DNA of 64,000 nt. Source: an uncultured delta proteobacterium (lineage in GTDB: Bacteria > Desulfobacterota > WTBG01 > CAIYCZ01 > CAIRTM01). Position numbers and translations under genes: made by a program. The notes below the pieces were generated by a model. The model had not been told where the DNA came from. It did not search any database and was given only the letters and a program-made list of their open reading frames with translations. Positions 1 to 64,000 of this stretch are shown piece after piece. Where the stretch lies: the NCBI GenBank assembly GCA_963718965.1, contig CAVRBJ010000027.1, forward strand, positions 73,360-137,359, in the 5' to 3' direction. Every line of letters begins with the position of its first letter. Within the stretch, counting starts at the first letter, position 1.

Positions 1-2110
1 GTCCTGAATTCATCAAAGCCCGGGCTGAGTATGACCGAGCCCACATTGATCTCGTCTATCTTTTCGGTAAAGCTATGGTCTATGGCGCCTGCCTTGCAGG
101 CTGCCACGCACTGCATGCACTCTGAACAAATGCCGCAGTTCAGGCAGCGCTCCGCTTCTTTAAGAGCTTCTTCACGCGTGAAGCCAAGCTCAACCTCGGT
201 GAAATTGCCCTTCCTTTTGTCATTGGGAATATGCGCCATTTTCTGGCGCGGAGCCTTGGGCTTGTGCATAAACCGGTCTTCAAGCTCGGGAGACGGCTTC
301 ACCGCCGGAGGTTTTTCACGCCCCGACTTGAGATCCTGACCGTTTAAAAACCGCTCAATTGATATGGCTGCGCGCTTGCCTGCCGCAACCGCCTCGATCG
401 CGATCCAGGGCCCGGACACGCAGTCGCCGCCGGCAAATACGCCTGGCCGGCTTGTTGCAAGGGTTACCGAATCTGCAATGATGCGGTCATGCTTGGAGCA
501 TTTCACCTCTTCGGCATCAGACAGGAATGAAAGGTCGCTCAACTGCCCGATGGCAGGGATGATCGTGTCGACATCAAGGATAAATTCCGAACCATCGATC
601 GGCACAGGCCTTCTGCGGCCGCTCATGTCGGGGCTCCCGAGCTTCATGCGCACGCAGGCAAGCCCCTTTACAATATTGTTTTCAGCCACAACCCGCACCG
701 GGGCTGCCAGATATTCAATGGCTATGCCTTCATAGAGGGCGCTTTCAATCTCATCGGCGCTGGCGGGCATTTCCCTGCGGGAGCGGCGGTAGATGATTGA
801 AACCTGTTCTGCTCCCATGCGCAGTGATGTGCGCGCAGCATCAATGGCCACATCGCCGCCGCCGATAATGGCGACCTTTTTGCCGACCGCAACCTTACTG
901 CCCAGGCTTACCGTGCGCAGAAATTCAACGCCGGGAATGACGCCCTTAGTATCCTCTCCCGGTATGTCAAGCGGCATGCTCCGGTGACTGCCTGCCGCAA
1001 TGAAAACGGCTTTATAGCCATCTGATAAAAGCGTATCGATTGAGCCTTTGCTTACCGGAGTATTCGTCTTTATCTCAACGCCAAGTTTTTTAATAGTATC
1101 GATTTCAGACTCGATAATGGTCCGGAGGCAGGCGGTAGTCGGGAATGCCCACGCGCAGCATGCCTCCGGCAACAGGAAGGGCTTCAAATATGGTGACGCT
1201 AAAGCCCTTGAGGGCAAGAAAGTATGCGCAGGTAAGGCCAGCAGGCCCCGAGCCAATGACCGCAACCTTCTCCTCCCGCTTTTCAATCGCAGGCGCTACA
1301 AATTCAGAGCCTGCCTGGTCTGCGGCATACCGCTTCAGGCTGCAGATGGAAAGGGGCTCATCAATTTTTGTGCGGTTGCAGACGGTTTCGCAGGGGTGCG
1401 GGCATACTCTGCCGATCACGCCGGGAAGGGGCAGGTTTTCCCGTATAAGATCGAGCGCTTCCTTGTATTTTTCCCGCCCTATCAGGGCGACATAACCCTG
1501 CACATTGATGCCTGCGGGGCAGCCGTCGCGGCAGGGCGCTTTTGCTATTTTATCAATGGTGAAAACATTCGGGCACTGCCTGGGGGTAGGGCCGGAAAAT
1601 GGCTTTTCTGTTGGTGAGGCCTTCTTCGAACTCATTGGGAACCTCAACCGGGCAGGCCTGGGCGCACTCGCTGCAGCCCGTGCATTTTACAGAATCGACA
1701 AAGCTTGCATGCCTTTTTATCTTTACTGAAAAATTGCCGGGCCTGCCGTCAACGCTCTGGATTTCAGAGTAGGGTATGATTTTGATATTTAAATGCCTGC
1801 CGCACTCCACAAGCTTGGGAGACAGAATGCACATGGAGCAGTCATTGGTGGGGAAGGTCTTATCAAGGCGCGCCATGACCCCGCCGATGGCAGGGGTCTC
1901 TTCGGCCAGATAGACAAAGTAGCCAGACTCGGCAAGGTCGAGGGCTGCCTGAATGCCGCCGACGCCGCCGCCGACAACAAGCACGGACCCGATTTTGGGG
2001 CCATCTTCTTTTATTACAGCTGAACAGGTACCTGCAACGCAATTCAGATTCTGATCAGACATAGGTAGAGCGGGCTGTGGGCAGCAACCGCATCCGGACT
2101 GACTGGACAC
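1..2110 (-). CDS. HdrA-like flavoprotein with an inserted GltD/NfnB-like NAD(P)H:FAD oxidoreductase module (HdrL-type fusion). The 3' end runs off the left edge, and the frame is broken twice in this assembly.
   Basis: ORF 1553..2110 has the VVGGGVGG dinucleotide fold, TNDCSMC and CTGCSECAQACP motifs typical of HdrA. Its ...RPYPQAVP continues in another frame as NVFTIDKIAKAPCRDGCPAG (ORF 1105..1647, with GltD-type VAVIGSGPAGL). Its ...GIPDYRLP continues in a third frame as TIIESEIDTIKKLGVE. I could translate that frame without stops down to base 1 (...CLNCGICSECMQCVAACKAGAIDH...SPGFDEF). The shifts lie at about 1572 (GGG run) and about 1120. Confidence 0.7.
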
Positions 2111-2239
2111 CGTGATTAAACCTCCAGAAGCACCGGCAAAAAACTTTTGCCGTTTCCCGGTCTAAAGATTAAAGGTTTTCCCTGCGTGAGCTGGCCCGTG
2201 GGCTTGCAGCTTGAGCACAGGAAAAGAGCAACAATGCAA

Positions 2240-2621
2240 TCAAACTTCAATAAGGGTCAAAGCGCCGCTGGTGCATGCCAGCACGCACTGCGGGTCCGGC
2301 GGATCACCGCAGAAATCGCATTTCAGGGCGACCTGCGTGTCGGGCTCCTTGAACCATGGCCTGCCCGGGCATGAAGCCCTGCACAGGGTGCATTCGTCAT
2401 GGTCCTTGCCGTCGATAGTTGACAATGAGCTTTGACGTGCACTCGGCTTCAGTGAAAGGGCCTGCGATGAGCGGATAGTAGATGTCCTTTTCCTCATCCA
2501 TGTATACCCTGATTCTTGACTTCTGCGGATTGACCGTATCCTCGTTATGATTCAGGGAACAGGCGGTCTCGCAGTTCCGGCAGCCGGTGCATTTCTGCTG
2601 GTCGATCTTGATTTTTTTCAT
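2240..2621 (-). CDS. 4Fe-4S dicluster ferredoxin-like electron-transfer subunit (AOR-associated), with one apparent frameshift near 2440
   Basis: ORF 2397..2621 starts MKKIKIDQQKCTGCRNCETACS. ORF 2240..2497 carries ...ECTLCRASCPG...LKCDFCGDPPDPQCVLACTSGAL. The two halves join as ...FTEAECTSK / SSLSTIDGKDHDEC in adjacent frames. Confidence 0.65.
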
Positions 2622-2678
2622 AGTATACCCCGTTGATGCCCTTAAGTTGTTTTATTATAACACCAAATATACTAAATC

Positions 2679-2933
2679 TCACCCCCCCCCGATAGGGGGG
2701 AAAATGGCAACAATATCGCCTTCCTGTAAAACGCGCGTATTGACCTCGGGAGTTGTACCCTGGGATACGCCGTTGAGCACCACGATCCTTGGCTCTTCCA
2801 TTGGTATGCCCAGAACTTTCAGTAAATCAGAAAATGTTGCCCCGTCTTTTATGGAAAGAACTGCCTTGCCGTCTTTTGCATCCGGCGGCATATAGCTCTT
2901 AAAGTTTATAAATGTCCGCACTTCGATGTTCAT
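2679..2933 (-). CDS. MoaD/ThiS-family small sulfur-carrier-like protein (C-terminal GG)
   Basis: The 84-aa ORF ends ...IVAIFPPIGGG, which is the ubiquitin-like beta-grasp signature. It sits directly downstream of aor on the same strand. Confidence 0.75.
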   Translation of the reverse strand: MNIEVRTFINFKSYMPPDAKDGKAVLSIKDGATFSDLLKVLGIPMEEPRIVVLNGVSQGTTPEVNTRVLQEGDIVAIFPPIGGG

Positions 2934-2969
2934 GGCTCAGCGCTTTTCCGAGAAACGTTTGCCTGAGCA

Positions 2970-4793
2970 TTATGCAAGGCCGAGTTCGGCAATCTTTTCA
3001 CTTGTGGGAATGCCGTTTTCATCCCACCCGCGCAGCTGGTAATACTCGGGCAGCATGACATCAAGCTTGCACACAAGGCCCTTGGCCCCGCCTTCCAGTA
3101 AAGGTTCTTTCAGAAGGCGCTCGGGCAGCGTGTCATCGGCTTTTGTAAAGCCCGCCCTGAGGTTGAACTGGCGCTCAAGGTTCCAGATGCGCTCGCCGGC
3201 CCGTATGACCTCTTCTGTGGTGTAATTAAAACCGGTCACGGCATTGAGCATGTCGCGCATGTCCTCATAGCCCATGCCGGGCGTCAGGGTCACAAAAAGG
3301 CACAGGCCCGCTGAATCGACAACCGCGGTAAGCTCCTGAAAAACCTTCACCGTCGCGGGCTTGTCCTTGGTTGTGTGGGGATCCATTTTCGCATGCACGC
3401 CGAGCACTTCATTGGCAATCAGGTAGCCGCGCACATGGCAGGCCCCGCGGTTAGACGTTGCATAGGTAAGGCCCATGCCCTGCACCCCGCGCGGATCATA
3501 GGCCGGTATTTCCTGTTTTTTTACGCCCATGAACAGCTCGGTGTGGCCGTATTTTTCCGCCAGCACATAGCCGCCGTCTGCAGCTACTGCGCCCAGGCCT
3601 TCTCTGCGGCCCATCTGCTCAATGAGCTTAACCAGGGCATCGGCATTGCCGAAGCTTAAATCCATGCCCGCATCCTCTTTCGGCATATAGCCTTTTTCAT
3701 AGAGCTCCATGGCAGTGGCAACCGTGCAGGCCGCCGATATCGTGTCCATCCCCAGCTCATTGCAGATATAATTTGCCTTGGTGATGGCCGCAAGATTATC
3801 AATGCCGCAGTCAGCGCCCATGAGCTCAACGGTTTCATACTCGGGGCCTTCGCCGTGGCCCTGAAATTTCGGGTCATCAATTTTGGTGGCTCTGCCGCAG
3901 CCGATGGTGCAGGCAAAGCAGCCTTTATTGCGGGTAAGGGTTGTTTCGGCAATGGTTTCGCCGCTGATTTTGCCCGCCGTGGCAAATGTGCCTGTCTGGA
4001 AATTGTTGGTGGGCAGAATGCCGCATTCATTAATGATGTTCACAAGAATCGCCGTGCCGTATTTGGGAAGGCCCTGGGAGGTAACCGGCCCGGCCTTCAG
4101 CTTATCCATGGCAGTGCGCACGGATTTCTTGAAAGCGTCGCGGTTTATTTTTCCAATGCCCTTTGATCCTTTAACCACAACCGCCTTCAGGTTCTTGGAG
4201 CCCATGACAGCGCCCACGCCCGAGCGGCCTGCTGCGCGGTGCTTGTCATTCATAATGCAGGCGAGTTTGCCGAGATTTTCGCCCGCTGGGCCGATGGAGG
4301 CAATATGAATTTCCTTTGCCATCCAGGGGTCGGAGATCTCGGCCCGTATCAGATCTTCGGTTTCATGCGTTGTTTTGCCCCACAGATGATCGGCCGTGCG
4401 GATTTCGATTTCATCGTCATTGATCCAGAGATACACGGGCTCGTCGGCCTTGCCCTCGAAAATGATGCCGTCGATGCCGGCAAACCGCAGCTCGGCAGGA
4501 AAGTATCCGCCGGAGTTTGAACAGGCAATGGCGCCGGTGAGGGGCGACTTGGTAATGACCATGTAGCGGGCGCTGCACGGTGCGCCCGTGCCGGTCAGGG
4601 GGCCGGTCATGAAGATCAGCTTGTTGTCAGGGCTCAGGGGGTCAATGTCGGCATCAACTTCGTCGCAGTAGATTTTTGTTCCCACGCCTCTGCCGCCGAT
4701 AAAATTCTTTTCCATTTCAGGGTCTATATCTTCAAATGCAAACTCGCGGGCGGTTAAATCCACTCGTAAAATTTTGCCGCTCCATGCTTCCAT
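2970..4793 (-). CDS. aor: Tungsten-type aldehyde:ferredoxin oxidoreductase (AOR family)
   Basis: The intact long ORF starts MEAWSGKILRVDLT...FIGGRGVGTKIY and continues ...NRGACHVRGY..., which is AOR-family-like throughout. I chose the ATG at 4793 because GGAGG lies 8 nt upstream. The ORF track start at 4808 is the alternative. Confidence 0.9.
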   Translation of the reverse strand: MEAWSGKILRVDLTAREFAFEDIDPEMEKNFIGGRGVGTKIYCDEVDADIDPLSPDNKLIFMTGPLTGTGAPCSARYMVITKSPLTGAIACSNSGGYFPAELRFAGIDGIIFEGKADEPVYLWINDDEIEIRTADHLWGKTTHETEDLIRAEISDPWMAKEIHIASIGPAGENLGKLACIMNDKHRAAGRSGVGAVMGSKNLKAVVVKGSKGIGKINRDAFKKSVRTAMDKLKAGPVTSQGLPKYGTAILVNIINECGILPTNNFQTGTFATAGKISGETIAETTLTRNKGCFACTIGCGRATKIDDPKFQGHGEGPEYETVELMGADCGIDNLAAITKANYICNELGMDTISAACTVATAMELYEKGYMPKEDAGMDLSFGNADALVKLIEQMGRREGLGAVAADGGYVLAEKYGHTELFMGVKKQEIPAYDPRGVQGMGLTYATSNRGACHVRGYLIANEVLGVHAKMDPHTTKDKPATVKVFQELTAVVDSAGLCLFVTLTPGMGYEDMRDMLNAVTGFNYTTEEVIRAGERIWNLERQFNLRAGFTKADDTLPERLLKEPLLEGGAKGLVCKLDVMLPEYYQLRGWDENGIPTSEKIAELGLA

Positions 4794-5562
4794 ATAATGG
4801 GCCTCCATATAATGATGTTGTTGCTTTAACTATGAACAGGCTTAACGAAAGTTTTTTAATCCCTTTATTTCACCCTCAGGCTGGAGGGCAACTTTTGACA
4901 GCAGAGCGTTTTTTTGAATACCGAAAAGCCTGAAGGCCGCAAAACTACCCCTTCAGGCTTCCTTCGCAAACATGGCGGGCCAGATTTCCGATCTGTCCTT
5001 ATCGGCTCCCCCTGAAGGGGAACTAGGAAACCTTTTTTTGTTGCCGTAGGCAATAAAAACGCCTTATTGATTTAATATGATTTTTTTTAAAAGTCAATTC
5101 TTTTGCATGCCCATTTTGAAAGAAAACCAAATTTTTTTCCGATGGCGTATAAGCATCAAATGCAGCTTAACATCGTTTTCCGTTGGCTTTATCAAGCTCC
5201 ATATACAACTGTTTTCTAATCAAAGCACCGAGCCGCAAGCGCCTGAAACGTCAGCTGTGGATCGACAGCCAAAAGGCAATAGCCCGAAAAAGCCCTTGCT
5301 TCCACATCGTTGAAGCACCGCGTTTTGATGCTGCAGTAATCGAGTCGCTCAGGTTTGCCAAGTCAAATTTTATTATTGCAAGCTTTGATACAGAGCGCTC
5401 AGAGCGGCGCCGTAGCGGCTGCTCCTTCAGTCGCCATCTTTTGAATTTTGCCGAAAAAGCAGAAATATTGCGCTAAACTTGGCGGGCTTTTTGTAGTATC
5501 TCTAAGCTCCAATCACGCCGCTGGCAGGACGCAGCGGGCCACCACTTCAGCTTGTGAGACAT

Positions 5563-5850
5563 ATGAAACCCGGACGCTGCAATGACATTCTAATCGATAA
5601 TCAGGGAAGGCTCATTATTCCCAAAGAGCTTGCCGATCATCTCGGGCTTGCACCGGGCGGCAGCGTGGCCCCTGCATCCCCCTCATGCACAGCCATGTGA
5701 GCTTTCTCAATGAGACCGCGAGCGGGTCATGCAGCGCTGCGTGATGGGCAGCCTGGCTGACCAGCCTCTGCAGGATATCTGGCAATCGGCAGAGTATGTG
5801 CGGCTGCGGCCTCTGTGCTCAGCGCATCATTCAGTGCCCTTAAAAATTCT
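5563..5850 (+). pseudogene. Possible remnant of an AbrB/SpoVT-domain plus radical-SAM/SPASM-type gene with an internal deletion
   Basis: The 45-codon ORF 5563..5700 (MKPGRCNDILIDNQGRLIIPKELADHLGLAPGGSV...) looks like a SpoVT/AbrB swapped-hairpin domain. The following ORF 5729.. begins ...CVMGSLADQPLQDIWQSAEYVRLR, which resembles the C-terminal tail of SPASM-type radical SAM proteins. No CxxxCxxC core is present. Confidence 0.3.
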
Positions 5851-6120
5851 GCAACTATTCAGGTCACCGGGTTTAGCTTTTGGGTTCATAAAAACCGTGA
5901 AGACAGAAGCACTGGTTGATAAGTGGCCGGCCTGCGACCTCCAACTTGCGCTTCACGGTAGCCGTCCAACTAAGGGTGTGTTTGTCTATTTACAATGTGC
6001 TGCTGACACAGCATTGCGATAGACGACTATATTTTCCACCCGTCGTTCATGTTTTCCTGTTTCTTTCCTGCCTTCTGAACCCTGCAACCTGAGGCCTGAA
6101 CAGCAAAATTCTTTACTGCC

Positions 6121-6162
6121 TTGACAAAAAACTGTTTTCTCGCTAATAAAGATGTATATACA
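6121..6162 (+). promoter_or_regulatory. Candidate sigma70 promoter plus palindromic operator upstream of marR
   Basis: TTGACA (6121-6126), a 17-nt spacer, then TAATAA (6144-6149). The perfect 10-bp palindrome TGTATATACA (6153-6162) follows immediately, about 36 nt before the marR start. Confidence 0.4.
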
Positions 6163-6197
6163 ACTACCTTTGTTCACTTTTTTGCGGACTGTGCGCT

Positions 6198-6638
6198 ATG
6201 AGTGCTTTTGATCACGACGGCAATTTCGGGCATATGCTGGGGCGCACGTCGCGCGCCATGCTCAACATGCTGCAAAAAAAATTCCGGCAGGCAGGCTGCG
6301 ACATTACCGTGGAGCAGTGGACCCTGCTCATAAATATCCGCAATGCCGACAGCCGGTCGCAACAGCAGCTTGCCGAGCTGGTCTATCTGGACAAAACCAC
6401 CATAGCCCGGCTTGCAGCGGGGCTTGAAAAAAAAGGGCTTATCAGCCGCGAGTCCCACAGCGCCGACCGGCGGCAAAAGCTGCTGGTCATTACAGCGCAG
6501 GGTACGGCTGTGCTGGCAGTTTTAAAGCCCGTGGCCCTTGCGGCCCAGCAGCAGGTGCTGCAGGATCTGGATCCGAAAAAACTCAAGAGCTGCCGTGATG
6601 TTCTGCAGCGGGTTTACAGCACTATTCTCAGCCAGTAA
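6198..6638 (+). CDS. MarR-family transcriptional regulator
   Basis: 146-aa protein with a winged-helix core: ...ITVEQWTLLINI...SQQQLAELVYLDKTTIARLAAGLEKKGLISRESHSADRRQKLLVITAQG. Confidence 0.85.
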   Translation: MSAFDHDGNFGHMLGRTSRAMLNMLQKKFRQAGCDITVEQWTLLINIRNADSRSQQQLAELVYLDKTTIARLAAGLEKKGLISRESHSADRRQKLLVITAQGTAVLAVLKPVALAAQQQVLQDLDPKKLKSCRDVLQRVYSTILSQ

Positions 6639-6686
6639 CCTTATCACCGGCGCCGCCCCTTCGGCCCGACACACAGGAGAACAGAG

Positions 6687-8138
6687 ATGATTAAAAAAGT
6701 TGCAGCTAGCCTTGCCCTCATTATTGTCATTGCAATCGCCGGATTTTTCGGCATGTATAAATACGAAAACCGGCGGCTCAGCCCCGACTATTTTCAGTAC
6801 TATAAAACTCAAAATACTGTTCCCGAAGGCAAAGTGGGCGTTTTTGTCACCGGCCTTATAATTCCCGAGACGCCCGACCCGGTCTTTTTTTACAACATCC
6901 AGCAGAAAATCACCAGGAACATCATTCCCTGGCCGTTCAGGATTTTTGCAGGCATGGACAAGGGCGTCGCCCTGTTTGATCCGGAGCGGTACTGCGAGTT
7001 TACGGAATTTATCCCCAAGCAGCTGGTGAATGCCGAGGGCGGCGACAGGGATATCGACGGCGAGCCCTATATGGAAAAGTACCGGCGAGGCGAGGTTGTC
7101 TGGCAGCCCCCCGCGAAAATGCTTCACAAAGACACCAGCTATTTTGTGTACACAAAACGCAAGGGCGGCATGCCGAGCTTGGCTGGCAAAATGATCGGGA
7201 AGGCCCGGCTCTGGTACTATGACCGGGGCATTGTGCAGAAAAAAATACCGCACTGGAAGGGCACATTTGATGTCATCAATAAGGCCATGGCAGGTATTGA
7301 CAAAAAGTATCCCGGCGTCATGTGGCGCGCCGAATGCGGCATGTACTTCTACGGGATGAAACAAAAGATCCATGAGATGCTTGACGCAGGCTGCACGACA
7401 ATTGTACTTGCCGCGCCCATGGCCGTCTTTTCACATTTCGAGGAATTCGACTCAAGCTTCCGCCACTCCAGCGAATATATTGAAGAATGGGAAAAAGCCC
7501 ATCCGGGCAAAAAGATCAAAATCATCATGGCGCCGCCCATGGGAAAGTTCAAGCCTCTGCGGGAAGCCTACCTTGCCATGCTGAAAGACCGGCTTGACAC
7601 CCTGCCCAAAGGCGCCTCGGTTGCCGTTGCCGCAGCCGTGCACGGGCTGCCCTGGGACCAGCGCTCCTGGGAGGCCTGGATCGAAATGGCGCCCGAGTAT
7701 CGCGACCCCCTGCTCGGAGAAATCCAGAAGCTTGTAAGCGGCTACGGTTTTTCAAAGACCACGGTCATGAGCTGCCAGGATGAATTTGCCGACCCCGTGC
7801 GCGATCCGAAAGACAAGTACCTGTCAACCAACGAGGCCTACTGGAAAGCCATTCGCGAAGGCTACGAATATGTGATCTGCCTGCCCATAGAGTTTTTTGC
7901 CGAGAATACCGATACGTTATACTACCACGCTATTAAAAATTATGACGGCTTTGACGGCTACAATGTCTATGAACCCATCAGCTATCCGGACTGGTCCGTG
8001 CCCTATACGCGTGAGTTTGTGCAAGACAAAACCCATGTCATTTATAACGGCGTGCCCGTGGGCAAATACCAGCACTATGTCGTGGATGCGCTCTACAGCT
8101 CCATCGACTCGGTGCTCAAACAAGGTACGGGAAAATAA
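6687..8138 (+). CDS. N-terminally membrane-anchored class-II chelatase (ferrochelatase/HemH-fold) homologue with large insertions
   Basis: Intact 483-aa ORF with RBS AGGAGA. It has an N-terminal hydrophobic helix (AASLALIIVIAIAGFFGM). Segments align by eye to HemH: GVFVTGLIIPETPDPV, DAGCTTIVLAAPMAVFSHF, SVAVAAAVHGLPW (the HemH catalytic-His motif SAHxLP), and GYEYVICLPIEFFAENTDTLYY (the HemH GFVADHLEVLY region). Confidence 0.6.
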   Translation: MIKKVAASLALIIVIAIAGFFGMYKYENRRLSPDYFQYYKTQNTVPEGKVGVFVTGLIIPETPDPVFFYNIQQKITRNIIPWPFRIFAGMDKGVALFDPERYCEFTEFIPKQLVNAEGGDRDIDGEPYMEKYRRGEVVWQPPAKMLHKDTSYFVYTKRKGGMPSLAGKMIGKARLWYYDRGIVQKKIPHWKGTFDVINKAMAGIDKKYPGVMWRAECGMYFYGMKQKIHEMLDAGCTTIVLAAPMAVFSHFEEFDSSFRHSSEYIEEWEKAHPGKKIKIIMAPPMGKFKPLREAYLAMLKDRLDTLPKGASVAVAAAVHGLPWDQRSWEAWIEMAPEYRDPLLGEIQKLVSGYGFSKTTVMSCQDEFADPVRDPKDKYLSTNEAYWKAIREGYEYVICLPIEFFAENTDTLYYHAIKNYDGFDGYNVYEPISYPDWSVPYTREFVQDKTHVIYNGVPVGKYQHYVVDALYSSIDSVLKQGTGK

Positions 8139-8148
8139 GGAGAAAATC

Positions 8149-9123
8149 ATGCCAACAGCCAGCAAAATAACAATTTTTCAGGTTGACCCGGCTTTGTGCA
8201 CCGGCTGCGGGGCCTGCGCCGGGGCATGTCCCATGCACATTCTTGAAGTCAGAGACGGGCTGAGCGCCATGACCAAAAACCGCCTGTGCCTTGAATGCGG
8301 GGCCTGCATGCGGGCCTGCCCCCGTCATGCCATCAGCGTGGCAAAGGGCGATGGGGCTGACGCCGATGCCGGGACGGACCAGAAGGCGACAGATGCTCCC
8401 GTAATGTTTACCCATGTGCTTGACGCTGTGATGGCCATTGTCGAAAAGGAGATGGAACCCCGGCAGGTATTTTCCTATAACGGCATGGACATGTCGGACC
8501 TGAACGTCATAGAAACCAACGATGCGCAGGGGTTTGCGCGCTGCTACACCGCTGACAAACTTCTGAAAATGTATCAGTCCCGGTTCACCTTTTTCGGCCA
8601 GATGTGCGTGGATGTATTCGGACTTGTGCCCGCGCCCGAATACGACCTGCCCATCTTCATGTTCGACTGGTCCGAGTCCGACGACTCAATTTTCTATATC
8701 TGCGACTTCTACCCCACCGATGATCCCGGCAGAAACCAGAAGTATCTGGCCTCGTATTTATATGAGCCCCTTGACGAGCTGTATCAGGCCAGCAGCACGA
8801 TACCGGGGCTGCGGCCAGTTCCGCTGCACTGGGTGCGGGCCCTTAATTCTCCCTACATGATAACAGGCCATATCGAAAAAGAGCCCCGCGAAAATATCGG
8901 CAGGCTCTTCAACTCGACGCTCGACTATCTGCGGGCCTGGATCGGCCTGTGGAAGAAGGCCAGGCCCTGCGACATGCAGTCGCGGCATATGCAGCTTGTG
9001 GCAGAGCGGCGGGCCGTGCTGCACGACCTCTATCTTGAAAATGATCCCGGCATCGGCTCCATCAATAAGTTCATCGGCGAAGAAAAAGGTGCGCGCGTGC
9101 TAAAACTCATACTACCGGAATAA
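8149..9123 (+). CDS. Fusion of a 2x[4Fe-4S] ferredoxin domain to a ferredoxin-dependent bilin reductase (FDBR/PcyA-family)-like domain
   Basis: The ATG at 8149 is preceded by AAGGAG. The longer track ORF from 7897 overlaps the previous gene. The N-terminus has CTGCGACAGACP and CLECGACMRACP. The C-terminal 250 aa carry FDBR-like blocks: RCY...KM..., VPAPEYDLPIFMFDW(6)FYICDFYPT (PcyA: FPEPLYGLPLFGCDIV...AIADLSPT), and a C-terminal ENDPGIGSINKFIGEEKGARVLKLIL (PcyA: [22 protein letters not shown]). Confidence 0.6.
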   Translation: MPTASKITIFQVDPALCTGCGACAGACPMHILEVRDGLSAMTKNRLCLECGACMRACPRHAISVAKGDGADADAGTDQKATDAPVMFTHVLDAVMAIVEKEMEPRQVFSYNGMDMSDLNVIETNDAQGFARCYTADKLLKMYQSRFTFFGQMCVDVFGLVPAPEYDLPIFMFDWSESDDSIFYICDFYPTDDPGRNQKYLASYLYEPLDELYQASSTIPGLRPVPLHWVRALNSPYMITGHIEKEPRENIGRLFNSTLDYLRAWIGLWKKARPCDMQSRHMQLVAERRAVLHDLYLENDPGIGSINKFIGEEKGARVLKLILPE

Positions 9124-9137
9124 AGGGAGAAATCATC

Positions 9138-10088
9138 ATGAAAACCGCAGAAATAGCTTTTTTGCCTGAAGCTGCAGACATGCTCGAAAAAATAGCCGCC
9201 ATCTGGCCGCCTATCATACGGCAGGGCAAAAAAGATAAAATTCTTTTCATGCTCAGCCTGCTTGCCCGCGCCAGAAAGATTAAAAAAGCCGACGCCGCCC
9301 TTGTTATCGAGGCCACGCGCCTGGTTGTGCCTAAGTCCTATGACCCTCTGTTTCATATGTTTGAGGACATGGAGGGGTTTAAGAAGCGCATGCTTGATCC
9401 CTTTGTGAGCGAAGCGGCGTACAACAAAATCCCTGTGAAGGTCAGGCGCTGGCCCACCCCCCGGCCGCGCAATAAAGCGGCTGCCAAACAGGCGAAAACT
9501 ATTCTTGCCGTCTGCGCAAGCCCGCGAGCCCGTGGCAATACCGATATGCTCATCGACGAGGCACTGCGCGGCGCAGCAGATGCCGGCGCGCGCACGGAAA
9601 AGATCATGCTCCACAAAATCAAGATGGGCTACTGCATCGGCTGTCGCAAATGCAAGGAGCCGGACTATGAAAAAATCTGCGTCATAAATGACGACATGGC
9701 AGATGTTTATCAAAAAATCATCGCAGCCGATGCCCTGATAATAGGATTCCCCATCTACACGGGCCGAGAATGCGCGCAGCTTTCGACATTTCTTGACCGC
9801 TGGGACGGCTATGAGCGCTACATGCTCAGCTCGCTGCTCAAGCCGGGCAGAACCGCTATGGTAATCGGCACCTGGGGCTATCCCTGCATCGACACCTATG
9901 ACCACGTGATTGAAAACATCATCTCCATTCTGAACCTGCACAAGGTCAAAACAATCGAGGCCCTGTCGGCCTGCGGATTTGAAGGTATGCGGCACGGCCT
10001 TGATGATCAGCGGCAAGGGGTCATTGCCCGCCATCCGAAAGAGCTCAAAAAAGCGTGTGACGCCGGCCGGGCCCTGGCCTGCAGCTAG
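9138..10088 (+). CDS. Flavodoxin-fold NADPH-dependent FMN reductase / iron-sulfur-flavoprotein-like protein with a roughly 110-aa N-terminal extension
   Basis: The core runs ILAVCASPRARGNTDMLIDEAL...YCIGCRKCKEP...ADALIIGFPIYTGRECAQL, typical of the FMN_red/Isf family. The gene starts 14 nt after the previous stop. Confidence 0.7.
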   Translation: MKTAEIAFLPEAADMLEKIAAIWPPIIRQGKKDKILFMLSLLARARKIKKADAALVIEATRLVVPKSYDPLFHMFEDMEGFKKRMLDPFVSEAAYNKIPVKVRRWPTPRPRNKAAAKQAKTILAVCASPRARGNTDMLIDEALRGAADAGARTEKIMLHKIKMGYCIGCRKCKEPDYEKICVINDDMADVYQKIIAADALIIGFPIYTGRECAQLSTFLDRWDGYERYMLSSLLKPGRTAMVIGTWGYPCIDTYDHVIENIISILNLHKVKTIEALSACGFEGMRHGLDDQRQGVIARHPKELKKACDAGRALACS

Positions 10089-10292
10089 ACACCAACAGGC
10101 CGTGAACAGGCGATTTTCAGTGCCCAGAATATGCCGCGCATGCCCCGCTTCGTTTCACCTGGGAACTTTTTGCCCTTTGCTGAAAACATGGCGGCGCTGT
10201 TTCGCCGCTGCTCACCCTCTAATATTAATTTATCTTCACCGTGCAATATGCTATACCTGCAAAAAAATATATTTGGTTTATAGGGAATTTAT

Positions 10293-12410
10293 ATGAATAA
10301 TGCAGTGATTAAGAAAAAATTTGCGCGCTCCGTTGTCCTGTGGAGCATCATTGTCAACGGTCTGTTTCTGGGCTGCGCGCAGCAGGGATCAGTACGGGCA
10401 ACAGATTTTTCCGGCACTCTTGAGCCCACAAAAGAACTTTCGCAGACAGCCCTGGAGGTGGTTAAGGAGGTCGGCCAGACGCATTATGTCCGCCATGAGC
10501 TTGATGACCGTTTTTCCAGCGCCGTATTCGACCGTTATCTGGCCGATGTCGACCCGACGCGCAGCGCTTTTTTTGCAAAGGATATCCAGGATTTTGAGCG
10601 CTACCGCTACACACTTGACGAAGCGCTCGGCTCAGGCAACCTCAAGCCGGCCTTTACAATCTACAACCGCTATCAGGAGCTCTTTACCGAGCAACTCCTC
10701 TACTGCATCGACCTTCTCGAGAACAAGAGCCAGTCCATCACGTTCGACATTAATGAAAGGATTGAGACCGAGCGCAAAACTGCTCCATGGCCCGCAGATG
10801 CCGCCGAGCTGAAGGACCTGTGGCGCCGGCGTGTCAAGGCGTCTCTTTTGAATCTCAAGCTTGCAGGCAAGACGACAGATCAGGCGCGCGACGTTCTGCT
10901 CAAGCGGTACCGCAATCAGCTCAATCAGATAAAGCTGATAAAGCCCGAAGACGTTGTACAGATTTTTATGAACTCCTATACCCGGTGCTATGATCCCCAT
11001 ACGGAATATCTGCCGCCCCGCGTGTCGGATAATTTCAATATTTCCATGAGCCTGTCTCTTGAAGGAATAGGGGCCGTACTGCAGAATGAAAATGAGTATA
11101 CCAAGGTCGTGAGCCTTGTGAAGGGCGGGCCAGCAGACAAGGCCGGGCAGCTCAAGCCCGCAGACCGCATCATCGGCGTAGGACAGGGCGCCGGCGGCGA
11201 AATCGTCAATGTTGTCGGGTGGCGCATCGATGACGTCGTGCAGCTTATTCGCGGGACCAGGCAAACCGTGGTGCGGCTTGAGGTCATTCCGGCGCATGCC
11301 GCCGATGAGCATCAGAGCACAATCATCAGCATCGTTCGCGATACGGTCAAGCTTGAGGAGCAGGCTGCCAAGAAAAAAATCATCCGGATCGAAAAAGGCG
11401 CCAGGACCTACAAAGTCGGGGTGATAGACGTTCCCACCTTTTATCATGACTTCAAGGGCGATCAAGCACGCACGGGCGCTTTGCGCAGCACGGCCGCCGA
11501 CGTGCGCCGGCTTTTAAACGAGCTCGAGCAGGAAAAAGTCTGCGGCATTGTGCTTGACCTGCGGGACAATGGCGGCGGGGCGCTGAATGAGGCCATTGCC
11601 GTGTCGGGGCTGTTCATCGACAAGGGCCCCATCGTGCAGGTAAAGGACTCCCGCGACAAAGTTTCCGTCTTGTCCGACCCTGAAAAGGGCATTGCCTATG
11701 CCGGGCCTCTGGTGGTGCTGGTGGGCCGCACAAGCGCCTCCGCCTCTGAAATCCTTGTGGGTGCCATGCAGGATTACCACCGCGCTATCATCATGGGCGA
11801 CCAGACCTTCGGCAAGGGCACGGTGCAGGCCCTGCTGCCGCTGAACAAAGGGCAGCTGAAAGTGACGCAGGCAAAATTTTACCGCATAACAGGAGAAAGC
11901 ACGCAGCACAAGGGCGTCTCGCCCGACATCACCTGCCCGAGCATTTATGACAAGAACAAAATAGGAGAAAGCGCGCTGCCCGACGCTCTTGCCTGGGATA
12001 AAATTGCAGCCGTGGACTACAAGGCCGGGCCTGATCCGGGGAACGCAATTGCGGGGCTCAACAGAAGTCATGAGCAGCGGTCGGCGCAAAATCCCGACTA
12101 TATTTATCTGAATGAACTGGCGGGCCATATCCGGACGGTTAGCGACAAGACGGTGGCATCTCTTTCCGAGGAAGTCCGCCGCACGGAGGATGCGCAGGAA
12201 AAAAAGTGGCGCCTTGATCATGAAAACAAGCGCCGGGCGGCAAAAAAACTGCCGCTGCTTGATAAGCTGCCGGACAATGCTACCGACATGGACAATGCCA
12301 CCGGACACGACAATCAGACTGCCGAGCCCGGCATCGACAAAGACCCCGTGCTGACCGAAGCGGCCAATGTGCTGGTTGATTATCTGCCGCTTGCGGCGCC
12401 GGTTAAATAA
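10293..12410 (+). CDS. prc: Carboxy-terminal processing (tail-specific) protease, S41 family with PDZ domain
   Basis: Intact 705-aa ORF with a signal-like N-terminus, a PDZ-like block (VVSLVKGGPADKAGQLKPADRIIGV) and an S41 core (LDLRDNGGGALNEA...GRTSASASEILVGAMQDY...GKGTVQ). Confidence 0.85.
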   Translation: MNNAVIKKKFARSVVLWSIIVNGLFLGCAQQGSVRATDFSGTLEPTKELSQTALEVVKEVGQTHYVRHELDDRFSSAVFDRYLADVDPTRSAFFAKDIQDFERYRYTLDEALGSGNLKPAFTIYNRYQELFTEQLLYCIDLLENKSQSITFDINERIETERKTAPWPADAAELKDLWRRRVKASLLNLKLAGKTTDQARDVLLKRYRNQLNQIKLIKPEDVVQIFMNSYTRCYDPHTEYLPPRVSDNFNISMSLSLEGIGAVLQNENEYTKVVSLVKGGPADKAGQLKPADRIIGVGQGAGGEIVNVVGWRIDDVVQLIRGTRQTVVRLEVIPAHAADEHQSTIISIVRDTVKLEEQAAKKKIIRIEKGARTYKVGVIDVPTFYHDFKGDQARTGALRSTAADVRRLLNELEQEKVCGIVLDLRDNGGGALNEAIAVSGLFIDKGPIVQVKDSRDKVSVLSDPEKGIAYAGPLVVLVGRTSASASEILVGAMQDYHRAIIMGDQTFGKGTVQALLPLNKGQLKVTQAKFYRITGESTQHKGVSPDITCPSIYDKNKIGESALPDALAWDKIAAVDYKAGPDPGNAIAGLNRSHEQRSAQNPDYIYLNELAGHIRTVSDKTVASLSEEVRRTEDAQEKKWRLDHENKRRAAKKLPLLDKLPDNATDMDNATGHDNQTAEPGIDKDPVLTEAANVLVDYLPLAAPVK

Positions 12411-12571
12411 ATTCCGGAGTCAGGAGTTCGGGGTGTCAAGATCCAGAGGATTCAAAACAGTTGAAATCGTAGGGGCAGACCCCCTAGTGTACGCTGCTCG
12501 CACCGGATAAATTGACGTAGGGCGACTGATGTCTGCCTAGACTTCTCTAAACATTTACGAGGATTTCGTTC

Positions 12572-13642
12572 ATGAAAATCGGCATTATCGGCCTGCCCCA
12601 GACCGGCAAAAAAACGTTGTTTCAAATTCTTACGGGCCATGTGTTCACCGAGCACAGCGATCAGAAAAAGCCCGCCATGGGAGTTGCTGATATTATCGAT
12701 CAGCGTTTTGAAAAGCTTGTGCAGATGTATAAACCAAAAAAGCAGATGCATGCCAAGATAGATATAGAGCTGCTGCCCAAGCTTGAAAAAGAGTCCATCG
12801 CCCGGGGCGATATCTTCAAGGATATTGCCGATGTCGATGCCGTCTGCCATGTGGTGCGCGCTTTTGAGGATGAGGCCATCTACCATGTGGACGGCTCCAT
12901 CGACCCCGTGCGCGACATTGATATGGTCGGGGGCGAGCTTATCCTGCATGATCTTCTGTTCATTGAAAAGCGGCTTGAACGGCTCGAAGCGCAGATGAAA
13001 AAGCAGAAGGACGAAAAGCAGCAGAAAGAGCATGAGATGCTGGTGCGCTTCCGGGAGCATTTGGAAAAAGAGCAGCCCCTGCGGCTGCTTGCGCTCAGCC
13101 ACGACGAGGACATGCTGATCCGCAGCTATCCTTTCATCACGCTCAAGCAGATGGTCATCGTGCTCAATGTCGCAGATGATGCGCTGGCTGACATGGCCAT
13201 TATCGAAAAGCTGCGCGCCCGCTGCGATGCTGAAAAGATGGAGGTCATGCAGGTGTCGGCCAAAATGGAGGCCGAGATCGCCGCCCTTGAATCGGAGGCC
13301 GAGCGCAGGGAGTTTTTAAAAGACCTCGGCATCGAGGAGCCGGCCCTGGGGCAGCTCACGCGTCTGTGCCTGAAGGCCCTGGGGCTCATGTCGTTTTTCA
13401 CCGTCGGCGAAGACGAGGTGCGGCAGTGGCTCATCCGCAGAAACGCAACAGCGCCCGAGGCGGCAGGCGCAATTCACTCAGACCTGCAGCGGGGCTTCAT
13501 CCGCGCAGAGGTATTCAAATACGGCGAGCTCATGGCGCACAAGAACGAGGCGGGCCTCAAGGCCGCGGGCAAGCTGTACCTCAAGGGCAAGGACTATATC
13601 GTCGAGGAAGGCGATATCCTGAACATCCGTTTCAAGGTATAA
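12572..13642 (+). CDS. ychF: Redox-regulated ATPase YchF (Obg-family GTPase-like)
   Basis: Starts MKIGIIGLPQTGKKTLFQILTG (P-loop) and has a C-terminal TGS-like ...GFIRAEVFKY...YIVEEGDILNIRFKV. Confidence 0.9.
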   Translation: MKIGIIGLPQTGKKTLFQILTGHVFTEHSDQKKPAMGVADIIDQRFEKLVQMYKPKKQMHAKIDIELLPKLEKESIARGDIFKDIADVDAVCHVVRAFEDEAIYHVDGSIDPVRDIDMVGGELILHDLLFIEKRLERLEAQMKKQKDEKQQKEHEMLVRFREHLEKEQPLRLLALSHDEDMLIRSYPFITLKQMVIVLNVADDALADMAIIEKLRARCDAEKMEVMQVSAKMEAEIAALESEAERREFLKDLGIEEPALGQLTRLCLKALGLMSFFTVGEDEVRQWLIRRNATAPEAAGAIHSDLQRGFIRAEVFKYGELMAHKNEAGLKAAGKLYLKGKDYIVEEGDILNIRFKV

Positions 13643-14028
13643 GTTTATTGCCGGCTTGCAGCCCGGATTCAAGGTTTTTGCCTGTGCCATACTTTTTCGC
13701 TTCAATAATTCGTATGCACCGGGGGGTCTATGAAACAGAGAAGCGTATTTCGTGATGCTGCCGCTCTTTTTTTATACTTGCAATCATCCCCTGTCTCGCC
13801 TGCTGCCCAAACAGTCTCTCCACACATTTCAAACAGGGGGCTCTTCAGTGGCGGACAAACCACCCTTTGGTAAAGACAGCATGCCCGTTTCAACGTGGCA
13901 GTGGTTTTTTATAAACGACAGGGGATGTGCAGCGCTATAATATAAACCATCAACTGCAACACACTAATTGAGCGATAAGAGCAGAAGCATTACGCGGCCT
14001 CAAAGCAGCCTGAATAAAAAGGATAGCA

Positions 14029-14985
14029 ATGGGTTACTTTTTAGCAAAGGGTCGAAGTCTTCTTTGTAATAATGAAGACAAAAAGGCCCTGCCCTATTTG
14101 AAAACAGCTGTACAAAACACCCCTGACAGCGCAGAAGCATTTCTGCATTATGGAATCTGCCTTGACAAGCTTGGCCGCTACAAGGAAGCGGCCGCAGCCT
14201 TTCAGGAGGCGTTGCGCATACAGCCGGATTCTGCCGACACGCACTATTTGCTCGGGCGTGTCTATGTCAAGCTTGACAAGCCCGGGGAAGCGGTTGAATC
14301 ATTTAAAGAGTCGCTGCGCATACAGCCTGATTGGGCTGACGCTTACATAAGCCTGGGGTTTGCATACTCTAAGCTTGGCCGCCATCAGGAAGCAGTCGAC
14401 GCCTGTCATGAGGCTACACGCAAACAACCGGATTGGGCTGACGCTTACATACAACTGGGGCTTGCATACTCAAAGATTGGTCAGCACCAGAAAGAAATCG
14501 ACGCATACAAAAAGGCTCTGCGCATACAGCCGGATAATGCTGAGGTGCACATAAACCTGGGGACGGCATACGGCATGCTTGGCCAGTACCGGAAAGCAAT
14601 CGAAGCCTGTAAAGAGGCGCTCCGCATAAAACCGGATTTTGCTGAAGCACATTTAAACCTCGGGCGGGCATATTCTGCTCACGGCCAGTTCCGGGAAGCC
14701 GTGGAGGCCTGTAAAAAGGCAGTCAAAATAAAGCCTGATTTTACTGATGCACACTTGCATCAGGGGTTTGCTTACGGCAGGGTCGGCCTCTATCAGGCTG
14801 CAGTCGAAGCCTTTAAACAAGCCGTTAAAATAAAGCCTTTTGATTCCGGCGCGCACTATTTACTCGGGCGAGCCTACATTGATATTAATGCCAAAAGTGC
14901 GGCGTGCGAAGAATATAAAATTTTAAAAAACCTGGACAGCGAACTGGCACAGGAGCTTTTTCAGCATATTAATAAGGGTATATAA
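14029..14985 (+). CDS. Tetratricopeptide (TPR) repeat protein
   Basis: About eight consecutive 34-aa units with the pattern ...A...ALRIQPD.A.A...LG.AY...G...EA. Neighbouring units share long identical DNA stretches. Confidence 0.85.
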   Translation: MGYFLAKGRSLLCNNEDKKALPYLKTAVQNTPDSAEAFLHYGICLDKLGRYKEAAAAFQEALRIQPDSADTHYLLGRVYVKLDKPGEAVESFKESLRIQPDWADAYISLGFAYSKLGRHQEAVDACHEATRKQPDWADAYIQLGLAYSKIGQHQKEIDAYKKALRIQPDNAEVHINLGTAYGMLGQYRKAIEACKEALRIKPDFAEAHLNLGRAYSAHGQFREAVEACKKAVKIKPDFTDAHLHQGFAYGRVGLYQAAVEAFKQAVKIKPFDSGAHYLLGRAYIDINAKSAACEEYKILKNLDSELAQELFQHINKGI

Positions 14986-15142
14986 GGGCGTTTCGTGGTA
15001 TAGCTCCACAGGCCAAAACAGAAAATCCTGCCGGACAAATATCCGGCTGGGTTATTCACAATACCCCACCATGTAAAACAGTTCCAGAATTCCATATATG
15101 CTATACTCATTTCATAGAACTTAGCACATTAGGGAGATTGCC

Positions 15143-15687
15143 ATGAAGAAGACCCTTCTATCACTGACACTTGCGGGCGTGTGCTGTTTGTGCGCCTGCT
15201 CAACCACAAAGGAGAATGGTATGATGAAGCCCCTTGACGTTGTGCCTTTGGTCAGCATTGAAAAGTACATGGGCACCTGGTATGAGATAGCCAGATATCC
15301 CAACAGGTTTCAGGAGGGCTGCGTAGCCACGCAGGCAAGTACTCGCTGCGGCCCGACGGCAATGTGAAGGTCCTCAATATCTGCCGTGAGGAGACCGTCG
15401 ACGGGAAAGAGAAATCGATTGAAGGCAAAGCCTGGTCGGTTGACAAGGAAACCAATGCCAGGCTGAAGGTGCAGTTTTTCTGGCCTTTCCGGGGCGACTA
15501 CTGGATCATACAGCTTGATAAAGATTACAACTATGCCGTGGTCGGTGATCCGAAGAGAAACTATCTCTGGATTCTCAGCAGAACCCCCGGTCTTGATGAG
15601 GCCACCTACAGCGCTATTGTGAAAAAGCTCATCGAGCAGGGCTATGATCCGGCCAGGATGATTGTAACGCCTCAGAGAAAAGGCTGA
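15143..15687 (+). CDS. blc: Outer-membrane lipocalin Blc-like lipoprotein, with one apparent frameshift near 15345
   Basis: Lipoprotein signal MKKTLLSLTLAGVCCLCAC, then YMGTWYEIARYPNRFQEGC. The second ORF continues ...KVLNICREE...WIIQLDKDYNYAVVGDPKRNYLWILSR in another frame. Confidence 0.75.
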
Positions 15688-15722
15688 GCAGGCAATGGCT
15701 GCCGTAAGGATGAAGGCCTAAA

Positions 15723-16205
15723 ATGAATGTGTATGATTTTTCAGCCTGGACATTAAGCGGGCATGAAAAAGCGCTTGCCGATTTCAAGGGCAACGTGCTG
15801 CTCATTGTCAACACGGCAAGCAAATGTGGATTTACGCCCCAGTATAAGGGGCTCGAAGCGCTGTATGAAAAATACCGCGCCCGGGGCTTTGAAGTGCTGG
15901 GGTTTCCCTGCAACCAGTTTCTCCACCAGGAGCCTGACGCGGGCAGCGAAATTCAAGCATTCTGCGAACGCAACTTCGGCGTGACATTTCTCATGTTTGA
16001 AAAAATCGATGTAAACGGCACAAACGCCCACCCCCTGTTTCAGTATCTCACTAAAGCAGCCCCGGGCTTTTTAGGGCTTGCGGCCATTAAGTGGAATTTC
16101 ACAAAATTTCTCATCGACTGCAGCGGCACCCCCGTGAAGCGCTACGCGCCCATGACCCCGCCTGAAAAAATAGAAGCGGACATTAAAGCGCTGCTGGCAG
16201 GGTAA
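15723..16205 (+). CDS. gpx: Glutathione peroxidase family protein
   Basis: Contains ...LLIVNTASKCGFTPQYKGLEALYEKY...GFPCNQF...WNFTKFLI, the canonical GPx motifs with Cys at the active site. Confidence 0.9.
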   Translation: MNVYDFSAWTLSGHEKALADFKGNVLLIVNTASKCGFTPQYKGLEALYEKYRARGFEVLGFPCNQFLHQEPDAGSEIQAFCERNFGVTFLMFEKIDVNGTNAHPLFQYLTKAAPGFLGLAAIKWNFTKFLIDCSGTPVKRYAPMTPPEKIEADIKALLAG

Positions 16206-16265
16206 AGCATTTTTCTTTTTACCATTGCCCCAATACAAACTCCAAGTCCGACAAGGCTTCTTTCC

Positions 16266-16470
16266 GTCATACCGGCGAAAGCCGGCATCCAGAGATTTAA
16301 GAGTCTGGGTGTAGGGTGCGCTGTGCGCACCGAAAAAAATCAAAAATTTTTTTCATAATTCCAAATTACTGTTTCAATCCTTTCATCACGGCTATAATGC
16401 ACTCATTATTGGTGCGCACAGCACACCCTACAGGCTGACAACGCCTTTATTGTCATGCCGTAAGCCGGGC
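16266..16470. repeat. MITE-like element bounded by inverted hairpin-forming repeats
   Basis: GTAGGGTGCGCTGTGCGCACC (16311-16331) and its inverted copy GGTGCGCACAGCACACCCTAC (16411-16431, 1 mismatch) flank a 79-nt AT-rich core containing TATAAT (16393-16398). The outer flanks carry the GCCGGCGAAAGCCGGC hairpin (the PAFAGMT-type repeat) and TGTCATGCCGTAAGCCGGGC. Confidence 0.5.
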
Positions 16471-16588
16471 CTGCAATAAAGCAGCATTTTTAAACCTTGT
16501 AAAAAACCATCACTATCTGCTACAAGATCTCTCTCTGAGACTGTTCAGCATTACATCATAATTTGCCTTCTCTATAGAAACGCATCAC

Positions 16589-18793
16589 ATGCAGAACCAC
16601 AGCGCAGCGCGAAACGCTGCTGCAGATAAAAAATCAGCCCCTGCGTCCCTGCCCGAACACCTGCAGAAGGTGTTCGGTTTTTCCGCATTCAGGCAAAATC
16701 AGGAAGCCATCATCCGCGAGATCATGGCAGGCCGCGACGTTTTCGCCGTCATGCCCACGGGCGGAGGCAAGTCGTTGTGCTACCAGCTCCCGGCCCATAT
16801 CCTTAAAGGCGTCTGCGTAGTCATCAGCCCCCTCATCTCGCTCATGAAAGACCAGGTCGATGCCGCGCGCGACACTGGCCTGCGGGCGGCTTTTCTGAAC
16901 AGCTCCATGAACGGGCGGGAAATGGCCGAAGTATACCGCGAGCTCAAGGAGGGGTTCATCGATCTGCTCTATGTCTCACCCGAGCGCTTCGCCATGGACG
17001 ATTTTATCGCGACCCTCGACTCGGTTCCCCTGTGCCTGTTTGCCATCGACGAGGCCCACTGCATTTCGGAATGGGGCCATGATTTCAGGCCGGATTACCT
17101 GTCCCTTGCAACCATTGCCCAGCGCTTCACCAGCGTACCGGTTGCAGCCTTCACTGCCACGGCCACCCACCGGGTGCAGGACGACACCATCGCCCGGCTT
17201 CGCATGCGCTCGCCCTTTATCGTGCGGGCGTCGTTCAACCGGCCCAATCTTTTTTATCAGGTTCTTGCCAAGCAGAACCCTGAGGACCAGGTTCTTGCCT
17301 TTGTGCACGAGCGGCCCGGCGAAGCAGGCATTGTCTACCGTACAACACGGGCAAGCGTGGAAGAAACAGCCGCGCACCTGATGCGCGCAGGCATCAAGGC
17401 CCTGCCCTACCATGCCGGGCTCGACGCACACACGCGCACGAAACATCAGGATGCCTTTAACCGCGACGAGGTGCGCGTCATGGTGGCCACCATCGCCTTC
17501 GGCATGGGTATCGACAAATCAAACACCCGGTTCATTATCCACGCCGATCTGCCCAAAAACATGGAAGGCTACTATCAGGAGACGGGCCGCGCGGGCCGCG
17601 ACGGAGAGCCCGCCCACTGCCTGCTGCTCTACGGCCGGGGCGACATTGCGAAAATCCGCTATTTCATCGATCAGATGACCGATGAACAGCAGCGCCGCGC
17701 AGCACTTGATAAGCTTGGCGCAATGGCCGACTATGCCGGCTTCAATATCTGCCGGCGGCGCCAGGTGCTTGCCTATTTCGGCGAGAGCTACGAGCATGAA
17801 AATTGCGGCGCCTGCGACATCTGCGCCGACCATGTGGAGCGCGTCGATGCCACGCGGGAAGCCCAGATGATCATGTCGGCCATAGCGCGCACGCAGGAGC
17901 GCTTCGGCGCAGTCCATATCATTTCGCTTGTCAGGGGAGAGCGCACGAAAAAAATAGTTGAGCTTGAGCACGACGCCTTAAAGACTTTCGGCGTGGGAAA
18001 GGACCGCGAGAGCCCTTTTTGGCATTCTATCATCGCCGAGCTGATCGTGCGGGAATGCATCGTGCGCACCGATGATCATTACCCCGTCTTGCACCTGCTG
18101 CCCAAAGGCCGGGAAATTTTGCGGGGCGCAAAAACCTTCACCGTGCTCAAACGGGAAGCAACCGTCAAACGCCGAAAAATTGCCTCCTTCGAAGCCTATA
18201 ACGAAAATTTGTTCGGGGGTCTGCAGGACCTTCGCAAGCGCATTGCCGACGAGCGCGGCGTGCCCGCCTTTGTCATCTTCTCCGACAGCACCCTGCACGA
18301 CATGTGCCGCCGCTTCCCCACGACGGAACAGGAGTTGCTGCAGGTAACGGGAGTTGGTGAACAGAAACTGCGGCTCTACGGCCCGCGCTTCATGGCCGTG
18401 GTCAAGCGGTTTCTGACGGACAATCCCCATTGTGCGCCGGTGCGCCTCGTGCCACCGCCTCCGCGGCAGGACGAAACCCCGGCGCGCAAGGGTGCAACGC
18501 TTGAGACAACATTCGAGCTTGCCCGCCAGGGCATGCATTACAGCGACATCGCCGCCCGCCGCGGGCTTACCACAACAACTGTTGCCGGGCATCTTGAAAA
18601 ACTTCTGCGGCAAAAGTACTCGCTGGAAATTGAGCCCCAGGTGCCGCAGGCCAAACGACAGGCCATCACGCAGGCTTTCAAGAAATCCGGTTCGCTGAGC
18701 CTCGCGCCGGTCATGGCCGAGCTTGAAGACCGCGTTTCCTATGAGGAAGCCCGCATCGTGCGGGGCTATCTTGAAGGAAAAGGTGAGCTGTAG
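16589..18793 (+). CDS. recQ: ATP-dependent DNA helicase RecQ
   Basis: Intact 734-aa ORF: FGFSAFRQNQEAII...MPTGGGKSLCYQLP...DEAHCISEWGHDFRPDY, then a zinc-binding/RQC region and a C-terminal HRDC-like region. Confidence 0.92.
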   Translation: MQNHSAARNAAADKKSAPASLPEHLQKVFGFSAFRQNQEAIIREIMAGRDVFAVMPTGGGKSLCYQLPAHILKGVCVVISPLISLMKDQVDAARDTGLRAAFLNSSMNGREMAEVYRELKEGFIDLLYVSPERFAMDDFIATLDSVPLCLFAIDEAHCISEWGHDFRPDYLSLATIAQRFTSVPVAAFTATATHRVQDDTIARLRMRSPFIVRASFNRPNLFYQVLAKQNPEDQVLAFVHERPGEAGIVYRTTRASVEETAAHLMRAGIKALPYHAGLDAHTRTKHQDAFNRDEVRVMVATIAFGMGIDKSNTRFIIHADLPKNMEGYYQETGRAGRDGEPAHCLLLYGRGDIAKIRYFIDQMTDEQQRRAALDKLGAMADYAGFNICRRRQVLAYFGESYEHENCGACDICADHVERVDATREAQMIMSAIARTQERFGAVHIISLVRGERTKKIVELEHDALKTFGVGKDRESPFWHSIIAELIVRECIVRTDDHYPVLHLLPKGREILRGAKTFTVLKREATVKRRKIASFEAYNENLFGGLQDLRKRIADERGVPAFVIFSDSTLHDMCRRFPTTEQELLQVTGVGEQKLRLYGPRFMAVVKRFLTDNPHCAPVRLVPPPPRQDETPARKGATLETTFELARQGMHYSDIAARRGLTTTTVAGHLEKLLRQKYSLEIEPQVPQAKRQAITQAFKKSGSLSLAPVMAELEDRVSYEEARIVRGYLEGKGEL

Positions 18794-18960
18794 GAGATCT
18801 GGTATGCTGCAGTTCGGCACAGCCGCCACAGTGATGCACACCCATTGCTGTAGAAAAAAGTTTAAAGGAGCTGACGACGGCTGCACAGAATTATACGGCA
18901 TAATAAACCATAAAAACCCATGTTTCTATCTGTACTGTGCAACTTTGTTTTGCATACATG

Positions 18961-19071
18961 GTTCGACCCTTCGACTGCTCGACAGGCTCGCACTCAGGAC
19001 TCACCATAAACAAAATATTCATGTAATCATGGTTATAAAACCGTTCGCCCTGAGCTTGTCGAAGGGTGAAC
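18961..19071. repeat. Long imperfect palindromic repeat element (the SLSKGE / FDKLRxxG type common in delta- and other proteobacteria)
   Basis: GTTCGACCCTTCGAC (18961-18975) pairs with GTCGAAGGGTGAAC (19058-19071). The inner arms CTCGACAGGCTCGCACTCAGGAC and GTTCGCCCTGAGCTTGTCGAAG are also partly complementary. Confidence 0.45.
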
Positions 19072-19118
19072 GGGGGTTGTATGCATGAAGGCAGAGGTTC
19101 CGTGGTGTGTCTGATGAC

Positions 19119-19153
19119 AAAAAAGGCCTTCCCGATGGGGAAGGCCTTTTTTT
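19119..19153. terminator. Bidirectional rho-independent terminator between recQ and fcl
   Basis: AAGGCCTTCCC-GATG-GGGAAGGCCTT forms an 11-bp stem, flanked by an A-run on the left and a T-run on the right. Confidence 0.7.
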
Positions 19154-19173
19154 CTAGAATCAGCAAAACTGCT

Positions 19174-20103
19174 TTATGGATAGCGCTTCAGGAAATCTTC
19201 ATAGGCGATTTTCAGCCCTTCTTTCAGCTCTGTCCCGTGGCGCCAGCCAAGGCTGTGCAGCTTTGACATATCCAGCAGCTTTTGGGGCGTGCCATCGGGC
19301 TTTGAGCTGTCCCAGGCGATACTGCCGCTATAGCCTGTGGTGACAGCGATCATTTCAGCAAGTTCTTGTATGGTCATATCGCTGCCCGTGCCGACATTGA
19401 CATGCTCGGCTTCATTATAGGTGTGCATGAGACTATAACAGGCATCGGCAAGGTCATCGACATAGAGAAATTCGCGCCGCGGTTTGCCCGTGCCCCAACA
19501 GACCACTTCCGTCAGCCCCTGAGTTTTTGCCTCATGAAACCGGCGTATGAGCGCGGGAATGACATGAGTGTCCTCGGGATGGTAGTTGTCGCCCGGCCCG
19601 TAGAGATTGGTGGGCATGACTGCTATGAAATTGCACCCGTACTGCTTGCGGTACATCTGACAAAGCTTGATGCCGGCGATTTTTGCTATGGCATAGGCCT
19701 CATTGGTTACTTCAAGAGATCCCGTGAGCAGACTGCCCTCCTTCATGGGCTGGGGGGCCAGTTTCGGATAGATGCACGAGGAGCCCAGAAACAAAAGCTT
19801 TTTGACGTTATGCTCCCAGGAGCAGTTGATGACATTGCACTCGATCATCAGGTTTTCGTAGATAAACTGGGCGGAATAGACATTGTTCGCCCGGATGCCG
19901 CCTACTTTTGCAGCTGCGAGAAACACATACTGCGGCTGCTCTGCCGCAAAAAAATCGCGCACCGCCTGCTGGTTGGTAAGGTCGAGCTCATGAAAGGTTC
20001 GCAGAATGAGATTGTGATACCCTTCTGCCTCAAGCCGTCTTTTTATAGCGGAGCCAACCAAACCGAGATGGCCGGCAATATAAATTTTGTCAGATTTTTC
20101 CAT
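19174..20103 (-). CDS. fcl: GDP-L-fucose synthase (GDP-4-keto-6-deoxy-D-mannose epimerase/reductase)
   Basis: 309-aa protein: [14 protein letters not shown]...[10 protein letters not shown]...[10 protein letters not shown]...YAIAKIAG...NLYGPGDNY, like Fcl/WcaG end to end. Confidence 0.9.
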
Positions 20104-20510
20104 AGCAAGTTTAGAGTCCGTTTCCTGATATGCTGTTTAAAGGTACGTAAGCCATGCAACCGGCTCCAGAGCTGCGGTGGCGTGGCTGTCCCCGACACAG
20201 GCCTCAAGCATGGCTGGTTTTAAAAATAAAAGCATACTTCAAACCGCTGTGCATTGCAAGAAAGTGATGCTTCCCGCCTGTAAAGCGGACTTTGAACGGC
20301 ATAATCAGGTCAAACGGACCCGGCGACTGCAGATGGAGAGTTAGAAGCGCGGTATAATGAGCAGCTGCATTCCAAAAAGATAATGCATTGAGTGTGCCGT
20401 TTTCAGGTCAATAAAAAAAATCCTGTTGAAAACTTTTTTGCAGGGCTCTTTGAACGATGCACAGAATCTTTTATTTTTAAGTATCTGAAATAGCTTGTTT
20501 ATTATTCTGC

Positions 20511-20807
20511 TCAATTATTGAGCAAAATCAACAATAGCCCCGTTTTTTCGGCCTGGAAGCATTTTTCAACATGGTTTTCCACAGCAAGCTCACAAAGGGT
20601 GTGGATTGATGCCACAACACTGCCTTCTGCCTTTATTTTTTTCGATAGGGCGGTGCGTTTCTGCTTTGGACGAAGCTCCGCGGTTCCGAATACGTCTATA
20701 AATTTTTCTGCAGCCCCCCATACAAAAAAGGGGATAAAGGGATGAAAATAAAACAACAGCCGCAGTCTGTATAACCCTACACATGCTTTAAGTATTTTTT
20801 GAGGCAT
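20511..20807 (-). CDS. Hypothetical protein (weak call)
   Basis: This is the only sizeable ORF in an AT-richer 0.7-kb gap and has no recognisable motif. A perfect palindrome TGCTCAAT-T-ATTGAGCA overlaps its stop (20508-20524). Confidence 0.25.
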   Translation of the reverse strand: MPQKILKACVGLYRLRLLFYFHPFIPFFVWGAAEKFIDVFGTAELRPKQKRTALSKKIKAEGSVVASIHTLCELAVENHVEKCFQAEKTGLLLILLNN

Positions 20808-20834
20808 GAAGCAGTGTCAACGTGCCGTCTGGCA

Positions 20835-21872
20835 TTAATAGAGAATCCAGGGTTGCGGCAGGAAAATTTTTTCATAGGCGCTGAAGGCGTAGCGGTCTGT
20901 CATACCGGATATAAAATCGCAGACATCGGTTGCAAGGCTTCCGGAGTTGTAGTTTCTGCCGGCTTCCTTGTAGAAGTAGTCAGGCTTTTCAAGATAATAA
21001 TAATACAGCTCGGTCAAAATTTTTGATGCCTTTCTGAAATCATCATAGACGGCGTTTGTGCTGTAGACACGCTCATCAAGAAAGCGCCGCAACTCCCGCG
21101 CGGCATCAAGGATTTCGGGGCTTGCCGAAATTTTTGCAAGGCCGCAGTCCATGGTGGCCTGTATGACGTCATGCACCATTTTGCCGATGCGCCTGGCATG
21201 GGTCGAGCCAAGCATCAGCATGAATTCTACGCCGGCACCCTGCAGCTCTTTTGCGGCTATGACACGGGCTCGCAGCGCATCATCAAGATCGTGATTGAGA
21301 TAGGCAATAGAATCGGCAATGCGCACGATCTGCCCCTCAAGCGTTTCCGGCATTAGGGATAAGTTGTCGGGCAGAATCGGGCCGCCGCGTTTTGAATGCT
21401 TGAGAATGCCGTCGCGCACTTCATGGGTAAGGTTGAGCTTTTCCAGAACGTCAACCACCCGCAGGCTTTGCTCGGGATGCCGGAATCCGCCCGGCACGAT
21501 TCTGTTAAGCACATCCTCGCCGGCATGCCCGAAAGGCGTATGCCCCAGGTCATGCGCCAGGGCTATGGCCTCGGTCAGGTCTTCGTTGAGAAACAGCGAC
21601 TTGGCGATTGTGCGGCCGATCTGCGCAACCTCCAGGGTATGGGTGAGGCGTGTGCGGTAGTGATCGCCGGAGGGTGACAGGAATACCTGCGTTTTGTGCT
21701 TCAGGCGGCGAAAGGCCTTGGAGTGGATAATGCGGTCGCGGTCGTGCTGAAACGCCGGCCTCAGGTCGCATTCTTTCTCCCGCTGCAGCCTGCCACTGCT
21801 CTGGCAGCTAAGCTTTGCCCTGGGCGAAAGCGTGGTTCGTTCAATCTCTTCAAGCCGTTCGCGGATCATCAT
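20835..21872 (-). CDS. dgt: dGTP triphosphohydrolase-like HD-domain protein
   Basis: Contains ...FQHDRDRIIHSKAFRRLKHKTQVF...DHYRTRLTHTLEVAQIGR...AHDLGHTPFGHAGE... Confidence 0.88.
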   Translation of the reverse strand: MMIRERLEEIERTTLSPRAKLSCQSSGRLQREKECDLRPAFQHDRDRIIHSKAFRRLKHKTQVFLSPSGDHYRTRLTHTLEVAQIGRTIAKSLFLNEDLTEAIALAHDLGHTPFGHAGEDVLNRIVPGGFRHPEQSLRVVDVLEKLNLTHEVRDGILKHSKRGGPILPDNLSLMPETLEGQIVRIADSIAYLNHDLDDALRARVIAAKELQGAGVEFMLMLGSTHARRIGKMVHDVIQATMDCGLAKISASPEILDAARELRRFLDERVYSTNAVYDDFRKASKILTELYYYYLEKPDYFYKEAGRNYNSGSLATDVCDFISGMTDRYAFSAYEKIFLPQPWILY

Positions 21873-22020
21873 GGAGCCATTCTCATGTAACGATTATGTT
21901 GAAAGTATGTTAAAATAATATGAACAGGTATATAATTGCAATTTAAAAAAACTGCTTGTGGCGGCGCAATATCTATATAATAGTAATAAAAAGAACGACT
22001 ACTGTAGGGAGTTATGCAAC

Positions 22021-23055
22021 ATGATAAAAAATGGTAGTGCACTGGTCACTTTTGCCATACTGCTGTGCACAGCGGCATGCTCGATCAATCCCACAACATT
22101 TGAAAGCGAGTTCAATGTTGTAAGCGAGACAAAAGAGGTAAATATCGGCCGCGGCGCCGATCCCCAGATCATCAAGCGCTTCGGCTATTACCGCAACCCG
22201 GCTTTGCAAAATTATATTGACGGCGTGGGGCAGAAGCTTGCCCGCGTATGCAGGCGCAATGACATCACCTATCACTTCACCGTACTTGACACGGACATGG
22301 AAAACGCTTTTGCCGTGCCGGGCGGCTATATCTATATCACGCGGGGGCTGCTGGCCATGATGAACAACGAGGCCGAGCTTGCCGGAGTGCTCGGCCATGA
22401 GGTCGGCCATGTTGTGGGGCGCGACAGCGCCACGCTCATGAGCCAGAGCATGATCGCCCAGATAGCCGTGCTTGCAGGCGCTGCGGGAGCTGCAGCCGGC
22501 GGCGGATCTCCGGAGCTTGCGGCGGCCAGCAATCAGCTTTTCAATTCGGTCATGCTCGGCTACAGCCGCCAGAAGGAGAACCTGGCAGATGAGCAGTCGG
22601 TTGATTATGTGATGAAGGCAGGATATGACCCCATGCAGATGGCGGCTTTTCTTCGCACGCTTTCCTTCTCAAGCCAGGGATACACGGGCGTGCAGCAGTA
22701 CCTGACCACTCACCCCTATATTTTCGACCGTATTTCCCGTGTTCAGGCGAAGGCAAAAGTCTCGCAGGCCATGGACAGCGCCATGGGACAGCTGCAGAAC
22801 CGTCCGGAAAAAACTGCTGTCCACGGCGACGTGTTCGGCGAAAAATATTTAAGCATGATCGACGGCCTTGCCTACGGCCCCAGAGATGCGCTCCGTCATA
22901 TCAAGATATACACGGTGGCTTCCGGCGATACCTTTGAAACGATTTCGCGCAAGACAATGGGAACCTCGACACAGGCAAAAAAACTGGCCCAGCTGAACGG
23001 CCTGCCCGAAGGCTCGCCGCTTATACCCGGGGTAAAAATAAAAACCATTTTTTAA
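22021..23055 (+). CDS. M48-family Zn metalloprotease with a C-terminal LysM domain (probable exported or lipoprotein)
   Basis: HEVGHVVGRD zinc motif, a signal-like MIKNGSALVTFAILLCTAAC, and a C-terminal YTVASGDTFETISRK...LAQLNGL...PGVKIK (LysM). I chose the ATG at 22021 (GGAG upstream) over the track start at 21958. Confidence 0.85.
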   Translation: MIKNGSALVTFAILLCTAACSINPTTFESEFNVVSETKEVNIGRGADPQIIKRFGYYRNPALQNYIDGVGQKLARVCRRNDITYHFTVLDTDMENAFAVPGGYIYITRGLLAMMNNEAELAGVLGHEVGHVVGRDSATLMSQSMIAQIAVLAGAAGAAAGGGSPELAAASNQLFNSVMLGYSRQKENLADEQSVDYVMKAGYDPMQMAAFLRTLSFSSQGYTGVQQYLTTHPYIFDRISRVQAKAKVSQAMDSAMGQLQNRPEKTAVHGDVFGEKYLSMIDGLAYGPRDALRHIKIYTVASGDTFETISRKTMGTSTQAKKLAQLNGLPEGSPLIPGVKIKTIF

Positions 23056-23273
23056 TTACCCGTGTTTCAGGTCAAGCTTCTGCCCGGCTTGTGTCTCTTT
23101 ACCCGGCCTTGTAGGCGGGGAGCATCAGTAACGCTACCGTGGAAGGGTGTGTATCGGGGGCACTTGAGGATGCATCGCAGAGATGCATTGACAGCATAAC
23201 CGGTTTGTGGTTGTATAGAAAAATGTGCTGTATTTACACCTTAGTATAAACCTATTATAAAGGAGCATGCTCT

Positions 23274-23651
23274 ATGAAGAAACTATTAACAGTATTTGTG
23301 CTTGCATGCGGGTTAAGCTTGGTAATTTCCGGCTGCGGTATTGATGAGCTCAAAAAAGAGGTCGAAAATAAAAATACAGCCATAAAAAAATACGAAACGG
23401 AAAAAGTCGAACTCAATAAGAAAATTCAGGAATTAACGGCAACGCTGTCTAAAAAAGATGCTGATATAAAAAAGGCGCAGACAGACGCTGTGAATGCAAG
23501 CGGTAATCTTGCCATAGCCGGAACCGAGTTGAGCGCAGCCAAGGTTCAGGCCGGATTACTGACAACACAAGTGGATACATTGAAGGCTGATTTGGCCAAG
23601 GCGCAGGCCGAGCTCCAGAATTGCGCTTCAAAAAAGGCCAAGAAAAAATAA
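23274..23651 (+). CDS. Small coiled-coil lipoprotein
   Basis: Lipobox LVISGC, then heptad-like Lys/Glu/Ala-rich sequence. RBS AAGGAG. Confidence 0.7.
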   Translation: MKKLLTVFVLACGLSLVISGCGIDELKKEVENKNTAIKKYETEKVELNKKIQELTATLSKKDADIKKAQTDAVNASGNLAIAGTELSAAKVQAGLLTTQVDTLKADLAKAQAELQNCASKKAKKK

Positions 23652-23696
23652 AGCAATTCCGATTGGGCTACAGATAAACTTTGAAAATATTTTTTT

Positions 23697-23733
23697 AAAG
23701 GAGGCGGCTTATAATAGCCGCCTCCTTTATTTT
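23697..23733 (+). terminator. Rho-independent terminator
   Basis: AAAGGAGGCGGCT-TATAAT-AGCCGCCTCCTTT forms a 13-bp stem followed by ATTTT. Confidence 0.7.
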
Positions 23734-23881
23734 GATGGCGCTGTACCACTCAAGCGCGAACGGCTCCATAGTCAGCGCCCGTATTTTTATTGACACATAA
23801 TCGCCCCGCCACTATATTCTAATTTCTCTACTAGAGATAATCCCCTGCATACTTATTTATTACGAACTGGAGACTGCGGAC

Positions 23882-25225
23882 ATGAATTTTGAAAAAATCG
23901 CTTTGCATGTGCCGACCATCCTGCTGCCAAAAGAAGGCGTTGATCTTGCCAAATGGGCTGTTGTTGCCTGCGACCAATACACATCGCAGCCCGACTACTG
24001 GGACCGGGTGCGGCGGTTTGCGGGCGATAGCCCATCGACCCTCAAGCTTACCCTTCCTGAGGTGTATCTTGAATCTCCGGATGTGGGCAATATGATCACC
24101 GCAATCAACAAAGAGATGAAAGCCTGTCTCGAGCAGGGCATTCTTGCCGCGCAGCAGCCGGGATTCATGCTTGTCGAGCGGACAACAGCCCAGGGCAAGG
24201 TTCGCAAAGGCTTGATTGCCGCCCTTGACCTTGAGAACTACGACTACACCCGTGAGTCTACCACGCTTATCCGCGCCACTGAGGGCACTATTATCGACCG
24301 GCTCCCCCCTCGCATCAAAGTGCGCGAGCATGCCCCCATCGAACTGCCCCATATCATGGTTCTTATCGACGATCCTGACCGAACGGTAATCGAGCCGCTG
24401 TTTCAAAAAGAATTGCCAAAAACCTATGATACCGATCTCATGATGGACAGCGGCCATGTCAGCGGATATCTGGTGTCGGGTGATGCCGATATCCGGGAAG
24501 TCTCGCAGGCCCTTGAGCGCCTTGCCGCGCCTGAGGCTTTTGGCGCGCGCTATGGCGTTGCCGGCAAGCCCGTTCTGCTCTATGCCCTGGGCGACGGCAA
24601 TCACTCATTTGCCACGGCCAAGGTCATCTGGGAAAATCTCAAAAAAGCCGCGCCTGATACAGCAGCCATTATGAACAACCCGGCGCGGTATGCGCTGGTT
24701 GAGCTGGTGAATATCCATGACGAAGGCCTTGAATTTGAGCCCATCTACCGCGTGATGTTCAATGTTGATCTCCAGGACATGCTTGCCCGGATGGAGAGCT
24801 TTTACAGCAGTCAGGATTCTTTATTTTCATGGCAGGATGTTGCGGAAAGGGCGGACATGAGAAAAAAAGCCGCGCAGCTTGCCCGGCCCGGCAGGCACAT
24901 GATTCCTTTTGTGGCAGGCAAGTCCCTGGGCCTGCTCTGCATTGACAAGCCTGCCCTCACTCTTGAGGTTGCAACGCTGCAGGCTTTTCTGGATGCCTAT
25001 ATGCAGGAGCGGCCTGAAGCAAAGATCGATTATATCCACGGCGCGGACATTGTTGCGGAACTGGGCTCCCAGCCGGGCAATATCGGCTTTGCGCTGCCGG
25101 TCATTTCAAAGTTCGATTTTTTCAGGACGGTCATCCTCGATGGGGCCCTGCCGCGCAAGACCTTCTCCATGGGCGAGGCTCATGAGAAGCGCTTCTATCT
25201 TGAGTGCCGGAAGATAGTATCCTGA
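23882..25225 (+). CDS. DUF1015-family conserved protein
   Basis: 447-aa protein: ...ILLPKEGVDLAKWAVVACDQYTSQPDYW...LGDGNHSFATAK...; the overall pattern matches what I recall for DUF1015. Confidence 0.75.
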   Translation: MNFEKIALHVPTILLPKEGVDLAKWAVVACDQYTSQPDYWDRVRRFAGDSPSTLKLTLPEVYLESPDVGNMITAINKEMKACLEQGILAAQQPGFMLVERTTAQGKVRKGLIAALDLENYDYTRESTTLIRATEGTIIDRLPPRIKVREHAPIELPHIMVLIDDPDRTVIEPLFQKELPKTYDTDLMMDSGHVSGYLVSGDADIREVSQALERLAAPEAFGARYGVAGKPVLLYALGDGNHSFATAKVIWENLKKAAPDTAAIMNNPARYALVELVNIHDEGLEFEPIYRVMFNVDLQDMLARMESFYSSQDSLFSWQDVAERADMRKKAAQLARPGRHMIPFVAGKSLGLLCIDKPALTLEVATLQAFLDAYMQERPEAKIDYIHGADIVAELGSQPGNIGFALPVISKFDFFRTVILDGALPRKTFSMGEAHEKRFYLECRKIVS

Positions 25226-25427
25226 CCTATGTGCTGCGGGCACTGAATGCTCTAAGAAAATCCCTTCCATAAAAACATTGCTGAAAGCCTTCAATTTGGC
25301 GGGGTAGCAGCATCATGCATGCCTGAAAGGCCATCTTTGATTATACCTGGTGGTATTTTCCCTCCTTTTAAAGTCCGCCTATTTTAGGCTTGTTATACAT
25401 GCCGGTCTTTGAGTATTATCAATTGCC

Positions 25428-27884
25428 ATGACAAAGACCGAATCATCCCTGCAACTTGTCGACGTGGCAGTGCCGCTGCCGCTCAACGCCACCTTTACCT
25501 ATAGCGTGCCGCCGCAGTTTGCCGGCGGTTTGCGCATCGGCATGCGGGTGCTGGTGCCGTTCGGCAGGCGGCTGATAACGGGCTATGCCATAGGCTTTCC
25601 AACAGCGGCGCCGATACAAAAGATAAAAGAAATCGCCGATGTGCTGGATGCCGAACCGCTTTTCGATGAGGCTGATCTGCGGTTCTTTCAGTGGATTGCC
25701 GCCTATTACCTCTACCCTTTGGGTCTTACCATCCGCACCGGCCTGCCGGCGGGGCTCAACATCGAATATATCGATGCATTTGCCCTTACCGATGCGGGCC
25801 GTCAGGCTCTTGAGCAGGGATCCTCGCCGGAATACGGCATGGCCATTGCCCGGGCGCTTACCGGAGCAAAATCGCTGTCATTAAAAAATCTTCAAAAAAA
25901 AGCGGGCTTACAAGGCCTTGCCTACAGCCTGCGGCTTTTGCAGCAGCAGGGCCTCATCGCGGCGGTGCAAAGGAAAAAAGCGACTGGCGTGGGGATAAAA
26001 ACGGAAAAATGGTTTTCCCTTGCTGAGGGGGCAATGTCCGGGGGGTTGAAAGGCAAACAGCTTGAAGTGTTTGAGCATATTGCCGGCAGCGGGCCCGTAT
26101 CGATGAGCAGCCTCCGGCTGCAGTGTGCCCCCTGTTCCGCCCAGCTTGCGACACTTGAAAAAAAAGGCCTCATCCTCTTTGTCGAGCGCGAATCCTTAAG
26201 AAGGCCGCCTGAGTGCGAACCGGTATTTATCGAACCCGTGCATGAGCTTAATCCGGACCAGAAGCGGGTTATCGAAGGGCTGCAGCAGCCCCTTGCGCAG
26301 AAGGTGTTTCACCCTGTGCTGCTGCACGGCGTCACCGGCAGCGGCAAGACCGAGATTTATCTCAATGTCATGGCCCATGTCATGCGCGAAGGCCGCCAGT
26401 GCCTGTATCTGGTTCCCGAAATAGCCCTGACAGCCCAGCTCTATGACCGCATCAGCTCCCGGCTGCAGGTGCCCATAGCCATGCTGCACAGCAGCCTCAC
26501 CGATGCCGAGCGCTATGATGCCTGGCGCATGATCAGGCGCGGCCAGGTGCAGGTGGTGGTGGGTGCTCGGTCGGCGATCTTTGCTTCGTTTAAAGACCTG
26601 GGCGCGATCATTGTCGATGAAGAGCATGACTCCTCCTACAAACAGGATGACAGCCTGCGCTACAATGCCCGGGATCTTGCTATCGTGAAGGCCCGCGATG
26701 CAGCCTGCATGGTGCTGCTGGGGTCGGCCACTCCCTGCCTTGAGACCTACACCAATGCGCGCACGGGCAAATATCATTTTGCCGAGCTGAAAACCCGTAT
26801 TGAAGACCGGACGCTGCCCCGTGTCGCTATTATAGATATGCGGGTTGAAACAGCGCTTCGAAGGAAAAAAGCGGGCATTCTTTCAAAAGCACTCAAAGAT
26901 GCTCTGGTGCAGCGGCTTGACCGGGGACAGCAGAGCCTGCTTTTCCTCAACCGGCGCGGTTTTGCCCCGGTGCACCTGTGCCGCCAGTGCGGCCATACCT
27001 TCCGCTGCCCCAACTGCTCGGTGGCGCTCATCCATCACCTGAGCAGCAAAAGCCTGACCTGCCACTACTGCGACTTCACCATTGCGGTGCCGCAGCAGTG
27101 CCCGGCCTGCCAGGGGCTTTTCCTTGATTCCATGGGCTGGGGCACGGAACGGCTTGAATCCGAGCTGCGCGAGCTTTTTCCGGCAGCGCGCATCGCGCGC
27201 ATGGACCGCGATACCACTTCTCAGCGCGGGTCAACCCATAAGATTTTGGGCGATATGCATCATGGCCGGATCGACATTCTTATCGGCACGCAGATGATCG
27301 TCAAAGGCTATCATCTGCCGGGAGTGACGCTTGTGGGCGTGGTCTGCGCAGACCAGTCGCTCAGCATGCCCGATTACCGCGCAGCCGAGCGAACCTTTCA
27401 GCTGCTCACGCAGGTGGCGGGCCGCTCGGGCCGGGGTGAGCTGGCCGGTGAGGTTATTATACAGACCTACAACCCCGAGCACTACAGCGTTACCTGCGCG
27501 GCCCGCCACGACTACCGCGCATTTTATGATATGGAGGTGCGCTTCCGCCGCGACCTGAAATATCCGCCTTTCGGGAAACTGATAAATATCCGCTGCGAGG
27601 GCACCAATGGCAGCGAGGTTGCGGCCCTGGCAAAGCAAATCGGAGCATACTGCAAAAAAATATGTCAAACCGGGCCCGATGCCGGTACAATAGAGGTGCT
27701 TGGCCCCGCCAAAGCGCCCTGGGAGAAGATGAAGGGCCGGTACCGGTTCCAGATGCTTCTGAAAGGTGCAGGAAGCCAGGCGCTCAAGACATGCGTGGCC
27801 GGCGCCATTCAGGAGCATGCGGAGATTATAAAGCGAAGCGGCGTGCAGGTGATCGTGGATATCGATCCCATGCTGCTTATGTAG
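25428..27884 (+). CDS. priA: Primosomal protein N' (replication restart helicase PriA)
   Basis: Intact 818-aa ORF: LHGVTGSGKTEIYL, DEEHDSSYKQ, the Cys-rich zinc region CRQCGHTFRCPNCSVALIHH...LTCHYCDF...CPAC, and GTQMIVKGYHLPGVTLV. Confidence 0.92.
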   Translation: MTKTESSLQLVDVAVPLPLNATFTYSVPPQFAGGLRIGMRVLVPFGRRLITGYAIGFPTAAPIQKIKEIADVLDAEPLFDEADLRFFQWIAAYYLYPLGLTIRTGLPAGLNIEYIDAFALTDAGRQALEQGSSPEYGMAIARALTGAKSLSLKNLQKKAGLQGLAYSLRLLQQQGLIAAVQRKKATGVGIKTEKWFSLAEGAMSGGLKGKQLEVFEHIAGSGPVSMSSLRLQCAPCSAQLATLEKKGLILFVERESLRRPPECEPVFIEPVHELNPDQKRVIEGLQQPLAQKVFHPVLLHGVTGSGKTEIYLNVMAHVMREGRQCLYLVPEIALTAQLYDRISSRLQVPIAMLHSSLTDAERYDAWRMIRRGQVQVVVGARSAIFASFKDLGAIIVDEEHDSSYKQDDSLRYNARDLAIVKARDAACMVLLGSATPCLETYTNARTGKYHFAELKTRIEDRTLPRVAIIDMRVETALRRKKAGILSKALKDALVQRLDRGQQSLLFLNRRGFAPVHLCRQCGHTFRCPNCSVALIHHLSSKSLTCHYCDFTIAVPQQCPACQGLFLDSMGWGTERLESELRELFPAARIARMDRDTTSQRGSTHKILGDMHHGRIDILIGTQMIVKGYHLPGVTLVGVVCADQSLSMPDYRAAERTFQLLTQVAGRSGRGELAGEVIIQTYNPEHYSVTCAARHDYRAFYDMEVRFRRDLKYPPFGKLINIRCEGTNGSEVAALAKQIGAYCKKICQTGPDAGTIEVLGPAKAPWEKMKGRYRFQMLLKGAGSQALKTCVAGAIQEHAEIIKRSGVQVIVDIDPMLLM

Positions 27885-27895
27885 CATTAGCGGGC

Positions 27896-28022
27896 TGTTG
27901 AAAAACGCCCATCTGTCCCGCTGGAGCGGGCTTGCGCTTATCGTGCTTCACTGCGGCGTACAAAAAGCACGCCTTGCATCTGAGCATTTTTGAACAGCCT
28001 TCCCCTATTGACTTTTTCAACA
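27896..28022. repeat. Short inverted-repeat-bounded intergenic element
   Basis: GTTGAAAAA (27896-27904) and TTTTTCAAC (28014-28022) bracket about 110 nt that contain a CCCGCTGGAGCGGG hairpin. The sequence type recurs in related genomes (from memory). Confidence 0.4.
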
Positions 28023-28043
28023 CCCTGTTAGACAGGATACACC

Positions 28044-28721
28044 ATGCGCATACTTGTTGTCGAAGACGAACAGAAAACAGCCGCCTATCTGAAAAAGGGC
28101 CTTACGGAAAACGGTTTTGTCGTCGACGTTGCAGACTCAGGCGACGACGGGCTGCACTATGCACTGACCATGCAGTATGACCTGATTATCCTTGACGTCA
28201 TGCTGCCCGAGGTGGACGGCTGGACCATACTCAGCCAGCTGCGCAGCCAGAGCAATATGACGCCTGTGCTGTTTCTGACCGCCCGCGACAAGGTGCAGGA
28301 CCGCGTGAAAGGCCTCGAGCTCGGCGCAGACGATTATCTCGTGAAGCCCTTTGCCTTTTCGGAGCTTTTGGCGCGCATACGGGTCATCATCCGGCGGGGC
28401 CCTCAGAAAAAGCAGGAGGTGCTTACCATAGCCGACCTTGAGCTTGATCTGCTGGCCCACAAGGTGACACGGGCAGGCGCTGGTATCGAGCTCACACAGA
28501 AAGAATTCATGCTTTTAAGCCTGCTTCTGCAGCGCTCGGGGCAGGTGCTTTCCAGAACCCTGATTGCAGAGCAGATTTGGGACATCAATTTCGACAGCGA
28601 CACCAATGTGGTGGATGTGGCCATCCGCCGGCTGCGCACCAAGGTGGATGACCCGTTTGAAAAAAAACTTATTCATACCGTCCGGGGAGTGGGCTATGTT
28701 CTGGAAGAGCGCGACGAATGA
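28044..28721 (+). CDS. cusR: OmpR-family response regulator of the heavy-metal (CusR/CopR) type
   Basis: [26 protein letters not shown]....G.DG......[14 protein letters not shown]...LFLTARD...[23 protein letters not shown]; close to the CusR consensus. Confidence 0.88.
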
Positions 28722-30163
28722 CGAGCAGGCCCAGCTGCGCGGGGCATACTCAATAACGCGGCGGCTGATAGTCTTTAACATCGTGGCGGCACTTGTCATT
28801 CTGCTCACCACCATCAGCTACCTGTACTATGCGCTGGTGCTGAGCCTCGAGGAGGAGGACCGCCTGTACCTGATAAAAAAAATACAGGTTGTGCGCAGCG
28901 TCCTGCAGGCCAGCCCCGATGCTGCGGCAGAAGTGCAGCGCGAAATACAGCTGCAGGGTGATTTTCAGTTCATCCGCTTTTATATCCGCGTACTGGATGA
29001 AAAGGGCGCTGTTATTGCCCAGACAAAAAACACCGCGTTTTCCCCTGCTCCCGATTTATTCCCCGAGCCGTTTCCAGCAGACCGGCTGCCGGAAACAGGG
29101 AAGAAAATGCGCCTTGCAGACGGCGCCTCCTGCTATCTCATGAGCGCCTGGGCCGATGACGGCAATCCCGGCGGCCGGCGCTGGCTCATCCAGGCGGCCC
29201 TTGACCTGTCCGCATGAGGCGGGCATATTGAAGCGCTATCGCATTAAGGTCGAGCTCGTGGTCATAGCGGGCATTCTCATCTGCGGCGCGGTCGGCTTCT
29301 GGATCGCGCGCCGGTCCATGCGGCCCATGCGCCTGCTTACCCGCACGCTCCAGAGCGTGCGGGCCACCCGGCTCAGCAAGCGGCTCGATGCAAGCCGCCT
29401 GCCCCGCGAGCTTACCGTTTTTGCCGCATCGTTTAACGATATGCTTGAGCGGCTTGAGGATTCTTTCAACCGCCTGACGCGCTTTTCAACCGACCTTGCC
29501 CATGAGTTGCGAACGCCCATCAATAATTTGCGGGGCGAGGCAGAGGTGTCACTGTCAAAGGCCCGCTCAGCCGACGAGTACCGTCAGATCATCGAATCGA
29601 GCCTCGAGGAGTATGAGCATCTCTCTCACATGATCGAAAGCCTGCTGTTTATCGCCAAGGCCGAAAGCACTGATATCGCTATCCAGCGGGCCGAGTTTTC
29701 CGCGGACAGAGAGATTTCTGCCGTGCTTGATTATTATGACGCCTATATTGATGAAAAAAAGATCACCTTCACCCTGAATGGAGCTGCCCGTCTGCATGCC
29801 GACCCTGTGCTGTTTCGCCGCATCATGACCAATGTGCTGTCAAACGCCTTCCGCTATACCCCCGCAGGAGGCCGCGTGACGATAAGCCTTGCGCAGAACG
29901 CTCTGGGAGAAACCACCATAACCGTGGCTGATACCGGCGTGGGCATTGCCGCCGCTGATATCGACCATATTTTCAGCCGCTTTTATCGGGGCAGCGCCGC
30001 AAAAAAACTTGTCTCGCGCGGCACGGGCCTGGGGCTTGCCATTGTCAAATCCATCATGGATCTGCATGGCGGCAGCATCAGACTCACAAGCGCGCCATTT
30101 GAAGGCACCACGGTATCGCTCATTTTCCCCGCAGCCACCCTTGAAAACATTACCAACAGGTAA
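28696..30163 (+). CDS. cusS: Heavy-metal sensor histidine kinase (CusS-like), with one apparent frameshift near 29205
   Basis: The ATG at 28696 overlaps the cusR end. It has a TM region, a periplasmic region and a HAMP domain, then [19 protein letters not shown] (H-box), and N/G boxes (NAFRYTP...VADTGVGI...[13 protein letters not shown]). ...ALDLS / HEAGILKRY joins two frames. Confidence 0.8.
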
Positions 30164-30527
30164 TCTGTGCGACAGCCTTCTGTTGGAATCCAAAGGCTAT
30201 ACTGCATGTGTCCGCTCGGAAAAAGCGCCGGGCGCAACATGGAAAAATCCACGGAGGATTGCACACGGAAAAAACAGTGCCTATTCTGATCGGTGCTTTA
30301 ACAGCTGCTGCCGGGCTGCAGATCGCTGCAGTTAATTTTCTGATCAGGGCTTTCCACTACAGTGAACTGCTCAAGGAGGCGGATTTTAGGCGATGCAGAC
30401 CGCTTTCACCATGCTGCCGTTTTTGTTCTAATACACAAACAGGAGGGGGGGGCTGATCACCGTCTGCTTCTCGGAATCCATGACCATAATCAGAGGGGGC
30501 GGGGACAATTGCACGCATACCGTACAA

Positions 30528-30707
30528 TCAGCGCGAGCTGTCTTCTTCATCAAAGGATTTTTCTCTGCGCATTTCCTGCAGATTGCGCTCCAGGTCGGTG
30601 AATTTCTGCTGCAGGTCCTGAAACTGGCTGTCAAAGGTTTTAAAAAGCAAGTCCAACTCGTCATCTTCGGCCTTGCTCAATGATGCATTATAATAGGCGC
30701 TTGCCAT
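30528..30707 (-). CDS. Small (59 aa) acidic coiled-coil protein, hypothetical
   Basis: Below the track size cutoff. The ATG at 30707 is preceded by AAGGATGG. The sequence is MASAYYNASLSKAEDDELDLLFKTFDSQFQDLQQKFTDLERNLQEMRREKSFDEEDSSR. It starts 18 nt after the stop of the upstream ORF. Confidence 0.4.
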   Translation of the reverse strand: MASAYYNASLSKAEDDELDLLFKTFDSQFQDLQQKFTDLERNLQEMRREKSFDEEDSSR

Positions 30708-30724
30708 AGAATGCCATCCTTATA

Positions 30725-31105
30725 TCAGTTTGCTTTCATATAAAGCTCGTCGCGGCACAGCCGCAGCTTCTTCACAAAAGATTCAAGCTGCCCCACATAG
30801 GGCTCCAGGGGCAGCAAATCGCCTGCAATTGCATATGCCTGAATGATTCGCAGCATGCAGTTCCAATCCTCTGAATACCCCCGCCTGCACACTGAAAAAA
30901 TCGGGCACATGTGGCACTGGTTATCATACTCGACGCACAGCATGAGAGGTACGATCGCCGCCTTCAGCAGTTGCTGAAAATGCGACAGGTGAAAGACCGT
31001 ACGGCTGTCAACCAGTATCCTTTGCCATTTTTCAAGAGCCAGCTCAAGGGATTCCTCACCCTTTTCGTACCTGTCCTTCATTTCTTCAAACGACATCAGT
31101 CCCAC
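30725..31105 (-). CDS. Hypothetical Cys-rich protein (126 aa)
   Basis: Clean ORF with ...CVEYDNQCHMCPIFSVCRRGYSEDWNC... I recognise no family. Confidence 0.5.
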   Translation of the reverse strand: MGLMSFEEMKDRYEKGEESLELALEKWQRILVDSRTVFHLSHFQQLLKAAIVPLMLCVEYDNQCHMCPIFSVCRRGYSEDWNCMLRIIQAYAIAGDLLPLEPYVGQLESFVKKLRLCRDELYMKAN

Positions 31106-31343
31106 GTTGGCCAGCCTTTTTTATACTGTATCCAGAACATCCATGCCACAAAAAAAGAATGCAGTCCAGCAGCTTTTCAACTGCCAGAAAGAAACAATAG
31201 CAATATCCCGGGGCAGGGGTTGTCACGGTGCCCTCAGGTAATTATATTGTGAGCTGAAAAAACAGGGCTGTCAAGTCCTGGAACATGCAAATTTTTCGTG
31301 TGAAGCTTGACATTTTTGTTCTGGTGAAGCAATCATAGAAAAA

Positions 31344-32459
31344 ATGCAGGGAGATATGCAGCAGGGCCAAAACCCTATAGGCTTCCAGACCAACAGCCAA
31401 AGAGGCTTCGTTACGCATATGACAACAGTGCTTCTTGCTTGCGGCATTTTTTTTGCCTGCCTGTACGGCGGCAGTTTCGTATTCTCAGGGCCAGGCTATT
31501 CAGGCCCTGTATCGGAGCATTTTGACGGAGCGCGCTTCTATAATCAGAACCGCAGCGCCCAGCACGATTTTAAAACTTTTCTCACCTGGGTTACCAACCG
31601 CAACCGGGGCTCCTGGCAGGAGCATGGTGCTGACAACGGGTCGTGGCCCAGGCCGCCGGTTCGGGTTGCAAACGGACAGCTCCTGGTAACACCCGTCGGG
31701 CACAGCACATTTCTCATCCAGACAGACGGCGTGAATATCCTCACCGACCCCATCTGGTCGCAGCGGGCAAGCCCGGTCTTATTTACCGGCCCGCGGCGAG
31801 TGCAGGCACCGGGGCTCAGGCTTGAAAATCTACCGCCCATCGACCTGATTCTCATAAGCCATAATCATTATGATCATCTGGATCTTCCCACGCTGCGGAA
31901 GCTTGCTCTATCTAACCGGTCGCAGGTGGTGACGACGCTCGGCAATAAGGACCTGATCAAAAAGGCAGGCTTTGACAATGTGACCGAGCTTGACTGGTGG
32001 CAGCAGACGGCGCTGCCGGGCGGGATACGCTTCACCTGTGTGCCGGCGCAGCATTTTTCAGGCCGCGGCATGCGCGACAGCTATAAAACGCTTTGGGGAG
32101 GCTTTATTTTGGAAAGTACGGCAGGGCCCATCTATTTTGCCGGCGATACAGGGTACGGTTCGCACTTTGCTGAAATAACGCAGCGGTTCAGCCCCCTGAA
32201 ACTTGCATTCCTGCCCATTGGGGCATACAAGCCAGAATGGTTCATGTGGCCCGGCCATCTGAGCCCCGAAGATGCGCTCAAGGCACATTTTGAGCTCAAA
32301 GCCCGCACCAGTATTGCCATGCATTTCGGCACATTTCCCCTTGGCGACGATGGCCAGCATGAAGCCACGGAAGCCCTCAGGGCCGGAATCAAAAAGGCAG
32401 CAATGCAAGGGTCGCAGTTTCTCGTGCCGGAGTGGGGCCGGGCAATTGAGGTACAGTAA
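31344..32459 (+). CDS. MBL-fold metallo-hydrolase (NAPE-PLD-like / Zn-dependent hydrolase)
   Basis: LILISHNHYDHLD motif, ...YFAGDTGY..., and an N-terminal TM segment. The exact start is uncertain (several in-frame Met). Confidence 0.8.
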   Translation: MQGDMQQGQNPIGFQTNSQRGFVTHMTTVLLACGIFFACLYGGSFVFSGPGYSGPVSEHFDGARFYNQNRSAQHDFKTFLTWVTNRNRGSWQEHGADNGSWPRPPVRVANGQLLVTPVGHSTFLIQTDGVNILTDPIWSQRASPVLFTGPRRVQAPGLRLENLPPIDLILISHNHYDHLDLPTLRKLALSNRSQVVTTLGNKDLIKKAGFDNVTELDWWQQTALPGGIRFTCVPAQHFSGRGMRDSYKTLWGGFILESTAGPIYFAGDTGYGSHFAEITQRFSPLKLAFLPIGAYKPEWFMWPGHLSPEDALKAHFELKARTSIAMHFGTFPLGDDGQHEATEALRAGIKKAAMQGSQFLVPEWGRAIEVQ

Positions 32460-32654
32460 AATATATACTGGTGATGCTCCCCGCTTACAAAGCGGGGCTT
32501 TCAAGGCAGGCTTCCGGTCAGCAGGCCAGCCTGACCTCTAATAGCTTTATGTAGTACCGTGGGACTGGCGCGTCCAGCCGTTTATGCACAACTTTTGATA
32601 GAGCTGCAACAGCGCAGAGAATGCGCTAAACCTTATTCAGGAGCAGGCACTACC

Positions 32655-32876
32655 ATGCCAATGTATGAATTTCGCTGTAACACCTGTAGGAAAAAGTTTG
32701 AAGAGCTTGTTTTGAGCCGTGAGGCCGCTGTTCAGTGCCCGAAATGCAAGAAGACCGATGTGACGCGCCTCATGTCGGCTTTTAGCGTCAAAAGAGCCGG
32801 GGCTTCCAAAGCTGCGCCGTCATCGGGGAAGAGTTGCGCGGGCTGCCGGTCAAAAAAATGCGGCAGCTGCGGATGA
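32655..32876 (+). CDS. FmdB-family zinc-ribbon protein (CxxC...CxxC)
   Basis: MPMYEFRCNTCRKKFEELV...VQCPKCKKTDVTRLMSAF, the classic FmdB N-terminus. AGGAG lies 11 nt upstream of the ATG at 32655. Confidence 0.8.
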   Translation: MPMYEFRCNTCRKKFEELVLSREAAVQCPKCKKTDVTRLMSAFSVKRAGASKAAPSSGKSCAGCRSKKCGSCG

Positions 32877-32916
32877 AGAGAAACCGGAAAGGCTGCCACG
32901 CAACCCTGCCGGGGTA

Positions 32917-33711
32917 TTATCCGGAGGCGGACCGGCTGGCAGGTTGTGGCGAGGCAGGGCTAAAAATACTGAATTTAAACAGGCCGGTTTTCTGGAGCAC
33001 ATACTTGAGCATGACAAACAAAGTCTGCATTCCGTAGGTAAGGCTGCGCGAAAAATTAATTGATGATGCTTCTTCAAAATAACGCGTGGGAATCGGCACG
33101 TCGCCGATACGAAGGCCGTAAAAGGCAGCCTGTGCCAGAAACTCGGTATCGAACACAAAATCGTCCGAATTTTCATGATAGGGGATAGTTTCTAAAACAC
33201 GGCGCGTATAGGCTCTGAAGCCCGAATGAAAATCTCCCAGGTTCTGGCCTAAAATGGTATTTTCAATCAGCGTCAAAAAACGGTTGCTGATATATTTGTA
33301 AACCGGCATGCCGCACTCAAGAGTTTCCCGGCGTGTTCTGATACGCGAACCGAGCACCACATCGCATATACCCGTCGTTAAAAAGCCGGCGACATACGGG
33401 ATGATGCGGGCGTCATACTGATAATCCGGGTGAATCATGAGAACGATATCAGCCTGCCTTTTCAGTGCTTCGGCATAGCAGGTTTTCTGATTGGCCCCAT
33501 AGCCGCTGTTTTTATCATGGCAAATGACGGTGATGCCGAGCTTGCGTGCAATTTCGACGGTAGCATCGCTGCTGGCATCATCGACAAGTATTACCTCATC
33601 GACACTTCCAGCCGGTATATCGCGAAATGTTTTTTCCAGAGTCAGGGCGGCATTATACGCGGGCATGACCACGATTATATGCGGGGCTTTTTTTAGATTA
33701 TCGTTATTCAT
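32917..33711 (-). CDS. Family-2 glycosyltransferase (polyprenol-phosphate sugar transferase type)
   Basis: [14 protein letters not shown]......P....[13 protein letters not shown].....LG......H..N.GYGANQK. Confidence 0.88.
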
Positions 33712-33928
33712 CGTGCGTTTCTATTAAAAAATATTGGCGGCATACAGAGCGAGCCGTACGCGCTCTGTTCTGTAAGATCACGTTACACAAATATCAAATA
33801 GCGCGCTCCGCCACAAGCTATTTTACATCTCTGCCTCAGGCTGTACCATAATGGTCATTGCCGTATAGTTCGCGGCGGCCGGGCTCTTCCCTATGCGCAC
33901 AATAGCCCCGGCTATGGTCTGCTTGCTC

Positions 33929-35405
33929 TCAAGGTATATGGCCGCCGCCCGTGTTATCTCCCTCCGGACAGGAGCCGCTTTTCCCATCATCTATAAAGCG
34001 TAGGATTTTTGCAGAATTCGCCTGCAGCGATATAAAGTATACGAGTAAAGGTGTATTGAACATCAGCAATCGGGGCATATCACCAGGGAAATTACGCCAC
34101 CACCAGTGTGGATATAAAAAAGAAGCGGCAAAAACCGAGGCAACATTGACAAAAATCAATACGGGAAGCAGCATATGGGCAAGCACGACGCCCCGGCGCC
34201 ACGCAAGCACCAGGCTGAAAAAAAACAGCAGCCAGAGAACATTGTAGCTTCGTAATAAAAACATGGTTCGCCAGAGAGAATCAAACAATACAGGAATCCT
34301 GGGAATCTTTTCAAAAATAAAACCTGCCGTAAAATTTTTCAACTCGAAATCCTGCTCCCATGTTGAGATGGGCAGTAAAAATGTCTTCACATATGACCAC
34401 GGCATATTAACCAGCGCTGGCACAATGCCGAAACAGGCGACAAGCAGGACAACATCCCGTGAAATTTTTCTGTCTTTTATGACCGTCAAAAGCGCAGCAA
34501 GCCCTGTCAGCATGAGCCACAGGACAGTACCCTCTTTTTTGGTGAACATGGCGAAGCTTATGGCCAGAACCGCAAGGAACAAATCGTTCCGGCCACGGGA
34601 CTCAATCCACTGATGCAGCGAAACGACGGCAATAAAATAGAAAAAGCTGAGGGGCACATCCGCATAACCCGATGCCGGATTGCCTCTGCCGTCCTGCATA
34701 AAAACCGGCACAACGGCAAGCATTGCCGTAAAAAGCAGTGCGTGGCGGTGCGGGGCAAATCGCCGCTGGGCCGCATAGAAAAAAGCCAGCAGAGCAGCAA
34801 AAAAGACGGGAAAAGGAATTTTTACAAAAATATCGTCTGCTCCTCCGAGGGCCATAAAAATAAGGCTTTCAAGCAGGGGTATCATGACGGGGTAGTGGGC
34901 ATGATACATTATCCGGCAGGGCTCAAAAAATTCATCCGCAAAGACGGTCGAGGTATGAAAAATTATTTTTGCACGTATGCACCACTGCACCATATCGTCC
35001 GGCAGATGCATCGGTAAAAAAAGGGCCCGAAAAAAAATAATTGCCAAAGCAGATGCTATACACACCGTGCAGAAGACGCTTATCCATCTGGATAAACCGC
35101 CGCTATTATTTCCCTCGGCGCGTATGCGGACAGATGCAACGGGATACTTCATACAACAATAATACAAGCATACGGGAATAACCGGCATGGTAAAAAGTAC
35201 GACATTGCCGAAGGTCAGCCGCTGCCCCGGCACAGGAAAGATACAGTAGCAGCATCGTCACCGTGCCGACGCCCAGGCCATAAGCAAGGGAGAAACGCAG
35301 GGCCGCGTTTTCCCTGAAGGCTTTTTTGAAAAGCAGAGCGCTCAGGAGATCGCCCGCACAAAAAACAACGATGGCTATATAAATGAGCTTACCTGTCACG
35401 AACAT
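33929..35405 (-). CDS. Polytopic membrane glycosyltransferase (GT39/ArnT-like), with one apparent frameshift near 35225
   Basis: A run of hydrophobic helices across ORFs 35106..35444 and 33929..35233. The join is ...LLLYLSCAG / VPGQRLTFGNVVLF. I chose the start MFVTGKL at 35405, which overlaps the upstream stop by 17 nt. Confidence 0.6.
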
Positions 35406-35901
35406 ATTGACCATTTCCCCTGTCAATAGTATAGGAAGCAGCAATGCCGCATGTCTCCAGTTGCACTATTTTACACACCGTGAACGGCGCAGAATACATA
35501 TAGATTATCCAATTGATGCCCTGCTTCTGTAATGCACAATAATCTTTTTGATTAAAGACCGGTATGTCGTCAGGATAGGCGTTCTTCACGTTTATCCAAT
35601 AAAGCTTCCTTGGATAGACATAATAGTTCAGCAGCAAAGCATCATTATTCGTGCTGCTTGGAAGGTTGGTAAGCAGCAGAGCGCGGGCATTTTCAGGGAT
35701 GATCTTTTTGCATATAGCCGCAAATTCTACTATCTCGCCCAGCAGTGCCCGTCGTTTCTCTTCCGGACTGAAATTTCGCATCTCCCTATAAGAAGCAAAA
35801 CACAGACCGGCTTCATGGACAAGAACCCTTCCTGCATACGTAAAATATATGCCCAACAAAAGCAGGAATATAATTTTATGTGCTTTTTTCAAGGTGTTCA
35901 T
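35389..35901 (-). CDS. Hypothetical membrane-anchored protein co-transcribed with the GT39-like gene
   Basis: 170-aa protein with an N-terminal helix KIIFLLLLGIYFTYAG and no recognised domain. Confidence 0.5.
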   Translation of the reverse strand: MNTLKKAHKIIFLLLLGIYFTYAGRVLVHEAGLCFASYREMRNFSPEEKRRALLGEIVEFAAICKKIIPENARALLLTNLPSSTNNDALLLNYYVYPRKLYWINVKNAYPDDIPVFNQKDYCALQKQGINWIIYMYSAPFTVCKIVQLETCGIAASYTIDRGNGQYVRDR

Positions 35902-36383
35902 ATCGATAAAACTGTTTATTAAAAAATGATGCCGTATAAGCAGTTTAAAACCACACCTGCAAATGAACCGACTGCATGGAGGGAAAGGCCTCTGTCATGC
36001 CGATTCGTATTGTGCAGCAACTCTCGCCTGTCAAAGCAAAAAGGCTTTCCCTGCTGGGTTTTTATACACTACTTCAAGTTTTCGCACGCGAGCACCACGT
36101 CTGCCCCATTATGTAAAACCCGCATGGCAGGATCAAAAAAAGTGGCACAGTCAAGGAGAAGAGCCATTGATTTTTCTGCAGAGTATAGAGAAAAGCTTAC
36201 TGCAGAGCAATCGAAATAACGAAAACATAAAAACTTCTCATGGGCCTGAATGTAGTTACCTGTTAAGTTGCGGGACCCCTGTTTTCACCTAAACAGGCAC
36301 CCGTTGTCCCGGGATGGCTCCAAGTAATTATTTAGAAGGAGTTTAGGCTTTTATGCTCAGAAAGCACTCGATTGAGACAGGCC

Positions 36384-37469
<1,086 letters not shown>

Positions 37470-37581
37470 TCAAGGGCCAGTGGGCATGTATGCTTGAATG
37501 TATATATATCTACCCCACCGGGCCTTCCCTGTCCAGTGGCAGAGCGTCTGAAAAAAGCAGGGGGCTGTTCGCGAAGCGCCC

Positions 37582-39409
37582 CTACTTCAGCCTGTCACGC
37601 AGTCCCGAGGTGCGCATGATGCAGCGCTCAATGGCTGACTTGAAAATATCGCTGTCGGCCCAGAGGGTAACTCTGCTGCGGGCGCGGGTAATGGCCGTGT
37701 AGATAAGCTCGCGCGTGAGCACCGGCGACGGCTGGTCGGGCAGCACTATCAGCACATGGTCGAATTCCGAGCCCTGGCTTTTGTGCACGGTCAGGCCGTA
37801 GGCTGTTTCATGCTCGGGCAGGCGCGCTGCAACAAAAGAGCGAACAGCCCCCTCGGGCCCGGCAAAGCAGGCTTTCAAAACCCCGTCGGGGCTTTGAAAA
37901 ATAATGCCGTTGTCGCCATTGAATATTCTTATGCCATAGTCGTTGCGCGTGACCATAACCGGCCTGCCATGATACCAGCGGCCTGTGCGCCGTATGCGGT
38001 GCTGATGCTCAAGCACAGCCTCAACCGCGTCATTTATTCCCGCAACGCCCCGCTGCCCCTCGCGCACAGCGCAGAGGATGCGGAAGCGGCCGAACATCTC
38101 AAGCGCGCTGCGCGCATCTGCGCATCGGGCAATACCGGCATAATTATCCAGAACCATTTTTTCAAGTGCCGGCGCATGGCTCTGCGGGCCGCGTGCCGGT
38201 TCCCAAGAGAGATCGCTGCGGTCGCCTGAGGCTAGGATCTCAAGGGCTGCAGCACTATCCGAGCGGTTGACGGCTGCGGCCAGTGCCCCGATGCCGCTGT
38301 TTGCCCCGAAGCGGTAATTGCGCGTAAGCTCCACAATGCCGTCGGTAATGGGAGGGGCTTGTTCAAGCTGCGGCACGCCCTCAACGCGCTCACCGGTCAG
38401 GCTTTCATAGCGGTCAAGATGGCTGCGGGAAAAATTTTCAACACGGCCATCGGCGCACACATCCCCGAGCACTGCTCCCGACTCTACCGATGCCAGCTGG
38501 TCTTTATCCCCAAGCAGCAGCAGGCGCGCATGAGGCGGAAGCGCCCGGACAAGCTTTGCTATAAGCGGCAGATCGACCATGGAGGCTTCATCCACTACCA
38601 CAACATCATAGGGCAGGGGATTTTTTTCATCAAAGCGGGCCCGGGCTTCATCGGGCGATAGGCCCAGCAGCCGGTGCAGGGTCGATGCCTCGCGCGGCAG
38701 AGCCTCTTTGACCGCAGCGTCGCAGGCCAGCCCCTGAATGGCCGCGCCTATTGCCTGCTGCACGCGGTCTGCGGCCTTGCCCGTGGGGGCGGCAAGGGCT
38801 ATGCGCAGCGGACGCGGGTGCAAGGCCGATGAGCAGCGCCAGAATTTTTGCCACCGTCGTGGTCTTGCCGGTGCCGGGCCCGCCGCAAATAACGGCAAAA
38901 CGCCTGGTAGCGGCTGTGAAGGCCGCAAGCTTCTGGCGGTTCAGCCCTGCGCCGGGGTCGGGCGGAAAAAGGTCTTTCAGCAGGGCGGCCAGCAGCTTTT
39001 CTTCGCAGGCCACAGGCTCTGCCGCCTGCTTCATAAAAAATGCTGCAAGGTTTTTTTCATACTGCCAGTAGCGGTACAGATACAGCCTTCCCGAGCTGTC
39101 CAGCACCAGGGGACGGGCCTCATTGTCTCCTGTAGCCACAACAGAGCTTTTTGCAAGAACATCGGTCCACCGCGCAAACTCGGGGCAGACAACAGAAGTC
39201 TGCGGCGCGTTTTTCCCGGCAGCCTCATTAAGGTCAAGGCAGATATGGCCCGTGCCGGTCTGACGGCTCACCAGCGCCGCGGCAATCACAAGCTCGGCGC
39301 TCTCCGCGCCCGCAAGCTTTGCCATGAACCGGGCAAAGTGCAGGTCAAGGGGCGAGAAAGCACCTGCAGCGGCGCAGGATTCAAGAGTTTTAAGAATATC
39401 GGTTTTCAT
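37582..39409 (-). CDS. recD: Exodeoxyribonuclease V alpha subunit RecD, with one apparent frameshift near 38835
   Basis: ORF 38648..39409 carries ICGGPGTGKTTTVAKILALL. ORF 37582..38928 continues with RIALAAPTGKAADRV...VVVDEASMVDL...LLLGDKDQLASVESG...TVHKSQGSEF...YTAITRAR. Confidence 0.85.
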
Positions 39410-39524
39410 AATGTATCAAACAGCCCTGATGCCGGTTTTTCAATCGATAAAATTATTCAATGCAGGGGCAGGCTTTACGCCCGCCCGCGGGGGGCTAACC
39501 CCCTCCCCTGCGTTTGAATACCAG

Positions 39525-42500
39525 CTAAATTTTCCCAATCAACCTTTCTTCCATTTCCTGTATCAACTCCCGAACCGGTCGGTCGAAGAAAATTCCCTGC
39601 TCGGGTGCATCTTTTGAAAGCCCCCGGAGAAAAATATAGAAAACACCACCGAAATGTTTCTCATATTCATAGCCGGGCAGACGCAGTTGCAGATAGCAGT
39701 GCAGGGCAAGGGTGTACAGGTGATACTGCAGAAAATAGAAATTATCCCGCATGGCCTGCATGAGCCGGCCGGGGGCATAGTCGGAAGGGGCTGCGCCGAG
39801 AAAGTTCGACTTCCAGTCGATGATATAGAACCGCTCATCATGGCGAAAAACAAGGTCGATAAATCCGTTCATATACCCGGCAACGGAGGAGAAAACGAGT
39901 TCTTCAATGGCGCCGGTAAAGGCCGGCTGCCGGGCTTCTTTAAAGAGACCGGCAAGGGAGTTTTTCGACAGAGTGCGCAGGGGGAAATAAAAGCACAGCT
40001 CATGGAGCTGCGCTGAGCGGTCAATAGCGTTTAGGCTGCACACCGTGCTTTCACCCTGAAGCGCTACGGCGGCAACATCTGCAAGCATACGGCTGATAAC
40101 AGCTCTCCATTTGGCCTCAAGGCCGTATTGCAAAGCTTTTCCTGCACAAGCCCCTGAGTGGCCTCACCAGCCGGATCAGCAAAATCCGTGCGTTCTCCAG
40201 TATTTCATGCAGCATGGTGCCGATGCGGGCGCCTCCCGGCAGGGTGAACATGGTGCCTGCCTCCTGCGCAGGCGATGAAGCGGGAGGGGCTGAAAACTCG
40301 TCTGACTGGGGGAATTCCTGCTCATGGGGCCTGCCCGCGATAAGGGATGAGAAACTTGCAATGCGCCACTGGCGGCTGATGCTGCCGAAAAATTTCGGTT
40401 CGACAAGCTGCGGCTGCTTTTGCTCTGCTGCAGGAGACACTTGACGGTCAGAAGCGTTAAGAACCAAATCGCGTATGGCAATAGCGCCGCCGGAACTGTT
40501 GGCAATAGCTTTAAGCTCCTGGCGTATGTCCTCATCTGTAAGGCTTTAAAACTCTTCTTTCATTTGCGCGGCAATATCACCTGCTGCGTCAATACCTGCG
40601 CCGTGAAACAGGTATGCAGGCGCCGATGTGTATGCTTTGTCAAAGCTGCCCCAGACCATATAGCAGCGCCGCTTTGCCCGGGTGAGGGCCACATATAAAA
40701 GCCGCAGATCTTCTGCCAGCGTTTCGCGGGCTGCAATTTTTTTATGCTCATCAGATTGCTCTGAGCCGATATCAAGGGTTAGCCGCAAGCCATTGCCCGG
40801 GTCATGGAAAAGCACCTGCTGATTATTTCCTTTGCCGCCGGACCAGGCATAGGGGCAGAAGACAATGGGGTATTCAAGGCCTTTGCTCTTGTGGATGGTG
40901 ACGATTTTGACCGCGTCTTCATCGCTTTCAAGGCGCAGCTGATGCTCGTCGAGGCGGGGCGTGCCGGGATTGCGCTGGCAGGCAAGCCACTGCACAAGGC
41001 CGTCAATGCCCGGAGCTGTTTGCAGCTCCTGGCGGTGCAGCACTTCGGCAAGGTGCAAAATATTTGTTACCCGGCGCTCACCTTCAGGCTCGACAATCAG
41101 GCGCTCAAGAACTGAGCGCTCCACGAGCAGCCGGCGCAGCATGGCAAAGCAGCCCTGCTGCAGCCATAGATCATGCAGGCTGTTAAAGCCCGTGAGCTCG
41201 GCTTCATGGCTCGGGCTGTCCTGCAGAAGCTGCGCAAGCTTTTCAGCGTCATAGCCCAGCAGCACAGTAGCAAGCGCGGCCCGCAGGCACCCTTCAGAGC
41301 CGGGAGCGGCAACAGCGCGCAGCACAAGCTCAAGCTCGGCTGCCTCGGTCGTGTCAAAAATAGTTTCCGTGCTCTGGCGTATGGAGGGCACCCGGCGAAG
41401 CGCAAGCTCACGCTGCACAATGGCTGCTTCATGGTGCGTGCGAACCAGCACTGCCATATGCCCGGGCTGCTCGCCGGCTGCGATAAGAGTCACAATTTCA
41501 GCCGCCACGCAGCGGGCAATGCCCCGGCGAAGCTTTGTTACGCGCAGCTCTGCATGCTCGGCTTCAGGCACAAACCAGAGCTCAAAGGGCGGCGCGGTTG
41601 GCTGCCTGCTGCTACGCGCTCCGACACAGCATCGGTGAAACGTGATCTGCTCAAAGAGAAACGGATTAGCATGGCGGCCAAACAGCGCATTGACAGCGCT
41701 TATCAGCTGCGGGTCGGAGCGCCAGTTGGTGCCAAGGAGGTGCCGCTTTTTTACCTGCCCGACAGCGTCCAGATAGGTAAAGATATCAGCGCTGCGGAAG
41801 CTGTAGATGGCCTGCTTGGGATCGCCGATGAGAAAAAGGGCCGCGTCGGGATGCCGGAATATTTTTTCAAAAATCGCGTACTGCACCGGGTCCGTATCCT
41901 GAAATTCGTCAATCAGGGCAGCGGCAAATCTGGCGCGTACGGCAGCGGCAAGGCGGCTGCCCTCGGGCCCTATAAGGCCCCGGTAGACGCGCAGCAGCAG
42001 GTCGTCGAAATACTGAATATTCTGCGCCTGCTTGCGAAGCTCAAGCTCCTGGCGCACCTGCTCGAAAGCCGCGGCTTTTATAGCCAGCACCTGCCGGCTG
42101 TAGAGATTCTCAAGCTCCTGCGCGTTTCTATAAAAATCGCTGAAGGCATCGAAGAAGGGATGCACGGGCGGCCCGTCTTTTTTTGCAGCCTGTCTGCAGA
42201 TCGTCATTGGTGAAGCGGGAGGCATTTTCAAAAAGCGGCAGTTGTGGGCTGTCGGCGGCAAGCCAGGCGTCAAGCTGGCTGGCCCAGCCGGTGACATAGC
42301 GTTGCTGATACTTTCTGCCGTCGAGCATTTTGTTGTCCGTGAGAAGGCGGCAAATTTCGTCTTTGTTCGTCTCCCAGAGCGCTGCGAATGCCGGGTATAG
42401 CCTGCAGCAAAATTTCTTCGGCTGTCCCATAGTCAACCATAGCCTCCAGCGGCACGATGACCAGCTCGGGCTTGCTGACATGGCGGCTCACAAGGCTGTA

Positions 42501-43058
42501 GAGGCTGTCGGCGGTAAGGTTTGTCTGCAGGCAATAGGCCGTAAACAGGCGGCTCTGGCTGTAGATGTTTTTGCGCCAGAAGTCATCAACAGCGCGGCGC
42601 ACGAGATCGTCCTGCGAAGAAATAAGCTCCGTGTCGAATAACCCCCCGGCCTCGAAGGCCAGATCACGCAGCACCCGCTGGCAGAAGCCGTGTATGGTGA
42701 AAATGGCTGCCTCGTCAAAGTCGGCAATAGCAGCGGTAAGCAGGGGCACGGCATGCTCCCGGGTATGCCGGCTGAGCAGCTCCTGCAGAAACGCATCGTC
42801 TGCGGGTGCGCAGCCTGCTTGAAATGCATCGAGCGCCCCGCGAAGCCGGGTGCGCACGCGGTCGCGCAGCTCGCCCGTTGCTGCCTCGGTGAAGGTGACA
42901 ACCAGAATGCGGCGCACGTCCAGGTCGGGCCGTTCCAGTATCAGGCGCAGGAAAAGACTTGTGATGGTATAGGTCTTGCCCGTGCCCGCGCTGGCCTCGA
43001 TAAGCTGCGAGCCTTCAAGGGGGACGGCAAATGGTGAGAAATGTTTTGTATCTTTCAT
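39525..43058 (-). CDS. recB: Exodeoxyribonuclease V beta subunit RecB; four apparent frameshifts and one in-frame TAA in this assembly
   Basis: N-terminus IEASAGTGKTYTITSLFLRLI (ORF 42270..43058). The middle helicase part is ORFs 42128..42481 and 40546..42297 (...IDEFQDTDPVQY...TIHKSKGLEYPIV...LYVALTRAK). The linker is ORF 40117..40467. The C-terminal PD-(D/E)XK nuclease is ORF 39525..40133 (GFIDLVFRHDERFYIIDWKSN...QYHLYTLAL...GGVFYIFLRG). Confidence 0.85.
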
Positions 43059-43132
43059 GATATCTTTTAGCTGTTATGCATGCTGAACGAGCTGCTGGCA
43101 GGCTTGCAAGCCAGCAGGCCCGCAAGCTTTTT

Positions 43133-43483
43133 TTATTGAGTCACCTTTTTATAAAAGCTCCAGAGAAGCTTTCCCAGCATTTCTTTCAGTGCAATCAAAT
43201 GCTTATATTCTTCAGCCTGCAATAAGCCGAGCCTTTTAGAAAAATCGAGCAAGTATTCAACTTCTGCAAATGAGCCAAGCGAAATATTAATAAAGCGGGC
43301 AAGCTCTTTGTCCCCTTTTCGAGCATAGCCTTCAACAATGTTTAAGGGAACCGAAAGCGCCGCTCTTCTTAACTGCGAAGTGATCCCGTAGAGTTCATCC
43401 TTGGGGAAATGTTTTGTAGTCTTGTATATTTCAAAAGCAAATTCATCTGCGGCCTGCCAAATTTTTAAATCACGATAATTCAT
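43133..43483 (-). CDS. Four-helix-bundle protein (23S rRNA intervening-sequence protein / Avd-like family)
   Basis: MNYRDLKIWQAADEFAFEIYKTTKHFPKDELYGITSQLRRAALSVPLNIVEGYARKGDKELARFINISLGSFAEVEYLL; textbook family signature. AAGGAG lies 5 nt upstream of the ATG at 43483. Confidence 0.85.
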   Translation of the reverse strand: MNYRDLKIWQAADEFAFEIYKTTKHFPKDELYGITSQLRRAALSVPLNIVEGYARKGDKELARFINISLGSFAEVEYLLDFSKRLGLLQAEEYKHLIALKEMLGKLLWSFYKKVTQ

Positions 43484-43568
43484 AAAGGCTCCTTTGAAAT
43501 AGCTGACAAGCTTGAAGGCCTTCGTTTTTTGCCTGCCGACTTGCAAGCCTACTCGCCTGCCAGCGTTT

Positions 43569-46500
43569 TTATATATTCTCCCTGTGCTCCATCATCGTCA
43601 CATATACGGACCGGGCAAGATTCATGAATTCCTGCTCATCAAATTCGCCGTCCGGGAAGCATATATTTATATAGGGATCATCGGCATCGCCCCCACCGGT
43701 GAAGTCGCTGCCCTCAAAAGAATCAAACGCGGCCAGCAGGGCTTTTTGTTCGTCGCTATTTTTCTTGAACAGCTTGTCTGCAAATGCAAACGACGCTTTC
43801 GGAAAAAGCGGCAAAGGCCGGTGCAGGCCCTGCCAGTAGAGGTCAAGAAGGCTGCCAAGAAGCAGCCCGGCATTATCTATATGCGGAAACTGCCAGCCCT
43901 GTGGGCTGTGGGTCTTTACCGTCAAGGGCAAAGAGCAATGTCCTGTCGCCCGTGCCGGAGGCGCACAGGGCAAGGTGATATATCCATGCCCGCAGGAAAT
44001 CTTTGGCTTTTGCCCGCGCATAGCGATACACAACCAGCGTGCGGCTGTGAACGGCGCTTAAGGTGCCGGTCAAAGTAAACTGCCCCAGTGGCAGAACAAG
44101 GGCCACAGGCTCTGCCGAAGCATGGGCACGGTAGGGCGTCTAGTTGCTCTATAAAATCATCAATTTTGCCGACGGAGGCATCATATACCAGCTCTCCCAC
44201 CATGCCATGGGGCAGCAGCCCCTGGGCGCGCACGGATGGATAGAGCTCTTCAGTGTCCGCGCCTGCAAGCCTGCGATCCAGCAGCTCCTGCTCGACCGTG
44301 TAGCGCTCAAGCCCGGCAAGGGCAAAAGGCTCGCGGTCTTCGATCAGGTCTTCAGCAGCATCAAAATAAATCCCCAGCCGCTTCTGCAGAATATACCGGC
44401 AGGGATTTTCCAGAAAGCGGCACAGGTCATCAAGGGTAAGCGTTCTGAAAGCATCTTCTGCTGCCGGCAGCGCACCGGTAAAAAACGGCGGCATTTCAGC
44501 GGCAGCGCCCTGCCTGATGGCCTGTGCGCAGTGAAAATCCCGCAGCGAATAGCTGCGCAAATCTTTGCCTTCAAAATAGCCGGGGCTGAACGGCTGCAGC
44601 CGGTGTTTGGTAATCATATACTCCCGCAAGGGCTTGCTCCGGGTCCGGGCAGGTGAAACCCTGCTCGATATAATCCAGAAGCTGGCTCACCACGGTTGAG
44701 GGCGGTATGACCGAGTTGTCGCTCATGTTCTGGCCCGTATAGCTTATGAAGAGCTGCTGCTGCGCCGAGAGCAGGGTTTCGAGAAACAGGTAGCGGTCGT
44801 CTTTTTTCACCGAGCGGTCGCAGGCACGGCTGTGGCGCGCGATGAGGTCGAAAGCTGGCGGCCGCGCCACGCGGGGAAACAGGCCGTCGTTCATGCCAAG
44901 CAGGCAGATTATTTTAAACGGTATGCTGCGCATGGGCAGCATGGCGCATACCGTCACCGCGCCCGTGAGAAAGCCCGCGCCTGTCACCTGCTGGGAAAAG
45001 GCCTTTTCAAGATGCTCGCGCACCACCTCAAGAGAAAGCTCCCGTTCAAAGCCCGAAATCTCCTGCATGCGGCCAAGGCTTGCGCAAGCCTCCCGCGCTG
45101 TGTCAAGGGTATGGGTTTCATCTTCTGAGTCGGGATCAAAAAAGTCGGCAAGCATGTCCTGCAAAAGACGGGACCAGCCGGCAAGATTTTTGTCGCCCCG
45201 CAGCCGGTCGGAAAGTGTGAAAAGAACGCTCATGAACTGGGCAAACCTGCCCAGCGCCTGCGCAGCTCCGCCCTCCATGGGGCCATAGGGCAGCACGCCC
45301 TCAAACAGCGCGCCTTCATCGCCGGGCATGGCATACCCCAGCAGCAGCCGCTCAAGGCCCGCCTCCCAGGTGTTTTCGCCGCAGGCGGGCAGCCCGTCCT
45401 GCGAGCGCGAGGCAGCATCTTTGCCCCAGCGAATGCGGGTTTGTTGTAATCCAGAGCCGCACAAGCTCAAGGTCGCCTTCGGATAGGCCGAACCGCCGCT
45501 GCACAGCCCGTGATTCCAGCACCTGCAGCACCTGCGGCGCGCCGAAGCGGCTCTGGCTGAGGCTGAGCAGATGCAGCACCGCTTCATAGAGGGGATAGGC
45601 ATGCAGAAAGCTGCGGTCGGCCATGCTGAAGGGTATGCGCAGGGCTTCGCTTTCCGGCGCGCCGAACACGGCCTGCACAAAGGGGCCGTAGGTTTCAATA
45701 TCCGGGGTCATCACCAGTATGTCATGGGGCGCAAGATCAGGATCGGCCTCGAAAAACCCGAGCAGCGTGTCATGCAGCACCTCAACCTCGCGCATGGGGC
45801 TGTGGCATGAATGAATCTGCACGGAGCGGTCTGCGGCAGCCAGTGTGGTTTTCTGCTCACCTGCTGCGCCGCGGTCACGCAGGTTAAGAATATCGTCCTT
45901 TATGCAGGCAAGAAGGCTTACACTCTGTTTCTTCAGCAAACAGCTCATGCTCGCTGCACGGGCTTTCAAGCAGCAGCTCGTAGAACTCCCGGCCATAGGC
46001 CCCGAGGCCGGCAAGCAGGCTGTTGCCGCGGCTCAAATGCAGCGCTTCATCAGGCTTGGACTCCAGTCCTGCCCCGGCGCCGGGCAAGGCGGCTGGCCTG
46101 CTTCTCGGTTACAATATCGCCCCAGTATTCGCGGCAGGGATTGAGAAGAAACAGATGCACATCGCAATGTTCGGCAAGGGCCTCAAAAAACCGGATATGA
46201 TAGGGCGGCAGCACGGCTATGCCGAACACGGAAATGCGCTCGGGTATATGGCTGGCAAGGGCCGGGTCTTATTTTAAGGGCGGTCAGAAAATCATCAAGA
46301 AGCCTGCCGCGGTGAGCGCCGCGGTTCTGGCCGGCATAGGTCGCGCCACAGCTGCGCCTGCCAAGCTCTTCGCCATCGTTTTCATAGCAGAGCTTTCCCT
46401 TCTCCCAGGCCGCAAGCATCTCGGGCCGGTAAATGGCATACTGGTCAAAAAGGTCTGCCACGCGGCAGGAAAGCTGATAGAGCTTAAGGCCTGTGTCGCC

Positions 46501-46837
46501 CTGCAGATAGGCTTTCGGGCTTGGTTTGTCGATGCCGGGCAGCAGGCCCATAATGCGCCAGGCAAGCGCTTCGCGCTCGAAAGCCCCGGTGTCGGGCAGG
46601 TCCGGCAGGCTTGCCTGCACGGTCTGCGTAAAAAATGCATTGGGGAAGGGGAAGGTGCAGTTTGCGCAAATGCCCAAGCTGCCGGGCCAGCTGCAGAGAC
46701 AGCCACCGCTGCATGCCCCGGCTCTGCACCACGATCACCTCGGGCGCAAGGGGGTTGGCAAGCGGCCGGCCATGATAGCGGCAAGCCTGTCGGCCAGTAA
46801 TGTCAAGCCGGTTGCTGGTATGCAGATTGAGCGTCAT
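43569..46837 (-). CDS. recC: Exodeoxyribonuclease V gamma subunit RecC; about eight apparent frameshifts in this assembly
   Basis: RecC-like sequence can be followed through nine frame segments: MTLNLHTSNRL...VIVVQSRGMQRWLSLQLARQLG / ANCTFPFPNAFF...LFDQYAIYRPEML / ERISVFGIAVLPPYHIRFFEALAEHCDVHLFLLNPC / GNSLLAGLGAYGREFYELL / IHSCHSPMREVEVLHD... / ...ICLLGMNDGLFPR... / ITKHRLQPFSPGYF... / LTGTLSAV...AKDFLRAWIYHL / ...LDLYWQGLHRPLPLFPK. Confidence 0.85.
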
Positions 46838-46947
46838 GGATTAAACTGATACCATAAAAGCCATGCTTTTTTGGAGTTATTTTTTTACCGGCCCCTTTGC
46901 TCCACATGCAGAGACAGCTGGTTCGTCATGTGGGATAAACTCCGCTC

Positions 46948-46975
46948 TTGACCCATGCGTGATGCAAGGTATGAT
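46948..46975 (+). promoter_or_regulatory. Candidate sigma70 promoter for the cytidylate-kinase-like gene
   Basis: TTGACC (46948-46953), a 16-nt spacer, then TATGAT (46970-46975). Confidence 0.4.
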
Positions 46976-47071
46976 TTTAGGTTTTTCCGCATCGGATAAA
47001 CATGCTATGAATTAATTAAGAGCACCCGGTTAAAGCAACGTCATATACAATTGCACAGGAAGGAACGGCAT

Positions 47072-47759
47072 ATGGAAACAGGCCATGCCAGAAAGTATAT
47101 CGAAAGCGCTGTCGCCAGATATGAAATGGCCGTGAAGCTTCAGCCTAAATATGCTGCAAAAGAGCCCCTGAAAGTTATCACCATTTCGCGTCAGATCGGC
47201 TCAGGCGGCCGCGAAATAGCTGAAAAACTGGGCTCTGGGCTGGGCTGCACGGTGTGGGGCCGCGAGATACTTGACGTGCTGGCCAGTCAGTCGGGCGGTG
47301 ACTATCGGGCCCGCATGTTCGAGTCCCTCGATGAAAAAAAGCAGGGAGCCATCGACGAGCTGGTGAGCGATTTTTTCGGTCAGGTCGCCACGCATACCTA
47401 TCACTATCTGCTGCCCAGGGCCATATTCACCATCGCCCAGAGCGACGCCATTTTTCTTGGCCGCGGGGCCAACCTCATACTTCCCCAGGCCTTCCATGTG
47501 CGCATCACGGCATCGATGGAAAACCGCATACTCCGCATAATGGCCAGGGAGAAGCTTAGACCGGGCGGCGGCCGAGGAAAGGATCAAGGAGTCGGACCAT
47601 CAGCGCGAAACTTTCCTGAAAGAGTTCGCCCATTCGATCAATGCTAAAAAGTACCGCAATGAGTTCGATCTGCTCATCAACACCGACCGCATAGCGGCAG
47701 ACGAGGCGGCTTCCGTCATACTGCACGGCTTTAAGCTTTTCCACAAAAGCAGCAGGTAG
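47072..47759 (+). CDS. Cytidylate-kinase-like family (AAA/P-loop NMP kinase-like) protein, with one apparent frameshift near 47570
   Basis: ITISRQIGSGGREIAEKLG....G..VWGREIL, typical of the cytidylate kinase-like family. The tail continues in another frame as EERIKESDHQRETFLKEFAHSI...LLINTDRI... The shift lies in a GGCGGCGGCC tract. GGAAGGA lies upstream of the ATG at 47072. Confidence 0.65.
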
Positions 47760-47869
47760 TAATATATCCGGTAGGGCGTGCAGAAAAATGATTGTATGAT
47801 ACATAGAGAGCTTCATACTACAAACACTATCCCCTAATTGCACACTAGAGAACGGAGTAACTTGAGTAT

Positions 47870-48124
47870 ATGGAAACGCAACCCCTTTGTCCGCAGCTGC
47901 TGGTATGGCGGCAACTATATACCGTTCTGGAAGAAGCCTTTCTGCAGGCCGGTGTTCTCGGCATGCCGCCGCCCCCGCCGGTATTCAATATGCAAAGCTG
48001 GTCGCTGTCAACTTTCGCCCACAAGCAGCAGCGCTGGGCCGCAACCTGCGCCTGGGCTGAGCAGTACGGATTTAAGCATCTCATTGGGGAGCTTTCAGCC
48101 GATGAGCTCTATGATGGCGATTAG
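47870..48124 (+). CDS. Conserved hypothetical small protein
   Basis: 84-aa protein. The segment PPPPPVFNMQSW...KQQRWAATCAWAEQYGFKHLIGELSADEL resembles a small family I recall with PPPLILAAW...WA..HG motifs. Confidence 0.45.
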   Translation: METQPLCPQLLVWRQLYTVLEEAFLQAGVLGMPPPPPVFNMQSWSLSTFAHKQQRWAATCAWAEQYGFKHLIGELSADELYDGD

Positions 48125-48155
48125 CAGGTACAATTAAAAAGCCCGTCCGGAATAT

Positions 48156-48192
48156 AAAAAAAGAGCAGGGGCTTGTGCCCCTGCTCTTTTTG
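48156..48192. terminator. Bidirectional rho-independent terminator
   Basis: AGAGCAGGGG-CTTGTG-CCCCTGCTCT forms a 10-bp stem, with an A-run upstream and a T-run downstream. Confidence 0.7.
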
Positions 48193-48237
48193 ATATTCTG
48201 TCTGCGCAACCAGGTGCATTCAGGTTGTCAATGCATC

Positions 48238-48892
48238 TCAGCCCTGTCCCTGGATCGGGATAATTTTCATGGTAACGCGACGGTTCATCTGGCGGCCGCC
48301 CTCATTGTCATTGCCGGCAATAGGCATGCCCTCGCCCATGCCGATGGTTTCAAGGCGCGACGGGTCGACATTTCTTGTCACCAAGCGCACTTTTAACCGC
48401 CTCGGCACGGCGCAGCGACAGCTGCTGGTTGTAGTTTTCATCGCCCTGGCTGTCCGTATGCCCCTCAATGCGGATGCGGCACTGGGGGTATTTATTCAGA
48501 ACCTGGCAGACGCGGTCAAGCTCGCCGTAGGCGCCCGGCTTCAAAACAGAGGAATTGGTATCAAACATCATGTCGGCCTTGAAGGTGAGCTCAAGAATAT
48601 CCTGGTCGCGCTTGATGCTGGCGCCCTCGACCTGACTCATGGCGTCTCTCAGGTCACGCTCCTGGTTGTCCATATACCGGCCGATGGCGCCACCGGCCAG
48701 GCCGCCAACCACAAGACCTGCACCAGCCCCGATCAAAGCACCCTTTTTGCCGCCTATTGCAGCGCCCAGACCAGCGCCTGCCAGCGTGCCGACGGCAGCC
48801 CCTATGCCAGCGCCCTTCTGGGTTTTGGTGGCCTCGGCGCAACCGGAAGCAAGAAAAGCAACAATGATAAGTCCCGCGATCATTTTTTTCAT
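48238..48892 (-). CDS. OmpA-family lipoprotein with an N-terminal glycine-zipper region, with one apparent frameshift near 48385
   Basis: Lipobox LASGC, then GAGIGAAVGTLAGAGLGAAIGG..., and an OmpA-like domain: FDTNSSVLKP...IRIEGHTDSQGDENYNQQLSLRRAEAVKSAL / VTRNVDPSRLETIGMGEGMPIAGNDNEGGRQMNRRV. Confidence 0.8.
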
Positions 48893-49094
48893 ACTTTACT
48901 CCTTTTGTAATAGATTTATTTTTTTCAGCTTATTCAGCAAGCCATTTCCCTGTTCCGAGTAGTTGAACCCCTATCTTAAGAAATATATAGCACCCTGCTT
49001 CCGGCAAAACAAGTTTTCTGTACCTGTCATTTTTGCAGAAACAGCAACTGGTTCAAGCCGGATGCATTGTTTGTTTATCACGCATGCACAAAAA

Positions 49095-49487
49095 TCAAGG
49101 CTCGGTGCAGACAGACACCCTTTTGTCAAAGTATCCCAGAAAATTTCCATAGGCGTCATACCCCGGTATGCGCCTGACCTCCTCCCAGCACCGGCGGGAT
49201 GCAGGCTGGCTGTAGCCGCCATATGCCACAGGAGCAGGTTGAGCATAACCATAGCCGCAGGTTTGGGGCCGGCTGTAATAGCCGCCACCGGTGAAGATGT
49301 TTCCTACGCCTGCAACGGTCCTGCCGGCCATTGAATTACTTCCGTTAAAGAGCAGGTCTGCACCGGCCACGCCGGCAAGTATTTTACCTGCCGTTGCCCA
49401 GCCGTTGGCTTCTGCCGTTGGCGCAGAGAAAAGGCCGCCCGCAAAGACAACAAAAGATATCGCCAGAAAACTGATATTTTTTTTCAT
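49095..49487 (-). CDS. Secreted Gly-rich hypothetical protein
   Basis: Signal peptide MKKNISFLAISFVVFAGGLFSAPTAEA; no recognised domain. Confidence 0.55.
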   Translation of the reverse strand: MKKNISFLAISFVVFAGGLFSAPTAEANGWATAGKILAGVAGADLLFNGSNSMAGRTVAGVGNIFTGGGYYSRPQTCGYGYAQPAPVAYGGYSQPASRRCWEEVRRIPGYDAYGNFLGYFDKRVSVCTEP

Positions 49488-49715
49488 AGTTAGCTCCTTT
49501 GCTTTCTTCTAGAAACCTTCTCTGGATATTGGTTTCCTCATGAAGACATAAACCTCTCTAGAAAGAATAGATATTCAAAGTGCATGCCAAGACCAGGTGA
49601 TGCGCAATTGTCCGGAAATGCTTTAAATTTACACTGCAAAAAAAAACTCCTTATCTTGCCGTCTGATTTTTCATACGCATTTTCAAAAAATCGGACAGTT
49701 GAGCTGTTTTAAAAA

Positions 49716-50785
49716 TCAATATGTTTTAACTATAGCATATTGCGTATTTCGCTGCGCAGGCTCCTTGCCAGCCCGCCTGATAAGCTCTGCCATTTCAGCC
49801 TCGGTGATGCAGTTTGACGAGCCTGCAGCGCGCACCACGTTTTCCTCAAGCATAATGCTCCCAAGATCATTTGCCCCGAAAAAAAGCGTCATTTGGCCGA
49901 TATCCTTGCCCTGCGTGACCCAGGAGCCCTGAATATTGTCGATATTGTCCAGATAGATGCGCGACAGGGCCAGGGTGCGCAGGTAGTCAAGGGAGGAGGT
50001 TTCCGTGCCGCCGAGTTCAGTATTGCCCGCCTTGAAGGTCCAGGGGATAAAAGCCCTGAAGCCGCCTGTTTTATCCTGCAGGCAGCGCAGCAGGCGGAGA
50101 TGCTCAATGCGGTCCTGCGGCGTCTCGACGCTTCCCAGCATCATGGTGGCAGTGGTCTTGAGGCCGACGCGGTGGGCCGCCTCCATGACGGCCAGCCAGG
50201 TGCCGCCTGAAATTTTTTCCGGGCTGATTCGGGCCCGCACGCCGTCGGTGAGTATCTCGGCGCCTGCGCCGGGAATGGAGTCAAGGCCCGCGTCCCGCAG
50301 CCGCATGATGACCGCCTCATAGGAAAGCTGTTCCTTTTTTGCCAGATGATGAATTTCAGGAGGTGAAAATGAATGGACAAAAACAGTGAAGCGCTGCTTA
50401 ATGCGCCGAACCACATCCTCAAACCACGACAAGCCCCAGGCCGGGATTCAGCCCGCCCTGCAGCATAATCTGCGTTGCCCCCAGTTCCACGGCTTCCGCG
50501 ACTTTTTCCAGTATCTCTTCCGGTGTGAGCTCGTAGGCGTCGGGGGAATCTGCAGTTGCGATAAAAAGCGCAGAACCGGCAGCGGCTTATGCAGATATTG
50601 GTATAGTTGATATTGCGGTCGATAAGAAATGTCGCCTGGCCGGGCGCATGCAGGCGCGCTGCCCGCTTTTGGGCAAGCTGTCCAATCTCCAGAAGGCCCG
50701 CCTCAAGAAACAGCCGCAGGGCTTCATCCTCATCTATGCGGCCGCCGTCATCGATTTTTGTAAACAGTTTTTGCAGTGTCATCAC
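49716..50785 (-). CDS. Radical-SAM futalosine-pathway enzyme (MqnC or MqnE type), with two apparent frameshifts near 50560 and 50440
   Basis: NYTNICISRCRFCAFYR (CxxxCxxC), then DSPDAYELTPEEILEKVAEAVELGATQIMLQGGLNP in a second frame. A third frame reads SWFEDVVRRIKQRF...MMLGSVETPQDRIEHL...GGFRAFIPWTFK...FFGANDLGSIMLEENV. Confidence 0.8.
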
Positions 50786-50815
50786 ATGGCTTTCGAAAAT
50801 GCTCAGGGCCCGCCG

Positions 50816-51700
50816 TCACGACAATTGCTTTGCATCGCAGCGCACAAACTCGAGCTTCGGTATCCGGTCCAGGGCGCCGATTTTTTTGGCTTTGGAAAGA
50901 TAGGCTTTAAACCCCGCGCGATACTCGGGCCCAAAGCTGTACCGCAGGCCAGTAAAATACTTCCTGAGAAATGCTGCCGTAAAGGGCTCCCAGCGCGCGA
51001 TTTCGCGGGAGATGGCATCCACCTGCTCAAAGCTTTCAATGATGGAACGCTTGAATGCTTCATACACCATGGCAACCCGGTCAGGATGCTTTTCGGCATA
51101 GCTTCGGCGCACGGCCCAGACCGCATATACCATAGCCTTGCCCGTCAGCTCTTTCCACTCCGCCCCGAGATCATACTGAAGATACCTGCCGGGACGGGCG
51201 CATGCCCGCAGGGCATCATCGCCGATAAGAAGGGCTGCGTCGGCCTCGCGGAACATCTCGGGCAAATCGGGCGGGCACTCAAAACACACGGGCTCAGCGC
51301 CGAACTTTTCGCGCAAAATAATTTTTGCCAGCACCTGAGACGTGGCAGACGTATTGGTGAGCGCCACGGGCCTGCCCGCAAGTTTTTCCGCCGGTACCTT
51401 GCTCACCAGCAGTATGCTCATGACCCTGCCGTTTGAGCTTACGGTCAGATCCGGAAGCAGCAGCAGGTCGCGGGCATGGCGGGCGTATTCGATAGCGGGC
51501 ACCGGGCTTATGTCAAGCTTGCCGCTGAGAAGTTGCCGGCACAGGGCTATGGGCGTATCTTTATATAAATCCATGTCAAGAACTGCGCCGCTGCGCACCA
51601 GCATGTGGTACAGAGGCAGGCAGTTGAGAAACTGAATATGTCCGACTCGGGGGCGCATGTTGTAATCCGTTGTACTGGTATTTGGTTCTCTGTGTTGCAT
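50816..51700 (-). CDS. mqnA: Chorismate dehydratase MqnA (futalosine pathway)
   Basis: VGHIQFLNCLPLYHML...LSGKLDISPVPAIEYAR; periplasmic-binding-protein-like fold family. The start may be the internal Met at 51658. Confidence 0.85.
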   Translation of the reverse strand: MQHREPNTSTTDYNMRPRVGHIQFLNCLPLYHMLVRSGAVLDMDLYKDTPIALCRQLLSGKLDISPVPAIEYARHARDLLLLPDLTVSSNGRVMSILLVSKVPAEKLAGRPVALTNTSATSQVLAKIILREKFGAEPVCFECPPDLPEMFREADAALLIGDDALRACARPGRYLQYDLGAEWKELTGKAMVYAVWAVRRSYAEKHPDRVAMVYEAFKRSIIESFEQVDAISREIARWEPFTAAFLRKYFTGLRYSFGPEYRAGFKAYLSKAKKIGALDRIPKLEFVRCDAKQLS

Positions 51701-51818
51701 TGTTTTTCAAACTAGAAGTCAGAAGCCGGAATTCAGTAGCCAGTAGAAAAAAAATAAACTCCTTAAAGCCAGCTTGTTTTCTCTTCTGAATTCTGACTAC
51801 TAAATTCTGGCTTCTATC

Positions 51819-52052
51819 TTAACTGCTTTCTACTATCATACCGCAGCTTTCACAACGGTACCGAGCTGCGTGTGTCTCGGCAGCGATTACTTTGTCAAAA
51901 TCCCTGCGCCGCACTTTGTGAGCATCGAGGCACTCAGGGCAGCAATCTGCATCCAGCTCGCTCTCGGAAATGGTCAAATGGCAATGCCTGCACCGCAGCT
52001 TTGCGCTCGGCGGCGGGACCAGGGTCAGTATTTCGTGCCTGCAGGTGCTCAT
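51819..52052 (-). CDS. Small zinc-ribbon protein (three CxxC pairs), hypothetical
   Basis: MSTCRHEILTLVPPPSAKLRCRHCHLTISESELDADCCPECLDAHKV...YRCESCGMIVESS. The longer track ORF (to 52331) reads through repeat copy A and is not credible as a whole. Confidence 0.45.
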   Translation of the reverse strand: MSTCRHEILTLVPPPSAKLRCRHCHLTISESELDADCCPECLDAHKVRRRDFDKVIAAETHAARYRCESCGMIVESS

Positions 52053-52156
52053 ACATTCTATTATTCCACGGAGAGGCGCTCTGTTGCAAGCGCAATAGAG
52101 AGACCCTCTCTGCTGAATATCGAAGAGGGCGCTGTCCTTTTTTCGGCCCATGAGAA

Positions 52157-52355
52157 CTGCGCACAAAAACAGCCTTGCCGGTTGACATAACACCTCATAT
52201 CTGACCGCCCGCCGCGCCGCAAGATATTTAATCACGCCGCTTATTTTTGGCCCGACCGGCCCTGCCCACATCTTGCGCCCACATTTACATTGATACACAA
52301 TCGCCCTCATTTTATAGTCTGCCAATCTCAAAGCAAGTTCCTATCAGTTGAATTC
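52157..52355 (-). repeat. Copy A of a roughly 180-200 bp promoter/5'-leader/start-codon module
   Basis: Near-identical to 56449..56638 and similar to 58684..58860. Read on the minus strand it has TTGCTT (52331-52336), a 16-nt spacer, TAAAAT (52309-52314), a G-rich leader of about 114 nt, GAGGTG, and an ATG at 52188 (ATGTCAACCGGCAAG...). Confidence 0.8.
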
Positions 52356-52446
52356 ATGTTTTCTTATATGCGGTGCAGCCGCACAGGAAGACAGCAGCAG
52401 GGGGATTGCAACCGGTGGCTGCCGCCCATTAAATCCGGTATTTAAC

Positions 52447-52924
52447 ATGAAAAAAAACTGTACCTTGAAACAACAGTGGTAAGTTATTTTGTATCTCGGC
52501 CAAGCCGTGATATCATGATTGCAGGCCATCAGGAAGCCACCCGCGAAGCCTGGCCTCAGTTTGTTGAAAAGTATGAAGCGTTTATCTCTGCGCTTGTATA
52601 CGATGAGGCCGGCAAGGGTGATGCCGAACAAGCGCGGCTTCGGATTGCCGCAATAGGGCCTTTTGCAATGTTTCAGATTACTGACGAGGCTCGAAGGCTT
52701 GCAGAAAAGATTATTATCAAAAAGGCTGTACCTGAGCAATATCCCGAAGATGCTCTGCATATTGCACTTGCAGCAATAAACGGAGCTGATATTTCGTTAC
52801 CTGGAATTTTACGTACTTAAACAATCCGTTTATTCGCAGAAGAGTGCGGCAGATAGTCGAAAAAGAGGTCTGTGTTTGTCCGGAAATTTGTTCACCGGAA
52901 GAATTATTGCAGGCGGAAATATGA
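52447..52924 (+). CDS. PIN-like (VapC-like) nuclease-domain protein, with two apparent frameshifts (A8 run at 52450-52457; T-run at 52792-52794)
   Basis: With corrections it reads M(K)KLYLETTVVSYFVSRPSRDIMIAGHQEATREAW...ISALVYDEAGKGDAEQARLRI...ITDEARRLAEKII..KAVPEQYPEDALHIALAAINGADI..TWNFTYLNNPFIRRRVRQIVEKEVCVCPEICSPEELL. This matches a PIN family I recall as ...YLLTWNCRHIAN...PVICTPEELL. Confidence 0.55.
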
Positions 52925-53124
52925 AAGATCAGATTGTTGAGGAAGTGCGCAAACATCGTCTTGCACATACCCGTAAATTTAAAGGGAACCTTTCAACCAT
53001 CTGCGAAGATTTGGTGCGAATAGAACTTAAATCCGGCCATAAGATCGTCCGGGACGCTCCCAAAAAGCACGCAACACCAACTCGTGCACACGTACGGACA
53101 AATAAAATTGGTGGATGTCCCTAA
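52921..53124 (+). CDS. Small partner protein of the PIN-like gene (putative antitoxin or regulator)
   Basis: Its ATG overlaps the PIN stop (ATGA at 52921-52924). The sequence is MKDQIVEEVRKHRLAHTRKFKGNLSTICEDLVRIELKSGHKIV... Confidence 0.45.
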   Translation: MKDQIVEEVRKHRLAHTRKFKGNLSTICEDLVRIELKSGHKIVRDAPKKHATPTRAHVRTNKIGGCP

Positions 53125-53202
53125 TTTTCCCGGCGATAACGAAACCGCAAATAATCTGGCGCTAAAATTTCTTCGCCGTAACTAAACGGCCATTTTTTTC
53201 TC

Positions 53203-53235
53203 AAAGGGCTGCAGGATCATCCTGCAGCCCTTTTT
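53203..53235 (+). terminator. Rho-independent terminator
   Basis: GGGCTGCAGG-ATCAT-CCTGCAGCCC followed by TTTTT. A weaker hairpin GCCGT-AACTAA-ACGGC plus a T7 run sits just upstream (53175-53199). Confidence 0.65.
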
Positions 53236-53347
53236 ATAGTCGATGCCGTCGATTATCTCATTGCGGCCATACAGCAAGAGGCGGCCCTCCAGGCCTGCCG
53301 AGAGCAAGAAGCAGCACCCCATGCAGCGTACGTTTCACACCTGTTTC

Positions 53348-54121
53348 TTATTCTTTCGTTAGAGTGAAGGTATCAGTGAATTGAAAAATGCCATTGTGAT
53401 ACACATCTACAGACCATCTGCCGGGCATATATTGCACGCGGCTGCCTTGTATGCGAACGCCCCAATAGAGGCATCCCTCCTCATACTCAAGGACACGGTA
53501 ATGACAGTGATATCTTGCCGAGTTCGGCCCATAGAATTTCCATTCCAGCACATCATTGATTTTGGCGTTTTTAAAGCTCAGCCAGCTGTGGAAGACGGCA
53601 TCTGCCGTGCTGAAGCTGTCAACGGAAACCGGTATCGAGCAGGAAACACTGTCAATGTCTTTAGCCGTTACATGAGCAATGACGGTAAAGGGCTTATCTG
53701 CCGGGGGTGAAGGAAGCGCTTCAAACAAAAAATCCGTCCCTTTGTAGGAGATGGTAAACTGCTGATCAACGGCAAACCACTTGGGCAGGCAGCGTATTGT
53801 GCCGCTGATGGCAGCATCTTTTTTTAGTATTTTCAAACACAGGGAGTCATTATCACACTCTACAAGGGGCGCATTCAGATTGCCCCCGGCAAAAAAAGGG
53901 TGCAGCCTCAGGGTGTTGGAGCCCTGGACAATCTTCACATTGCGGGTGGAAAAAAGAAAGAGGCCCTTTGTAGCAGTGCAGCTGAATTGCAGGGCGCCGC
54001 TGTCCCGTGCAAAATCTATGTCCGCACAGCCGGTGACTGTGCAAATATTCTGATACGCGGCACAGCAATCGCTGTTTAAGGGAAGCAGTACAAGTAAAAT
54101 TGCCAGCAGACTCTTTTTCAT
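53348..54121 (-). CDS. Secreted hypothetical protein (257 aa)
   Basis: Signal peptide MKKSLLAILLVLLPL. Cys-rich N-terminal part, with beta-rich-looking sequence and no recognised family. Confidence 0.6.
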   Translation of the reverse strand: MKKSLLAILLVLLPLNSDCCAAYQNICTVTGCADIDFARDSGALQFSCTATKGLFLFSTRNVKIVQGSNTLRLHPFFAGGNLNAPLVECDNDSLCLKILKKDAAISGTIRCLPKWFAVDQQFTISYKGTDFLFEALPSPPADKPFTVIAHVTAKDIDSVSCSIPVSVDSFSTADAVFHSWLSFKNAKINDVLEWKFYGPNSARYHCHYRVLEYEEGCLYWGVRIQGSRVQYMPGRWSVDVYHNGIFQFTDTFTLTKE

Positions 54122-54283
54122 AAGCCAATCCCCCGAAATGATGGAATGAAAACTGCTCTATGTGTTTTCGCGCATTTTACAAAATGACGCGTGCTATTAC
54201 AAGCTGTAACAAGGAGCTTTTGAGCGAGCAGACATGATAGGCCGACAATACAGATGCGTAGGCCTTATTGTGCATTCAAAACC

Positions 54284-55909
54284 TTAGATCATTTTAAGAA
54301 GAGCCTCTGAAAGCCTCATCCATATATCATGGGGGAGTTCGGGCTCCACAGCAGGGTTTTTGTCATCGGGGTCCTTGAAAAGAAAAAGCATGCCGGGCAC
54401 TCCTGAACTTTTATAATCCGGCCCGGGAGCCCATCCGTCGCCGTCATTGTCGATATAGGGATCACTTTCCATAATCGGCCCCGGATCGTGCAGCGGGGCC
54501 TGCAGGCCAAGAGCGGTATTTATATTTTCAATCATGCGGTTTGCGATGACCGCCTGCCCCGTATACCCAGGGTGCACGCCGTCAAAAGTGAAGCAGCCTC
54601 CGCGAATCCACTTGCGGGTGAGCCTCCTGCCCCCGATTTCAAAAGGCGTGACCCCGGTAAGAATATCATTGAGCCACGGGCCGATATCAATCAGGTGAAC
54701 GTTTTCCGCCCGTTTCTGAGCAGCCTGCCTGATGGCGGCATTGAAGCTGTCAATGCGGCTGCGTATGAGCCCCTGCTCGTACTCCGACAGCACCAGCCCG
54801 TCATTCTGCACGCCGTCGGTCTCCAGCACCCGGTTCACCGTTTGTCCGTCAGCGCCGGTGCTGAGCAGGGCATACATGCACATGAAGGTGATAAGGTTAA
54901 TGCGGTCGCCGCGCGTAAAATCGATGACCGGCCCTTCCGGCTCCGCCGCGCGGGCAAATGATGCAGGCACGGTGTACTGCGGAGCAAGCTTGCGCAGATA
55001 GAATTCGAGATCATCGGAATCAAAAAGAAAACCTACCGAACTGTAATAGGGCAGGGTGCAGAGAAACATATCGGTTGTTTCATACAGGCCGGCGACACCG
55101 GTCTCAAGACGGGCTAGAGCATGCTCATACTGGGCTGCAAAGTCGGCAAGCTCCGTGAGATTGCGCTTGATTGAAGCTTCAGTATAGGGTTCAAAGGAAA
55201 CTATGCCGTTTTCCTGAGCCCAGCGCAGCAGTGCGGCTACACCCGGTTTGAGCTCATTTTCAATGAGCTGAAACGGCAGCGGCGCAAATACGGGATTGTT
55301 CGTACCATAGCCCAGAGCCGCACTTGAGGAATCATTATTGCCGATCCACAGTATAAAGATCGCACGTGCAGTTTCCCTGCGATGCAGGAAGTTGAGCAGC
55401 CAGATGGCGCTGTCGATCTGGGATGCCGGTTTGCCGGTAAGTAAATTATATGGATAGAGCGAATTATCATAAATGTCTTGCAGTGCCCAGGGCAGCATCC
55501 CGTTGCAGAGGTACTCTCTGCTGCTTGTGGTCTGAGCGGCTCCCTCCCGTTTGTAATAGGTAAGCCCTTCGATATGAAAGATATCGGAGCCGTCAATGCC
55601 GAGATTTGTGGGCAGGGTGAAAGGGGCTATGCGCTTCTCATGCACGTTCAGCAGCGGCTGTATGAAACCGGTGTCCTGCACCTGCGACAATGATTCGTAA
55701 ATTTTCTGAAGATAGGCGTTGTGCGTATTGAGGCTGTTGTCAGCGGCATCCATGGTGCCCTGGGTCAGGCTGTCGCCAAGACCGATGAGAACAGAGCTGT
55801 GATTGAGGGCTGAAAACGGCGCTGATGTGCTGCGCTCGGTGGCTGCTGCATGCAGGGGTGCTGAAAAGAGAAGGATCAGGAGCATGATAAGGCGGGGTTT
55901 ACGGTTCAT
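54284..55909 (-). CDS. Secreted SGNH/GDSL-family hydrolase (lipase/esterase-like)
   Basis: Signal MNRKPRLIMLLILLFSAPLHAAA, block I LIGLGDSLTQG, block III WIGNNDS, and block V FTFDGVHPGYTG. I chose the start at the internal Met at 55909. Confidence 0.75.
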   Translation of the reverse strand: MNRKPRLIMLLILLFSAPLHAAATERSTSAPFSALNHSSVLIGLGDSLTQGTMDAADNSLNTHNAYLQKIYESLSQVQDTGFIQPLLNVHEKRIAPFTLPTNLGIDGSDIFHIEGLTYYKREGAAQTTSSREYLCNGMLPWALQDIYDNSLYPYNLLTGKPASQIDSAIWLLNFLHRRETARAIFILWIGNNDSSSAALGYGTNNPVFAPLPFQLIENELKPGVAALLRWAQENGIVSFEPYTEASIKRNLTELADFAAQYEHALARLETGVAGLYETTDMFLCTLPYYSSVGFLFDSDDLEFYLRKLAPQYTVPASFARAAEPEGPVIDFTRGDRINLITFMCMYALLSTGADGQTVNRVLETDGVQNDGLVLSEYEQGLIRSRIDSFNAAIRQAAQKRAENVHLIDIGPWLNDILTGVTPFEIGGRRLTRKWIRGGCFTFDGVHPGYTGQAVIANRMIENINTALGLQAPLHDPGPIMESDPYIDNDGDGWAPGPDYKSSGVPGMLFLFKDPDDKNPAVEPELPHDIWMRLSEALLKMI

Positions 55910-56083
55910 AGAAATACATCCGATCTCCACATGCGTCCAACAGCCACGTGCGGTTCTTTTTCCATATAAGAACGTAGCATAACCCTGTTGATCTTTCAAA
56001 CTACGTGTCTGCATCGGTATGGGCATGCGCAGGTGATCTCATTTTCAGAAATCGGGCATGCATCAAGGAATTTAATCCTCTAT

Positions 56084-56377
56084 GATGCTGCGATACCCTG
56101 CATCATTGAATCCGATACTACGTCACCGGCAAAACGCAAAGCCTGGGCCCGGCTGATACAGAAGATTTACGAGGTCGATCCGCTCACCTGCCCTCAGTGC
56201 AAGGGAGCAATGAAGATCATCAGCGTCATAGACCAGCCCGAAGTAGTAAAACACATATTGCAGCACCTTGGGCTGTGGGAGATGCAAAAAAAACCACCGC
56301 CGAAGATCAAATTGCCGCCATCGGCATATTATGCCGATGAACAAATCCCCACATATGACAATGTTGACCCAGATTAG
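56084..56377 (+). mobile_element. 5'-truncated remnant (last ~95 codons) of an IS91-family (rolling-circle, Y2) transposase
   Basis: ...DAAIPCIIESDTTSPAKRKAWARLIQKIYEVDPLTCPQCKGAMKIISVIDQPEVVKHILQHLGLWEMQKKPPPK. This is the conserved C-terminal tail of IS91-like transposases. No catalytic HUH/Y2 region lies upstream. Confidence 0.7.
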
Positions 56378-56408
56378 CCTTTTGAAGCCTATATTTGATG
56401 GGTACATT

Positions 56409-56436
56409 GTAGGGGTTCAAAATTTTGAACCCCTAC
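56409..56436. repeat. Perfect 28-nt palindrome (hairpin element)
   Basis: GTAGGGGTTCAAAA/TTTTGAACCCCTAC has 14-bp arms with no loop. It lies 32 nt after the transposase stub and abuts repeat copy B. Confidence 0.85.
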
Positions 56437-56448
56437 GAAACGATCAAG

Positions 56449-56638
56449 CTGCGCACAAAAACAGCCTTGCCGGTTGACATAACACCTCATAGCAGCCGCC
56501 CGCCGCGCCGCAAGATATTTAATCACGCCGCTTATTTTTGGCCCGACCGGCCCTGCCCACATCTTGCGCCCACATTTACATTGACACACAATCGCCCTCA
56601 TTTTATAGTCTGCCAATATACAAAGCAAGTTCCTATCA
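56449..56638 (-). repeat. Copy B of the promoter/leader/start-codon module (downstream ORF truncated after 15 codons)
   Basis: Differs from copy A at fewer than ten positions by manual alignment. The ATG is at 56478 on the minus strand. Homology to copy A ends at ...GTGCGCAG (minus-strand sense), where the palindrome region begins. Confidence 0.8.
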
Positions 56639-56824
56639 ATTTATCAATAATTATCAATCAATATCAATTATTGTCTCCAAGCTATTTATGTAAATACCAT
56701 CATTTATGCAAAGCGGTCACGTATTTTGATTTTTGACATATCACACAATAGTTCCAGGTGGTCTGTTTTTTTGCGCAAGGAGACAAGAATATAGAAGGGG
56801 GAAACCGCACTGGGATTATGCCGC

Positions 56825-56853
56825 TTGACAAGCCATTTCTTAAAATATACAAT
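56825..56853 (+). promoter_or_regulatory. Strong sigma70-type promoter for the AbiE operon, implying a very short leader
   Basis: TTGACA (56825-56830), a 17-nt spacer, then TACAAT (56848-56853). The AbiEi ATG is at 56865, only about 5 nt from the predicted TSS. Confidence 0.55.
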
Positions 56854-56864
56854 AATAGTATATT

Positions 56865-57506
56865 ATGAGAAACGAAAACTGTAAATCAAAACGAATACTT
56901 GAACTGGCGGGAACCCTCCCGTCTTTTAGTGCTGCCGATCTGGCTCCTTTAGGGGAAAAAAGGCAGTATTTGAATATTGTTCTGTCCCGCTATGTAAAAC
57001 GGGGAATTCTGCTTCGTTTGCGGAAAAACCTGTATGTTGCCAAAAGCTATCTGGACCAGGCCGAGCGCAAAGGAATCTTTTCTGATTACGTTGAGTTTAC
57101 TGCCAATAAGCTTTACGCGCCTTCATATCTTAGCCTTGAGTATGTCCTTCATGAGCATAACTTGCTGACGGACTTGCCCCGGAACATCACTTCCGTGGGT
57201 ATGCGAAAGACCGATCATTTTTCCAATGAGCTTGGCAATTTTATTTACCATACAATCAAAGAAGATTTGTTCTGCGGTTTCAAGGTCATTAAGAAGGGAA
57301 ACTTTTCCATTCTTAAAGCCACCAAGGCCAAGGCGCTTTTTGATTTTCTTTATTTTCGGAAAAGGCTGCTGGTGGACCGGAAGGCTATCGAAGCTCTGAG
57401 GCTCAATCTTGATGAATTCAATAAAAATGATTTCAAAGAGTTGGAAGGCTACGTTGCCAAAGAAGGATCAGCCAAAATGAAGGAGATTATTAATTGGCTA
57501 AAGTAA
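56865..57506 (+). CDS. AbiEi-family (type IV toxin-antitoxin) antitoxin / transcriptional regulator
   Basis: 213-aa protein with an N-terminal winged-helix-like region, then ...GILLRLRKNLYV... Its position immediately upstream of, and overlapping, an AbiEii gene supports the call. Confidence 0.7.
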   Translation: MRNENCKSKRILELAGTLPSFSAADLAPLGEKRQYLNIVLSRYVKRGILLRLRKNLYVAKSYLDQAERKGIFSDYVEFTANKLYAPSYLSLEYVLHEHNLLTDLPRNITSVGMRKTDHFSNELGNFIYHTIKEDLFCGFKVIKKGNFSILKATKAKALFDFLYFRKRLLVDRKAIEALRLNLDEFNKNDFKELEGYVAKEGSAKMKEIINWLK

Positions 57507-58345
57507 ATACGATTATGGAAGCGATCAAACCGGTTCTTGTTAATATTGTGCAGGACTCTCCGTCCCGGAACAATCTTTTTAAACGGAATCTCTTGAAAGA
57601 GTATCTTCAGATTGTCGTTTTGGATTTTATATATTCCCATCCGGTTTACAGCCAACTTCTTTTTTACGGCGGTTCGGCGCTGGCGCATTGTTTTGATCTT
57701 CAGCGTCTTTCTGAAGACTTGGATTTCATTGATGAGTCAAAAAAGATTAAAGTTTCGGAACTGGCTAAAGACCTGGAAAACTATTTTACCACCCGCACCG
57801 ATCTTCCGGTCAAAGCCACTGTTCAGAAATTCCGTATCTATCTGAAATTTCCCATTCTTCGGGAACTGGATATTTCCGGAAGGGCTGAATCCGATGATTT
57901 ATTTTTAAAGGTTGAGGTGTATTCCGAGTTTGACTTCTGTGAGCATTATTCAACCGATATCCGGCCTGTTTTTAAGTATAACCGGTCGGTGCTGATTAAA
58001 ACGCTGGATACGGCGACGCTTATGTCCACTAAGATCAGGGCGATCCTTTACCGAAAGTGGGAAAAAACTGATAAACAGGGCCAGACCATCGTAAAAGTTA
58101 AAGGCCGGGACTATTTTGATCTCCTGTGGTATCTGCAGAAGGGGATGAAGCCAAATCTGGACTGCATCGAAGACGCTAATACCATGGATGAGCTTAAAGA
58201 AAAATTCTTGGCGATAGTTTCAAAGATTGACAGCCAGAGCATCCAGCTTGATCTTGAAGCGCTCATTGCCGATGCCAATTTCGTTAATAATTTGAGCCGG
58301 AATATGAAGGCGATCCTGGAACGGGAGATTTCAGAAAAATTGTGA
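57494..58345 (+). CDS. AbiEii/AbiGii-family nucleotidyltransferase toxin
   Basis: ...LLKEYLQIVVLDFIY......LLFYGGSALAHCFDLQRLSEDLDF (the GG[TS]AL...R.S.DLDF NTase motif). The TTG start at 57494 has AAGGAG 9 nt upstream; the ATG at 57515 is the alternative. Confidence 0.8.
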   Translation: MAKVNTIMEAIKPVLVNIVQDSPSRNNLFKRNLLKEYLQIVVLDFIYSHPVYSQLLFYGGSALAHCFDLQRLSEDLDFIDESKKIKVSELAKDLENYFTTRTDLPVKATVQKFRIYLKFPILRELDISGRAESDDLFLKVEVYSEFDFCEHYSTDIRPVFKYNRSVLIKTLDTATLMSTKIRAILYRKWEKTDKQGQTIVKVKGRDYFDLLWYLQKGMKPNLDCIEDANTMDELKEKFLAIVSKIDSQSIQLDLEALIADANFVNNLSRNMKAILEREISEKL

Positions 58346-58405
58346 TTTCAAAAAAGCAAGATTGCTCGGGAAGCTTTTGACGGCAAGCTTGAATTTTAGA
58401 TAATC

Positions 58406-58693
58406 CTAATTCCGAAATGGCCATTTTATTTTCACCGGTTTTTTGGATGACTTTTTGGATGTAACGTTTTTTTCTGGTGGCTTTGCTTCAAGACTGTTTT
58501 TGATGGCTTTTAATTCTGCAAGAATATTTTTTTGTTGTTCTATGAGGTCTCTTAACGCCTCAGAATTTTCCCCGGTTGCTTTAACGTTTTTATCAGAGGA
58601 TATTGTTAGGGTGTTCTCAGGGGCTTTCGTGTATTTATCCATACTCTGAGCAAGTTCAGCTGATGAATCTGCTCCTGACTTTGCGGTTGACAT
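58406..58693 (-). CDS. Hypothetical 95-aa protein expressed from repeat copy C
   Basis: MSTAKSGADSS...coiled-coil segment RDLIEQQKNILAELKAIKNSLEA...Lys-rich tail. It shares only its first three to four codons (ATGTCAACCG) with the ORFs behind copies A and B. Confidence 0.5.
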   Translation of the reverse strand: MSTAKSGADSSAELAQSMDKYTKAPENTLTISSDKNVKATGENSEALRDLIEQQKNILAELKAIKNSLEAKPPEKNVTSKKSSKKPVKIKWPFRN

Positions 58694-58860
58694 ACCACCT
58701 CTTAGCAGCCCGCCCGCCGCGCCGCAAGATATTTAATCACGCCGCTTATTTTTGGCCCGACCGGCCCTGCCCATATCTTGCGCCCACATTTACATTGACA
58801 CGCAACAGCCCTCATTTTATATTCTGCCCATCCCAAAGCGAGTTCCTAGCAATTGAATTC
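58684..58860 (-). repeat. Copy C of the promoter/leader/start-codon module
   Basis: Same architecture (TCGCTT...TATAAAAT, leader, AGAGGTGG, ATG at 58693). It is more diverged from A/B, by roughly one to two dozen differences by eye. Its distal end (GAATTCAATTGCTAG) overlaps the stop of the upstream kinase gene. Confidence 0.8.
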
Positions 58861-60403
58861 CCGTCCTGATTTCAGCAGCTTGCGCCATGAAAACTCCAGC
58901 ACCGTTTTCCATGCATCCTGAAGCCCGGCCTGCGGATCACCTTCAAGATAGCGTTGTAGAAAAAACAGACGATGCGTGCGGGAGACCAGGGCTGTATTGA
59001 GAAATGAGCAGTTAAGCCGCGCAAGATCGCGGCATCTTTCAGAAAGAGGAGCTGCAGGGCCGCAGCCGGGTTGCATCAAGGTCGATAAACCAGATTTGTT
59101 CGCCGCCCACCGCTGTCTGCTGCAACCAGGATGTTTTTTGCCTTAAGGTCGCCATGCACCATGCCCTGATCATGGGCTGCTTTAAGCAGCACGGCCAGAC
59201 GGCCTATGAATGCGCGCTTTTCATCAATGGGCCATGCGGTAAAATATTTTTCCACATACCGGTCAAGGCCGTCGGCTCCGGCCAGCGCCCGTGTCACCAG
59301 ATACGAAGCCTGCAGGAAGCCGAACCGGCGGCGCTCAAAAAATGCCAGCGGCTCGGGAGTAGGAACATGCCGGGCACGAAGATCCCGGGCCGTCTGCCAT
59401 GCACGCCGCGCCCGGGACCTGCGCAGCAGATACCTGACGGCGAAAAAACAGCCCTTTGGATTATAGCGTTTCACATACACCGGCCAGGGCAGCTCCGGCG
59501 CCTGCAGCAGCAGCGCCGAGGTGGTCGGCGAGTTTTTAAGAACCACTGCATCAGGGCGATTGAAAAGAGCATCAGGCGCTTCAAGCAGCTTGAGCAATGC
59601 AGCCTCATGTGCCCCGAGCTTCATGCAGCCGCGCAGGCCGTGCGTGACCAGCTCACGCATGTCTGCATCATGCACATTGCCGCAGGGAAAAAACTGCAGC
59701 TCTTCGCGCATATCGGCCAATCGCCTGCCAGCCCGCAGCAGTGTTTCGCGCCAATCGGCCAGCCTGCGCACATACATCCGCATGAAAAGCAGCTGCGCCC
59801 GTGATGGCGCCCGGCCCCACAGCACGGCATCAAGCATGCGCAGGTTATCGATGCGCCGGCGGCCTGCGCCGGGGCGCTTCAGCTCCAGCTTGTCCACATC
59901 TGCAAGGTACAGGCAGGGAATGCCGTCGGCAGCTACCCGTATGAGCACATCGCCCAGATGGAAACTTGTTGACAGGAGGCAGACTTTCCGCAGCTGCGCG
60001 GCAAAGGCGGCAAATACATCTATCAGATCCGTGTTGGCGGGGAGATTGAGAGAGTCCGGCCGGGGACCATGCCGGTCCAGAAAGTCTTTGAGCGGCATGC
60101 TGCCGGGTATGGTTTCAACAACCAGATATGCTGCGCGGATAAAGCCCATGCTCTTGCGGCAGCCAATGGCTATGGGCCGCCGCAGCGCAATGCCGCGGGC
60201 CTGCACGGCACGGGCTGTTTCCCAGTATTTTAAAAAGCGGTCTGCGCAGGCGCCGGCGCGAAACCCTGAGCTGCTGCGCACCTCCATATCGGCAGTGCCT
60301 GCCACAGGCGTGCCGTCGCGGGCGATGAGGGCGGAAAGAGCTGAGGGGGTAAACTGATTTTTAAAATCGTCGGCCAGTATCCAGTTGGCTGTTTGCCGGA
60401 CAT
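58846..60403 (-). CDS. Lipopolysaccharide kinase (Kdo/WaaP) family protein with two tandem kinase-like halves; about three apparent frameshifts
   Basis: The ATG at 60403 lies 1 nt after the aminotransferase stop. MSGKQ / ANWILADDFKNQF... continues in the frame of ORF 59076..60305 (...YLVVETIPGS.PLKDFL... and ...YVKRYNPKG...YLVTRAL.G...GMVHGDLKAKNILV). It then reads FIDLDATRL and ...LSERCRDLARLN...RLFFLQRYL in two further frames. Confidence 0.7.
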
Positions 60404-60404
60404 G

Positions 60405-61566
60405 TTATTTTGCATACCTGTTAAGAACGCGCGTTACGGCATCGATCACATCCTGCACATCCCGGTCGGTGAGCTTTGCCGACAGGGGCAGCGATATGGT
60501 CCGGTCTGATATGTAGAGCGCATGGGGAAAATCATCGCGCTTATAGCCGTAGGTGTCCCGGTAATAGGGATGCGTGTGCAGAGCAATATAGTGAATGCCC
60601 GTGCCGATTTTTTCCTCGTGCAGGGCCTGCTGGATAGTGTCGCGGTCGCAGGTGAGGTCTTCAAGCTTTACAAGAATCGTATACAGGTGCAGCGCATGTT
60701 TGGTATCGGGCTGGGCAGGCGCCGGAATTTCAACGGGAAGATTTTTGAATGCCTCATCATAGCGCTTCCATATTTCCTGGCGGCGGGCGTAGTAGGCATT
60801 GATGCGGCCCATCTGGTGAATGCCCATGGCGGCCTGAATGTCCATCATATTGTATTTGAAGCCGGGGAACACGATCTGGTAGTGCTTATAGCCCTCGTCG
60901 GAAAAGCGCTTCCAGGCCCCGCGGCTCATACCGTGCAGGCCGTAGGTCTCGATCTTTTCGGCATACTCGTCAACACTTGTCGTGACCATGCCGCCTTCGC
61001 CGGTCACGATATTTTTGGTCACATAAAAGCTGAAAACGCCGATGTGCCCGATGGCGCCGATCTTTCTGCCCTTGTATTCAGACTCGATGGCATGGGCCGC
61101 GTCTTCGATGACCAGCAGGTTATGCCGCCGGGCTATGTCCATGATGGGGTCCATGTCGCAGGGCCTGCCGCACAGATGCACGGGGATGATAGCCCTTGTC
61201 TTTTCGGTAATTTTTTTTTCAATTTCCTTCGGGTCGATGTTCATGGTGGCGCGGTCGACATCGGCAAATACGGGCGTTGCGCCCGTGTGCACCACCGAGT
61301 TTGCCGGTAGCGGCAAAGGTCATGGGCGTGGTGATGACCTCATCGCCTGGTTTCAAGCCCGCGGCTATCATGGAGAGGTGCAGCCCTGCGGTGCAGGAGT
61401 TGAGGGCAAAGGCGTATTTCGTGCCGATATAGGCCTTGAACAGCTCCTGGAATTTCCCCACGCGGGGGCCGGTTGAATCCAGCCCGAGCGCAGGCAGTCG
61501 ACAACTTCCTGAATCTCGGGCTCTTCAATGATGGGGCTTCCGAATACCAAAAATGAATCGCGCATG
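60405..61566 (-). CDS. DegT/DnrJ/EryC1/StrS-family PLP aminotransferase (sugar aminotransferase), with two apparent frameshifts near 61480 and 61320
   Basis: MRDSFLVFGSPIIEEPEIQEVVDCLRSGW / STGPRVGKFQELFKAYIGTKYAFALNSCTAGLHLSMIAAGLKPGDEVITTPMTFAAT / NSVVHTGATPVFADVD...VIEDAAHAIES...FSFYVTKNIVTGEGGMV. Confidence 0.85.
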
Positions 61567-61569
61567 TAA

Positions 61570-62436
61570 ACCTCTAGGGTTTGATAATGGTGCTGATTGT
61601 TGCTTGTTATCGTATGAATTGCACTGCAACATCTTGACACTGTATCTCGCGACCTTTTGTTGTGTTCTACCATCTTTTGCGTCTTTTTCAAAACCTTTAA
61701 TGCAAAGCGCTTGTCGCGGGCCGTGAGGCGATCCGTGCCGAGATAGGTTTTTAAAAACCGCAGGCGGTTCGTGCGGGAGATGATGTCTGCCGGAGCGGAG
61801 TAATTGAGCGCGGCAATGTCTTTCACCAGCCAGCGCTCCGGCACTGCGGCCCGGCGCTGCACGCGGTGCAGGTCAACAATGTACAGATTCCCCCGGCCAT
61901 CCCTGAGAATATGGCACAGGTACAGGTCGCGGTGATTGAATCCGCAGGCATGCATCTTCTGTATCAGGCCGGCAAGGCGGGAAATCAGTTCCACTTTAGC
62001 TGCGCGCGGCGAGCTGTGTCTGCCCGAGATAGTCAGCAAGCCGCGTGCAGCCTTCCAGGGCTTGCGTTACAAGAAACGACCCGTGCTTCCGGCCCGCAGC
62101 AATCGGCACAACTGTGGGCAGGCCGGCGCGGTGAAAGGCTATGATATTTTCAAATTCATCAAAAGCCGTCGGCTCGGGTGACAGCAAGAGCAGCATTTTA
62201 AGAGCGGTAAAAAATCCTGCGGGGAAGTGCCGTTTGAGATAGGCCCGGCTGCCGTCGCGAAGCGTGAATACCACGGTTTTGCGCTGCGGAATGGCATGTT
62301 TGACAACCTCTCCCCGCTCAAGCCCCATCATGGCGTCATAATCAAGAAGGCCGTTGTCGCGGATGGCTGTTTCAAAGGCTTCGTTGAAGGCTGTGCCGTC
62401 GGGTTTGTAGCAAATGCAGGGAAGAGGGCTGCTCAT
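61570..62436 (-). CDS. Lipopolysaccharide kinase (Kdo/WaaP) family protein; one apparent frameshift near 62010; 3' end unresolved
   Basis: ...VFTLRDGSRAYLKRHF.......FDEFENIIAFHRAGLPTVVPIAAG...FLVTQALEG / ...LIQKMHACGFNHRDLYLCHILRDGRGNLYIVDLHR. In the current frame there is no stop before the aminotransferase start, so the true terminus is probably hidden by another indel near 61650-61690. Confidence 0.65.
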
Positions 62437-63587
62437 GGCGACACACCCTTTTCAGACACTATTTCGCGATACAGTGCCAGCGTCTCATGCACATTGCGCT
62501 CAAGCGTAAATTCTGCGGCGCGCTGCGCAGCCCGCACAGCCATATCTTTGAGCCCGGCGTGGTTGTTCTCCAGCGCCGCGGCAATAGGCGAGACTATCGC
62601 CTCTATATTCCAGGGCCTGTCTGCAACAATGCCGCTTGCACCGCTGTCGATGATATCGGCAGCTCCCGTCAGGAGCGACGTGGCAACGGGCAGGCCGCAG
62701 GCCATAGCCTCGAGGCAGACATTGCCGAAAGGCTCGTAGAGAGCCGGATGCACGAGCAGGTCGGCGCAGTGATAGGCCTCGCGCATGTCAGGCAGGCTTC
62801 CGAGAAACACCAGCCGTCCGGCAAAGCGTTTTTGGCTCGCCATGCGCATATAGGGGGCCTGATTTCCCCGGCCCGCGACCAGCAGCCACGGTTTATACCC
62901 CCTGCCGCACAGCTCTATGGCATACTGCAGGGCGAACTGCAGGCCCTTGCGCTTAAAATCATTGCCTGCGAACAGCAGCACCGGGTCTGATTCGCGAATG
63001 CTTAATCGGGAACGCGCAGCTCGTCGCATGGGGCCGTGCTCAGCCATGGTGAACTGCTGCAGATCAACGCCATTGTATATAAGCCTGATGGCTTTTTCCG
63101 GCACGCCGTAATAGTGCATAAGCTGCAGCCGGCACAGCTTTGAAATGGCTATAATGCGGCGATAGTTGCCGGGCTTGAAAATAGCGGCCTCGATGCCAAG
63201 AATCGCCATATGCCGCGGGCTCAGGTGTTTGAGCCAACGCTTAACGGGATTGACATAGTTCAGGCGCAGCCAGTGAACATGCAGAGGCTCGGCCACGCGG
63301 TACACATCCGAGGGAAACACCTGCGAAAGGCCCTGAACAATGTCAAAGGATTGTTCGGCAACGAGCCGGCGGGAGTTGCGCTGAAAAGAAATATTTTTAA
63401 GGGGCGACGGCCTTTTGATAAATGGTACACGGTGCATGGTTATGCTGCGGGGTTCATACTCCCATCTACCCGCAAAAACATGCACGTCGTTCCCGGCATC
63501 GGCCAGCCCTCGCGCCAGGTTCACCGCATAGCGCTCAGCCCCGCCGCGCAGGTGATCATATTCTTTTCTGATGAGGGCTATTTTCAT
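62433..63587 (-). CDS. Family-4 (GT-B) glycosyltransferase, LPS-core type
   Basis: MKIALIRKEY...GGAERYAVNLARGLADAGNDVHVF......EPFGNVCLEAMACGLPV (the E-x7-E region). Confidence 0.85.
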   Translation of the reverse strand: MKIALIRKEYDHLRGGAERYAVNLARGLADAGNDVHVFAGRWEYEPRSITMHRVPFIKRPSPLKNISFQRNSRRLVAEQSFDIVQGLSQVFPSDVYRVAEPLHVHWLRLNYVNPVKRWLKHLSPRHMAILGIEAAIFKPGNYRRIIAISKLCRLQLMHYYGVPEKAIRLIYNGVDLQQFTMAEHGPMRRAARSRLSIRESDPVLLFAGNDFKRKGLQFALQYAIELCGRGYKPWLLVAGRGNQAPYMRMASQKRFAGRLVFLGSLPDMREAYHCADLLVHPALYEPFGNVCLEAMACGLPVATSLLTGAADIIDSGASGIVADRPWNIEAIVSPIAAALENNHAGLKDMAVRAAQRAAEFTLERNVHETLALYREIVSEKGVSP

Positions 63588-63636
63588 GAATTTTATTTCA
63601 TTAAATCGACAGGTAGGCAACGGTCACGACCGTTCC

Positions 63637-64000
63637 CTACGGTTTGGTTTTCCTCAGACCCACATCCGCAGGGCACAGGCACAGATGCCACCAGAGAAGG
63701 CGGCTGTAGACGATGGTCTTTTCCCGGTAGCGCGCCTTGGCGCCCAGGGTCAGACACAGTCCGAGCAGGGTAAGGGTAAGATTCAGAAAGAGCTTTACGA
63801 AGCGGCAAACCCGAAGTGTATAATAGGTGGAGGTGTGGCGGTTTTTCTTGAAAAAATGATACAGGGAGCGGTAATACTCGATCCATGACAGCGCGGGCCT
63901 GTGCCGTTTGCTCCGGCCCTGCAGGTGCACGATTTCGACCTGCGGGAGATGATGTATTTTGAAGCCGGCCCGGCGCATGCGCAGACACCAGTCGGTCTCC
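63637..64000 (-). CDS. Family-2 glycosyltransferase, C-terminal part (5' end beyond the right edge)
   Basis: ETDWCLRMRRAGFKIHHLPQVEIVHLQG, then two hydrophobic helices. The frame is open to the window end. Confidence 0.7.
   Translation of the reverse strand, partial: ETDWCLRMRRAGFKIHHLPQVEIVHLQGRSKRHRPALSWIEYYRSLYHFFKKNRHTSTYYTLRVCRFVKLFLNLTLTLLGLCLTLGAKARYREKTIVYSRLLWWHLCLCPADVGLRKTKP

What the first reader, a model, noticed from the sequence alone, without database searches (positions are those of the whole stretch)
6121..10088. MarR-headed operon pairing a membrane-anchored chelatase-fold protein, a ferredoxin::FDBR-like fusion and an FMN-reductase-type flavoprotein: candidate oxygen-independent tetrapyrrole (heme/bilin) processing system
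- **Seen:** four co-directional ORFs with tiny gaps (48, 10 and 14 nt), each with its own Shine-Dalgarno. A good promoter plus a 10-bp palindrome lies in front of marR. All four ORFs are intact in an otherwise indel-prone window.
- **Established:** ferredoxin-dependent bilin reductases (FDBRs) take electrons from ferredoxin to reduce biliverdin-type linear tetrapyrroles. Their substrate normally comes from O2-dependent heme oxygenase. Class-II chelatases insert metal into porphyrinoids, or in the reverse sense remove it.
- **Context:** everything nearby looks strictly anaerobic (W-AOR, HdrA, futalosine pathway). The window has no heme oxygenase, phytochrome or phycobiliprotein gene.
- **Inference:** the three proteins form a self-contained unit. 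The flavoprotein would pass electrons to the fused 2x[4Fe-4S] domain and on to the FDBR-like active site. A (de)chelatase would handle the metal and MarR would sense the ligand. Possible roles are anaerobic heme iron salvage, or reduction of a cyclic or linear tetrapyrrole. I know of no characterised system with this composition.
Basis: partly seen in the sequence, partly recalled or inferred. Interest (0 to 1): 0.85.

Follow-up and report, generated by a model that had tools for sequence, protein, structure and literature searches.

The report
Anaerobe operon: chelatase-like, ferredoxin-fused bilin reductase
An uncultured sulfate-reducer-type bacterium carries a repressor-controlled operon that joins a membrane-tethered ferrochelatase-fold protein, a bilin reductase fused to its own ferredoxin and an iron-sulfur flavoprotein; this looks like undescribed machinery for handling heme- or chlorophyll-type pigments without oxygen, but no activity has been tested.

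Summary
Four intact co-directional genes lie at 6198-10088 with gaps of 48, 10 and 14 nt, each with a Shine-Dalgarno.

**Regulatory region.** The -35 box and a 16-bp inverted repeat are conserved in four diverged relatives. The -10 hexamer is weak.

**Protein identities hold.**
- The 324-aa protein is a 2x[4Fe-4S] domain fused to a true FDBR-fold domain. It passes the Pfam cut-off, gives a profile E of 1e-22 to HY2, and keeps both HY2/PebA/PebB-type catalytic Asp (D186, D299).
- The 483-aa protein is only sub-threshold by sequence. Its model (pLDDT 93) matches ferrochelatases.
- The 316-aa protein is an Isf-like FMN reductase with a CxxCxxCx8C motif.

**Comparative genomics.**
- The fusion is rare (27 clusters) and confined to Thermodesulfobacteriota MAGs plus one Spirochaetota SAG.
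- The chelatase-like family sits beside FDBR-like genes in several distinct arrangements (12 of 80 loci).
- The parts are separable, and the flavoprotein family is a generalist.

**What is missing.** No heme oxygenase, ChuW or phytochrome was found nearby, so the substrate and the ring-opening step are unknown.

**Verdict.** This is a credible, undescribed anaerobic tetrapyrrole-processing module. The function is inferred, not shown.

The parts
6121..6149 (+). Putative promoter: -35 TTGACA (6121-6126), 17-nt spacer, weak -10 TAATAA (6144-6149)
   Evidence: Read from the sequence. CTTGACA is invariant and the -10 position is conserved in L006, L008, L009 and L017. The consensus scan did not call it.
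6150..6165 (.). Probable MarR operator: 16-bp inverted repeat AGATGTATATACAACT, just downstream of the -10
   Evidence: Inverted-repeat finder reports 89% complementarity. Relatives carry the perfect repeat AGTTGTAAATACAACT at the same position. Binding has not been tested.
6198..6638 (+). MarR-family transcriptional regulator, 146 aa
   Evidence: PF01047 at 53.1 bits, cut-off 24.6. It matches no specific NCBIfam equivalog; BilQ scores 41 bits against a cut-off of 125.
6687..8138 (+). Chel483: N-terminal membrane anchor (residues 2-27) plus a class II chelatase (ferrochelatase) fold domain, probably facing the cytoplasm
   Evidence: Pfam Ferrochelatase scores only 18.6 bits against a cut-off of 27. 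The AF2 model has pLDDT 93. Foldseek matches B. subtilis, human and yeast ferrochelatase and CpfC at E 5e-11 to 1e-7, TM 0.64-0.75. The family has 366 or more homologues with invariant H319, E406, N407 and D409.
8149..8352 (+). Ferredoxin domain of FdFDBR: two CxxCxxCxxxCP motifs (C17/20/23/27 and C47/50/53/57), implying 2x[4Fe-4S]
   Evidence: Fer4 and Fer4_7 Pfam hits. The cysteines are nearly invariant in the family. In L004/L028 the same domain is a separate 73-aa gene directly upstream of the FDBR.
8401..9123 (+). FDBR-fold domain of FdFDBR (residues 85-324), with conserved Asp186 (8704-8706) and Asp299 (9043-9045)
   Evidence: PF05996 at 41.2 bits, cut-off 31. Domain profile against PDB: HY2 1.3e-22, PebB 7e-18, PebA 3e-9, RCCR 3.5e-8, PcyA 4e-8, with residue alignments. 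Foldseek gives HY2 at 6e-12.
9138..9491 (+). Conserved 118-aa N-terminal extension of the flavoprotein, no recognised domain
   Evidence: Highly conserved among Isf316 homologues. No Pfam hit at E up to 10.
9492..10088 (+). Isf-like FMN reductase domain with the motif C166-x2-C169-x2-C172-x8-C181 (nt 9633-9680)
   Evidence: PF03358 at 62.6 bits. The Cys motif is shared with the FMN_red proteins that sit beside other Chel483 homologues.
2970..4808 (-). Tungsten-type aldehyde:ferredoxin oxidoreductase, divergent neighbour; possible ferredoxin-reducing partner, membership uncertain
   Evidence: AFOR_N and AFOR_C at E 1e-86 and 3e-153. AOR genes recur near the system in L003, L016, L033, L037, L041 and L064-L068, but at only 29-39% identity, so they are not orthologues.

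Best explanation
This is a ligand-inducible module for processing a tetrapyrrole without oxygen.

**Regulation.** MarR represses the operon through the 16-bp inverted repeat over the transcription start. It would release the operator on binding the pigment or a derivative.

**Chel483.** This ferrochelatase-fold enzyme is tethered to the cytoplasmic face of the membrane. It binds an imported cyclic metallo-tetrapyrrole, heme being the likeliest, and moves the metal. I favour removal. The iron-sulfur flavoprotein Isf316 would supply the electron that makes the metal labile, by analogy with the reductant-dependent de-chelatase HmuS.

**FdFDBR.** This enzyme reduces one or more C=C bonds of a bilin-type tetrapyrrole by successive one-electron, one-proton steps.
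- Electrons pass from Isf316, or from ferredoxin reduced by AOR, to the fused 2x[4Fe-4S] domain and on to the substrate.
- Asp186 and Asp299 act as proton donors, as in HY2, PebA and PebB.

**Shown.** Gene order, folds, conserved residues, cofactor motifs, synteny and rarity.

**Inferred.** Substrate identity, direction of the chelatase reaction, the electron path, the MarR ligand, and how or whether a macrocycle is opened to feed the FDBR.
For: **FDBR identity**
- Pfam hit above the curated cut-off.
- Profile E 1.3e-22 to HY2 and 7e-18 to PebB. In those alignments window D186 falls on the HY2/PebB/PebA DxxP Asp and D299 on their DP Asp. Both are invariant in the family and its stand-alone paralogues.
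- Fold match to HY2, PcyA, RCCR, PebB and PebA.
- The ferredoxin is fused here but is a separate adjacent gene in L004/L028, a Rosetta-stone link.

**Chel483**
- Confident model matching ferrochelatases.
- Its homologues elsewhere sit with tetrapyrrole-type genes. These are DPOR-like nitrogenase homologues, CfbA/HemH-like chelatases and a GG-reductase family protein in L012/L013, and HemG-like flavodoxins in L011, L059 and L062.

**Association**
- FDBR-like proteins are very rare: 80 clusters at E<=1e-3 among 1.84e9 representatives.
- Even so, 12 of 80 Chel483 loci (8 of 35 loci of 9 kb or more) carry one. The arrangements differ: clade A, clade B, the FDBR245 type in L014, L056 and L088, and L084.
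- Isf-type FMN reductases flank Chel483 in about 13 of 80 loci.

**Regulation.** The operator and the -35 box are conserved across diverged relatives.

**Precedents**
- BilQRS is a MarR + bilin-type reductase + flavodoxin-like operon in anaerobes (PMC10769871).
- HmuS is a membrane-bound, reductant-dependent anaerobic heme de-chelatase (PMC12583661).
- FDBR variants can bind protoporphyrin IX and heme (PMC13446030).
Against: - No ring-opening enzyme was found. tblastn at E<1e-4 found no ChuW, HemN, ChuX, ChuY, ChuS or HemH homologue in the window or in about 1.5 Mb of related loci. No heme oxygenase family appeared in any Pfam-annotated locus.
- The chelatase and the FDBR can each be absent: L055 lacks the FDBR and L001/L002 lack Chel483. 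They therefore need not catalyse consecutive steps.
- Isf316 homologues at 57-64% identity stand alone in unrelated contexts.
- Chel483 fails the Pfam and NCBIfam cut-offs and gives no PDB sequence hit. My mapping of its catalytic residues rests on remembered ferrochelatase motifs, not on a computed alignment (searches failed).
- Clade B islands also carry a thiolase, an SDR, FAD-oxidase/CCG pairs, an AKR and an AOR. These would fit other hydrophobic substrates as well.
- Nothing here was tested experimentally.
Confidence: 0.4

Rival explanations
1. Reduction of exogenous bilins only. The substrate is an open-chain tetrapyrrole taken up from decaying phototrophs, leaf litter or animal matter, such as biliverdin, phycobilins or phyllobilins. 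FdFDBR, with the extra FDBR paralogues in clade B, reduces it as detoxification, an electron sink or the first catabolic steps. Chel483 is a tetrapyrrole-binding or handling protein, or serves an unrelated step.
For: Both bilin-reductase Asp are retained and the closest relatives are HY2 and PebB. Two or three FDBR paralogues lie in a row in clade B, like PebA/PebB. DUF1302/DUF1329/MMPL uptake-type genes are nearby. The source MAGs come from lake and spring sediments. The architecture parallels BilQRS (PMC10769871). No ring-opening enzyme is needed, which fits. FdFDBR occurs without Chel483 in L001/L002.
Against: It leaves unexplained the repeated, independent co-location of a ferrochelatase-fold protein with FDBR genes. 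No bilin transporter or acceptor was identified.
Confidence: 0.25
2. Anaerobic heme iron salvage with a porphyrin-directed FDBR. Chel483 plus Isf316 strip iron from heme. FdFDBR then reduces the intact macrocycle or its vinyl groups, turning toxic protoporphyrin IX into a harmless or reusable form.
For: Chel483 pairs with Isf-type reductases. HmuS is a precedent (PMC12583661). The FDBR fold is shared with coproporphyrinogen oxidase (ranks 47-49). FDBR variants bind PPIX and heme (PMC13446030). HemG-like flavodoxins sit beside Chel483 homologues.
Against: No natural FDBR is known to reduce a cyclic tetrapyrrole. The conserved Asp pair is the bilin-reductase signature. No iron-responsive regulator or iron transporter is in the operon; the regulator is a MarR, which typically senses organic ligands.
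Confidence: 0.15
3. Non-tetrapyrrole substrate. The FDBR fold has been recruited to reduce another conjugated hydrophobic compound, for example a polyene, an isoprenoid or an aromatic. Chel483 has lost chelatase chemistry.
For: Clade B islands carry a thiolase, an SDR, FAD-oxidase/CCG pairs, an AKR-Fer4, an AOR, GG-reductase-like flavoproteins and DUF1302/DUF1329, typical of anaerobic degradation of hydrophobic compounds. TetR or MarR regulators are present. Chel483 is below the family cut-offs.
Against: Every characterised FDBR-family enzyme acts on linear tetrapyrroles, and both catalytic Asp are kept. Several independent tetrapyrrole-type families co-occur: the chelatase fold, DPOR-like proteins, CfbA-like proteins and HemG-like proteins.
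Confidence: 0.13
4. Biosynthetic role. Chel483 is the organism's ferrochelatase, and FdFDBR makes a bilin cofactor for an unknown sensor.
For: The ferrochelatase fold. HemG-like neighbours in some loci. Heme-biosynthesis genes lie 4-9 kb downstream in L006.
Against: The window itself has no hem genes nearby. Control by MarR and TetR repressors, tandem duplications of Chel483 and catabolic-type neighbours do not fit housekeeping biosynthesis. No heme oxygenase, phytochrome, globin or V4R partner was found.
Confidence: 0.05

Closest known systems
HY2 / PebA / PebB-type ferredoxin-dependent bilin reductases (Pfam PF05996)
   Same: Same fold. Significant sequence relationship (HY2 E 1.3e-22, PebB 7e-18). 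Both proton-donating Asp residues are conserved. There is no cofactor of its own, and single electrons come from an Fe-S protein.
   Different: Here the electron donor is a 2x[4Fe-4S] bacterial-type ferredoxin domain fused to the N-terminus. The host is a non-phototrophic, apparently strict anaerobe. No heme oxygenase, phytochrome or phycobiliprotein is nearby. Identity to solved FDBRs is only 13-20%.
pre-PcyA (Pre-1/2/3) FDBRs of heterotrophic bacteria (PMC10151467, PMC13446030)
   Same: FDBR-family enzymes in non-photosynthetic bacteria, including 'delta-proteobacteria', encoded in conserved gene clusters.
   Different: Pre-PcyA clusters hold a heme oxygenase, a separate Fe-S protein, a V4R pair and a globin. 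Pre-1 lacks the catalytic Asp. None of those partners was seen here. The partners here are a chelatase-fold protein, an Isf-like flavoprotein and a MarR, and the ferredoxin is fused.
BilQRS bilirubin reductase operon of gut Firmicutes (PMC10769871)
   Same: A MarR-family regulator, a reductase acting on an open-chain tetrapyrrole and a flavodoxin-fold electron carrier, in strict anaerobes. It works like what is proposed here.
   Different: BilR belongs to the Old Yellow Enzyme / 2,4-dienoyl-CoA reductase family and is unrelated to FDBRs. BilQRS has no chelatase-like gene. The MarR here does not reach the BilQ cut-off (41 bits against 125).
Class II chelatases: HemH/CpfC ferrochelatase, CbiK, CbiX, SirB
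   Same: Two-domain chelatase fold across the whole soluble part. There is a His at the end of the first strand of domain 2 (VHGLPW). There is also an acidic motif (FFAENTDTL) where ferrochelatases carry the Glu-containing motif.
   Different: About 150 residues longer, with an N-terminal membrane anchor. Below the Pfam and NCBIfam cut-offs, and no sequence hit to any solved chelatase. Asn and Asp stand where ferrochelatase has His and Glu (motif comparison from memory). It is not located with heme-biosynthesis genes.
HmuS anaerobic heme de-chelatase of Bacteroidota (PMC12583661)
   Same: Membrane-bound; removes iron from heme without oxygen; needs a reductant, and a flavodoxin was proposed as the electron meter. 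This is the functional model for Chel483 plus Isf316.
   Different: HmuS is a large class I (CobN/ChlH-like) protein and not homologous. De-chelation by Chel483 is a hypothesis only.
Iron-sulfur flavoprotein (Isf) of methanogens / FMN_red family
   Same: Flavodoxin-like FMN_red domain with a compact CxxCxxCx(n)C motif near the start of the domain, as in Isf (my knowledge of the Isf motif).
   Different: It carries a conserved 118-aa N-terminal extension of unknown fold. The physiological partners are unknown.

Membership tests
Ferredoxin-dependent bilin reductase (FDBR, PF05996) | Profile match above the curated family threshold | tested here: met
   41.2 bits against a cut-off of 31, E 1.9e-10, residues 131-321. 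Family profile against PDB: HY2 1.3e-22.
Ferredoxin-dependent bilin reductase (FDBR, PF05996) | Alpha/beta/alpha sandwich FDBR fold | tested here: met
   Foldseek matches HY2, PcyA, RCCR, PebB and PebA at E 6e-12 to 1e-9, target TM 0.65-0.78. The FDBR part of the model is mostly at pLDDT about 90.
Ferredoxin-dependent bilin reductase (FDBR, PF05996) | Catalytic proton-donating Asp pair of the HY2/PebA/PebB/PebS type | tested here: met
   D186 aligns with the Asp of HY2 'vlDLNP', PebB 'aiDMQP' and PebA 'vlDFQP'. D299 aligns with 'EKDPG', 'EKDPA' and 'ERDPA'. Both are invariant. That these are the catalytic residues is from the literature and my own knowledge.
Ferredoxin-dependent bilin reductase (FDBR, PF05996) | Bilin substrate supplied by a heme oxygenase, and a bilin-accepting protein | tested here: not met
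   No heme oxygenase, phytochrome, phycobiliprotein, globin or V4R gene in the scanned window ORFs or in the Pfam-annotated related loci. Whole genomes were not available.
Ferredoxin-dependent bilin reductase (FDBR, PF05996) | Reduction of a linear tetrapyrrole with electrons from ferredoxin | not testable with these tools
   Needs an anoxic enzyme assay.
Class II chelatase (ferrochelatase / CbiK / CbiX / SirB) | Profile match above the family threshold | tested here: not met
   PF00762 at 18.6 bits against 27. TIGR00109 at 15.2 bits against 124.6. No PDB sequence hit with the family profile. Some homologues carry a precomputed PF00762 hit.
Class II chelatase (ferrochelatase / CbiK / CbiX / SirB) | Two Rossmann-like domains forming the chelatase fold | tested here: met
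   AF2 model at pLDDT 93.2 and pTM 0.91. The top 44 Foldseek hits are all ferrochelatases or CpfC, followed by CbiK(P), SirB and FetB.
Class II chelatase (ferrochelatase / CbiK / CbiX / SirB) | Catalytic His and acidic residue at the porphyrin cleft | tested here: inconclusive
   Invariant H319 (VHGLPW, at the end of strand 311-318) and E406/N407/D409 (FFAENTDTL, after strand 395-400) occupy the expected secondary-structure positions. No computed residue alignment was obtained.
Class II chelatase (ferrochelatase / CbiK / CbiX / SirB) | Metal insertion into, or removal from, a tetrapyrrole | not testable with these tools
   Needs biochemistry.
Iron-sulfur flavoprotein (Isf) / FMN_red | FMN_red flavodoxin-like domain | tested here: met
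   PF03358 at 62.6 bits against 24.
Iron-sulfur flavoprotein (Isf) / FMN_red | Compact four-Cys [4Fe-4S] motif | tested here: met
   C166-x2-C169-x2-C172-x8-C181 is conserved in Isf316 and in the FMN_red partners of other Chel483 homologues. Cluster binding has not been tested.
MarR-family repressor | Winged-helix MarR domain and a palindromic operator overlapping its own promoter | tested here: met
   PF01047 at 53.1 bits. The 16-bp inverted repeat next to the -10 is conserved in relatives. Binding and ligand are untested.
BilQRS bilirubin reductase system | [quoted passage not shown] | tested here: not met
   No OYE-family protein in the operon. The MarR scores 41 bits against the BilQ cut-off of 125.
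ChuW/ChuY anaerobic heme degradation | Radical-SAM ChuW and the reductase ChuY | tested here: not met
   tblastn with E. coli O157 ChuW, ChuX, ChuY and ChuS and K-12 HemN gave no hit at E<1e-4 in the window or about 1.5 Mb of related loci.

The most novel reading that the evidence does not exclude
These genes are the visible part of an oxygen-independent catabolic route for heme- or chlorophyll-derived tetrapyrroles in sediment Thermodesulfobacteriota.
- A new ferrochelatase-fold enzyme, driven by an iron-sulfur flavoprotein, works in reverse to strip the metal.
- An unrecognised enzyme opens or destabilises the macrocycle without O2.
- Ferredoxin-fused FDBRs and their paralogues then reduce the product stepwise.
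- The SDR, thiolase, FAD-oxidase/CCG, AKR and AOR enzymes of the larger clade B islands break it down further.
Probability: 0.25. Interest if true: 0.9.

Novelty: new variant of a known kind. Interest (0 to 1): 0.7.

Why it matters
**The gap it addresses**
- Tetrapyrroles such as heme, chlorophylls and bilins are made in very large amounts and buried in anoxic sediments.
- How strict anaerobes process them is known only in part. Known examples are BilR, ChuW/ChuY and HmuS.
- FDBRs have so far been tied to oxygen-dependent heme oxygenase and to light-harvesting or light-sensing pigments.

**What a confirmed function would change**
- A ferredoxin-fused FDBR that keeps its catalytic residues, sits in non-phototrophic anaerobes and is repeatedly encoded beside an unknown ferrochelatase-fold family would extend the enzyme family into anaerobic catabolism or detoxification.
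- It would give a handle on the anaerobic fate of pigments.
- It would also bear on the origin of FDBRs.

**Tractability**
- The proteins are small, soluble apart from one membrane anchor, and directly testable.

Tried and rejected
**Mapping Chel483 residues onto ferrochelatase**
- A profile-versus-E. coli HemH comparison gave probability 0.2.
- hmmsearch with all filters off gave nothing usable against HemH or the CbiX-like neighbours.
- The family profile gave no PDB hit even at E<=10.

**Other tests that led nowhere**
- The 118-aa N-extension of Isf316 is not the small 'unk124' protein of clade B islands. That protein is a membrane protein and shows no similarity. The extension has no Pfam hit.
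- The PNPOx-like proteins of clade B islands are not detectably HugZ/ChuZ-type heme oxygenases. Their only weak PDB hits are general stress protein 26-type proteins.
- The search for ChuW, HemN, ChuX, ChuY, ChuS and HemH in all loci was negative.
- The consensus promoter scan called nothing in the region.
It was repeated with A1.

**Literature**
- Searches for a ferredoxin-fused FDBR, or for FDBRs in sulfate reducers or anaerobes, found nothing.

**Ideas rejected**
- Chel483 as a secreted periplasmic protein like CbiK(P). In 13 of the 29 homologues that could be parsed there is no positive charge before the hydrophobic segment, while nearly all carry KYKNRR-type residues after it.
- A conventional heme oxygenase or phytochrome context inside the window. 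None was found.

Full report
**1. What is in the sequence**

- marR, 6198-6638, 146 aa.
- A 483-aa gene, 6687-8138.
- A 324-aa gene, 8149-9123.
- A 316-aa gene, 9138-10088.

The gaps are 48, 10 and 14 nt. AGGAG, AAGGAG and AGGGAG precede the three downstream start codons. The lengths match homologues on other contigs, so the genes are intact.

Upstream of marR:
- There is a perfect -35 box, TTGACA, at 6121-6126.
- After 17 nt comes TAATAA, which matches only 3 of 6 consensus positions. The consensus scan called no promoter.
- In an alignment with four relatives whose flanks have diverged, CTTGACA is invariant and the -10 position is kept. One relative has TACTAT there.
The relatives carry the perfect form, AGTTGTAAATACAACT.

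This is a phylogenetic footprint of a promoter with an overlapping operator, as expected for an autoregulated MarR repressor.

**2. The ferredoxin::FDBR fusion**

*Ferredoxin domain*
- The N-terminal 70 residues carry two complete CxxCxxCxxxCP motifs.

*FDBR domain (residues 85-324)*
- It scores above Pfam's cut-off for Fe_bilin_red: 41.2 bits against 31.
- A profile of this domain and its stand-alone paralogues hits solved FDBRs: HY2 at E 1.3e-22, PebB at 7e-18, PebA at 3e-9, RCCR at 3.5e-8 and PcyA at 4e-8.
- In those alignments window D186 (ICDFYP) falls on the Asp of HY2 'vlDLNP', PebB 'aiDMQP' and PebA 'vlDFQP'.
- D299 (NDPG) falls on 'EKDPG', 'EKDPA' and 'ERDPA'.
- These are the positions of the two proton-donating Asp of that FDBR group. 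This assignment is from the literature and my own knowledge.
- Both Asp are invariant in the fusion family and in the paralogues.
- The AF2 model has about pLDDT 90 over most of the FDBR part. It matches HY2, PcyA, RCCR, PebB and PebA at E 6e-12 to 1e-9.

*Distribution*
- The family is rare. There are 27 clusters among 5.8e9 proteins.
- The FDBR domain alone finds only 80 clusters at E<=1e-3 among 1.84e9 representatives.
- In species-representative genomes the fusion occurs in about 28 loci. All come from uncultured Thermodesulfobacteriota or 'delta proteobacterium' MAGs, plus one Spirochaetota single-cell genome.
- In L004/L028 the ferredoxin is a separate 73-aa gene directly upstream of the FDBR. 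This marks it as the dedicated donor.

**3. The 483-aa protein**

*Sequence evidence is weak*
- Pfam Ferrochelatase scores 18.6 bits against a cut-off of 27.
- NCBIfam hemH scores 15.2 bits against 124.6.
- The family profile finds no solved structure by sequence.

*Structural evidence is strong*
- With a 40-sequence alignment the model reaches pLDDT 93 and pTM 0.91.
- Its top 44 Foldseek hits are ferrochelatases or coproporphyrin ferrochelatases, at E 5e-11 to 4e-7 and target TM 0.59-0.75 (0.64-0.75 for all but three). CbiK(P), SirB and FetB follow.

*Conserved residues*
- The family has 366 or more clusters and is highly conserved.
- Invariant H319 in VHGLPW lies at the end of the first strand of the second domain.
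- E406, N407 and D409 in FFAENTDTL follow a later strand.
- These resemble the ferrochelatase AHSLP and DHxETL motifs as I remember them. I could not obtain a computed residue alignment, so this stays inconclusive.

*Topology*
- Residues 2-27 form a helix.
- In 13 of the 29 homologues that could be parsed there is no positive charge before the hydrophobic segment, while nearly all have KYKNRR-type residues after it.
- By the positive-inside rule the catalytic domain faces the cytoplasm. This is an inference.

**4. The 316-aa protein**

- It has an FMN_red domain, 62.6 bits.
- It carries the motif C166-x2-C169-x2-C172-x8-C181.
- The same motif is present in the shorter FMN_red proteins that flank other members of the 483-aa family. 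This is the iron-sulfur flavoprotein pattern.
- Its 118-aa N-terminal extension is conserved but matches nothing.
- The family is large (344 clusters). Homologues at 57-64% identity stand alone among unrelated genes. It looks like a general electron carrier recruited here.

**5. Synteny**

*Close relatives of the fusion*
- They keep MarR-Chel483-FdFDBR-Isf316 (L006-L009, L016, L017, L106).
- Contig-length matches suggest this order holds down to 57-60% identity.

*The parts are separable*
- L001/L002 have AKR-Fer4, FdFDBR and Isf316 without the chelatase-like gene.
- L055 has MarR, Chel483 and Isf316 without the FDBR.

*More distant fusions (40-51% identity, 'clade B')*
- They lie in larger islands. 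These hold a MarR or TetR, an SDR, a small membrane protein, FdFDBR, one or two stand-alone FDBR paralogues, FAD-oxidase/CCG pairs and an AKR-Fer4. DUF1302/DUF1329 and an AOR are often present.
- In L041 the island is one long operon. It also holds an Isf-like FMN reductase, two PNPOx-like proteins, a thiolase and a Chel483 homologue.
- A Chel483 homologue is again adjacent in L025, L027, L041, L042, L069, L070, L072, L075, L077 and L082.
- A third arrangement pairs Chel483 with a 245-aa FDBR plus DUF1302/DUF1329 (L014, L056, L088). L084 gives a further one.

*Counts*
- In all, 12 of 80 metagenomic Chel483 loci carry an FDBR-like gene. Among loci of 9 kb or more the figure is 8 of 35.
- About 13 of 80 have an Isf-type reductase next to Chel483.
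- Given how rare FDBR-like proteins are, this association is not chance.

*Other Chel483 contexts are also tetrapyrrole-flavoured*
- L012/L013 hold a divergent DPOR-like nitrogenase homologue with CfbA/HemH-like chelatases and a geranylgeranyl-reductase family protein.
- L011, L059 and L062 hold HemG-like flavodoxins.

**6. What is missing**

- No heme oxygenase, phytochrome, phycobiliprotein, globin or V4R gene appears among the window ORFs scanned or in the annotated loci.
- tblastn with E. coli O157 ChuW, ChuX, ChuY and ChuS and with K-12 HemN and HemH found nothing at E<1e-4. The search covered the window and about 1.5 Mb of related loci.
- The PNPOx-like proteins are not detectably HugZ-type.
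- No known enzyme, therefore, connects a cyclic substrate of a chelatase to an open-chain substrate of an FDBR.

**7. Interpretation**

The best reading is a MarR-controlled tetrapyrrole-processing module.
- FdFDBR performs ferredoxin-type one-electron reductions of a bilin-like substrate. Its own clusters supply the electrons and D186/D299 supply the protons.
- Isf316 feeds electrons.
- Chel483, tethered at the inner face of the membrane, handles a metallo-tetrapyrrole. I favour reductive metal removal, by analogy with the reductant-dependent de-chelatase HmuS (PMC12583661).

I put about 0.75 on 'tetrapyrrole-related at all' and 0.4 on this specific scheme.

Rivals:
- Reduction of exogenous bilins only, architecturally parallel to BilQRS (PMC10769871): 0.25.
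- Heme iron salvage with a porphyrin-directed FDBR: 0.15. FDBR variants can bind PPIX and heme (PMC13446030), and the fold is shared with coproporphyrinogen oxidase.
- A non-tetrapyrrole substrate: 0.13.
- Biosynthesis: 0.05.

**8. Comparison and novelty**

- The FDBR domain passes every membership test I could run, except the heme oxygenase and acceptor context.
- The chelatase-like protein is a member by fold but not by sequence thresholds.
- The known pre-PcyA clusters of heterotrophs have different partners and a heme oxygenase (PMC10151467, PMC13446030).
- I found no paper describing a ferredoxin-fused FDBR or an FDBR system in anaerobes.
- I file it as a new variant of a known kind. There is a realistic chance that the system as a whole is a new anaerobic pigment-catabolic pathway.

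Noticed in passing
L012 1-10285 and L013 1-10171 (metagenome contigs from samples ERZ25039527 and ERZ25039459): Around a Chel483 homologue lies a cluster of NifH-like, two divergent DPOR-like (BchN/BchB, with a PCP_red domain; all below equivalog cut-offs), two CfbA/HemH-like chelatases, a ferredoxin, a geranylgeranyl-reductase family flavoprotein, a TPR protein and an Isf-like FMN reductase. It looks like an uncharacterised nitrogenase-like tetrapyrrole reductase system. The contigs are unclassified; close homologues of the Chel483 gene come from Thermodesulfobacteriota-type MAGs.
   Followed up: partly
L041 41-16382; also L069, L070, L075, L077, L025, L027, L042: A large conserved 'clade B' island, one long operon in L041. 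Its genes are a FAD-oxidase, an AOR, an unknown 252-aa protein, FMN_red, CCG, PNPOx-like, a thiolase, Chel483, (Fd)FDBR, FDBR2, an SDR, a small membrane protein, FAD_binding_4, CCG and PNPOx-like. It appears to be a full catabolic pathway built around two or three FDBR paralogues.
   Followed up: partly
L016+L024, L017+L038, L019+L022: Single MAGs (bin-3252, bin-1461, Zod_Metabat.1117) carry both a clade A operon like the window's and a clade B fusion gene on another contig. The window's genome may therefore hold a second, larger island outside the window.
   Followed up: no
L004 3634-4596 (= L028): The ferredoxin and FDBR parts are separate adjacent genes (73 aa and 240 aa) instead of a fusion. 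A third FDBR paralogue with a hydrophobic N-terminus lies at 11755-12573.
   Followed up: partly
L098, L105, L111, L125, L126: Tandem duplicates of the Chel483 gene (two copies, 57-61% identical to the window protein, 1.6-2.5 kb apart).
   Followed up: no
window 5560-6022: A decayed fragment resembling the C-terminal SPASM region of a radical-SAM protein (ORF 5729-6022; SPASM E 8e-4, 20.1 bits, just below the cut-off), with frame shifts, in the 1.4-kb gap between the AOR gene and marR. Relatives have only about 0.4 kb there. A short MazE/AbrB-like fragment sits just upstream.
   Followed up: partly
window 10089-10292: Relatives L006-L008 carry a 91-aa ThiS/MoaD-like gene on the minus strand between the flavoprotein gene and the S41 peptidase gene. 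The window has only 204 nt there, and no homologue was found by tblastn.
   Followed up: partly
window 2970-4808 versus L016 5995-7620, L106, L055: The divergent AOR next to the operon is only 37-39% identical to the AOR in the same position in close relatives, whose operon proteins are 78-90% identical. The AOR neighbours are therefore paralogues, not orthologues.
   Followed up: no
window 40546-43058 (minus strand): A UvrD-type helicase is split into two overlapping ORFs (583 aa and 262 aa).
   Followed up: no
window 57494-58345: An AbiEii-family nucleotidyltransferase toxin gene (type IV toxin-antitoxin), with a possible partner ORF at 56865-57506.
   Followed up: no

Follow-up and report, generated by a model that had tools for sequence, protein, structure and literature searches.

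A membrane-anchored ferrochelatase-fold family beside bilin-reductase-like genes suggests oxygen-free tetrapyrrole handling in uncultured Thermodesulfobacteriota

The window analysed here, a stretch of 64,000 nucleotides from the genome of an uncultured delta proteobacterium of sulfate-reducer type, carries an operon in which the gene for a ferrochelatase-fold protein lies between a MarR-family regulator and two redox proteins (Table 1). The reading frame of the chelatase-fold gene is uninterrupted over 483 aa, with a Shine-Dalgarno sequence (AGGAG) 8 nt 5' of its ATG, and the gene is considered to be real because 366 homologues of the same length were found (55-89% identity among the matches listed). 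The next gene, a ferredoxin fused to a domain resembling the ferredoxin-dependent bilin reductases (FDBR), starts 7 nt past the chelatase-fold stop, with a GGAG directly after the TAA, and is separated from the FMN reductase gene by 14 nt. By its sequence the chelatase-fold gene is apparently translationally coupled to both, and the 7-nt and 14-nt gaps suggest that the three are co-transcribed. Upstream of marR neither a sigma-70 consensus match nor a convincing operator palindrome was found; a homologous regulator (cluster c46) holds the same position in another locus of the family, L021. The N-terminal extension of the FMN reductase had no Pfam match even at E<=10, and a PCP_red-like domain considered for this extension was rejected on the same grounds. 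A paralogue of the FMN reductase at C34 likewise adjoins an FDBR-like gene. The first-pass annotation had tied the chelatase-fold protein functionally to the two downstream redox proteins, and both the short gaps and the recurrence elsewhere, in several gene orders, of a link to FDBR-like and flavin reductases bear this out.

Table 1. Coordinates of the operon genes and of the features of the chelatase-fold protein within the window.
Feature	Position (nt)	Strand	Evidence
MarR-family regulator, first operon gene	6198..6638	+	PF01047 53 bits; 48 nt upstream of chelatase-fold gene
Chelatase-fold gene: membrane-anchored ferrochelatase-fold protein, 483 aa	6687..8138	+	ORF, AF2 model, Foldseek, hhalign, homologues
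Single N-terminal TM helix VAASLALIIVIAIAGFFGMY, aa 5-24, followed by conserved basic patch YKYxNRR	6699..6758	+	Sequence; model helix 2-27
Family-specific insert of ~70 aa in N-terminal domain, aa ~98-165, strongly conserved	6978..7181	+	hhalign, AF2 model
His motif AAAVHGLPW, aa 315-323; H319 = HemH catalytic/metal His (human H263)	7629..7655	+	hhalign; PDB alignment for human numbering
Acidic helix PIEFFAENTDTLYYH; E406 = human D340, N407 = H341, D409 = E343	7884..7928	+	hhalign and PDB alignment
2x[4Fe-4S] ferredoxin fused to FDBR-like (bilin-reductase-fold) domain	8146..9123	+	PF00037 47 bits; PF05996 41.2 bits (cut-off 31)
FMN-reductase/flavodoxin-fold protein with ~115-aa N-terminal extension, last operon gene	9138..10088	+	PF03358 62.6 bits at aa 122-223

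Searches of the PDB sequences, by phmmer and by profile, returned no match to the chelatase-fold protein, and its fold was therefore shown by structure prediction. The AF2 model (pLDDT 92.6, pTM 0.91) had the ferrochelatases of B. subtilis, human, yeast and Listeria as its top Foldseek matches (E 8e-11 to 1e-6); the first 44 matches were ferrochelatases throughout, with a probability of 1.00 and a TM-score on the target of 0.61-0.75, whilst FetB, SirB and CbiK were ranked below all of them at an E-value of only ~1e-5. Although identity to HemH/CpfC is ~14%, hhalign against HemH from the same phylum gave probabilities of 96.4% and 98.6%, the latter with an E-value of 6e-16. The predicted structure thus shows a HemH-derived class II chelatase-fold enzyme, as had been proposed from sequence blocks in the first-pass annotation. 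The proposal that it is not a canonical HemH also held, given scores under the cut-offs of PF00762 (18.6 bits, cut-off 27) and TIGR00109 (15.2 bits, cut-off 124.6), a transmembrane anchor, large inserts and a Glu to Asp change at the catalytic acid; a paralogue in the same genome (C29, 27% identical) reaches 30.9 bits with PF00762. There was no match to PF01903 (CbiX) or PF06180 (CbiK) at E<=1, nor to the Pfam models of the class I chelatases CobN/ChlH, from which the fold also differs. A profile search of 1.84 billion representatives recovered the family alone (159 proteins, many of them fragments), with no bridge to canonical HemH.

The sole hydrophobic segment of the protein is its N-terminal helix, which the model extends over residues 2-27, in agreement with the single helix noted previously. 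Across 117 family members there is on average about one K/R before this helix and 3.7 in the 15 residues after it, an excess from which the charge rule predicts an N-out/C-in topology with the catalytic domain on the cytoplasmic side. Canonical HemH proteins of this phylum measure 321-333 aa, which makes the chelatase-fold protein ~150-160 aa longer; an excess had been recognised from the sequence and put at about 170 aa. By estimates from the model and hhalign, the extra length is made up of the TM helix and a linker (~45 aa), a ~70-aa insert that follows the first beta-alpha unit and precedes the loop equivalent to GGxSPL, an elongated inter-domain helix and ~20 aa beyond the acidic helix; long segments between HemH-like blocks had also been noted previously. 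HemH residues 56-71 pair with residues 170-188 of the chelatase-fold protein, and nothing in HemH aligns with the model elements H128-133, E137-140 and E152-155. Within the ~70-aa insert, P110, G135, W139, P142, D149 and F153 are invariant in the family alignment.

Alignment by hhalign with canonical HemH places AAAVHGLPW on the block SAHxLP and FFAENTDTLYY (aa 403-413, nt 7893-7925, + strand) on SDHxETLY, in accordance with the original assignment of these two motifs. H319, by inference the equivalent of B. subtilis H183, is invariant in alignment A1 and, together with G320, even in the broad family alignment (A3); D409 is likewise invariant in the latter. These two residues, at the positions of the HemH catalytic His and Glu, are thus retained down to 19% identity, the catalytic Glu (human E343, B. 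subtilis E264) being replaced by an Asp with its acidic character kept. The distal HemH residues of the MRYWHP block are not conserved in the family. The broad family alignment contains no invariant Cys, and a [2Fe-2S] site was therefore rejected.

The conservation of this catalytic pair bears on whether the protein is an enzyme at all, or instead a non-catalytic carrier of tetrapyrrole or heme at the membrane, the chelatase fold having been reused to bind a substrate and present it to the reductases. FetB of P. gingivalis and the periplasmic CbiK of D. vulgaris are understood as such reused chelatase folds and are among the structural matches, and the varied partner sets of the family would suit a generic delivery module. 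However, the catalytic His and acidic residue are invariant family-wide, E329, Q364 and E406 agree with further HemH signature positions, and HemH/CpfC is far closer than FetB or CbiK (E 1e-10 against 1e-5); a carrier role is accordingly judged to be very unlikely.

The genes surrounding the family were surveyed at 58 loci, with redox partners counted within 8 kb. True FDBR-like genes were found near family members at 16 loci, at a distance of no more than 2.5 kb in 13 of the 17 cases where it was measurable, and were accompanied in the survey by FAD_binding_3 reductases (17/58 loci), flavodoxin_4/5 (12/58), PNPOx-like genes (11/58) and FMN_red (7/58). At least one flavin or FDBR-like partner is present at 35 of the 58 loci, and at least five different gene orders are represented among them; within 8 kb of the family member, none of these redox partners is seen at the remaining 23, of which nine are loci shorter than 7 kb. 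The neighbours further include HemF-like, CbiX-like and NifH/NifDK(PCP_red)-like genes, MarR/TetR/PadR regulators (15/58 loci), alpha/beta hydrolases, thiolase and SDR genes, and envelope transport sets of the lipid-type transporters MMPL/DUF1302/DUF1329/BNR, the last at seven loci. The regulators, the hydrolase, thiolase and SDR genes and the transport sets would lend these loci a catabolic or salvage flavour. The tetrapyrrole link of the family is itself drawn by analogy from fold families, and should be read as probable rather than demonstrated.

The same neighbourhoods could be read in two other ways. The fold may have been recruited for a substrate which is not a tetrapyrrole; the adjacent MMPL/DUF1302/DUF1329 transporter, GGR-like reductases, thiolase and SDR could, for example, act on a hydrophobic lipid or isoprenoid. 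The seven transport sets are in keeping with this, as in published accounts this set is associated with fatty-acid/alcohol metabolism and with a transporter for monoterpene efflux; thiolase, SDR and GGR-like FAD reductases often lie nearby, and the neighbour genes are so far known by sequence family. Set against this, all characterised class II chelatase-fold proteins bind tetrapyrrole, to our knowledge, and the neighbourhood holds several independent folds of tetrapyrrole type (FDBR, HemF-like, CbiX, PCP_red and flavodoxin_5, which we take to be the HemG family), so that we would give a non-tetrapyrrole substrate only a slim chance. Alternatively, the protein could be a chelatase in the synthesis of a modified tetrapyrrole cofactor, together with nitrogenase-like (DPOR/CfbCD-like) reductases and CbiX-type chelatases. 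Such a cluster is found at loci L002, L003 and L037, with two NifH-like genes, two Oxidored_nitro genes (one with PCP_red), two ferrochelatase/CbiX-like genes, a ferredoxin, an FAD reductase and an FMN reductase, and a NifH/NifDK-like cluster with a TM-CbiX/HemH-like gene is also present on C18 of the window's own genome. However, the former context was met with a single paralogue of a single organism group (three loci on two contigs), the C18 cluster does not adjoin any family member, and the many paralogues, repressor-type regulators, hydrolases and transporters are better suited to substrate-induced pathways, making cofactor synthesis a decidedly improbable role.

Nearly all members of this small family come from uncultured Thermodesulfobacteriota, where a genome has 1-9 matches, some of them fragments of split genes. 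The window's own genome contains three family paralogues, and its chelatase-like genes comprise at least six divergent members plus a CbiK-like gene in a cobalamin cluster; the gene in the window is therefore not the only ferrochelatase-like gene of its genome. A second chelatase-like family is represented on C30 by a secreted protein of ~610-670 aa, for which the AF2 model reached a pLDDT of only 50 and hhalign against HemH a probability of 80.6%, making the link tentative. Among 41 related genomes, the chelatase-fold family was found in 32 and FDBR-like genes, at 5-19 matches per genome, in 31; both are contained within the same four taxonomic families, and neither was found in the remaining nine genomes. 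As the genomes are related, this co-occurrence may go back to no more than one or two events in evolution. In three taxonomic families (f1, f2 and f52) every genome searched has the chelatase-fold family.

Canonical HemE-HemH, by contrast, is limited to those of the 41 relatives without the chelatase-fold family: canonical HemH was found in none of the 32 family-positive relatives whereas eight of the nine family-negative class-mates carry hemH beside hemE, and an AhbD match was obtained in 9/32 family-positive against 8/9 family-negative genomes. In the window's own genome (79% complete) a search for the canonical and anaerobic heme pathways found no canonical hemH, hemE or AhbD, and yet this genome encodes many multiheme cytochromes, with up to 15 CXXCH, and has HemA/B/C/L, with only a 96-aa radical-SAM stump adjoining an AhbAB-like gene. 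These observations, along with the presence of the family throughout f1, f2 and f52 and its conserved catalytic His and acid, would fit a housekeeping role, in which a diverged descendant of or replacement for HemH/CpfC (or SirB) is the biosynthetic ferrochelatase of the clade and inserts Fe2+ in a heme route unlike the three known. However, a housekeeping enzyme would not be expected in 1-9 matches per genome that lie in separate operons, each with a ligand-type regulator of its own, and the family was never found beside hemA/B/C/L in the loci examined. No full-scoring hemE was found in family-positive genomes (the best match scored 300 bits, whereas those of the negatives reach 427-451), and known routes therefore do not yield copro- or protoporphyrin there; in the 17 genomes of the window's own taxonomic family (its own and 16 family-mates) hemE had no match, and therefore no endogenous porphyrin substrate is expected. 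Furthermore, nine family-positive genomes still have an AhbD match, and CbiK-like and SirC-like genes of the window's own genome already cover sirohydrochlorin chelation. We therefore regard the housekeeping role as unlikely.

The reading which we prefer, though tentatively and at somewhat less than an even chance, is that the chelatase-fold protein is a membrane-face metal chelatase or dechelatase for an exogenous hydrophobic tetrapyrrole that feeds the neighbouring reductases. The N-terminal helix would anchor the enzyme in the cytoplasmic membrane, its catalytic domain most likely facing the cytoplasm, and the retained His/acid pair, which ferrochelatases use to insert a divalent metal into a distorted porphyrin or to extract it, would act likewise here. 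An imported hydrophobic cyclic tetrapyrrole, derived from heme, chlorophyll or porphyrin, might thus be metalated or, more likely, demetalated and the product passed on to the co-translated ferredoxin::FDBR-like reductase, with the FMN reductase supplying electrons, for example for Fe(III) reduction before release or to the reductase itself; the system could be induced via the ligand-sensing MarR/TetR/PadR-type regulators. HmuS offers a precedent for anaerobic heme dechelation, needing a reductant for which flavodoxin is the suspected electron donor (PMC12583661), and point variants of FDBR bind heme and protoporphyrin IX (PMC13446030). Several observations count against this proposal. Some partners (flavodoxin-like proteins, c23 with Tat signals and lipoproteins) look exported, whereas the charge rule places the chelatase domain in the cytoplasm; the catalytic Glu is an Asp, HemH His341 is an Asn and the MRYWHP block is not conserved; and, besides the 23 loci without listed redox partners, no metal transporter or heme receptor is conserved nearby.

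In the routes described to date, aerobic heme breakdown begins with heme oxygenase, after which FDBRs act in bilin synthesis; under anaerobic conditions the ring is opened by ChuW or the iron removed by HmuS. No AhbD, heme oxygenase or HutW/ChuW scored over the cut-off in the window's own genome, nor HutW/ChuW in four good relatives, and therefore the known aerobic and anaerobic routes of ring opening cannot be invoked. What has been found is a HemH-derived family with a conserved catalytic pair, tied physically and phyletically to an expansion of FDBR-fold genes, in a lineage without heme oxygenase, a ChuW-type enzyme, hemE or canonical hemH in the genomes searched. This suggests an undescribed, oxygen-free handling of heme- or chlorophyll-like molecules, supplies concrete, clonable candidates for such a pathway, and raises the question of how the cytochrome-rich bacteria of this lineage obtain heme at all, with a bearing on the way strict anaerobes in sediments handle the large flux of heme and (bacterio)chlorophyll derivatives. 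A wider and more doubtful possibility is that the family provides the metal-handling entry enzyme of an O2-independent pathway in sediment and hypolimnion Thermodesulfobacteriota, which would import heme- or chlorophyll-derived cyclic tetrapyrroles, strip or swap the metal at the inner membrane, and reduce and remodel the ring through a large set of FDBR/CPOX-fold, flavodoxin-fold and flavin reductases, either for heme salvage by lineages losing de novo synthesis or to use pigments as carbon, iron or electron sinks. Were this so, the pathway would be a biological equivalent of pigment-diagenesis steps that have until now been regarded as abiotic.

With SirB, CbiX, CbiK and CfbA the chelatase-fold protein has a common superfamily, and CbiX-like genes neighbour the family in some loci; however, the structural matches are weak (Foldseek E only ~1e-5), no CbiX or CbiK Pfam match was obtained, and the genome already holds a CbiK-like gene in its cobalamin cluster. 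FetB (P. gingivalis) and the periplasmic CbiK of Desulfovibrio vulgaris are located outside the cytoplasm or at the envelope. Both are class II chelatase folds in anaerobes and structural matches, but far weaker ones (E ~1e-5, TM on target ~0.5), and they are secreted or lipoproteins, whereas the chelatase-fold protein is predicted to be N-out/C-in with a HemH-type His/acid pair. HmuS of the Bacteroidota, an anaerobe membrane protein from a chelatase family which takes Fe(II) from heme and leaves the ring unopened (PMC12583661), may be a functional analogue; its CobN/ChlH-type fold is unrelated, it has 1469 aa and belongs to the hmu heme-uptake operon, and it is only a functional analogy that we propose. 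The closest likeness is to HemH/CpfC (PF00762), in the two-domain Rossmann-like fold, the best Foldseek matches and the hhalign probability, in the catalytic His of an xHGxP motif and the acidic helix PIxFxxExxDTL, and in equivalents of the GGxSPL proline, the GDPY acid and the QS glutamine. The chelatase-fold protein differs in its TM anchor, in the ~70-aa N-domain insert and further inserts, in an acidic helix with Glu to Asp, Asp to Glu and His to Asn changes, and in the MRYWHP block, which it has not kept; the family is multi-copy and lies not beside heme-synthesis genes but among reductases and regulators.

The 483-aa chelatase-fold protein scores below the cut-offs of PF00762 (18.6 bits, cut-off 27) and TIGR00109 (15.2 bits, cut-off 124.6), and no PDB sequence was matched by the protein (phmmer) or by the family profile. 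The predicted structure is decisive for the fold question: with an AlphaFold2 model built from a 39-sequence alignment (pLDDT 92.6, pTM 0.91), the first 44 Foldseek matches in the PDB were all ferrochelatases (B. subtilis 1ak1, E 8e-11; human ferrochelatase, TM on target 0.61-0.70; Listeria CpfC, TM on target up to 0.75), with FetB, SirB and CbiK ranking after them (E ~1e-5). A sequence-based check by hhalign against nine canonical HemH sequences drawn from genomes within the phylum gave a probability of 96.4% for the close family alignment and 98.6% (E 6e-16) for a broader one reaching down to 19% identity, the latter pairing aa 170-413 with HemH 56-278. The fold is HemH-derived; the first-pass annotation had proposed a ferrochelatase fold.

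Only nine positions are invariant in the broad alignment (P81, D91, L96, D98, L113, P188, H319, G320 and D409); H319 and D409 are among them, which makes the His/acid pair the family's best-conserved feature. HemH equivalents are tabulated, the human numbering being taken from canonical HemH aligned to PDB chains; the B. subtilis counterparts of the catalytic His and Glu positions are presumably H183 and E264. Both motifs quoted at first pass, AAAVHGLPW (aa 315-323) and FFAENTDTLYY (aa 403-413), are present. Unlike canonical HemH, the family does not keep the MRYWHP block. As no Cys is invariant in the broad alignment, a [2Fe-2S] site is not expected.

The canonical HemH proteins of the comparison set are 321-333 aa long; the chelatase-fold protein is longer, as had been claimed, but by ~150-160 aa rather than ~170. 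Of the long inserts described at first pass, the likely counterparts are aa ~98-165 and a longer inter-domain helix (extra segments were estimated from the AlphaFold2 model and hhalign). In HemH, the region of the first of these makes up the lip of the active-site mouth that faces the membrane. The protein is membrane-anchored by the single N-terminal hydrophobic helix originally recognised. Across 117 family members the pre-helix segment is ~3 residues with ~1 K/R, while the 15 residues past the helix hold 3.7 K/R (YKYKNRR); the positive-inside rule then predicts a cytoplasmic location for the catalytic domain, which would agree with its signal-less partners, a fusion of ferredoxin with a ferredoxin-dependent bilin reductase (FDBR)-like domain and an FMN reductase. 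A paralogue on contig C29 (27% identical, 493 aa) has the opposite charge pattern and is followed by three flavodoxin-like genes, all with hydrophobic, signal-peptide-like N-termini, which suggests that these flavodoxin-fold proteins are exported. Given the reversed charges and such neighbours, this paralogue may face the periplasm.

The gene, with an AGGAG site 8 nt 5' of its ATG, is clearly under selection, judging by its homologues: 366 were found among 5.8 billion clustered proteins, and the 120 listed range in length from 447 to 509 aa and are, the window's own excepted, 55-89% identical to the window protein. Two long ORFs on the antisense strand, at 6522-7373 and 9030-10034, would be by-products of the coding strand. 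The supposed functional tie to two downstream redox proteins is supported by the spacing. The stop codon (8136-8138) is followed by GGAG and the ATG (8146) of a gene encoding two [4Fe-4S] motifs fused to an FDBR domain (PF05996 41.2 bits, cut-off 31), and an FMN-reductase-fold gene starts 14 nt beyond it. The ~115-aa N-terminal extension of the latter protein (window 9138-9500) is kept in loci L021 and L022 and in the C34 paralogue, and has no Pfam match, PCP_red included, even at E<=10. Upstream of the operon, on the opposite strand, lies a tungsten-type aldehyde:ferredoxin oxidoreductase gene.

Positions of genes, segments and residues (window coordinates unless a contig or locus is named; G000 is the window's own genome)
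Feature	Position	Strand	Remarks
MarR regulator	6198-6638	+	48 nt before chelatase-fold gene
Chelatase-fold gene	6687-8138	+	open for 483 aa
Sole hydrophobic segment	aa 5-24		VAASLALIIVIAIAGFFGMY
Extra length, TM helix and linker			~45 aa
Extra length, insert	aa ~98-165		strongly conserved; between first beta-alpha unit and GGxSPL-equivalent loop
Extra length, inter-domain helix	model helix 250-271		longer
Extra length, C-terminal			~20 aa beyond acidic helix
P188			Pro of HemH GGxSPL
H319			human HemH H263
E329			Asp of HemH GDPY
Q364			Gln of HemH QS
E406			human HemH D340
N407			human HemH H341
D409			human HemH E343
Family copy, C13	C13:40356-41685		within L012 (G000:C13:39679-43029)
Family copy, C29	C29:77563-79044		within L007 (G000:C29:76585-80049, on down to C29:75613)
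FDBR-like locus L013	G000:C34:38678-42349		example from L013-L020
Nitrogenase-like locus L005	G000:C18:57571-61350		on to C18:64371
Second family	G000:C30:981-4145		L010
Second family	G000:C38:1851-3449
Second family	G000:C13:15319-17205
Second family	L029:3190-5028
PF01218-type	L071:15034-16597
PF01218-type	G000:C29:1013-1759

The linkage of the family to FDBR-fold proteins and flavin reductases is tight and recurrent. ORFs were called and clustered in 58 loci, with neighbours counted per locus. An FDBR-like gene (confirmed by an HMM of the domain alone) occurred in 16 of the 58, against a chance expectation of ~2 that we estimate from ~12 such genes per 3.6 Mb; it lay within 2.5 kb in 13 of 17 with a measurable distance. 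FAD_binding_3 (GGR-like) reductases accompanied 17 loci, flavodoxin_4/5 12, PNPOx-like proteins 11, FMN_red seven, MarR/TetR/PadR regulators 15, the MMPL/DUF1302/DUF1329/BNR envelope set seven, and HemF-like proteins (PF01218, 42 bits) three. One or more flavin or FDBR-like partners were present in 35/58; of the other 23 loci, nine span less than 7 kb. Recurring gene orders number at least five: (a) regulator, chelatase-fold gene, (Fd-)FDBR, FMN reductase; (b) BNR-MMPL-DUF1302-DUF1329, hydrolase, chelatase-fold gene, flavodoxin-like, FDBR, two Tat-signal proteins, PNPOx, FAD reductase; (c) chelatase-fold gene, PadR, three unknown proteins, NuoE/F-like, FeS protein, FAD reductase; (d) FAD reductase, PNPOx, thiolase, chelatase-fold gene, TetR, FDBR, SDR, GlcD/CCG-type proteins; and (e) chelatase-fold gene paired with flavodoxin-like genes.

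A single group of organisms has the family gene within a NifH/NifDK(PCP_red)-like and CbiX-like cluster (loci L002:1-11285 and L003:1-11171) with Fer4_NifH and Oxidored_nitro, one carrying PCP_red of protochlorophyllide reductase B; a family member of 479 aa belongs to this cluster, as does an FMN reductase. The window's own genome has a NifH-like ORF with NifD/K-like ORFs on contig C18, as read from their N-termini, adjoining a protein of 403 aa whose N-terminus has hydrophobic segments (CbiX 41 bits, ferrochelatase 37 bits).

This 3.6-Mb genome holds 12 PF05996 matches above cut-off, and the bilin-reductase fold is greatly expanded in this non-phototroph. A second family of 530-670 aa has lipoprotein-like N-termini and weakly resembles ferrochelatase (PF00762 21 bits; hhalign against HemH 80.6%), the His being kept and the Glu position being Leu; its AF2 model (pLDDT 50) is too poor for use, and its C30 gene directly adjoins two FDBR-like genes. 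In these anaerobes, ~250-aa proteins score 42 bits against PF01218 (oxygen-dependent coproporphyrinogen oxidase, cut-off 31.8); those of L071 are directly beside an FDBR-like gene and the C29 one is ~2 kb from one.

When 1.84 billion representatives were searched with a profile, 159 proteins reached E<=1e-3; many are fragments and none is a canonical HemH. Scanning 185,579 species genomes gave 55 loci (several genomes giving more than one), nearly all from lake, sediment and soil MAGs of uncultured Thermodesulfobacteriota or 'delta proteobacterium'; the outliers, one of each, are a Schekmanbacteria MAG, a Spirochaetota SAG and a gammaproteobacterial MAG. Of 41 relatives, 32 carry the chelatase-fold family (genome families f1 16/16, f2 4/4, f52 10/10, f53 1/1); it was not found in f51 (0/8) or f54 (0/1). 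Matches number 1-9 per genome, some being fragments of split genes. FDBR-like genes (31/41 relatives, 5-19 matches per genome) fall in exactly those genome families that have the chelatase-fold family, genome G068 excepted, and occur in 0/9 relatives lacking it. Canonical HemH (208-298 bits) adjoining HemE is found in 8/9 family-negative and 0/32 family-positive genomes, and an AhbD match in 8/9 and 9/32, respectively. The family is limited to a clade without canonical HemE/HemH; as the 41 genomes are related, this pattern may stem from one or two events and is not statistical proof.

The main rival explanation would make the family this clade's own chelatase for heme synthesis, given that its distribution complements that of HemH; the number of paralogues, the local regulators and the missing hemE argue against it. 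The window's genome has three family copies, of which that on C13 (59-61% identical) is in two frames, probably through assembly error since many genes of the same assembly are split. Genes in two or three frames occur at many places (the L012 paralogue, MMPL, DUF1302, AOR on C29, HemL), which looks like an indel-error assembly and not true pseudogenes.

Among tetrapyrrole genes of the window's genome, HemB was found, as were ORFs whose N-termini we read as HemA-, HemC-, CobA/HemD- and HemL-like, an AhbAB-like gene, a SirC-like gene and, within a cobalamin cluster, a CbiK-like gene. A full-genome search for a canonical hemH or the ahb route had been proposed at first pass; canonical HemH (best PF00762 match 36 bits, a TM-CbiX-like protein), HemE, AhbD, heme oxygenase and HutW/ChuW were not found, absences which are not proven as the genome is 79% complete. 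G065, a 100% complete relative, likewise has no HemE, AhbD or canonical HemH. Between the AhbAB-like and SirC-like genes (G000:C37:88331-90290) a radical-SAM (AhbC/D-type) gene is reduced to its first 96 aa, and in relatives G075 and G061 AhbD and AhbC-like genes were found at full length; this lineage may be losing its heme branch. Yet the genome encodes numerous multiheme cytochromes, with as many as 15 CXXCH motifs.

Our literature search found no published description of the family, some members of which are auto-labelled 'protoheme ferro-lyase' by JGI pipelines. Its ligand would be a cyclic tetrapyrrole, as is bound, to our knowledge, by all characterised class II chelatase-fold proteins. 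The same is suggested by the fold common to FDBR, RCCR and CPOX (PMC10151467) and by FDBR point variants which bind heme and protoporphyrin IX (PMC13446030). Rockwell et al. (PMC10151467) reported Schekmanbacteria FDBR-like sequences in the RCCR outgroup and mentioned no chelatase partner. The substrate is probably exogenous and hydrophobic, since hemE is missing and the operons contain transporters, hydrolases and ligand-type repressors. Between the two directions we lean modestly towards metal removal over insertion, because the operons look catabolic or salvage-like and because there is a precedent in HmuS, the only described anaerobic dechelatase, whose reaction ferrochelatases catalyse in the other direction (PMC12583661). 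HmuS needs a reductant, with flavodoxin the suspected donor (PMC12583661), and a similar need here would explain the constant flavodoxin-fold partners.

What the first reader, a model, noticed from the sequence alone, without database searches (positions are those of the whole stretch)
8149..9123. Ferredoxin domain covalently fused to an FDBR-like domain with an altered catalytic set
- **Seen:** the N-terminal roughly 60 aa carry two CxxCxxCxxxCP motifs. The remainder aligns by eye to PcyA across the central beta-sheet blocks (RCY, P.P.Y.LP.F..D, D[LF]xPT) and the C-terminal helix (NDxxxxxxxxxFGEE).
- **Catalytic residues:** the Asp of the PcyA GCD motif (Asp105 in Synechocystis numbering, from memory) is retained as FMFDW. 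The position of PcyA His88 appears to be Val/Phe (CVDVFGLVP versus DILHCVMFP).
- **Inference:** the electron donor is built in, and the proton-donor set differs. That points to a different substrate or regiochemistry from known PcyA/PebS/HY2 enzymes.
Basis: partly seen in the sequence, partly recalled or inferred. Interest (0 to 1): 0.7.

Follow-up and report, generated by a model that had tools for sequence, protein, structure and literature searches.

The report
Ferredoxin-tethered bilin-reductase-fold enzyme in anaerobes
A real gene in an uncultured anaerobic sulfate-reducer-type bacterium joins a two-cluster iron-sulfur ferredoxin to a bilin-reductase-fold enzyme, next to a ferrochelatase-like gene and with no heme oxygenase nearby. 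This points to an undescribed, self-powered tetrapyrrole-reducing enzyme rather than a pigment-making one.

Summary
Window 8149-9123 (+) is a 324-aa ORF with a strong ribosome-binding site. It carries two CxxCxxCxxxCP motifs (all 8 Cys conserved), a ~20-aa variable linker, and a C-terminal domain that passes Pfam's FDBR threshold. The predicted fold matches HY2, PcyA, RCCR and PebA/B.

By alignment, Asp173 sits at the PcyA Asp105 position and Val156 at the His88 position. The nearest solved relative is HY2/PebB, not PcyA.

The family is rare: 28 clusters among 5.8 billion proteins and 16 loci among 185,579 species genomes. All are MAGs or SAGs of Thermodesulfobacteriota, plus one Spirochaetota.

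In some relatives the ferredoxin is a separate, orthologous gene directly upstream, separated only by an in-frame TAA and an RBS. This supports a dedicated, built-in electron donor.

No heme oxygenase, globin or phytochrome lies nearby. The recurring neighbours are a membrane-anchored ferrochelatase-fold protein, flavoproteins, Fe-S aldo-keto reductases and a second FDBR paralog.

Best reading: a self-sufficient C=C reductase acting on a tetrapyrrole in an anaerobic salvage or catabolic pathway. The substrate is unknown. I found no published description of this architecture.

The parts
8149..9123 (+). Fd-FDBR fusion gene (324 aa)
   Evidence: ORF with an RBS. Pfam finds Fer4 twice plus PF05996 above its threshold. 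27 homologs have the same or a split architecture.
8149..8346 (+). N-terminal 2x[4Fe-4S] clostridial-type ferredoxin domain (about residues 1-66)
   Evidence: Two CxxCxxCxxxCP motifs with 8 conserved Cys. It is 47-51% identical to the stand-alone ferredoxin genes next to unfused relatives, against 29-31% for unrelated ferredoxins.
8347..8403 (+). Gly/Asp/Ala-rich variable linker (about residues 67-85)
   Evidence: Variable in length and sequence in alignment A1. pLDDT is below 50 for residues 69-82. It corresponds to the TAA + RBS spacer of the split forms.
8404..9120 (+). FDBR-fold domain (residues 86-324). V156 sits at the PcyA His88 position, D173 at the Asp105 position and D299 at the HY2 Asp256 position. 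Family-specific invariant motifs are DWxE, DDPGRN, WVR, SPY and NDPG..NKF.G.
6687..8138 (+). Upstream operon gene: 483-aa protein with an N-terminal TM helix and a ferrochelatase (class II chelatase) fold
   Evidence: The Pfam ferrochelatase match is weak (E 1e-3). AF2 gives pLDDT 88. Foldseek finds B. subtilis and human ferrochelatase at E 1e-10 and TMt 0.60-0.69, then CbiK, SirB and FetB. It is adjacent to the Fd-FDBR gene in the annotated clade A loci apart from L001/L002, and lies upstream of three clade B loci.
9138..10088 (+). Downstream operon gene: 316-aa FMN_red/WrbA-like flavoprotein with a CxxCxxC-containing insert and a ~115-aa N-terminal extension
   Evidence: Pfam FMN_red at E 4e-17. 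The nearest solved sequence is the FLR-family ene-reductase 7d38 at E 1.8e-7. It is conserved downstream in clade A but also occurs alone elsewhere.
6198..6638 (+). MarR-family regulator heading the operon
   Evidence: Pfam MarR at E 3e-14. It is conserved in L006-8, L010, L015 and L016. A TTGACA...TAATAA promoter-like site lies at about 6121-6150 (by eye).
2970..4808 (-). Divergently oriented tungsten-type aldehyde:ferredoxin oxidoreductase (AFOR). It is a possible source of reduced ferredoxin; the link is uncertain.
   Evidence: Pfam AFOR_N and AFOR_C at E 3e-153. An AFOR is also adjacent in L006-8 and L015, and in the Spirochaetota locus L003/L027.

Best explanation
The gene encodes a self-sufficient reductase. 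An N-terminal 2x[4Fe-4S] ferredoxin domain is joined by a flexible ~20-residue tether to an FDBR-fold catalytic domain.

**Proposed mechanism (inferred).** Low-potential electrons enter the ferredoxin domain, for example from the neighbouring flavoprotein, from AFOR or from the cell's ferredoxin pool. They pass one at a time to a substrate bound on the central beta-sheet of the FDBR domain. Protons are delivered by the two conserved aspartates, D173 and D299. This is the radical, cofactor-free mechanism of known FDBRs and gives a 2-electron reduction of a conjugated C=C.

**Proposed substrate (inferred).** The substrate is most likely a tetrapyrrole that is also handled by the co-transcribed, membrane-anchored ferrochelatase-fold protein through metal removal, insertion or binding. 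The operon is MarR-controlled and looks like anaerobic tetrapyrrole salvage or catabolism in uncultured Thermodesulfobacteriota, not phytobilin chromophore synthesis.

**Shown versus inferred.**
- Shown: the architecture, the fold, the conserved residues, the gene context and the fusion/fission with an orthologous ferredoxin.
- Inferred: the direction of electron flow, the chemistry and the identity of the substrate.
For: - **Architecture and fold:**
- **Dedicated donor:** unfused relatives (P0027 in L004; P0030 in L013; L021-24; L028) have a small 2x[4Fe-4S] ferredoxin gene immediately upstream. It is 47-51% identical to the fused domain. In five loci only an in-frame TAA, an RBS and an ATG separate the two genes.
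- **One clade:** fused and ferredoxin-adjacent forms group together at NJ bootstrap 85/100, and split forms nest inside it (fused-only monophyly 2/100).
- **Catalytic Asp pair:** D173 and D299 are invariant in the clade and align with the known FDBR proton donors.
- **Tetrapyrrole context:** the upstream gene has a ferrochelatase fold. It recurs next to Fd-FDBR genes in both clades. Elsewhere it sits among CbiX chelatases, a nitrogenase-like reductase and HemG-type flavodoxins.
- **Not chromophore biosynthesis:** no heme oxygenase, globin, V4R or phytochrome appears in any of the Fd-FDBR loci that carry Pfam gene tables or in the 64-kb window.
- **Catabolic flavour of clade B:** these clusters carry TetR/MarR, SDR, Fe-S aldo-keto reductase, GlcD/GlcF-like dehydrogenase, DUF1302/DUF1329 and a second FDBR paralog.
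- **Cyclic tetrapyrroles are possible ligands:** FDBR active sites can be converted to bind heme and protoporphyrin IX (PMC13446030).
Against: - No substrate evidence of any kind exists, and no cultured host is known.
- AF2 could not place the ferredoxin domain (pLDDT below 50), so the cluster-to-pocket distance is unknown.
- The chelatase-fold and flavoprotein neighbours belong to much larger families (more than 340 clusters each). The flavoprotein occurs alone in unrelated contexts, and L001/L002 lack the chelatase-fold gene. The associations are therefore suggestive, not obligatory.
- The flavoprotein's nearest solved relative reduces flavones. MarR regulators often sense phenolics, so a non-tetrapyrrole substrate is possible.
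- The retained two-Asp set is fully compatible with ordinary biliverdin reduction.
- Heme oxygenase could be encoded elsewhere in the genome, which I could not search.
Confidence: 0.5

Rival explanations
1. It is an ordinary biliverdin IXalpha reductase that makes a phytobilin such as phytochromobilin or PEB, as the pre-PcyA, HY2 and PebS enzymes do. On this reading the fused ferredoxin only adapts the enzyme to a host that lacks a plant-type [2Fe-2S] ferredoxin.
For: It passes the Pfam FDBR threshold. HY2 is the nearest structure. Both catalytic Asp positions, D173 and D299, are kept. Pre-2 and PebS carry this pair at the same positions and are active on BV.
Against: No heme oxygenase, BBAG globin, V4R, B12-binding protein or phytochrome lies in the window or in any Fd-FDBR locus that carries Pfam gene tables. 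Pre-PcyA clusters, by contrast, are stereotyped. The hosts belong to strictly anaerobic lineages, where O2-dependent BV formation is not expected (general knowledge). The neighbours look catabolic or redox-related.
Confidence: 0.12
2. It is an ene-reductase for a non-tetrapyrrole conjugated substrate, such as a plant polyphenol, polyene or quinone-like compound. On this reading the FDBR fold has been recruited to new chemistry.
For: The regulators are MarR or TetR. The flavoprotein neighbour's nearest solved relative is a flavone ene-reductase. Clade B clusters carry SDR, AKR, GlcD/F-like dehydrogenase, AFOR and DUF1302/DUF1329 genes. The family motifs DWxE, DDPGRN and WVR are absent from canonical FDBRs.
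Against: Both the FDBR fold and the ferrochelatase fold are known only as tetrapyrrole-handling scaffolds (general knowledge). They are co-transcribed here and re-associated in a different arrangement in L022-24. Many invariant Arg/Lys residues (R131, K140, R195, R230, K244, R287, R288, K307) would suit propionate binding (inference).
Confidence: 0.22
3. It is part of an alternative anaerobic terminal heme-synthesis module. The ferrochelatase-fold protein would act as HemH, the flavodoxin-fold protein as a HemG-like oxidase, and the FDBR/CPO-fold protein as a ferredoxin-linked substitute for HemF/HemN.
For: Three folds that parallel the last three steps of heme synthesis lie in one operon. CPO shares the FDBR fold. 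The chelatase-fold family sits beside HemG-type flavodoxins in L011.
Against: By sequence the domain belongs to the FDBR lineage: HY2 scores E 1e-13, while CPO scores only E about 0.05-0.2 in Foldseek. It keeps the FDBR catalytic Asp residues. CPO uses the opposite face of the sheet. The gene is far too rare for a core biosynthetic role, at 16 of 185,579 species. The operon is MarR-regulated, and clade B clusters carry uptake and catabolic genes.
Confidence: 0.05
4. It is a non-catalytic tetrapyrrole-binding or redox-sensing protein, with the Fe-S domain acting as a sensor.
For: One paralog has a signal peptide and, if exported to the periplasm as that predicts, would be out of reach of cytoplasmic ferredoxin (L004 FDBR3). 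This shows that the fold may also serve as a binder.
Against: The proton-donor Asp pair and all 8 cluster ligands are strictly conserved. The operon partners are enzymes. The ferredoxin/FDBR partnership is preserved through fusion and fission.
Confidence: 0.06

Closest known systems
HY2 / PebB lineage of ferredoxin-dependent bilin reductases (e.g. tomato phytochromobilin synthase, PDB 6kmd/6kme; GtPEBB 6qwq)
   Same: It is the best sequence and fold match. The alpha/beta/alpha sandwich is the same. The C-terminal catalytic Asp in the (K/N)DPG motif is conserved, as D299.
   Different: Identity is only 19-20%. The fusion protein has Asp where land-plant HY2 (tomato, Arabidopsis) has Asn (the PcyA Asp105 position), and Val where it has Asp116. 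It is fused to a 2x[4Fe-4S] ferredoxin, whereas HY2 uses a free plant-type [2Fe-2S] ferredoxin. The hosts are anaerobic bacteria with no heme oxygenase or phytochrome in the neighbourhood.
PcyA (phycocyanobilin:ferredoxin oxidoreductase)
   Same: The fold is shared (Foldseek E 1e-10). An Asp is retained at the Asp105 position.
   Different: The profile match is only E 0.03. His88 is replaced by Val. I did not map the Glu76 position. The protein is not a member of the PcyA lineage.
Pre-PcyA FDBRs of heterotrophic bacteria (pre-1, pre-2, pre-3; Rockwell 2023 PMC10151467; Frascogna 2026 PMC13446030)
   Same: These are also bacterial, non-cyanobacterial FDBRs that lack His88 and Glu76. Pre-2 also has an Asp/Asp pair. 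Pre-1 and pre-3 clusters include a separate Fe-S protein.
   Different: Pre-PcyA genes sit in stereotyped clusters with BBAG globins, V4R proteins, a B12-binding protein and often heme oxygenase. None of these is present here. No fusion is described in those papers. I could not test the phylogenetic relationship to the two unnamed clades mentioned in PMC13193486.
RCCR (red chlorophyll catabolite reductase)
   Same: It belongs to the same superfamily and is ferredoxin-dependent. It acts in catabolism, not in chromophore synthesis. Foldseek gives E 4e-10.
   Different: The sequence match is weak (E 6e-3). RCCR is a plant enzyme whose substrate is made by an O2-dependent oxygenase.
BilR bilirubin reductase of gut anaerobes
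   Same: It performs anaerobic bacterial reduction of C=C bonds in a tetrapyrrole. Its regulator BilQ, like the regulator here, is MarR-type: the window's MarR hits NCBIfam BilQ at E 1e-10, below the cut-off.
   Different: BilR is a different enzyme family (recalled as an Old Yellow Enzyme-type flavoprotein). The two are not homologous.
HmuS heme de-chelatase of Bacteroidota (PMC12583661), as an analogue for the neighbouring gene
   Same: It is a precedent for anaerobic iron removal from heme by a chelatase-family protein.
   Different: HmuS is a CobN-like chelatase. The neighbour here is a ferrochelatase-fold (class II-type) protein with a TM anchor, and its activity is untested.

Membership tests
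FDBR superfamily (Pfam PF05996 Fe_bilin_red) | Sequence match to the family model above the curated threshold | tested here: met
   41.2 bits against a gathering score of 31, E 1.9e-10, residues 131-321. The profile scores E 1.7e-13 against HY2.
FDBR superfamily (Pfam PF05996 Fe_bilin_red) | Alpha/beta/alpha sandwich fold of PcyA, HY2, PebS and RCCR | tested here: met
   The AF2 domain has pLDDT above 90. The top 46 Foldseek PDB hits are FDBRs or RCCR, apart from two chains of a chloroplast Ycf2/Orf2971-FtsHi motor complex. E-values reach 1.7e-11 and TMt is 0.6-0.79.
FDBR superfamily (Pfam PF05996 Fe_bilin_red) | Acidic proton donors at the PcyA Asp105 position and the HY2 Asp256 / PebS Asp206 position | tested here: met
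   D173 and D299 are invariant in the clade. The positions were mapped through the HY2 alignment and Table 2 of PMC13446030.
FDBR superfamily (Pfam PF05996 Fe_bilin_red) | Substrate is biliverdin or another bilin, and the gene co-occurs with heme oxygenase or a bilin acceptor | tested here: not met
   No heme oxygenase, globin, phytochrome or lyase appears in the window or in the Fd-FDBR loci that carry Pfam gene tables. I could not search the whole genome, and the enzyme activity cannot be tested with these tools.
FDBR superfamily (Pfam PF05996 Fe_bilin_red) | Electrons supplied by a separate soluble ferredoxin | tested here: not met
   The donor is covalently fused as a 2x[4Fe-4S] domain. 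In split relatives it is a dedicated adjacent gene.
PcyA lineage | Glu76 / His88 / Asp105 catalytic triad and closest similarity to PcyA | tested here: not met
   The His88 position is V156. The profile scores only E 0.03 against PcyA, compared with 1.7e-13 against HY2. No NCBIfam PcyA match appeared among the 25 best families listed.
Pre-PcyA lineages (pre-1, pre-2, pre-3) | Stereotyped clusters: Fe-S protein + two V4R proteins + BBAG globin (+ heme oxygenase), or B12-binding protein + globin | tested here: not met
   None of these domains appears in any Fd-FDBR locus that carries a Pfam gene table. The definition is from PMC10151467. I could not test phylogenetic placement against named pre-PcyA sequences because no reference sequences were available.
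Clostridial-type 2x[4Fe-4S] ferredoxin | Two CxxCxxCxxxCP motifs (8 Cys) within about 55 residues | tested here: met
   C17/20/23/27 and C47/50/53/57. Pfam Fer4 matches twice, and Fer4_7/9/10 also match. All are conserved in 25 fused homologs. Cluster occupancy cannot be tested here.
Ferrochelatase / class II chelatase (neighbour gene 6687-8138) | Two-lobed Rossmann-like chelatase fold with a catalytic His | tested here: inconclusive
   The fold criterion is met: Foldseek E 1e-10 to B. subtilis and human ferrochelatase. Pfam scores only 18.6 bits, below the gathering score of 27, and a profile search of PDB sequences finds nothing. The invariant H319 in 'VHGMPW' resembles the ferrochelatase 'AH(S/G)LP' motif as I recall it from memory. 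This is by eye only and was not superposed.

The most novel reading that the evidence does not exclude
The Fd-FDBR, the membrane-anchored ferrochelatase-fold protein and their recurring partners together form an undescribed anaerobic pathway. The partners are a second FDBR paralog, an SDR, an Fe-S aldo-keto reductase, a GlcD/F-like dehydrogenase and the DUF1302/DUF1329 proteins, which I take, from memory, to be outer-membrane uptake proteins.

The pathway would import, demetallate and reductively modify cyclic tetrapyrroles such as heme or chlorophyll derivatives. The FDBR-fold enzymes would reduce vinyl or macrocycle C=C bonds.

This would be the missing enzymology behind microbial formation of meso-type or reduced porphyrins in anoxic guts and sediments, the early 'Treibs-type' transformations. 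It would also be the first FDBR-fold enzyme acting on a closed macrocycle.
Probability: 0.12. Interest if true: 0.85.

Novelty: new variant of a known kind. Interest (0 to 1): 0.62.

Why it matters
- **Biology of the family.** All characterised FDBRs make or degrade bilins downstream of O2-dependent ring opening, and all use a free ferredoxin. A conserved clade in anaerobic lineages breaks that pattern. It has its own tethered 2x[4Fe-4S] donor, no heme oxygenase nearby and a ferrochelatase-fold partner. This suggests that the fold serves an unrecognised part of anaerobic tetrapyrrole metabolism.
- **Evolution.** It bears on where FDBRs came from. The authors of PMC13446030 explicitly ask whether earlier 'archae-FDBR' enzymes exist.
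- **Practical use.** A self-sufficient FDBR would be a convenient scaffold for bilin or porphyrin biocatalysis and for optogenetic chromophore supply.
- **Limits.** The substrate is unknown, all hosts are uncultured, and the family is rare.

Tried and rejected
- **Matching to published clades.** I tried to match the family to the two unnamed FDBR clades of Frascogna et al. 2026 by looking for accessions (MEI6127331, MFC1670708, OGL44139) in the supplements. I found nothing. Only one 'Unknown' query (D6734_12105) is named, and I could not retrieve its sequence.
- **Cluster-to-pocket distance.** AF2 gave the ferredoxin domain pLDDT below 50, and no coordinates are exposed.
- **Riboswitch or other RNA leader upstream.** Rfam found no hit in the whole window.
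- **Other tetrapyrrole or photoreceptor genes.** A Pfam scan of 34 of the larger window ORFs found none beyond the operon.
- **In-frame stop in the split forms.** I considered selenocysteine or read-through. I rejected both because the codon is TAA and is followed by a good RBS and an ATG.
- **Flavoprotein as a dedicated partner.** I weakened this idea because the family has more than 340 clusters and occurs alone in unrelated contexts.
- **Bootstrap runs.** The first run timed out and the second contained invalid distances. I cite only the corrected run.
- **Phylogeny quality.** I could not run a maximum-likelihood phylogeny with curated reference FDBRs. The NJ tree of representative hits is a rough substitute.
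Full report
**1. What is at the coordinates**

Window 8149-9123 (+) is an intact 324-codon ORF running from ATG to TAA. An AGGAG Shine-Dalgarno sequence lies 7 nt upstream. The gene starts 10 nt after the stop of the preceding gene, and the next gene starts 14 nt after its own stop. The four genes at 6198-10088 therefore look like one operon. The ORF list also shows a longer 408-aa TTG-start version. That is a mechanical artefact, because every homolog begins at the ATG.

**2.

- Residues 17-28 and 47-58 are two CxxCxxCxxxCP motifs. Pfam Fer4 scores E 1.4e-12 with two stretches.
- Residues 131-321 match Pfam PF05996 (ferredoxin-dependent bilin reductase) at 41.2 bits, above the curated 31-bit threshold.
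- A profile of the C-terminal domain built from ten family members hits tomato HY2 at E 1.7e-13, cryptophyte PebB at 7e-6, RCCR at 6e-3 and Nostoc PcyA at 0.03.
- An AlphaFold2 model built on 26 sequences has pLDDT above 90 through nearly the whole FDBR domain, but below 50 in the ferredoxin domain and linker.
- Foldseek against the PDB returns FDBR or RCCR structures for the top 46 hits, apart from two chains of a chloroplast Ycf2/Orf2971-FtsHi motor complex. HY2 scores E 1.7e-11, and PcyA, RCCR, PebB and PebA follow. Coproporphyrinogen oxidase appears only at E of about 0.05-0.2.

**3. Catalytic residues**

The HMM alignment to HY2 has no gaps across the central strands. I read it against the residue equivalences tabulated in PMC13446030.

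| Window residue | Equivalent position | Conservation |
|---|---|---|
| V156 | PcyA His88 / AtHY2 Asp116 | nearly invariant in the clade |
| D173 (FMFDW) | PcyA Asp105 / AtHY2 Asn133 | invariant |
| D299 (ENDPG) | AtHY2 Asp256 / PebS Asp206 | invariant |

However, His88 and Glu76 are PcyA/PcyX specialities. PebS, KflaHY2 and pre-2 carry Asn/Asp/Asp at the three positions tabulated here. This protein therefore has the widespread two-Asp set, with an unusual Val at the third position.

The clade has its own invariant motifs that canonical FDBRs lack: DWxE, DDPGRN, WVR, SPY, K244, RR287-288 and NKF.G.

**4. How common it is, and who has it**

- A search of 5.8 billion clustered proteins found only 28 clusters. 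Apart from one weak ferredoxin-only match, all are the same ~320-aa fusion (two of them truncated) or, once, an unfused 240-aa form.
- An exhaustive HMMER search of 1.84 billion representatives with the domain profile found 179 proteins at E up to 1e-3, and only 12 at E up to 1e-30.
- A scan of one genome for each of 185,579 species found 16 loci. All are in MAGs or SAGs labelled Thermodesulfobacteriota or 'delta proteobacterium', plus one Spirochaetota.
- NCBI calls the proteins '4Fe-4S binding protein'.
- Full-text searches found no paper combining a bilin reductase with a fused ferredoxin or [4Fe-4S] domain. The pre-PcyA papers do not mention one.

**5. The ferredoxin is a dedicated partner**

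- In L004/L028, L013 and L021-24 the FDBR-like gene is unfused, and a 73-80-aa 2x[4Fe-4S] ferredoxin gene lies directly upstream.
- Those ferredoxins are 47-51% identical to the window's N-terminal domain, including non-ligand positions. Unrelated ferredoxins from the same contigs are 29-31% identical.
- In five split loci the two ORFs are in the same reading frame. They are separated only by TAA, an RBS and an ATG. This spacer corresponds to the variable linker of the fused forms.
- In a neighbour-joining tree of representative hits, fused plus ferredoxin-adjacent forms make one clade (bootstrap 85/100).
- Within that clade, clade A, which contains the window protein, is supported at 98/100.
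- Fused forms alone are not monophyletic (2/100), so fusion or fission happened more than once.
- The bacterial and eukaryotic homologs that scored best against NCBIfam's PebA, PebB and PcyA models, though all below their cut-offs, fall far away in the tree.

**6. Genomic context**

*Clade A.* These proteins are at least 57% identical to the window protein. The arrangement is MarR, then a 483-aa protein, then the Fd-FDBR, then a 316-aa flavoprotein. A tungsten-type AFOR often lies upstream in divergent orientation.

*The 483-aa protein.* It has an N-terminal TM helix. Its confident AF2 model (pLDDT 88) matches B. subtilis and human ferrochelatase at E 1e-10, then CbiK, SirB and FetB. Its family is much larger, with at least 366 clusters. 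Elsewhere it sits with CbiX chelatases, a nitrogenase-like reductase carrying a protochlorophyllide-reductase domain, and HemG-type flavodoxins. That is a tetrapyrrole setting.

*The flavoprotein.* It is FMN_red/WrbA-like, and its nearest solved sequence is the FLR flavone ene-reductase. Its family also exceeds 340 clusters and can occur alone in unrelated contexts.

*Clade B.* These proteins are 42-50% identical to the window protein. The cluster is conserved and different. It contains:
- TetR or MarR;
- an Fe-S aldo-keto reductase;
- a GlcD-like FAD dehydrogenase with a GlcF-like CCG protein;
- an SDR;
- a 124-aa membrane protein;
- Fd+FDBR, either fused or split;
- a second FDBR-like paralog of 232-234 aa;
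- often DUF1302/DUF1329.

In L022-24 a homolog of the 483-aa chelatase-fold protein lies directly upstream. One MAG (Zod_Metabat.1117) carries both clades, so they are functional paralogs.

*What is absent.* No heme oxygenase, globin, V4R protein, B12-binding protein or phytochrome was seen in any Fd-FDBR locus that carries a Pfam gene table. None appeared among the 34 window ORFs I scanned either. Rfam found no RNA element.

**7. Interpretation**

*Shown:*
- a conserved, translated fusion of a 2x[4Fe-4S] ferredoxin to an FDBR-fold domain with intact proton-donor aspartates;
- a ferredoxin/FDBR partnership preserved through fusion and fission;
- recurrent co-location with a ferrochelatase-fold protein and redox enzymes;
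- no chromophore-biosynthesis context.

*Inferred:* the ferredoxin domain relays single electrons to a substrate bound in the FDBR pocket, which is the known radical mechanism of FDBRs. The substrate is a tetrapyrrole shared with the chelatase-fold neighbour. The role is salvage or catabolism under anoxia.

I give about 0.85 to the claim that it is a self-sufficient reductase, about 0.6 to a tetrapyrrole substrate, and about 0.5 to the combined statement.

*Rivals:*

| Reading | Confidence |
|---|---|
| Ordinary BV-to-phytobilin reductase | 0.12 |
| Ene-reductase for a non-tetrapyrrole | 0.22 |
| Alternative terminal heme-synthesis module | 0.05 |
| Non-catalytic binder or sensor | 0.06 |

**8. 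Comparison with what is known**

It works like an FDBR and meets the sequence, fold and acid-residue criteria of the superfamily. It is not a PcyA, because His88 is absent and HY2 is the closer relative. [quoted passage not shown] It departs from every described FDBR in having a covalently attached bacterial-type ferredoxin. I could not exclude that it belongs to one of the two unnamed, uncharacterised clades mentioned in PMC13193486.

**9. Verdict**

The feature is real. It is a new variant of a known kind: the catalytic fold is known, while the fused-donor architecture is undescribed in the literature I could search and the context is unusual. It is rare, confined to uncultured anaerobes, and has no known substrate. 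Interest is 0.62. A specialist would be surprised by an FDBR with a tethered [4Fe-4S] donor beside a ferrochelatase-like gene in lineages without an obvious biliverdin source. The functional claim still rests on context alone.

Noticed in passing
L012 (ena:ERZ25039527 contig_11098), 1-9285: A 479-aa homolog of the ferrochelatase-fold neighbour lies in a cluster with two nitrogenase-like Oxidored_nitro genes (one carrying a PCP_red domain), two CbiX/ferrochelatase genes, a small ferredoxin, an FAD oxidoreductase and a 195-aa FMN_red. This looks like an undescribed tetrapyrrole-modifying gene cluster.
   Followed up: no
L018, L020, L022-L026, L028, L029 (about 10 kb around each match): A conserved clade B cluster: TetR/MarR, Fe-S aldo-keto reductase, GlcD-like FAD dehydrogenase with a GlcF-like CCG protein, SDR, a 124-aa four-TM protein, Fd+FDBR, a second FDBR-like paralog, and often DUF1302/DUF1329. 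It looks like a catabolic operon for an imported hydrophobic compound.
   Followed up: partly
L004 11755-12573: A third FDBR-like paralog (272 aa) has an N-terminal signal-peptide-like segment (MRSKQIFFQVFIIFTVFFLPFSNTGFAAE). If exported, an FDBR-fold protein in the periplasm would be out of reach of cytoplasmic ferredoxin.
   Followed up: no
L021 673-680, L022-24 about 5949-5953, L028 3852-3856: In the split forms the ferredoxin and FDBR ORFs are in the same frame. They are separated by a single TAA followed by an RBS and an ATG. This is a clean example of gene fusion or fission by gain or loss of a stop codon inside what is the linker in the fused proteins.
   Followed up: yes
L014 7001-10783: An abundant unfused FDBR-like protein (the cluster of P0035/P0181, 96 members) lies two genes upstream of a 657-aa Oxidored_FMN + Pyr_redox_2 protein. 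From memory, that architecture is 2,4-dienoyl-CoA-reductase-like and the enzyme class is that of bilirubin reductase BilR.
   Followed up: no
window 4830-6197: A 1.4-kb stretch between AFOR and MarR has no convincing gene. It contains short ORF fragments, for example an AbrB/SpoVT-like 'ILIDNQGRLIIPKELADHLGL' around 5590-5650. These look like decayed gene remnants. Rfam finds nothing.
   Followed up: partly
window 40546-43058 (-): A UvrD/Rep-type helicase is split into two overlapping ORFs of 261 aa and 582 aa. Each matches a different part of the UvrD N-terminal domain. This is a probable frameshift, either a pseudogene or an assembly error.
   Followed up: no
window 57494-58345 (+): An AbiEii-family nucleotidyltransferase toxin (type IV toxin-antitoxin / abortive infection). 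The ORF just upstream (56865-57506) is likely its AbiEi partner, but I did not scan it.
   Followed up: no
L006 13931-16777: In a close relative, siroheme-synthase-like (precorrin-2 dehydrogenase), hemA and hemC genes lie about 5 kb downstream of the operon, after tsp and ychF. In the window the same position (14029-14985) holds a TPR protein instead, so this link to tetrapyrrole synthesis is probably only local synteny.
   Followed up: partly
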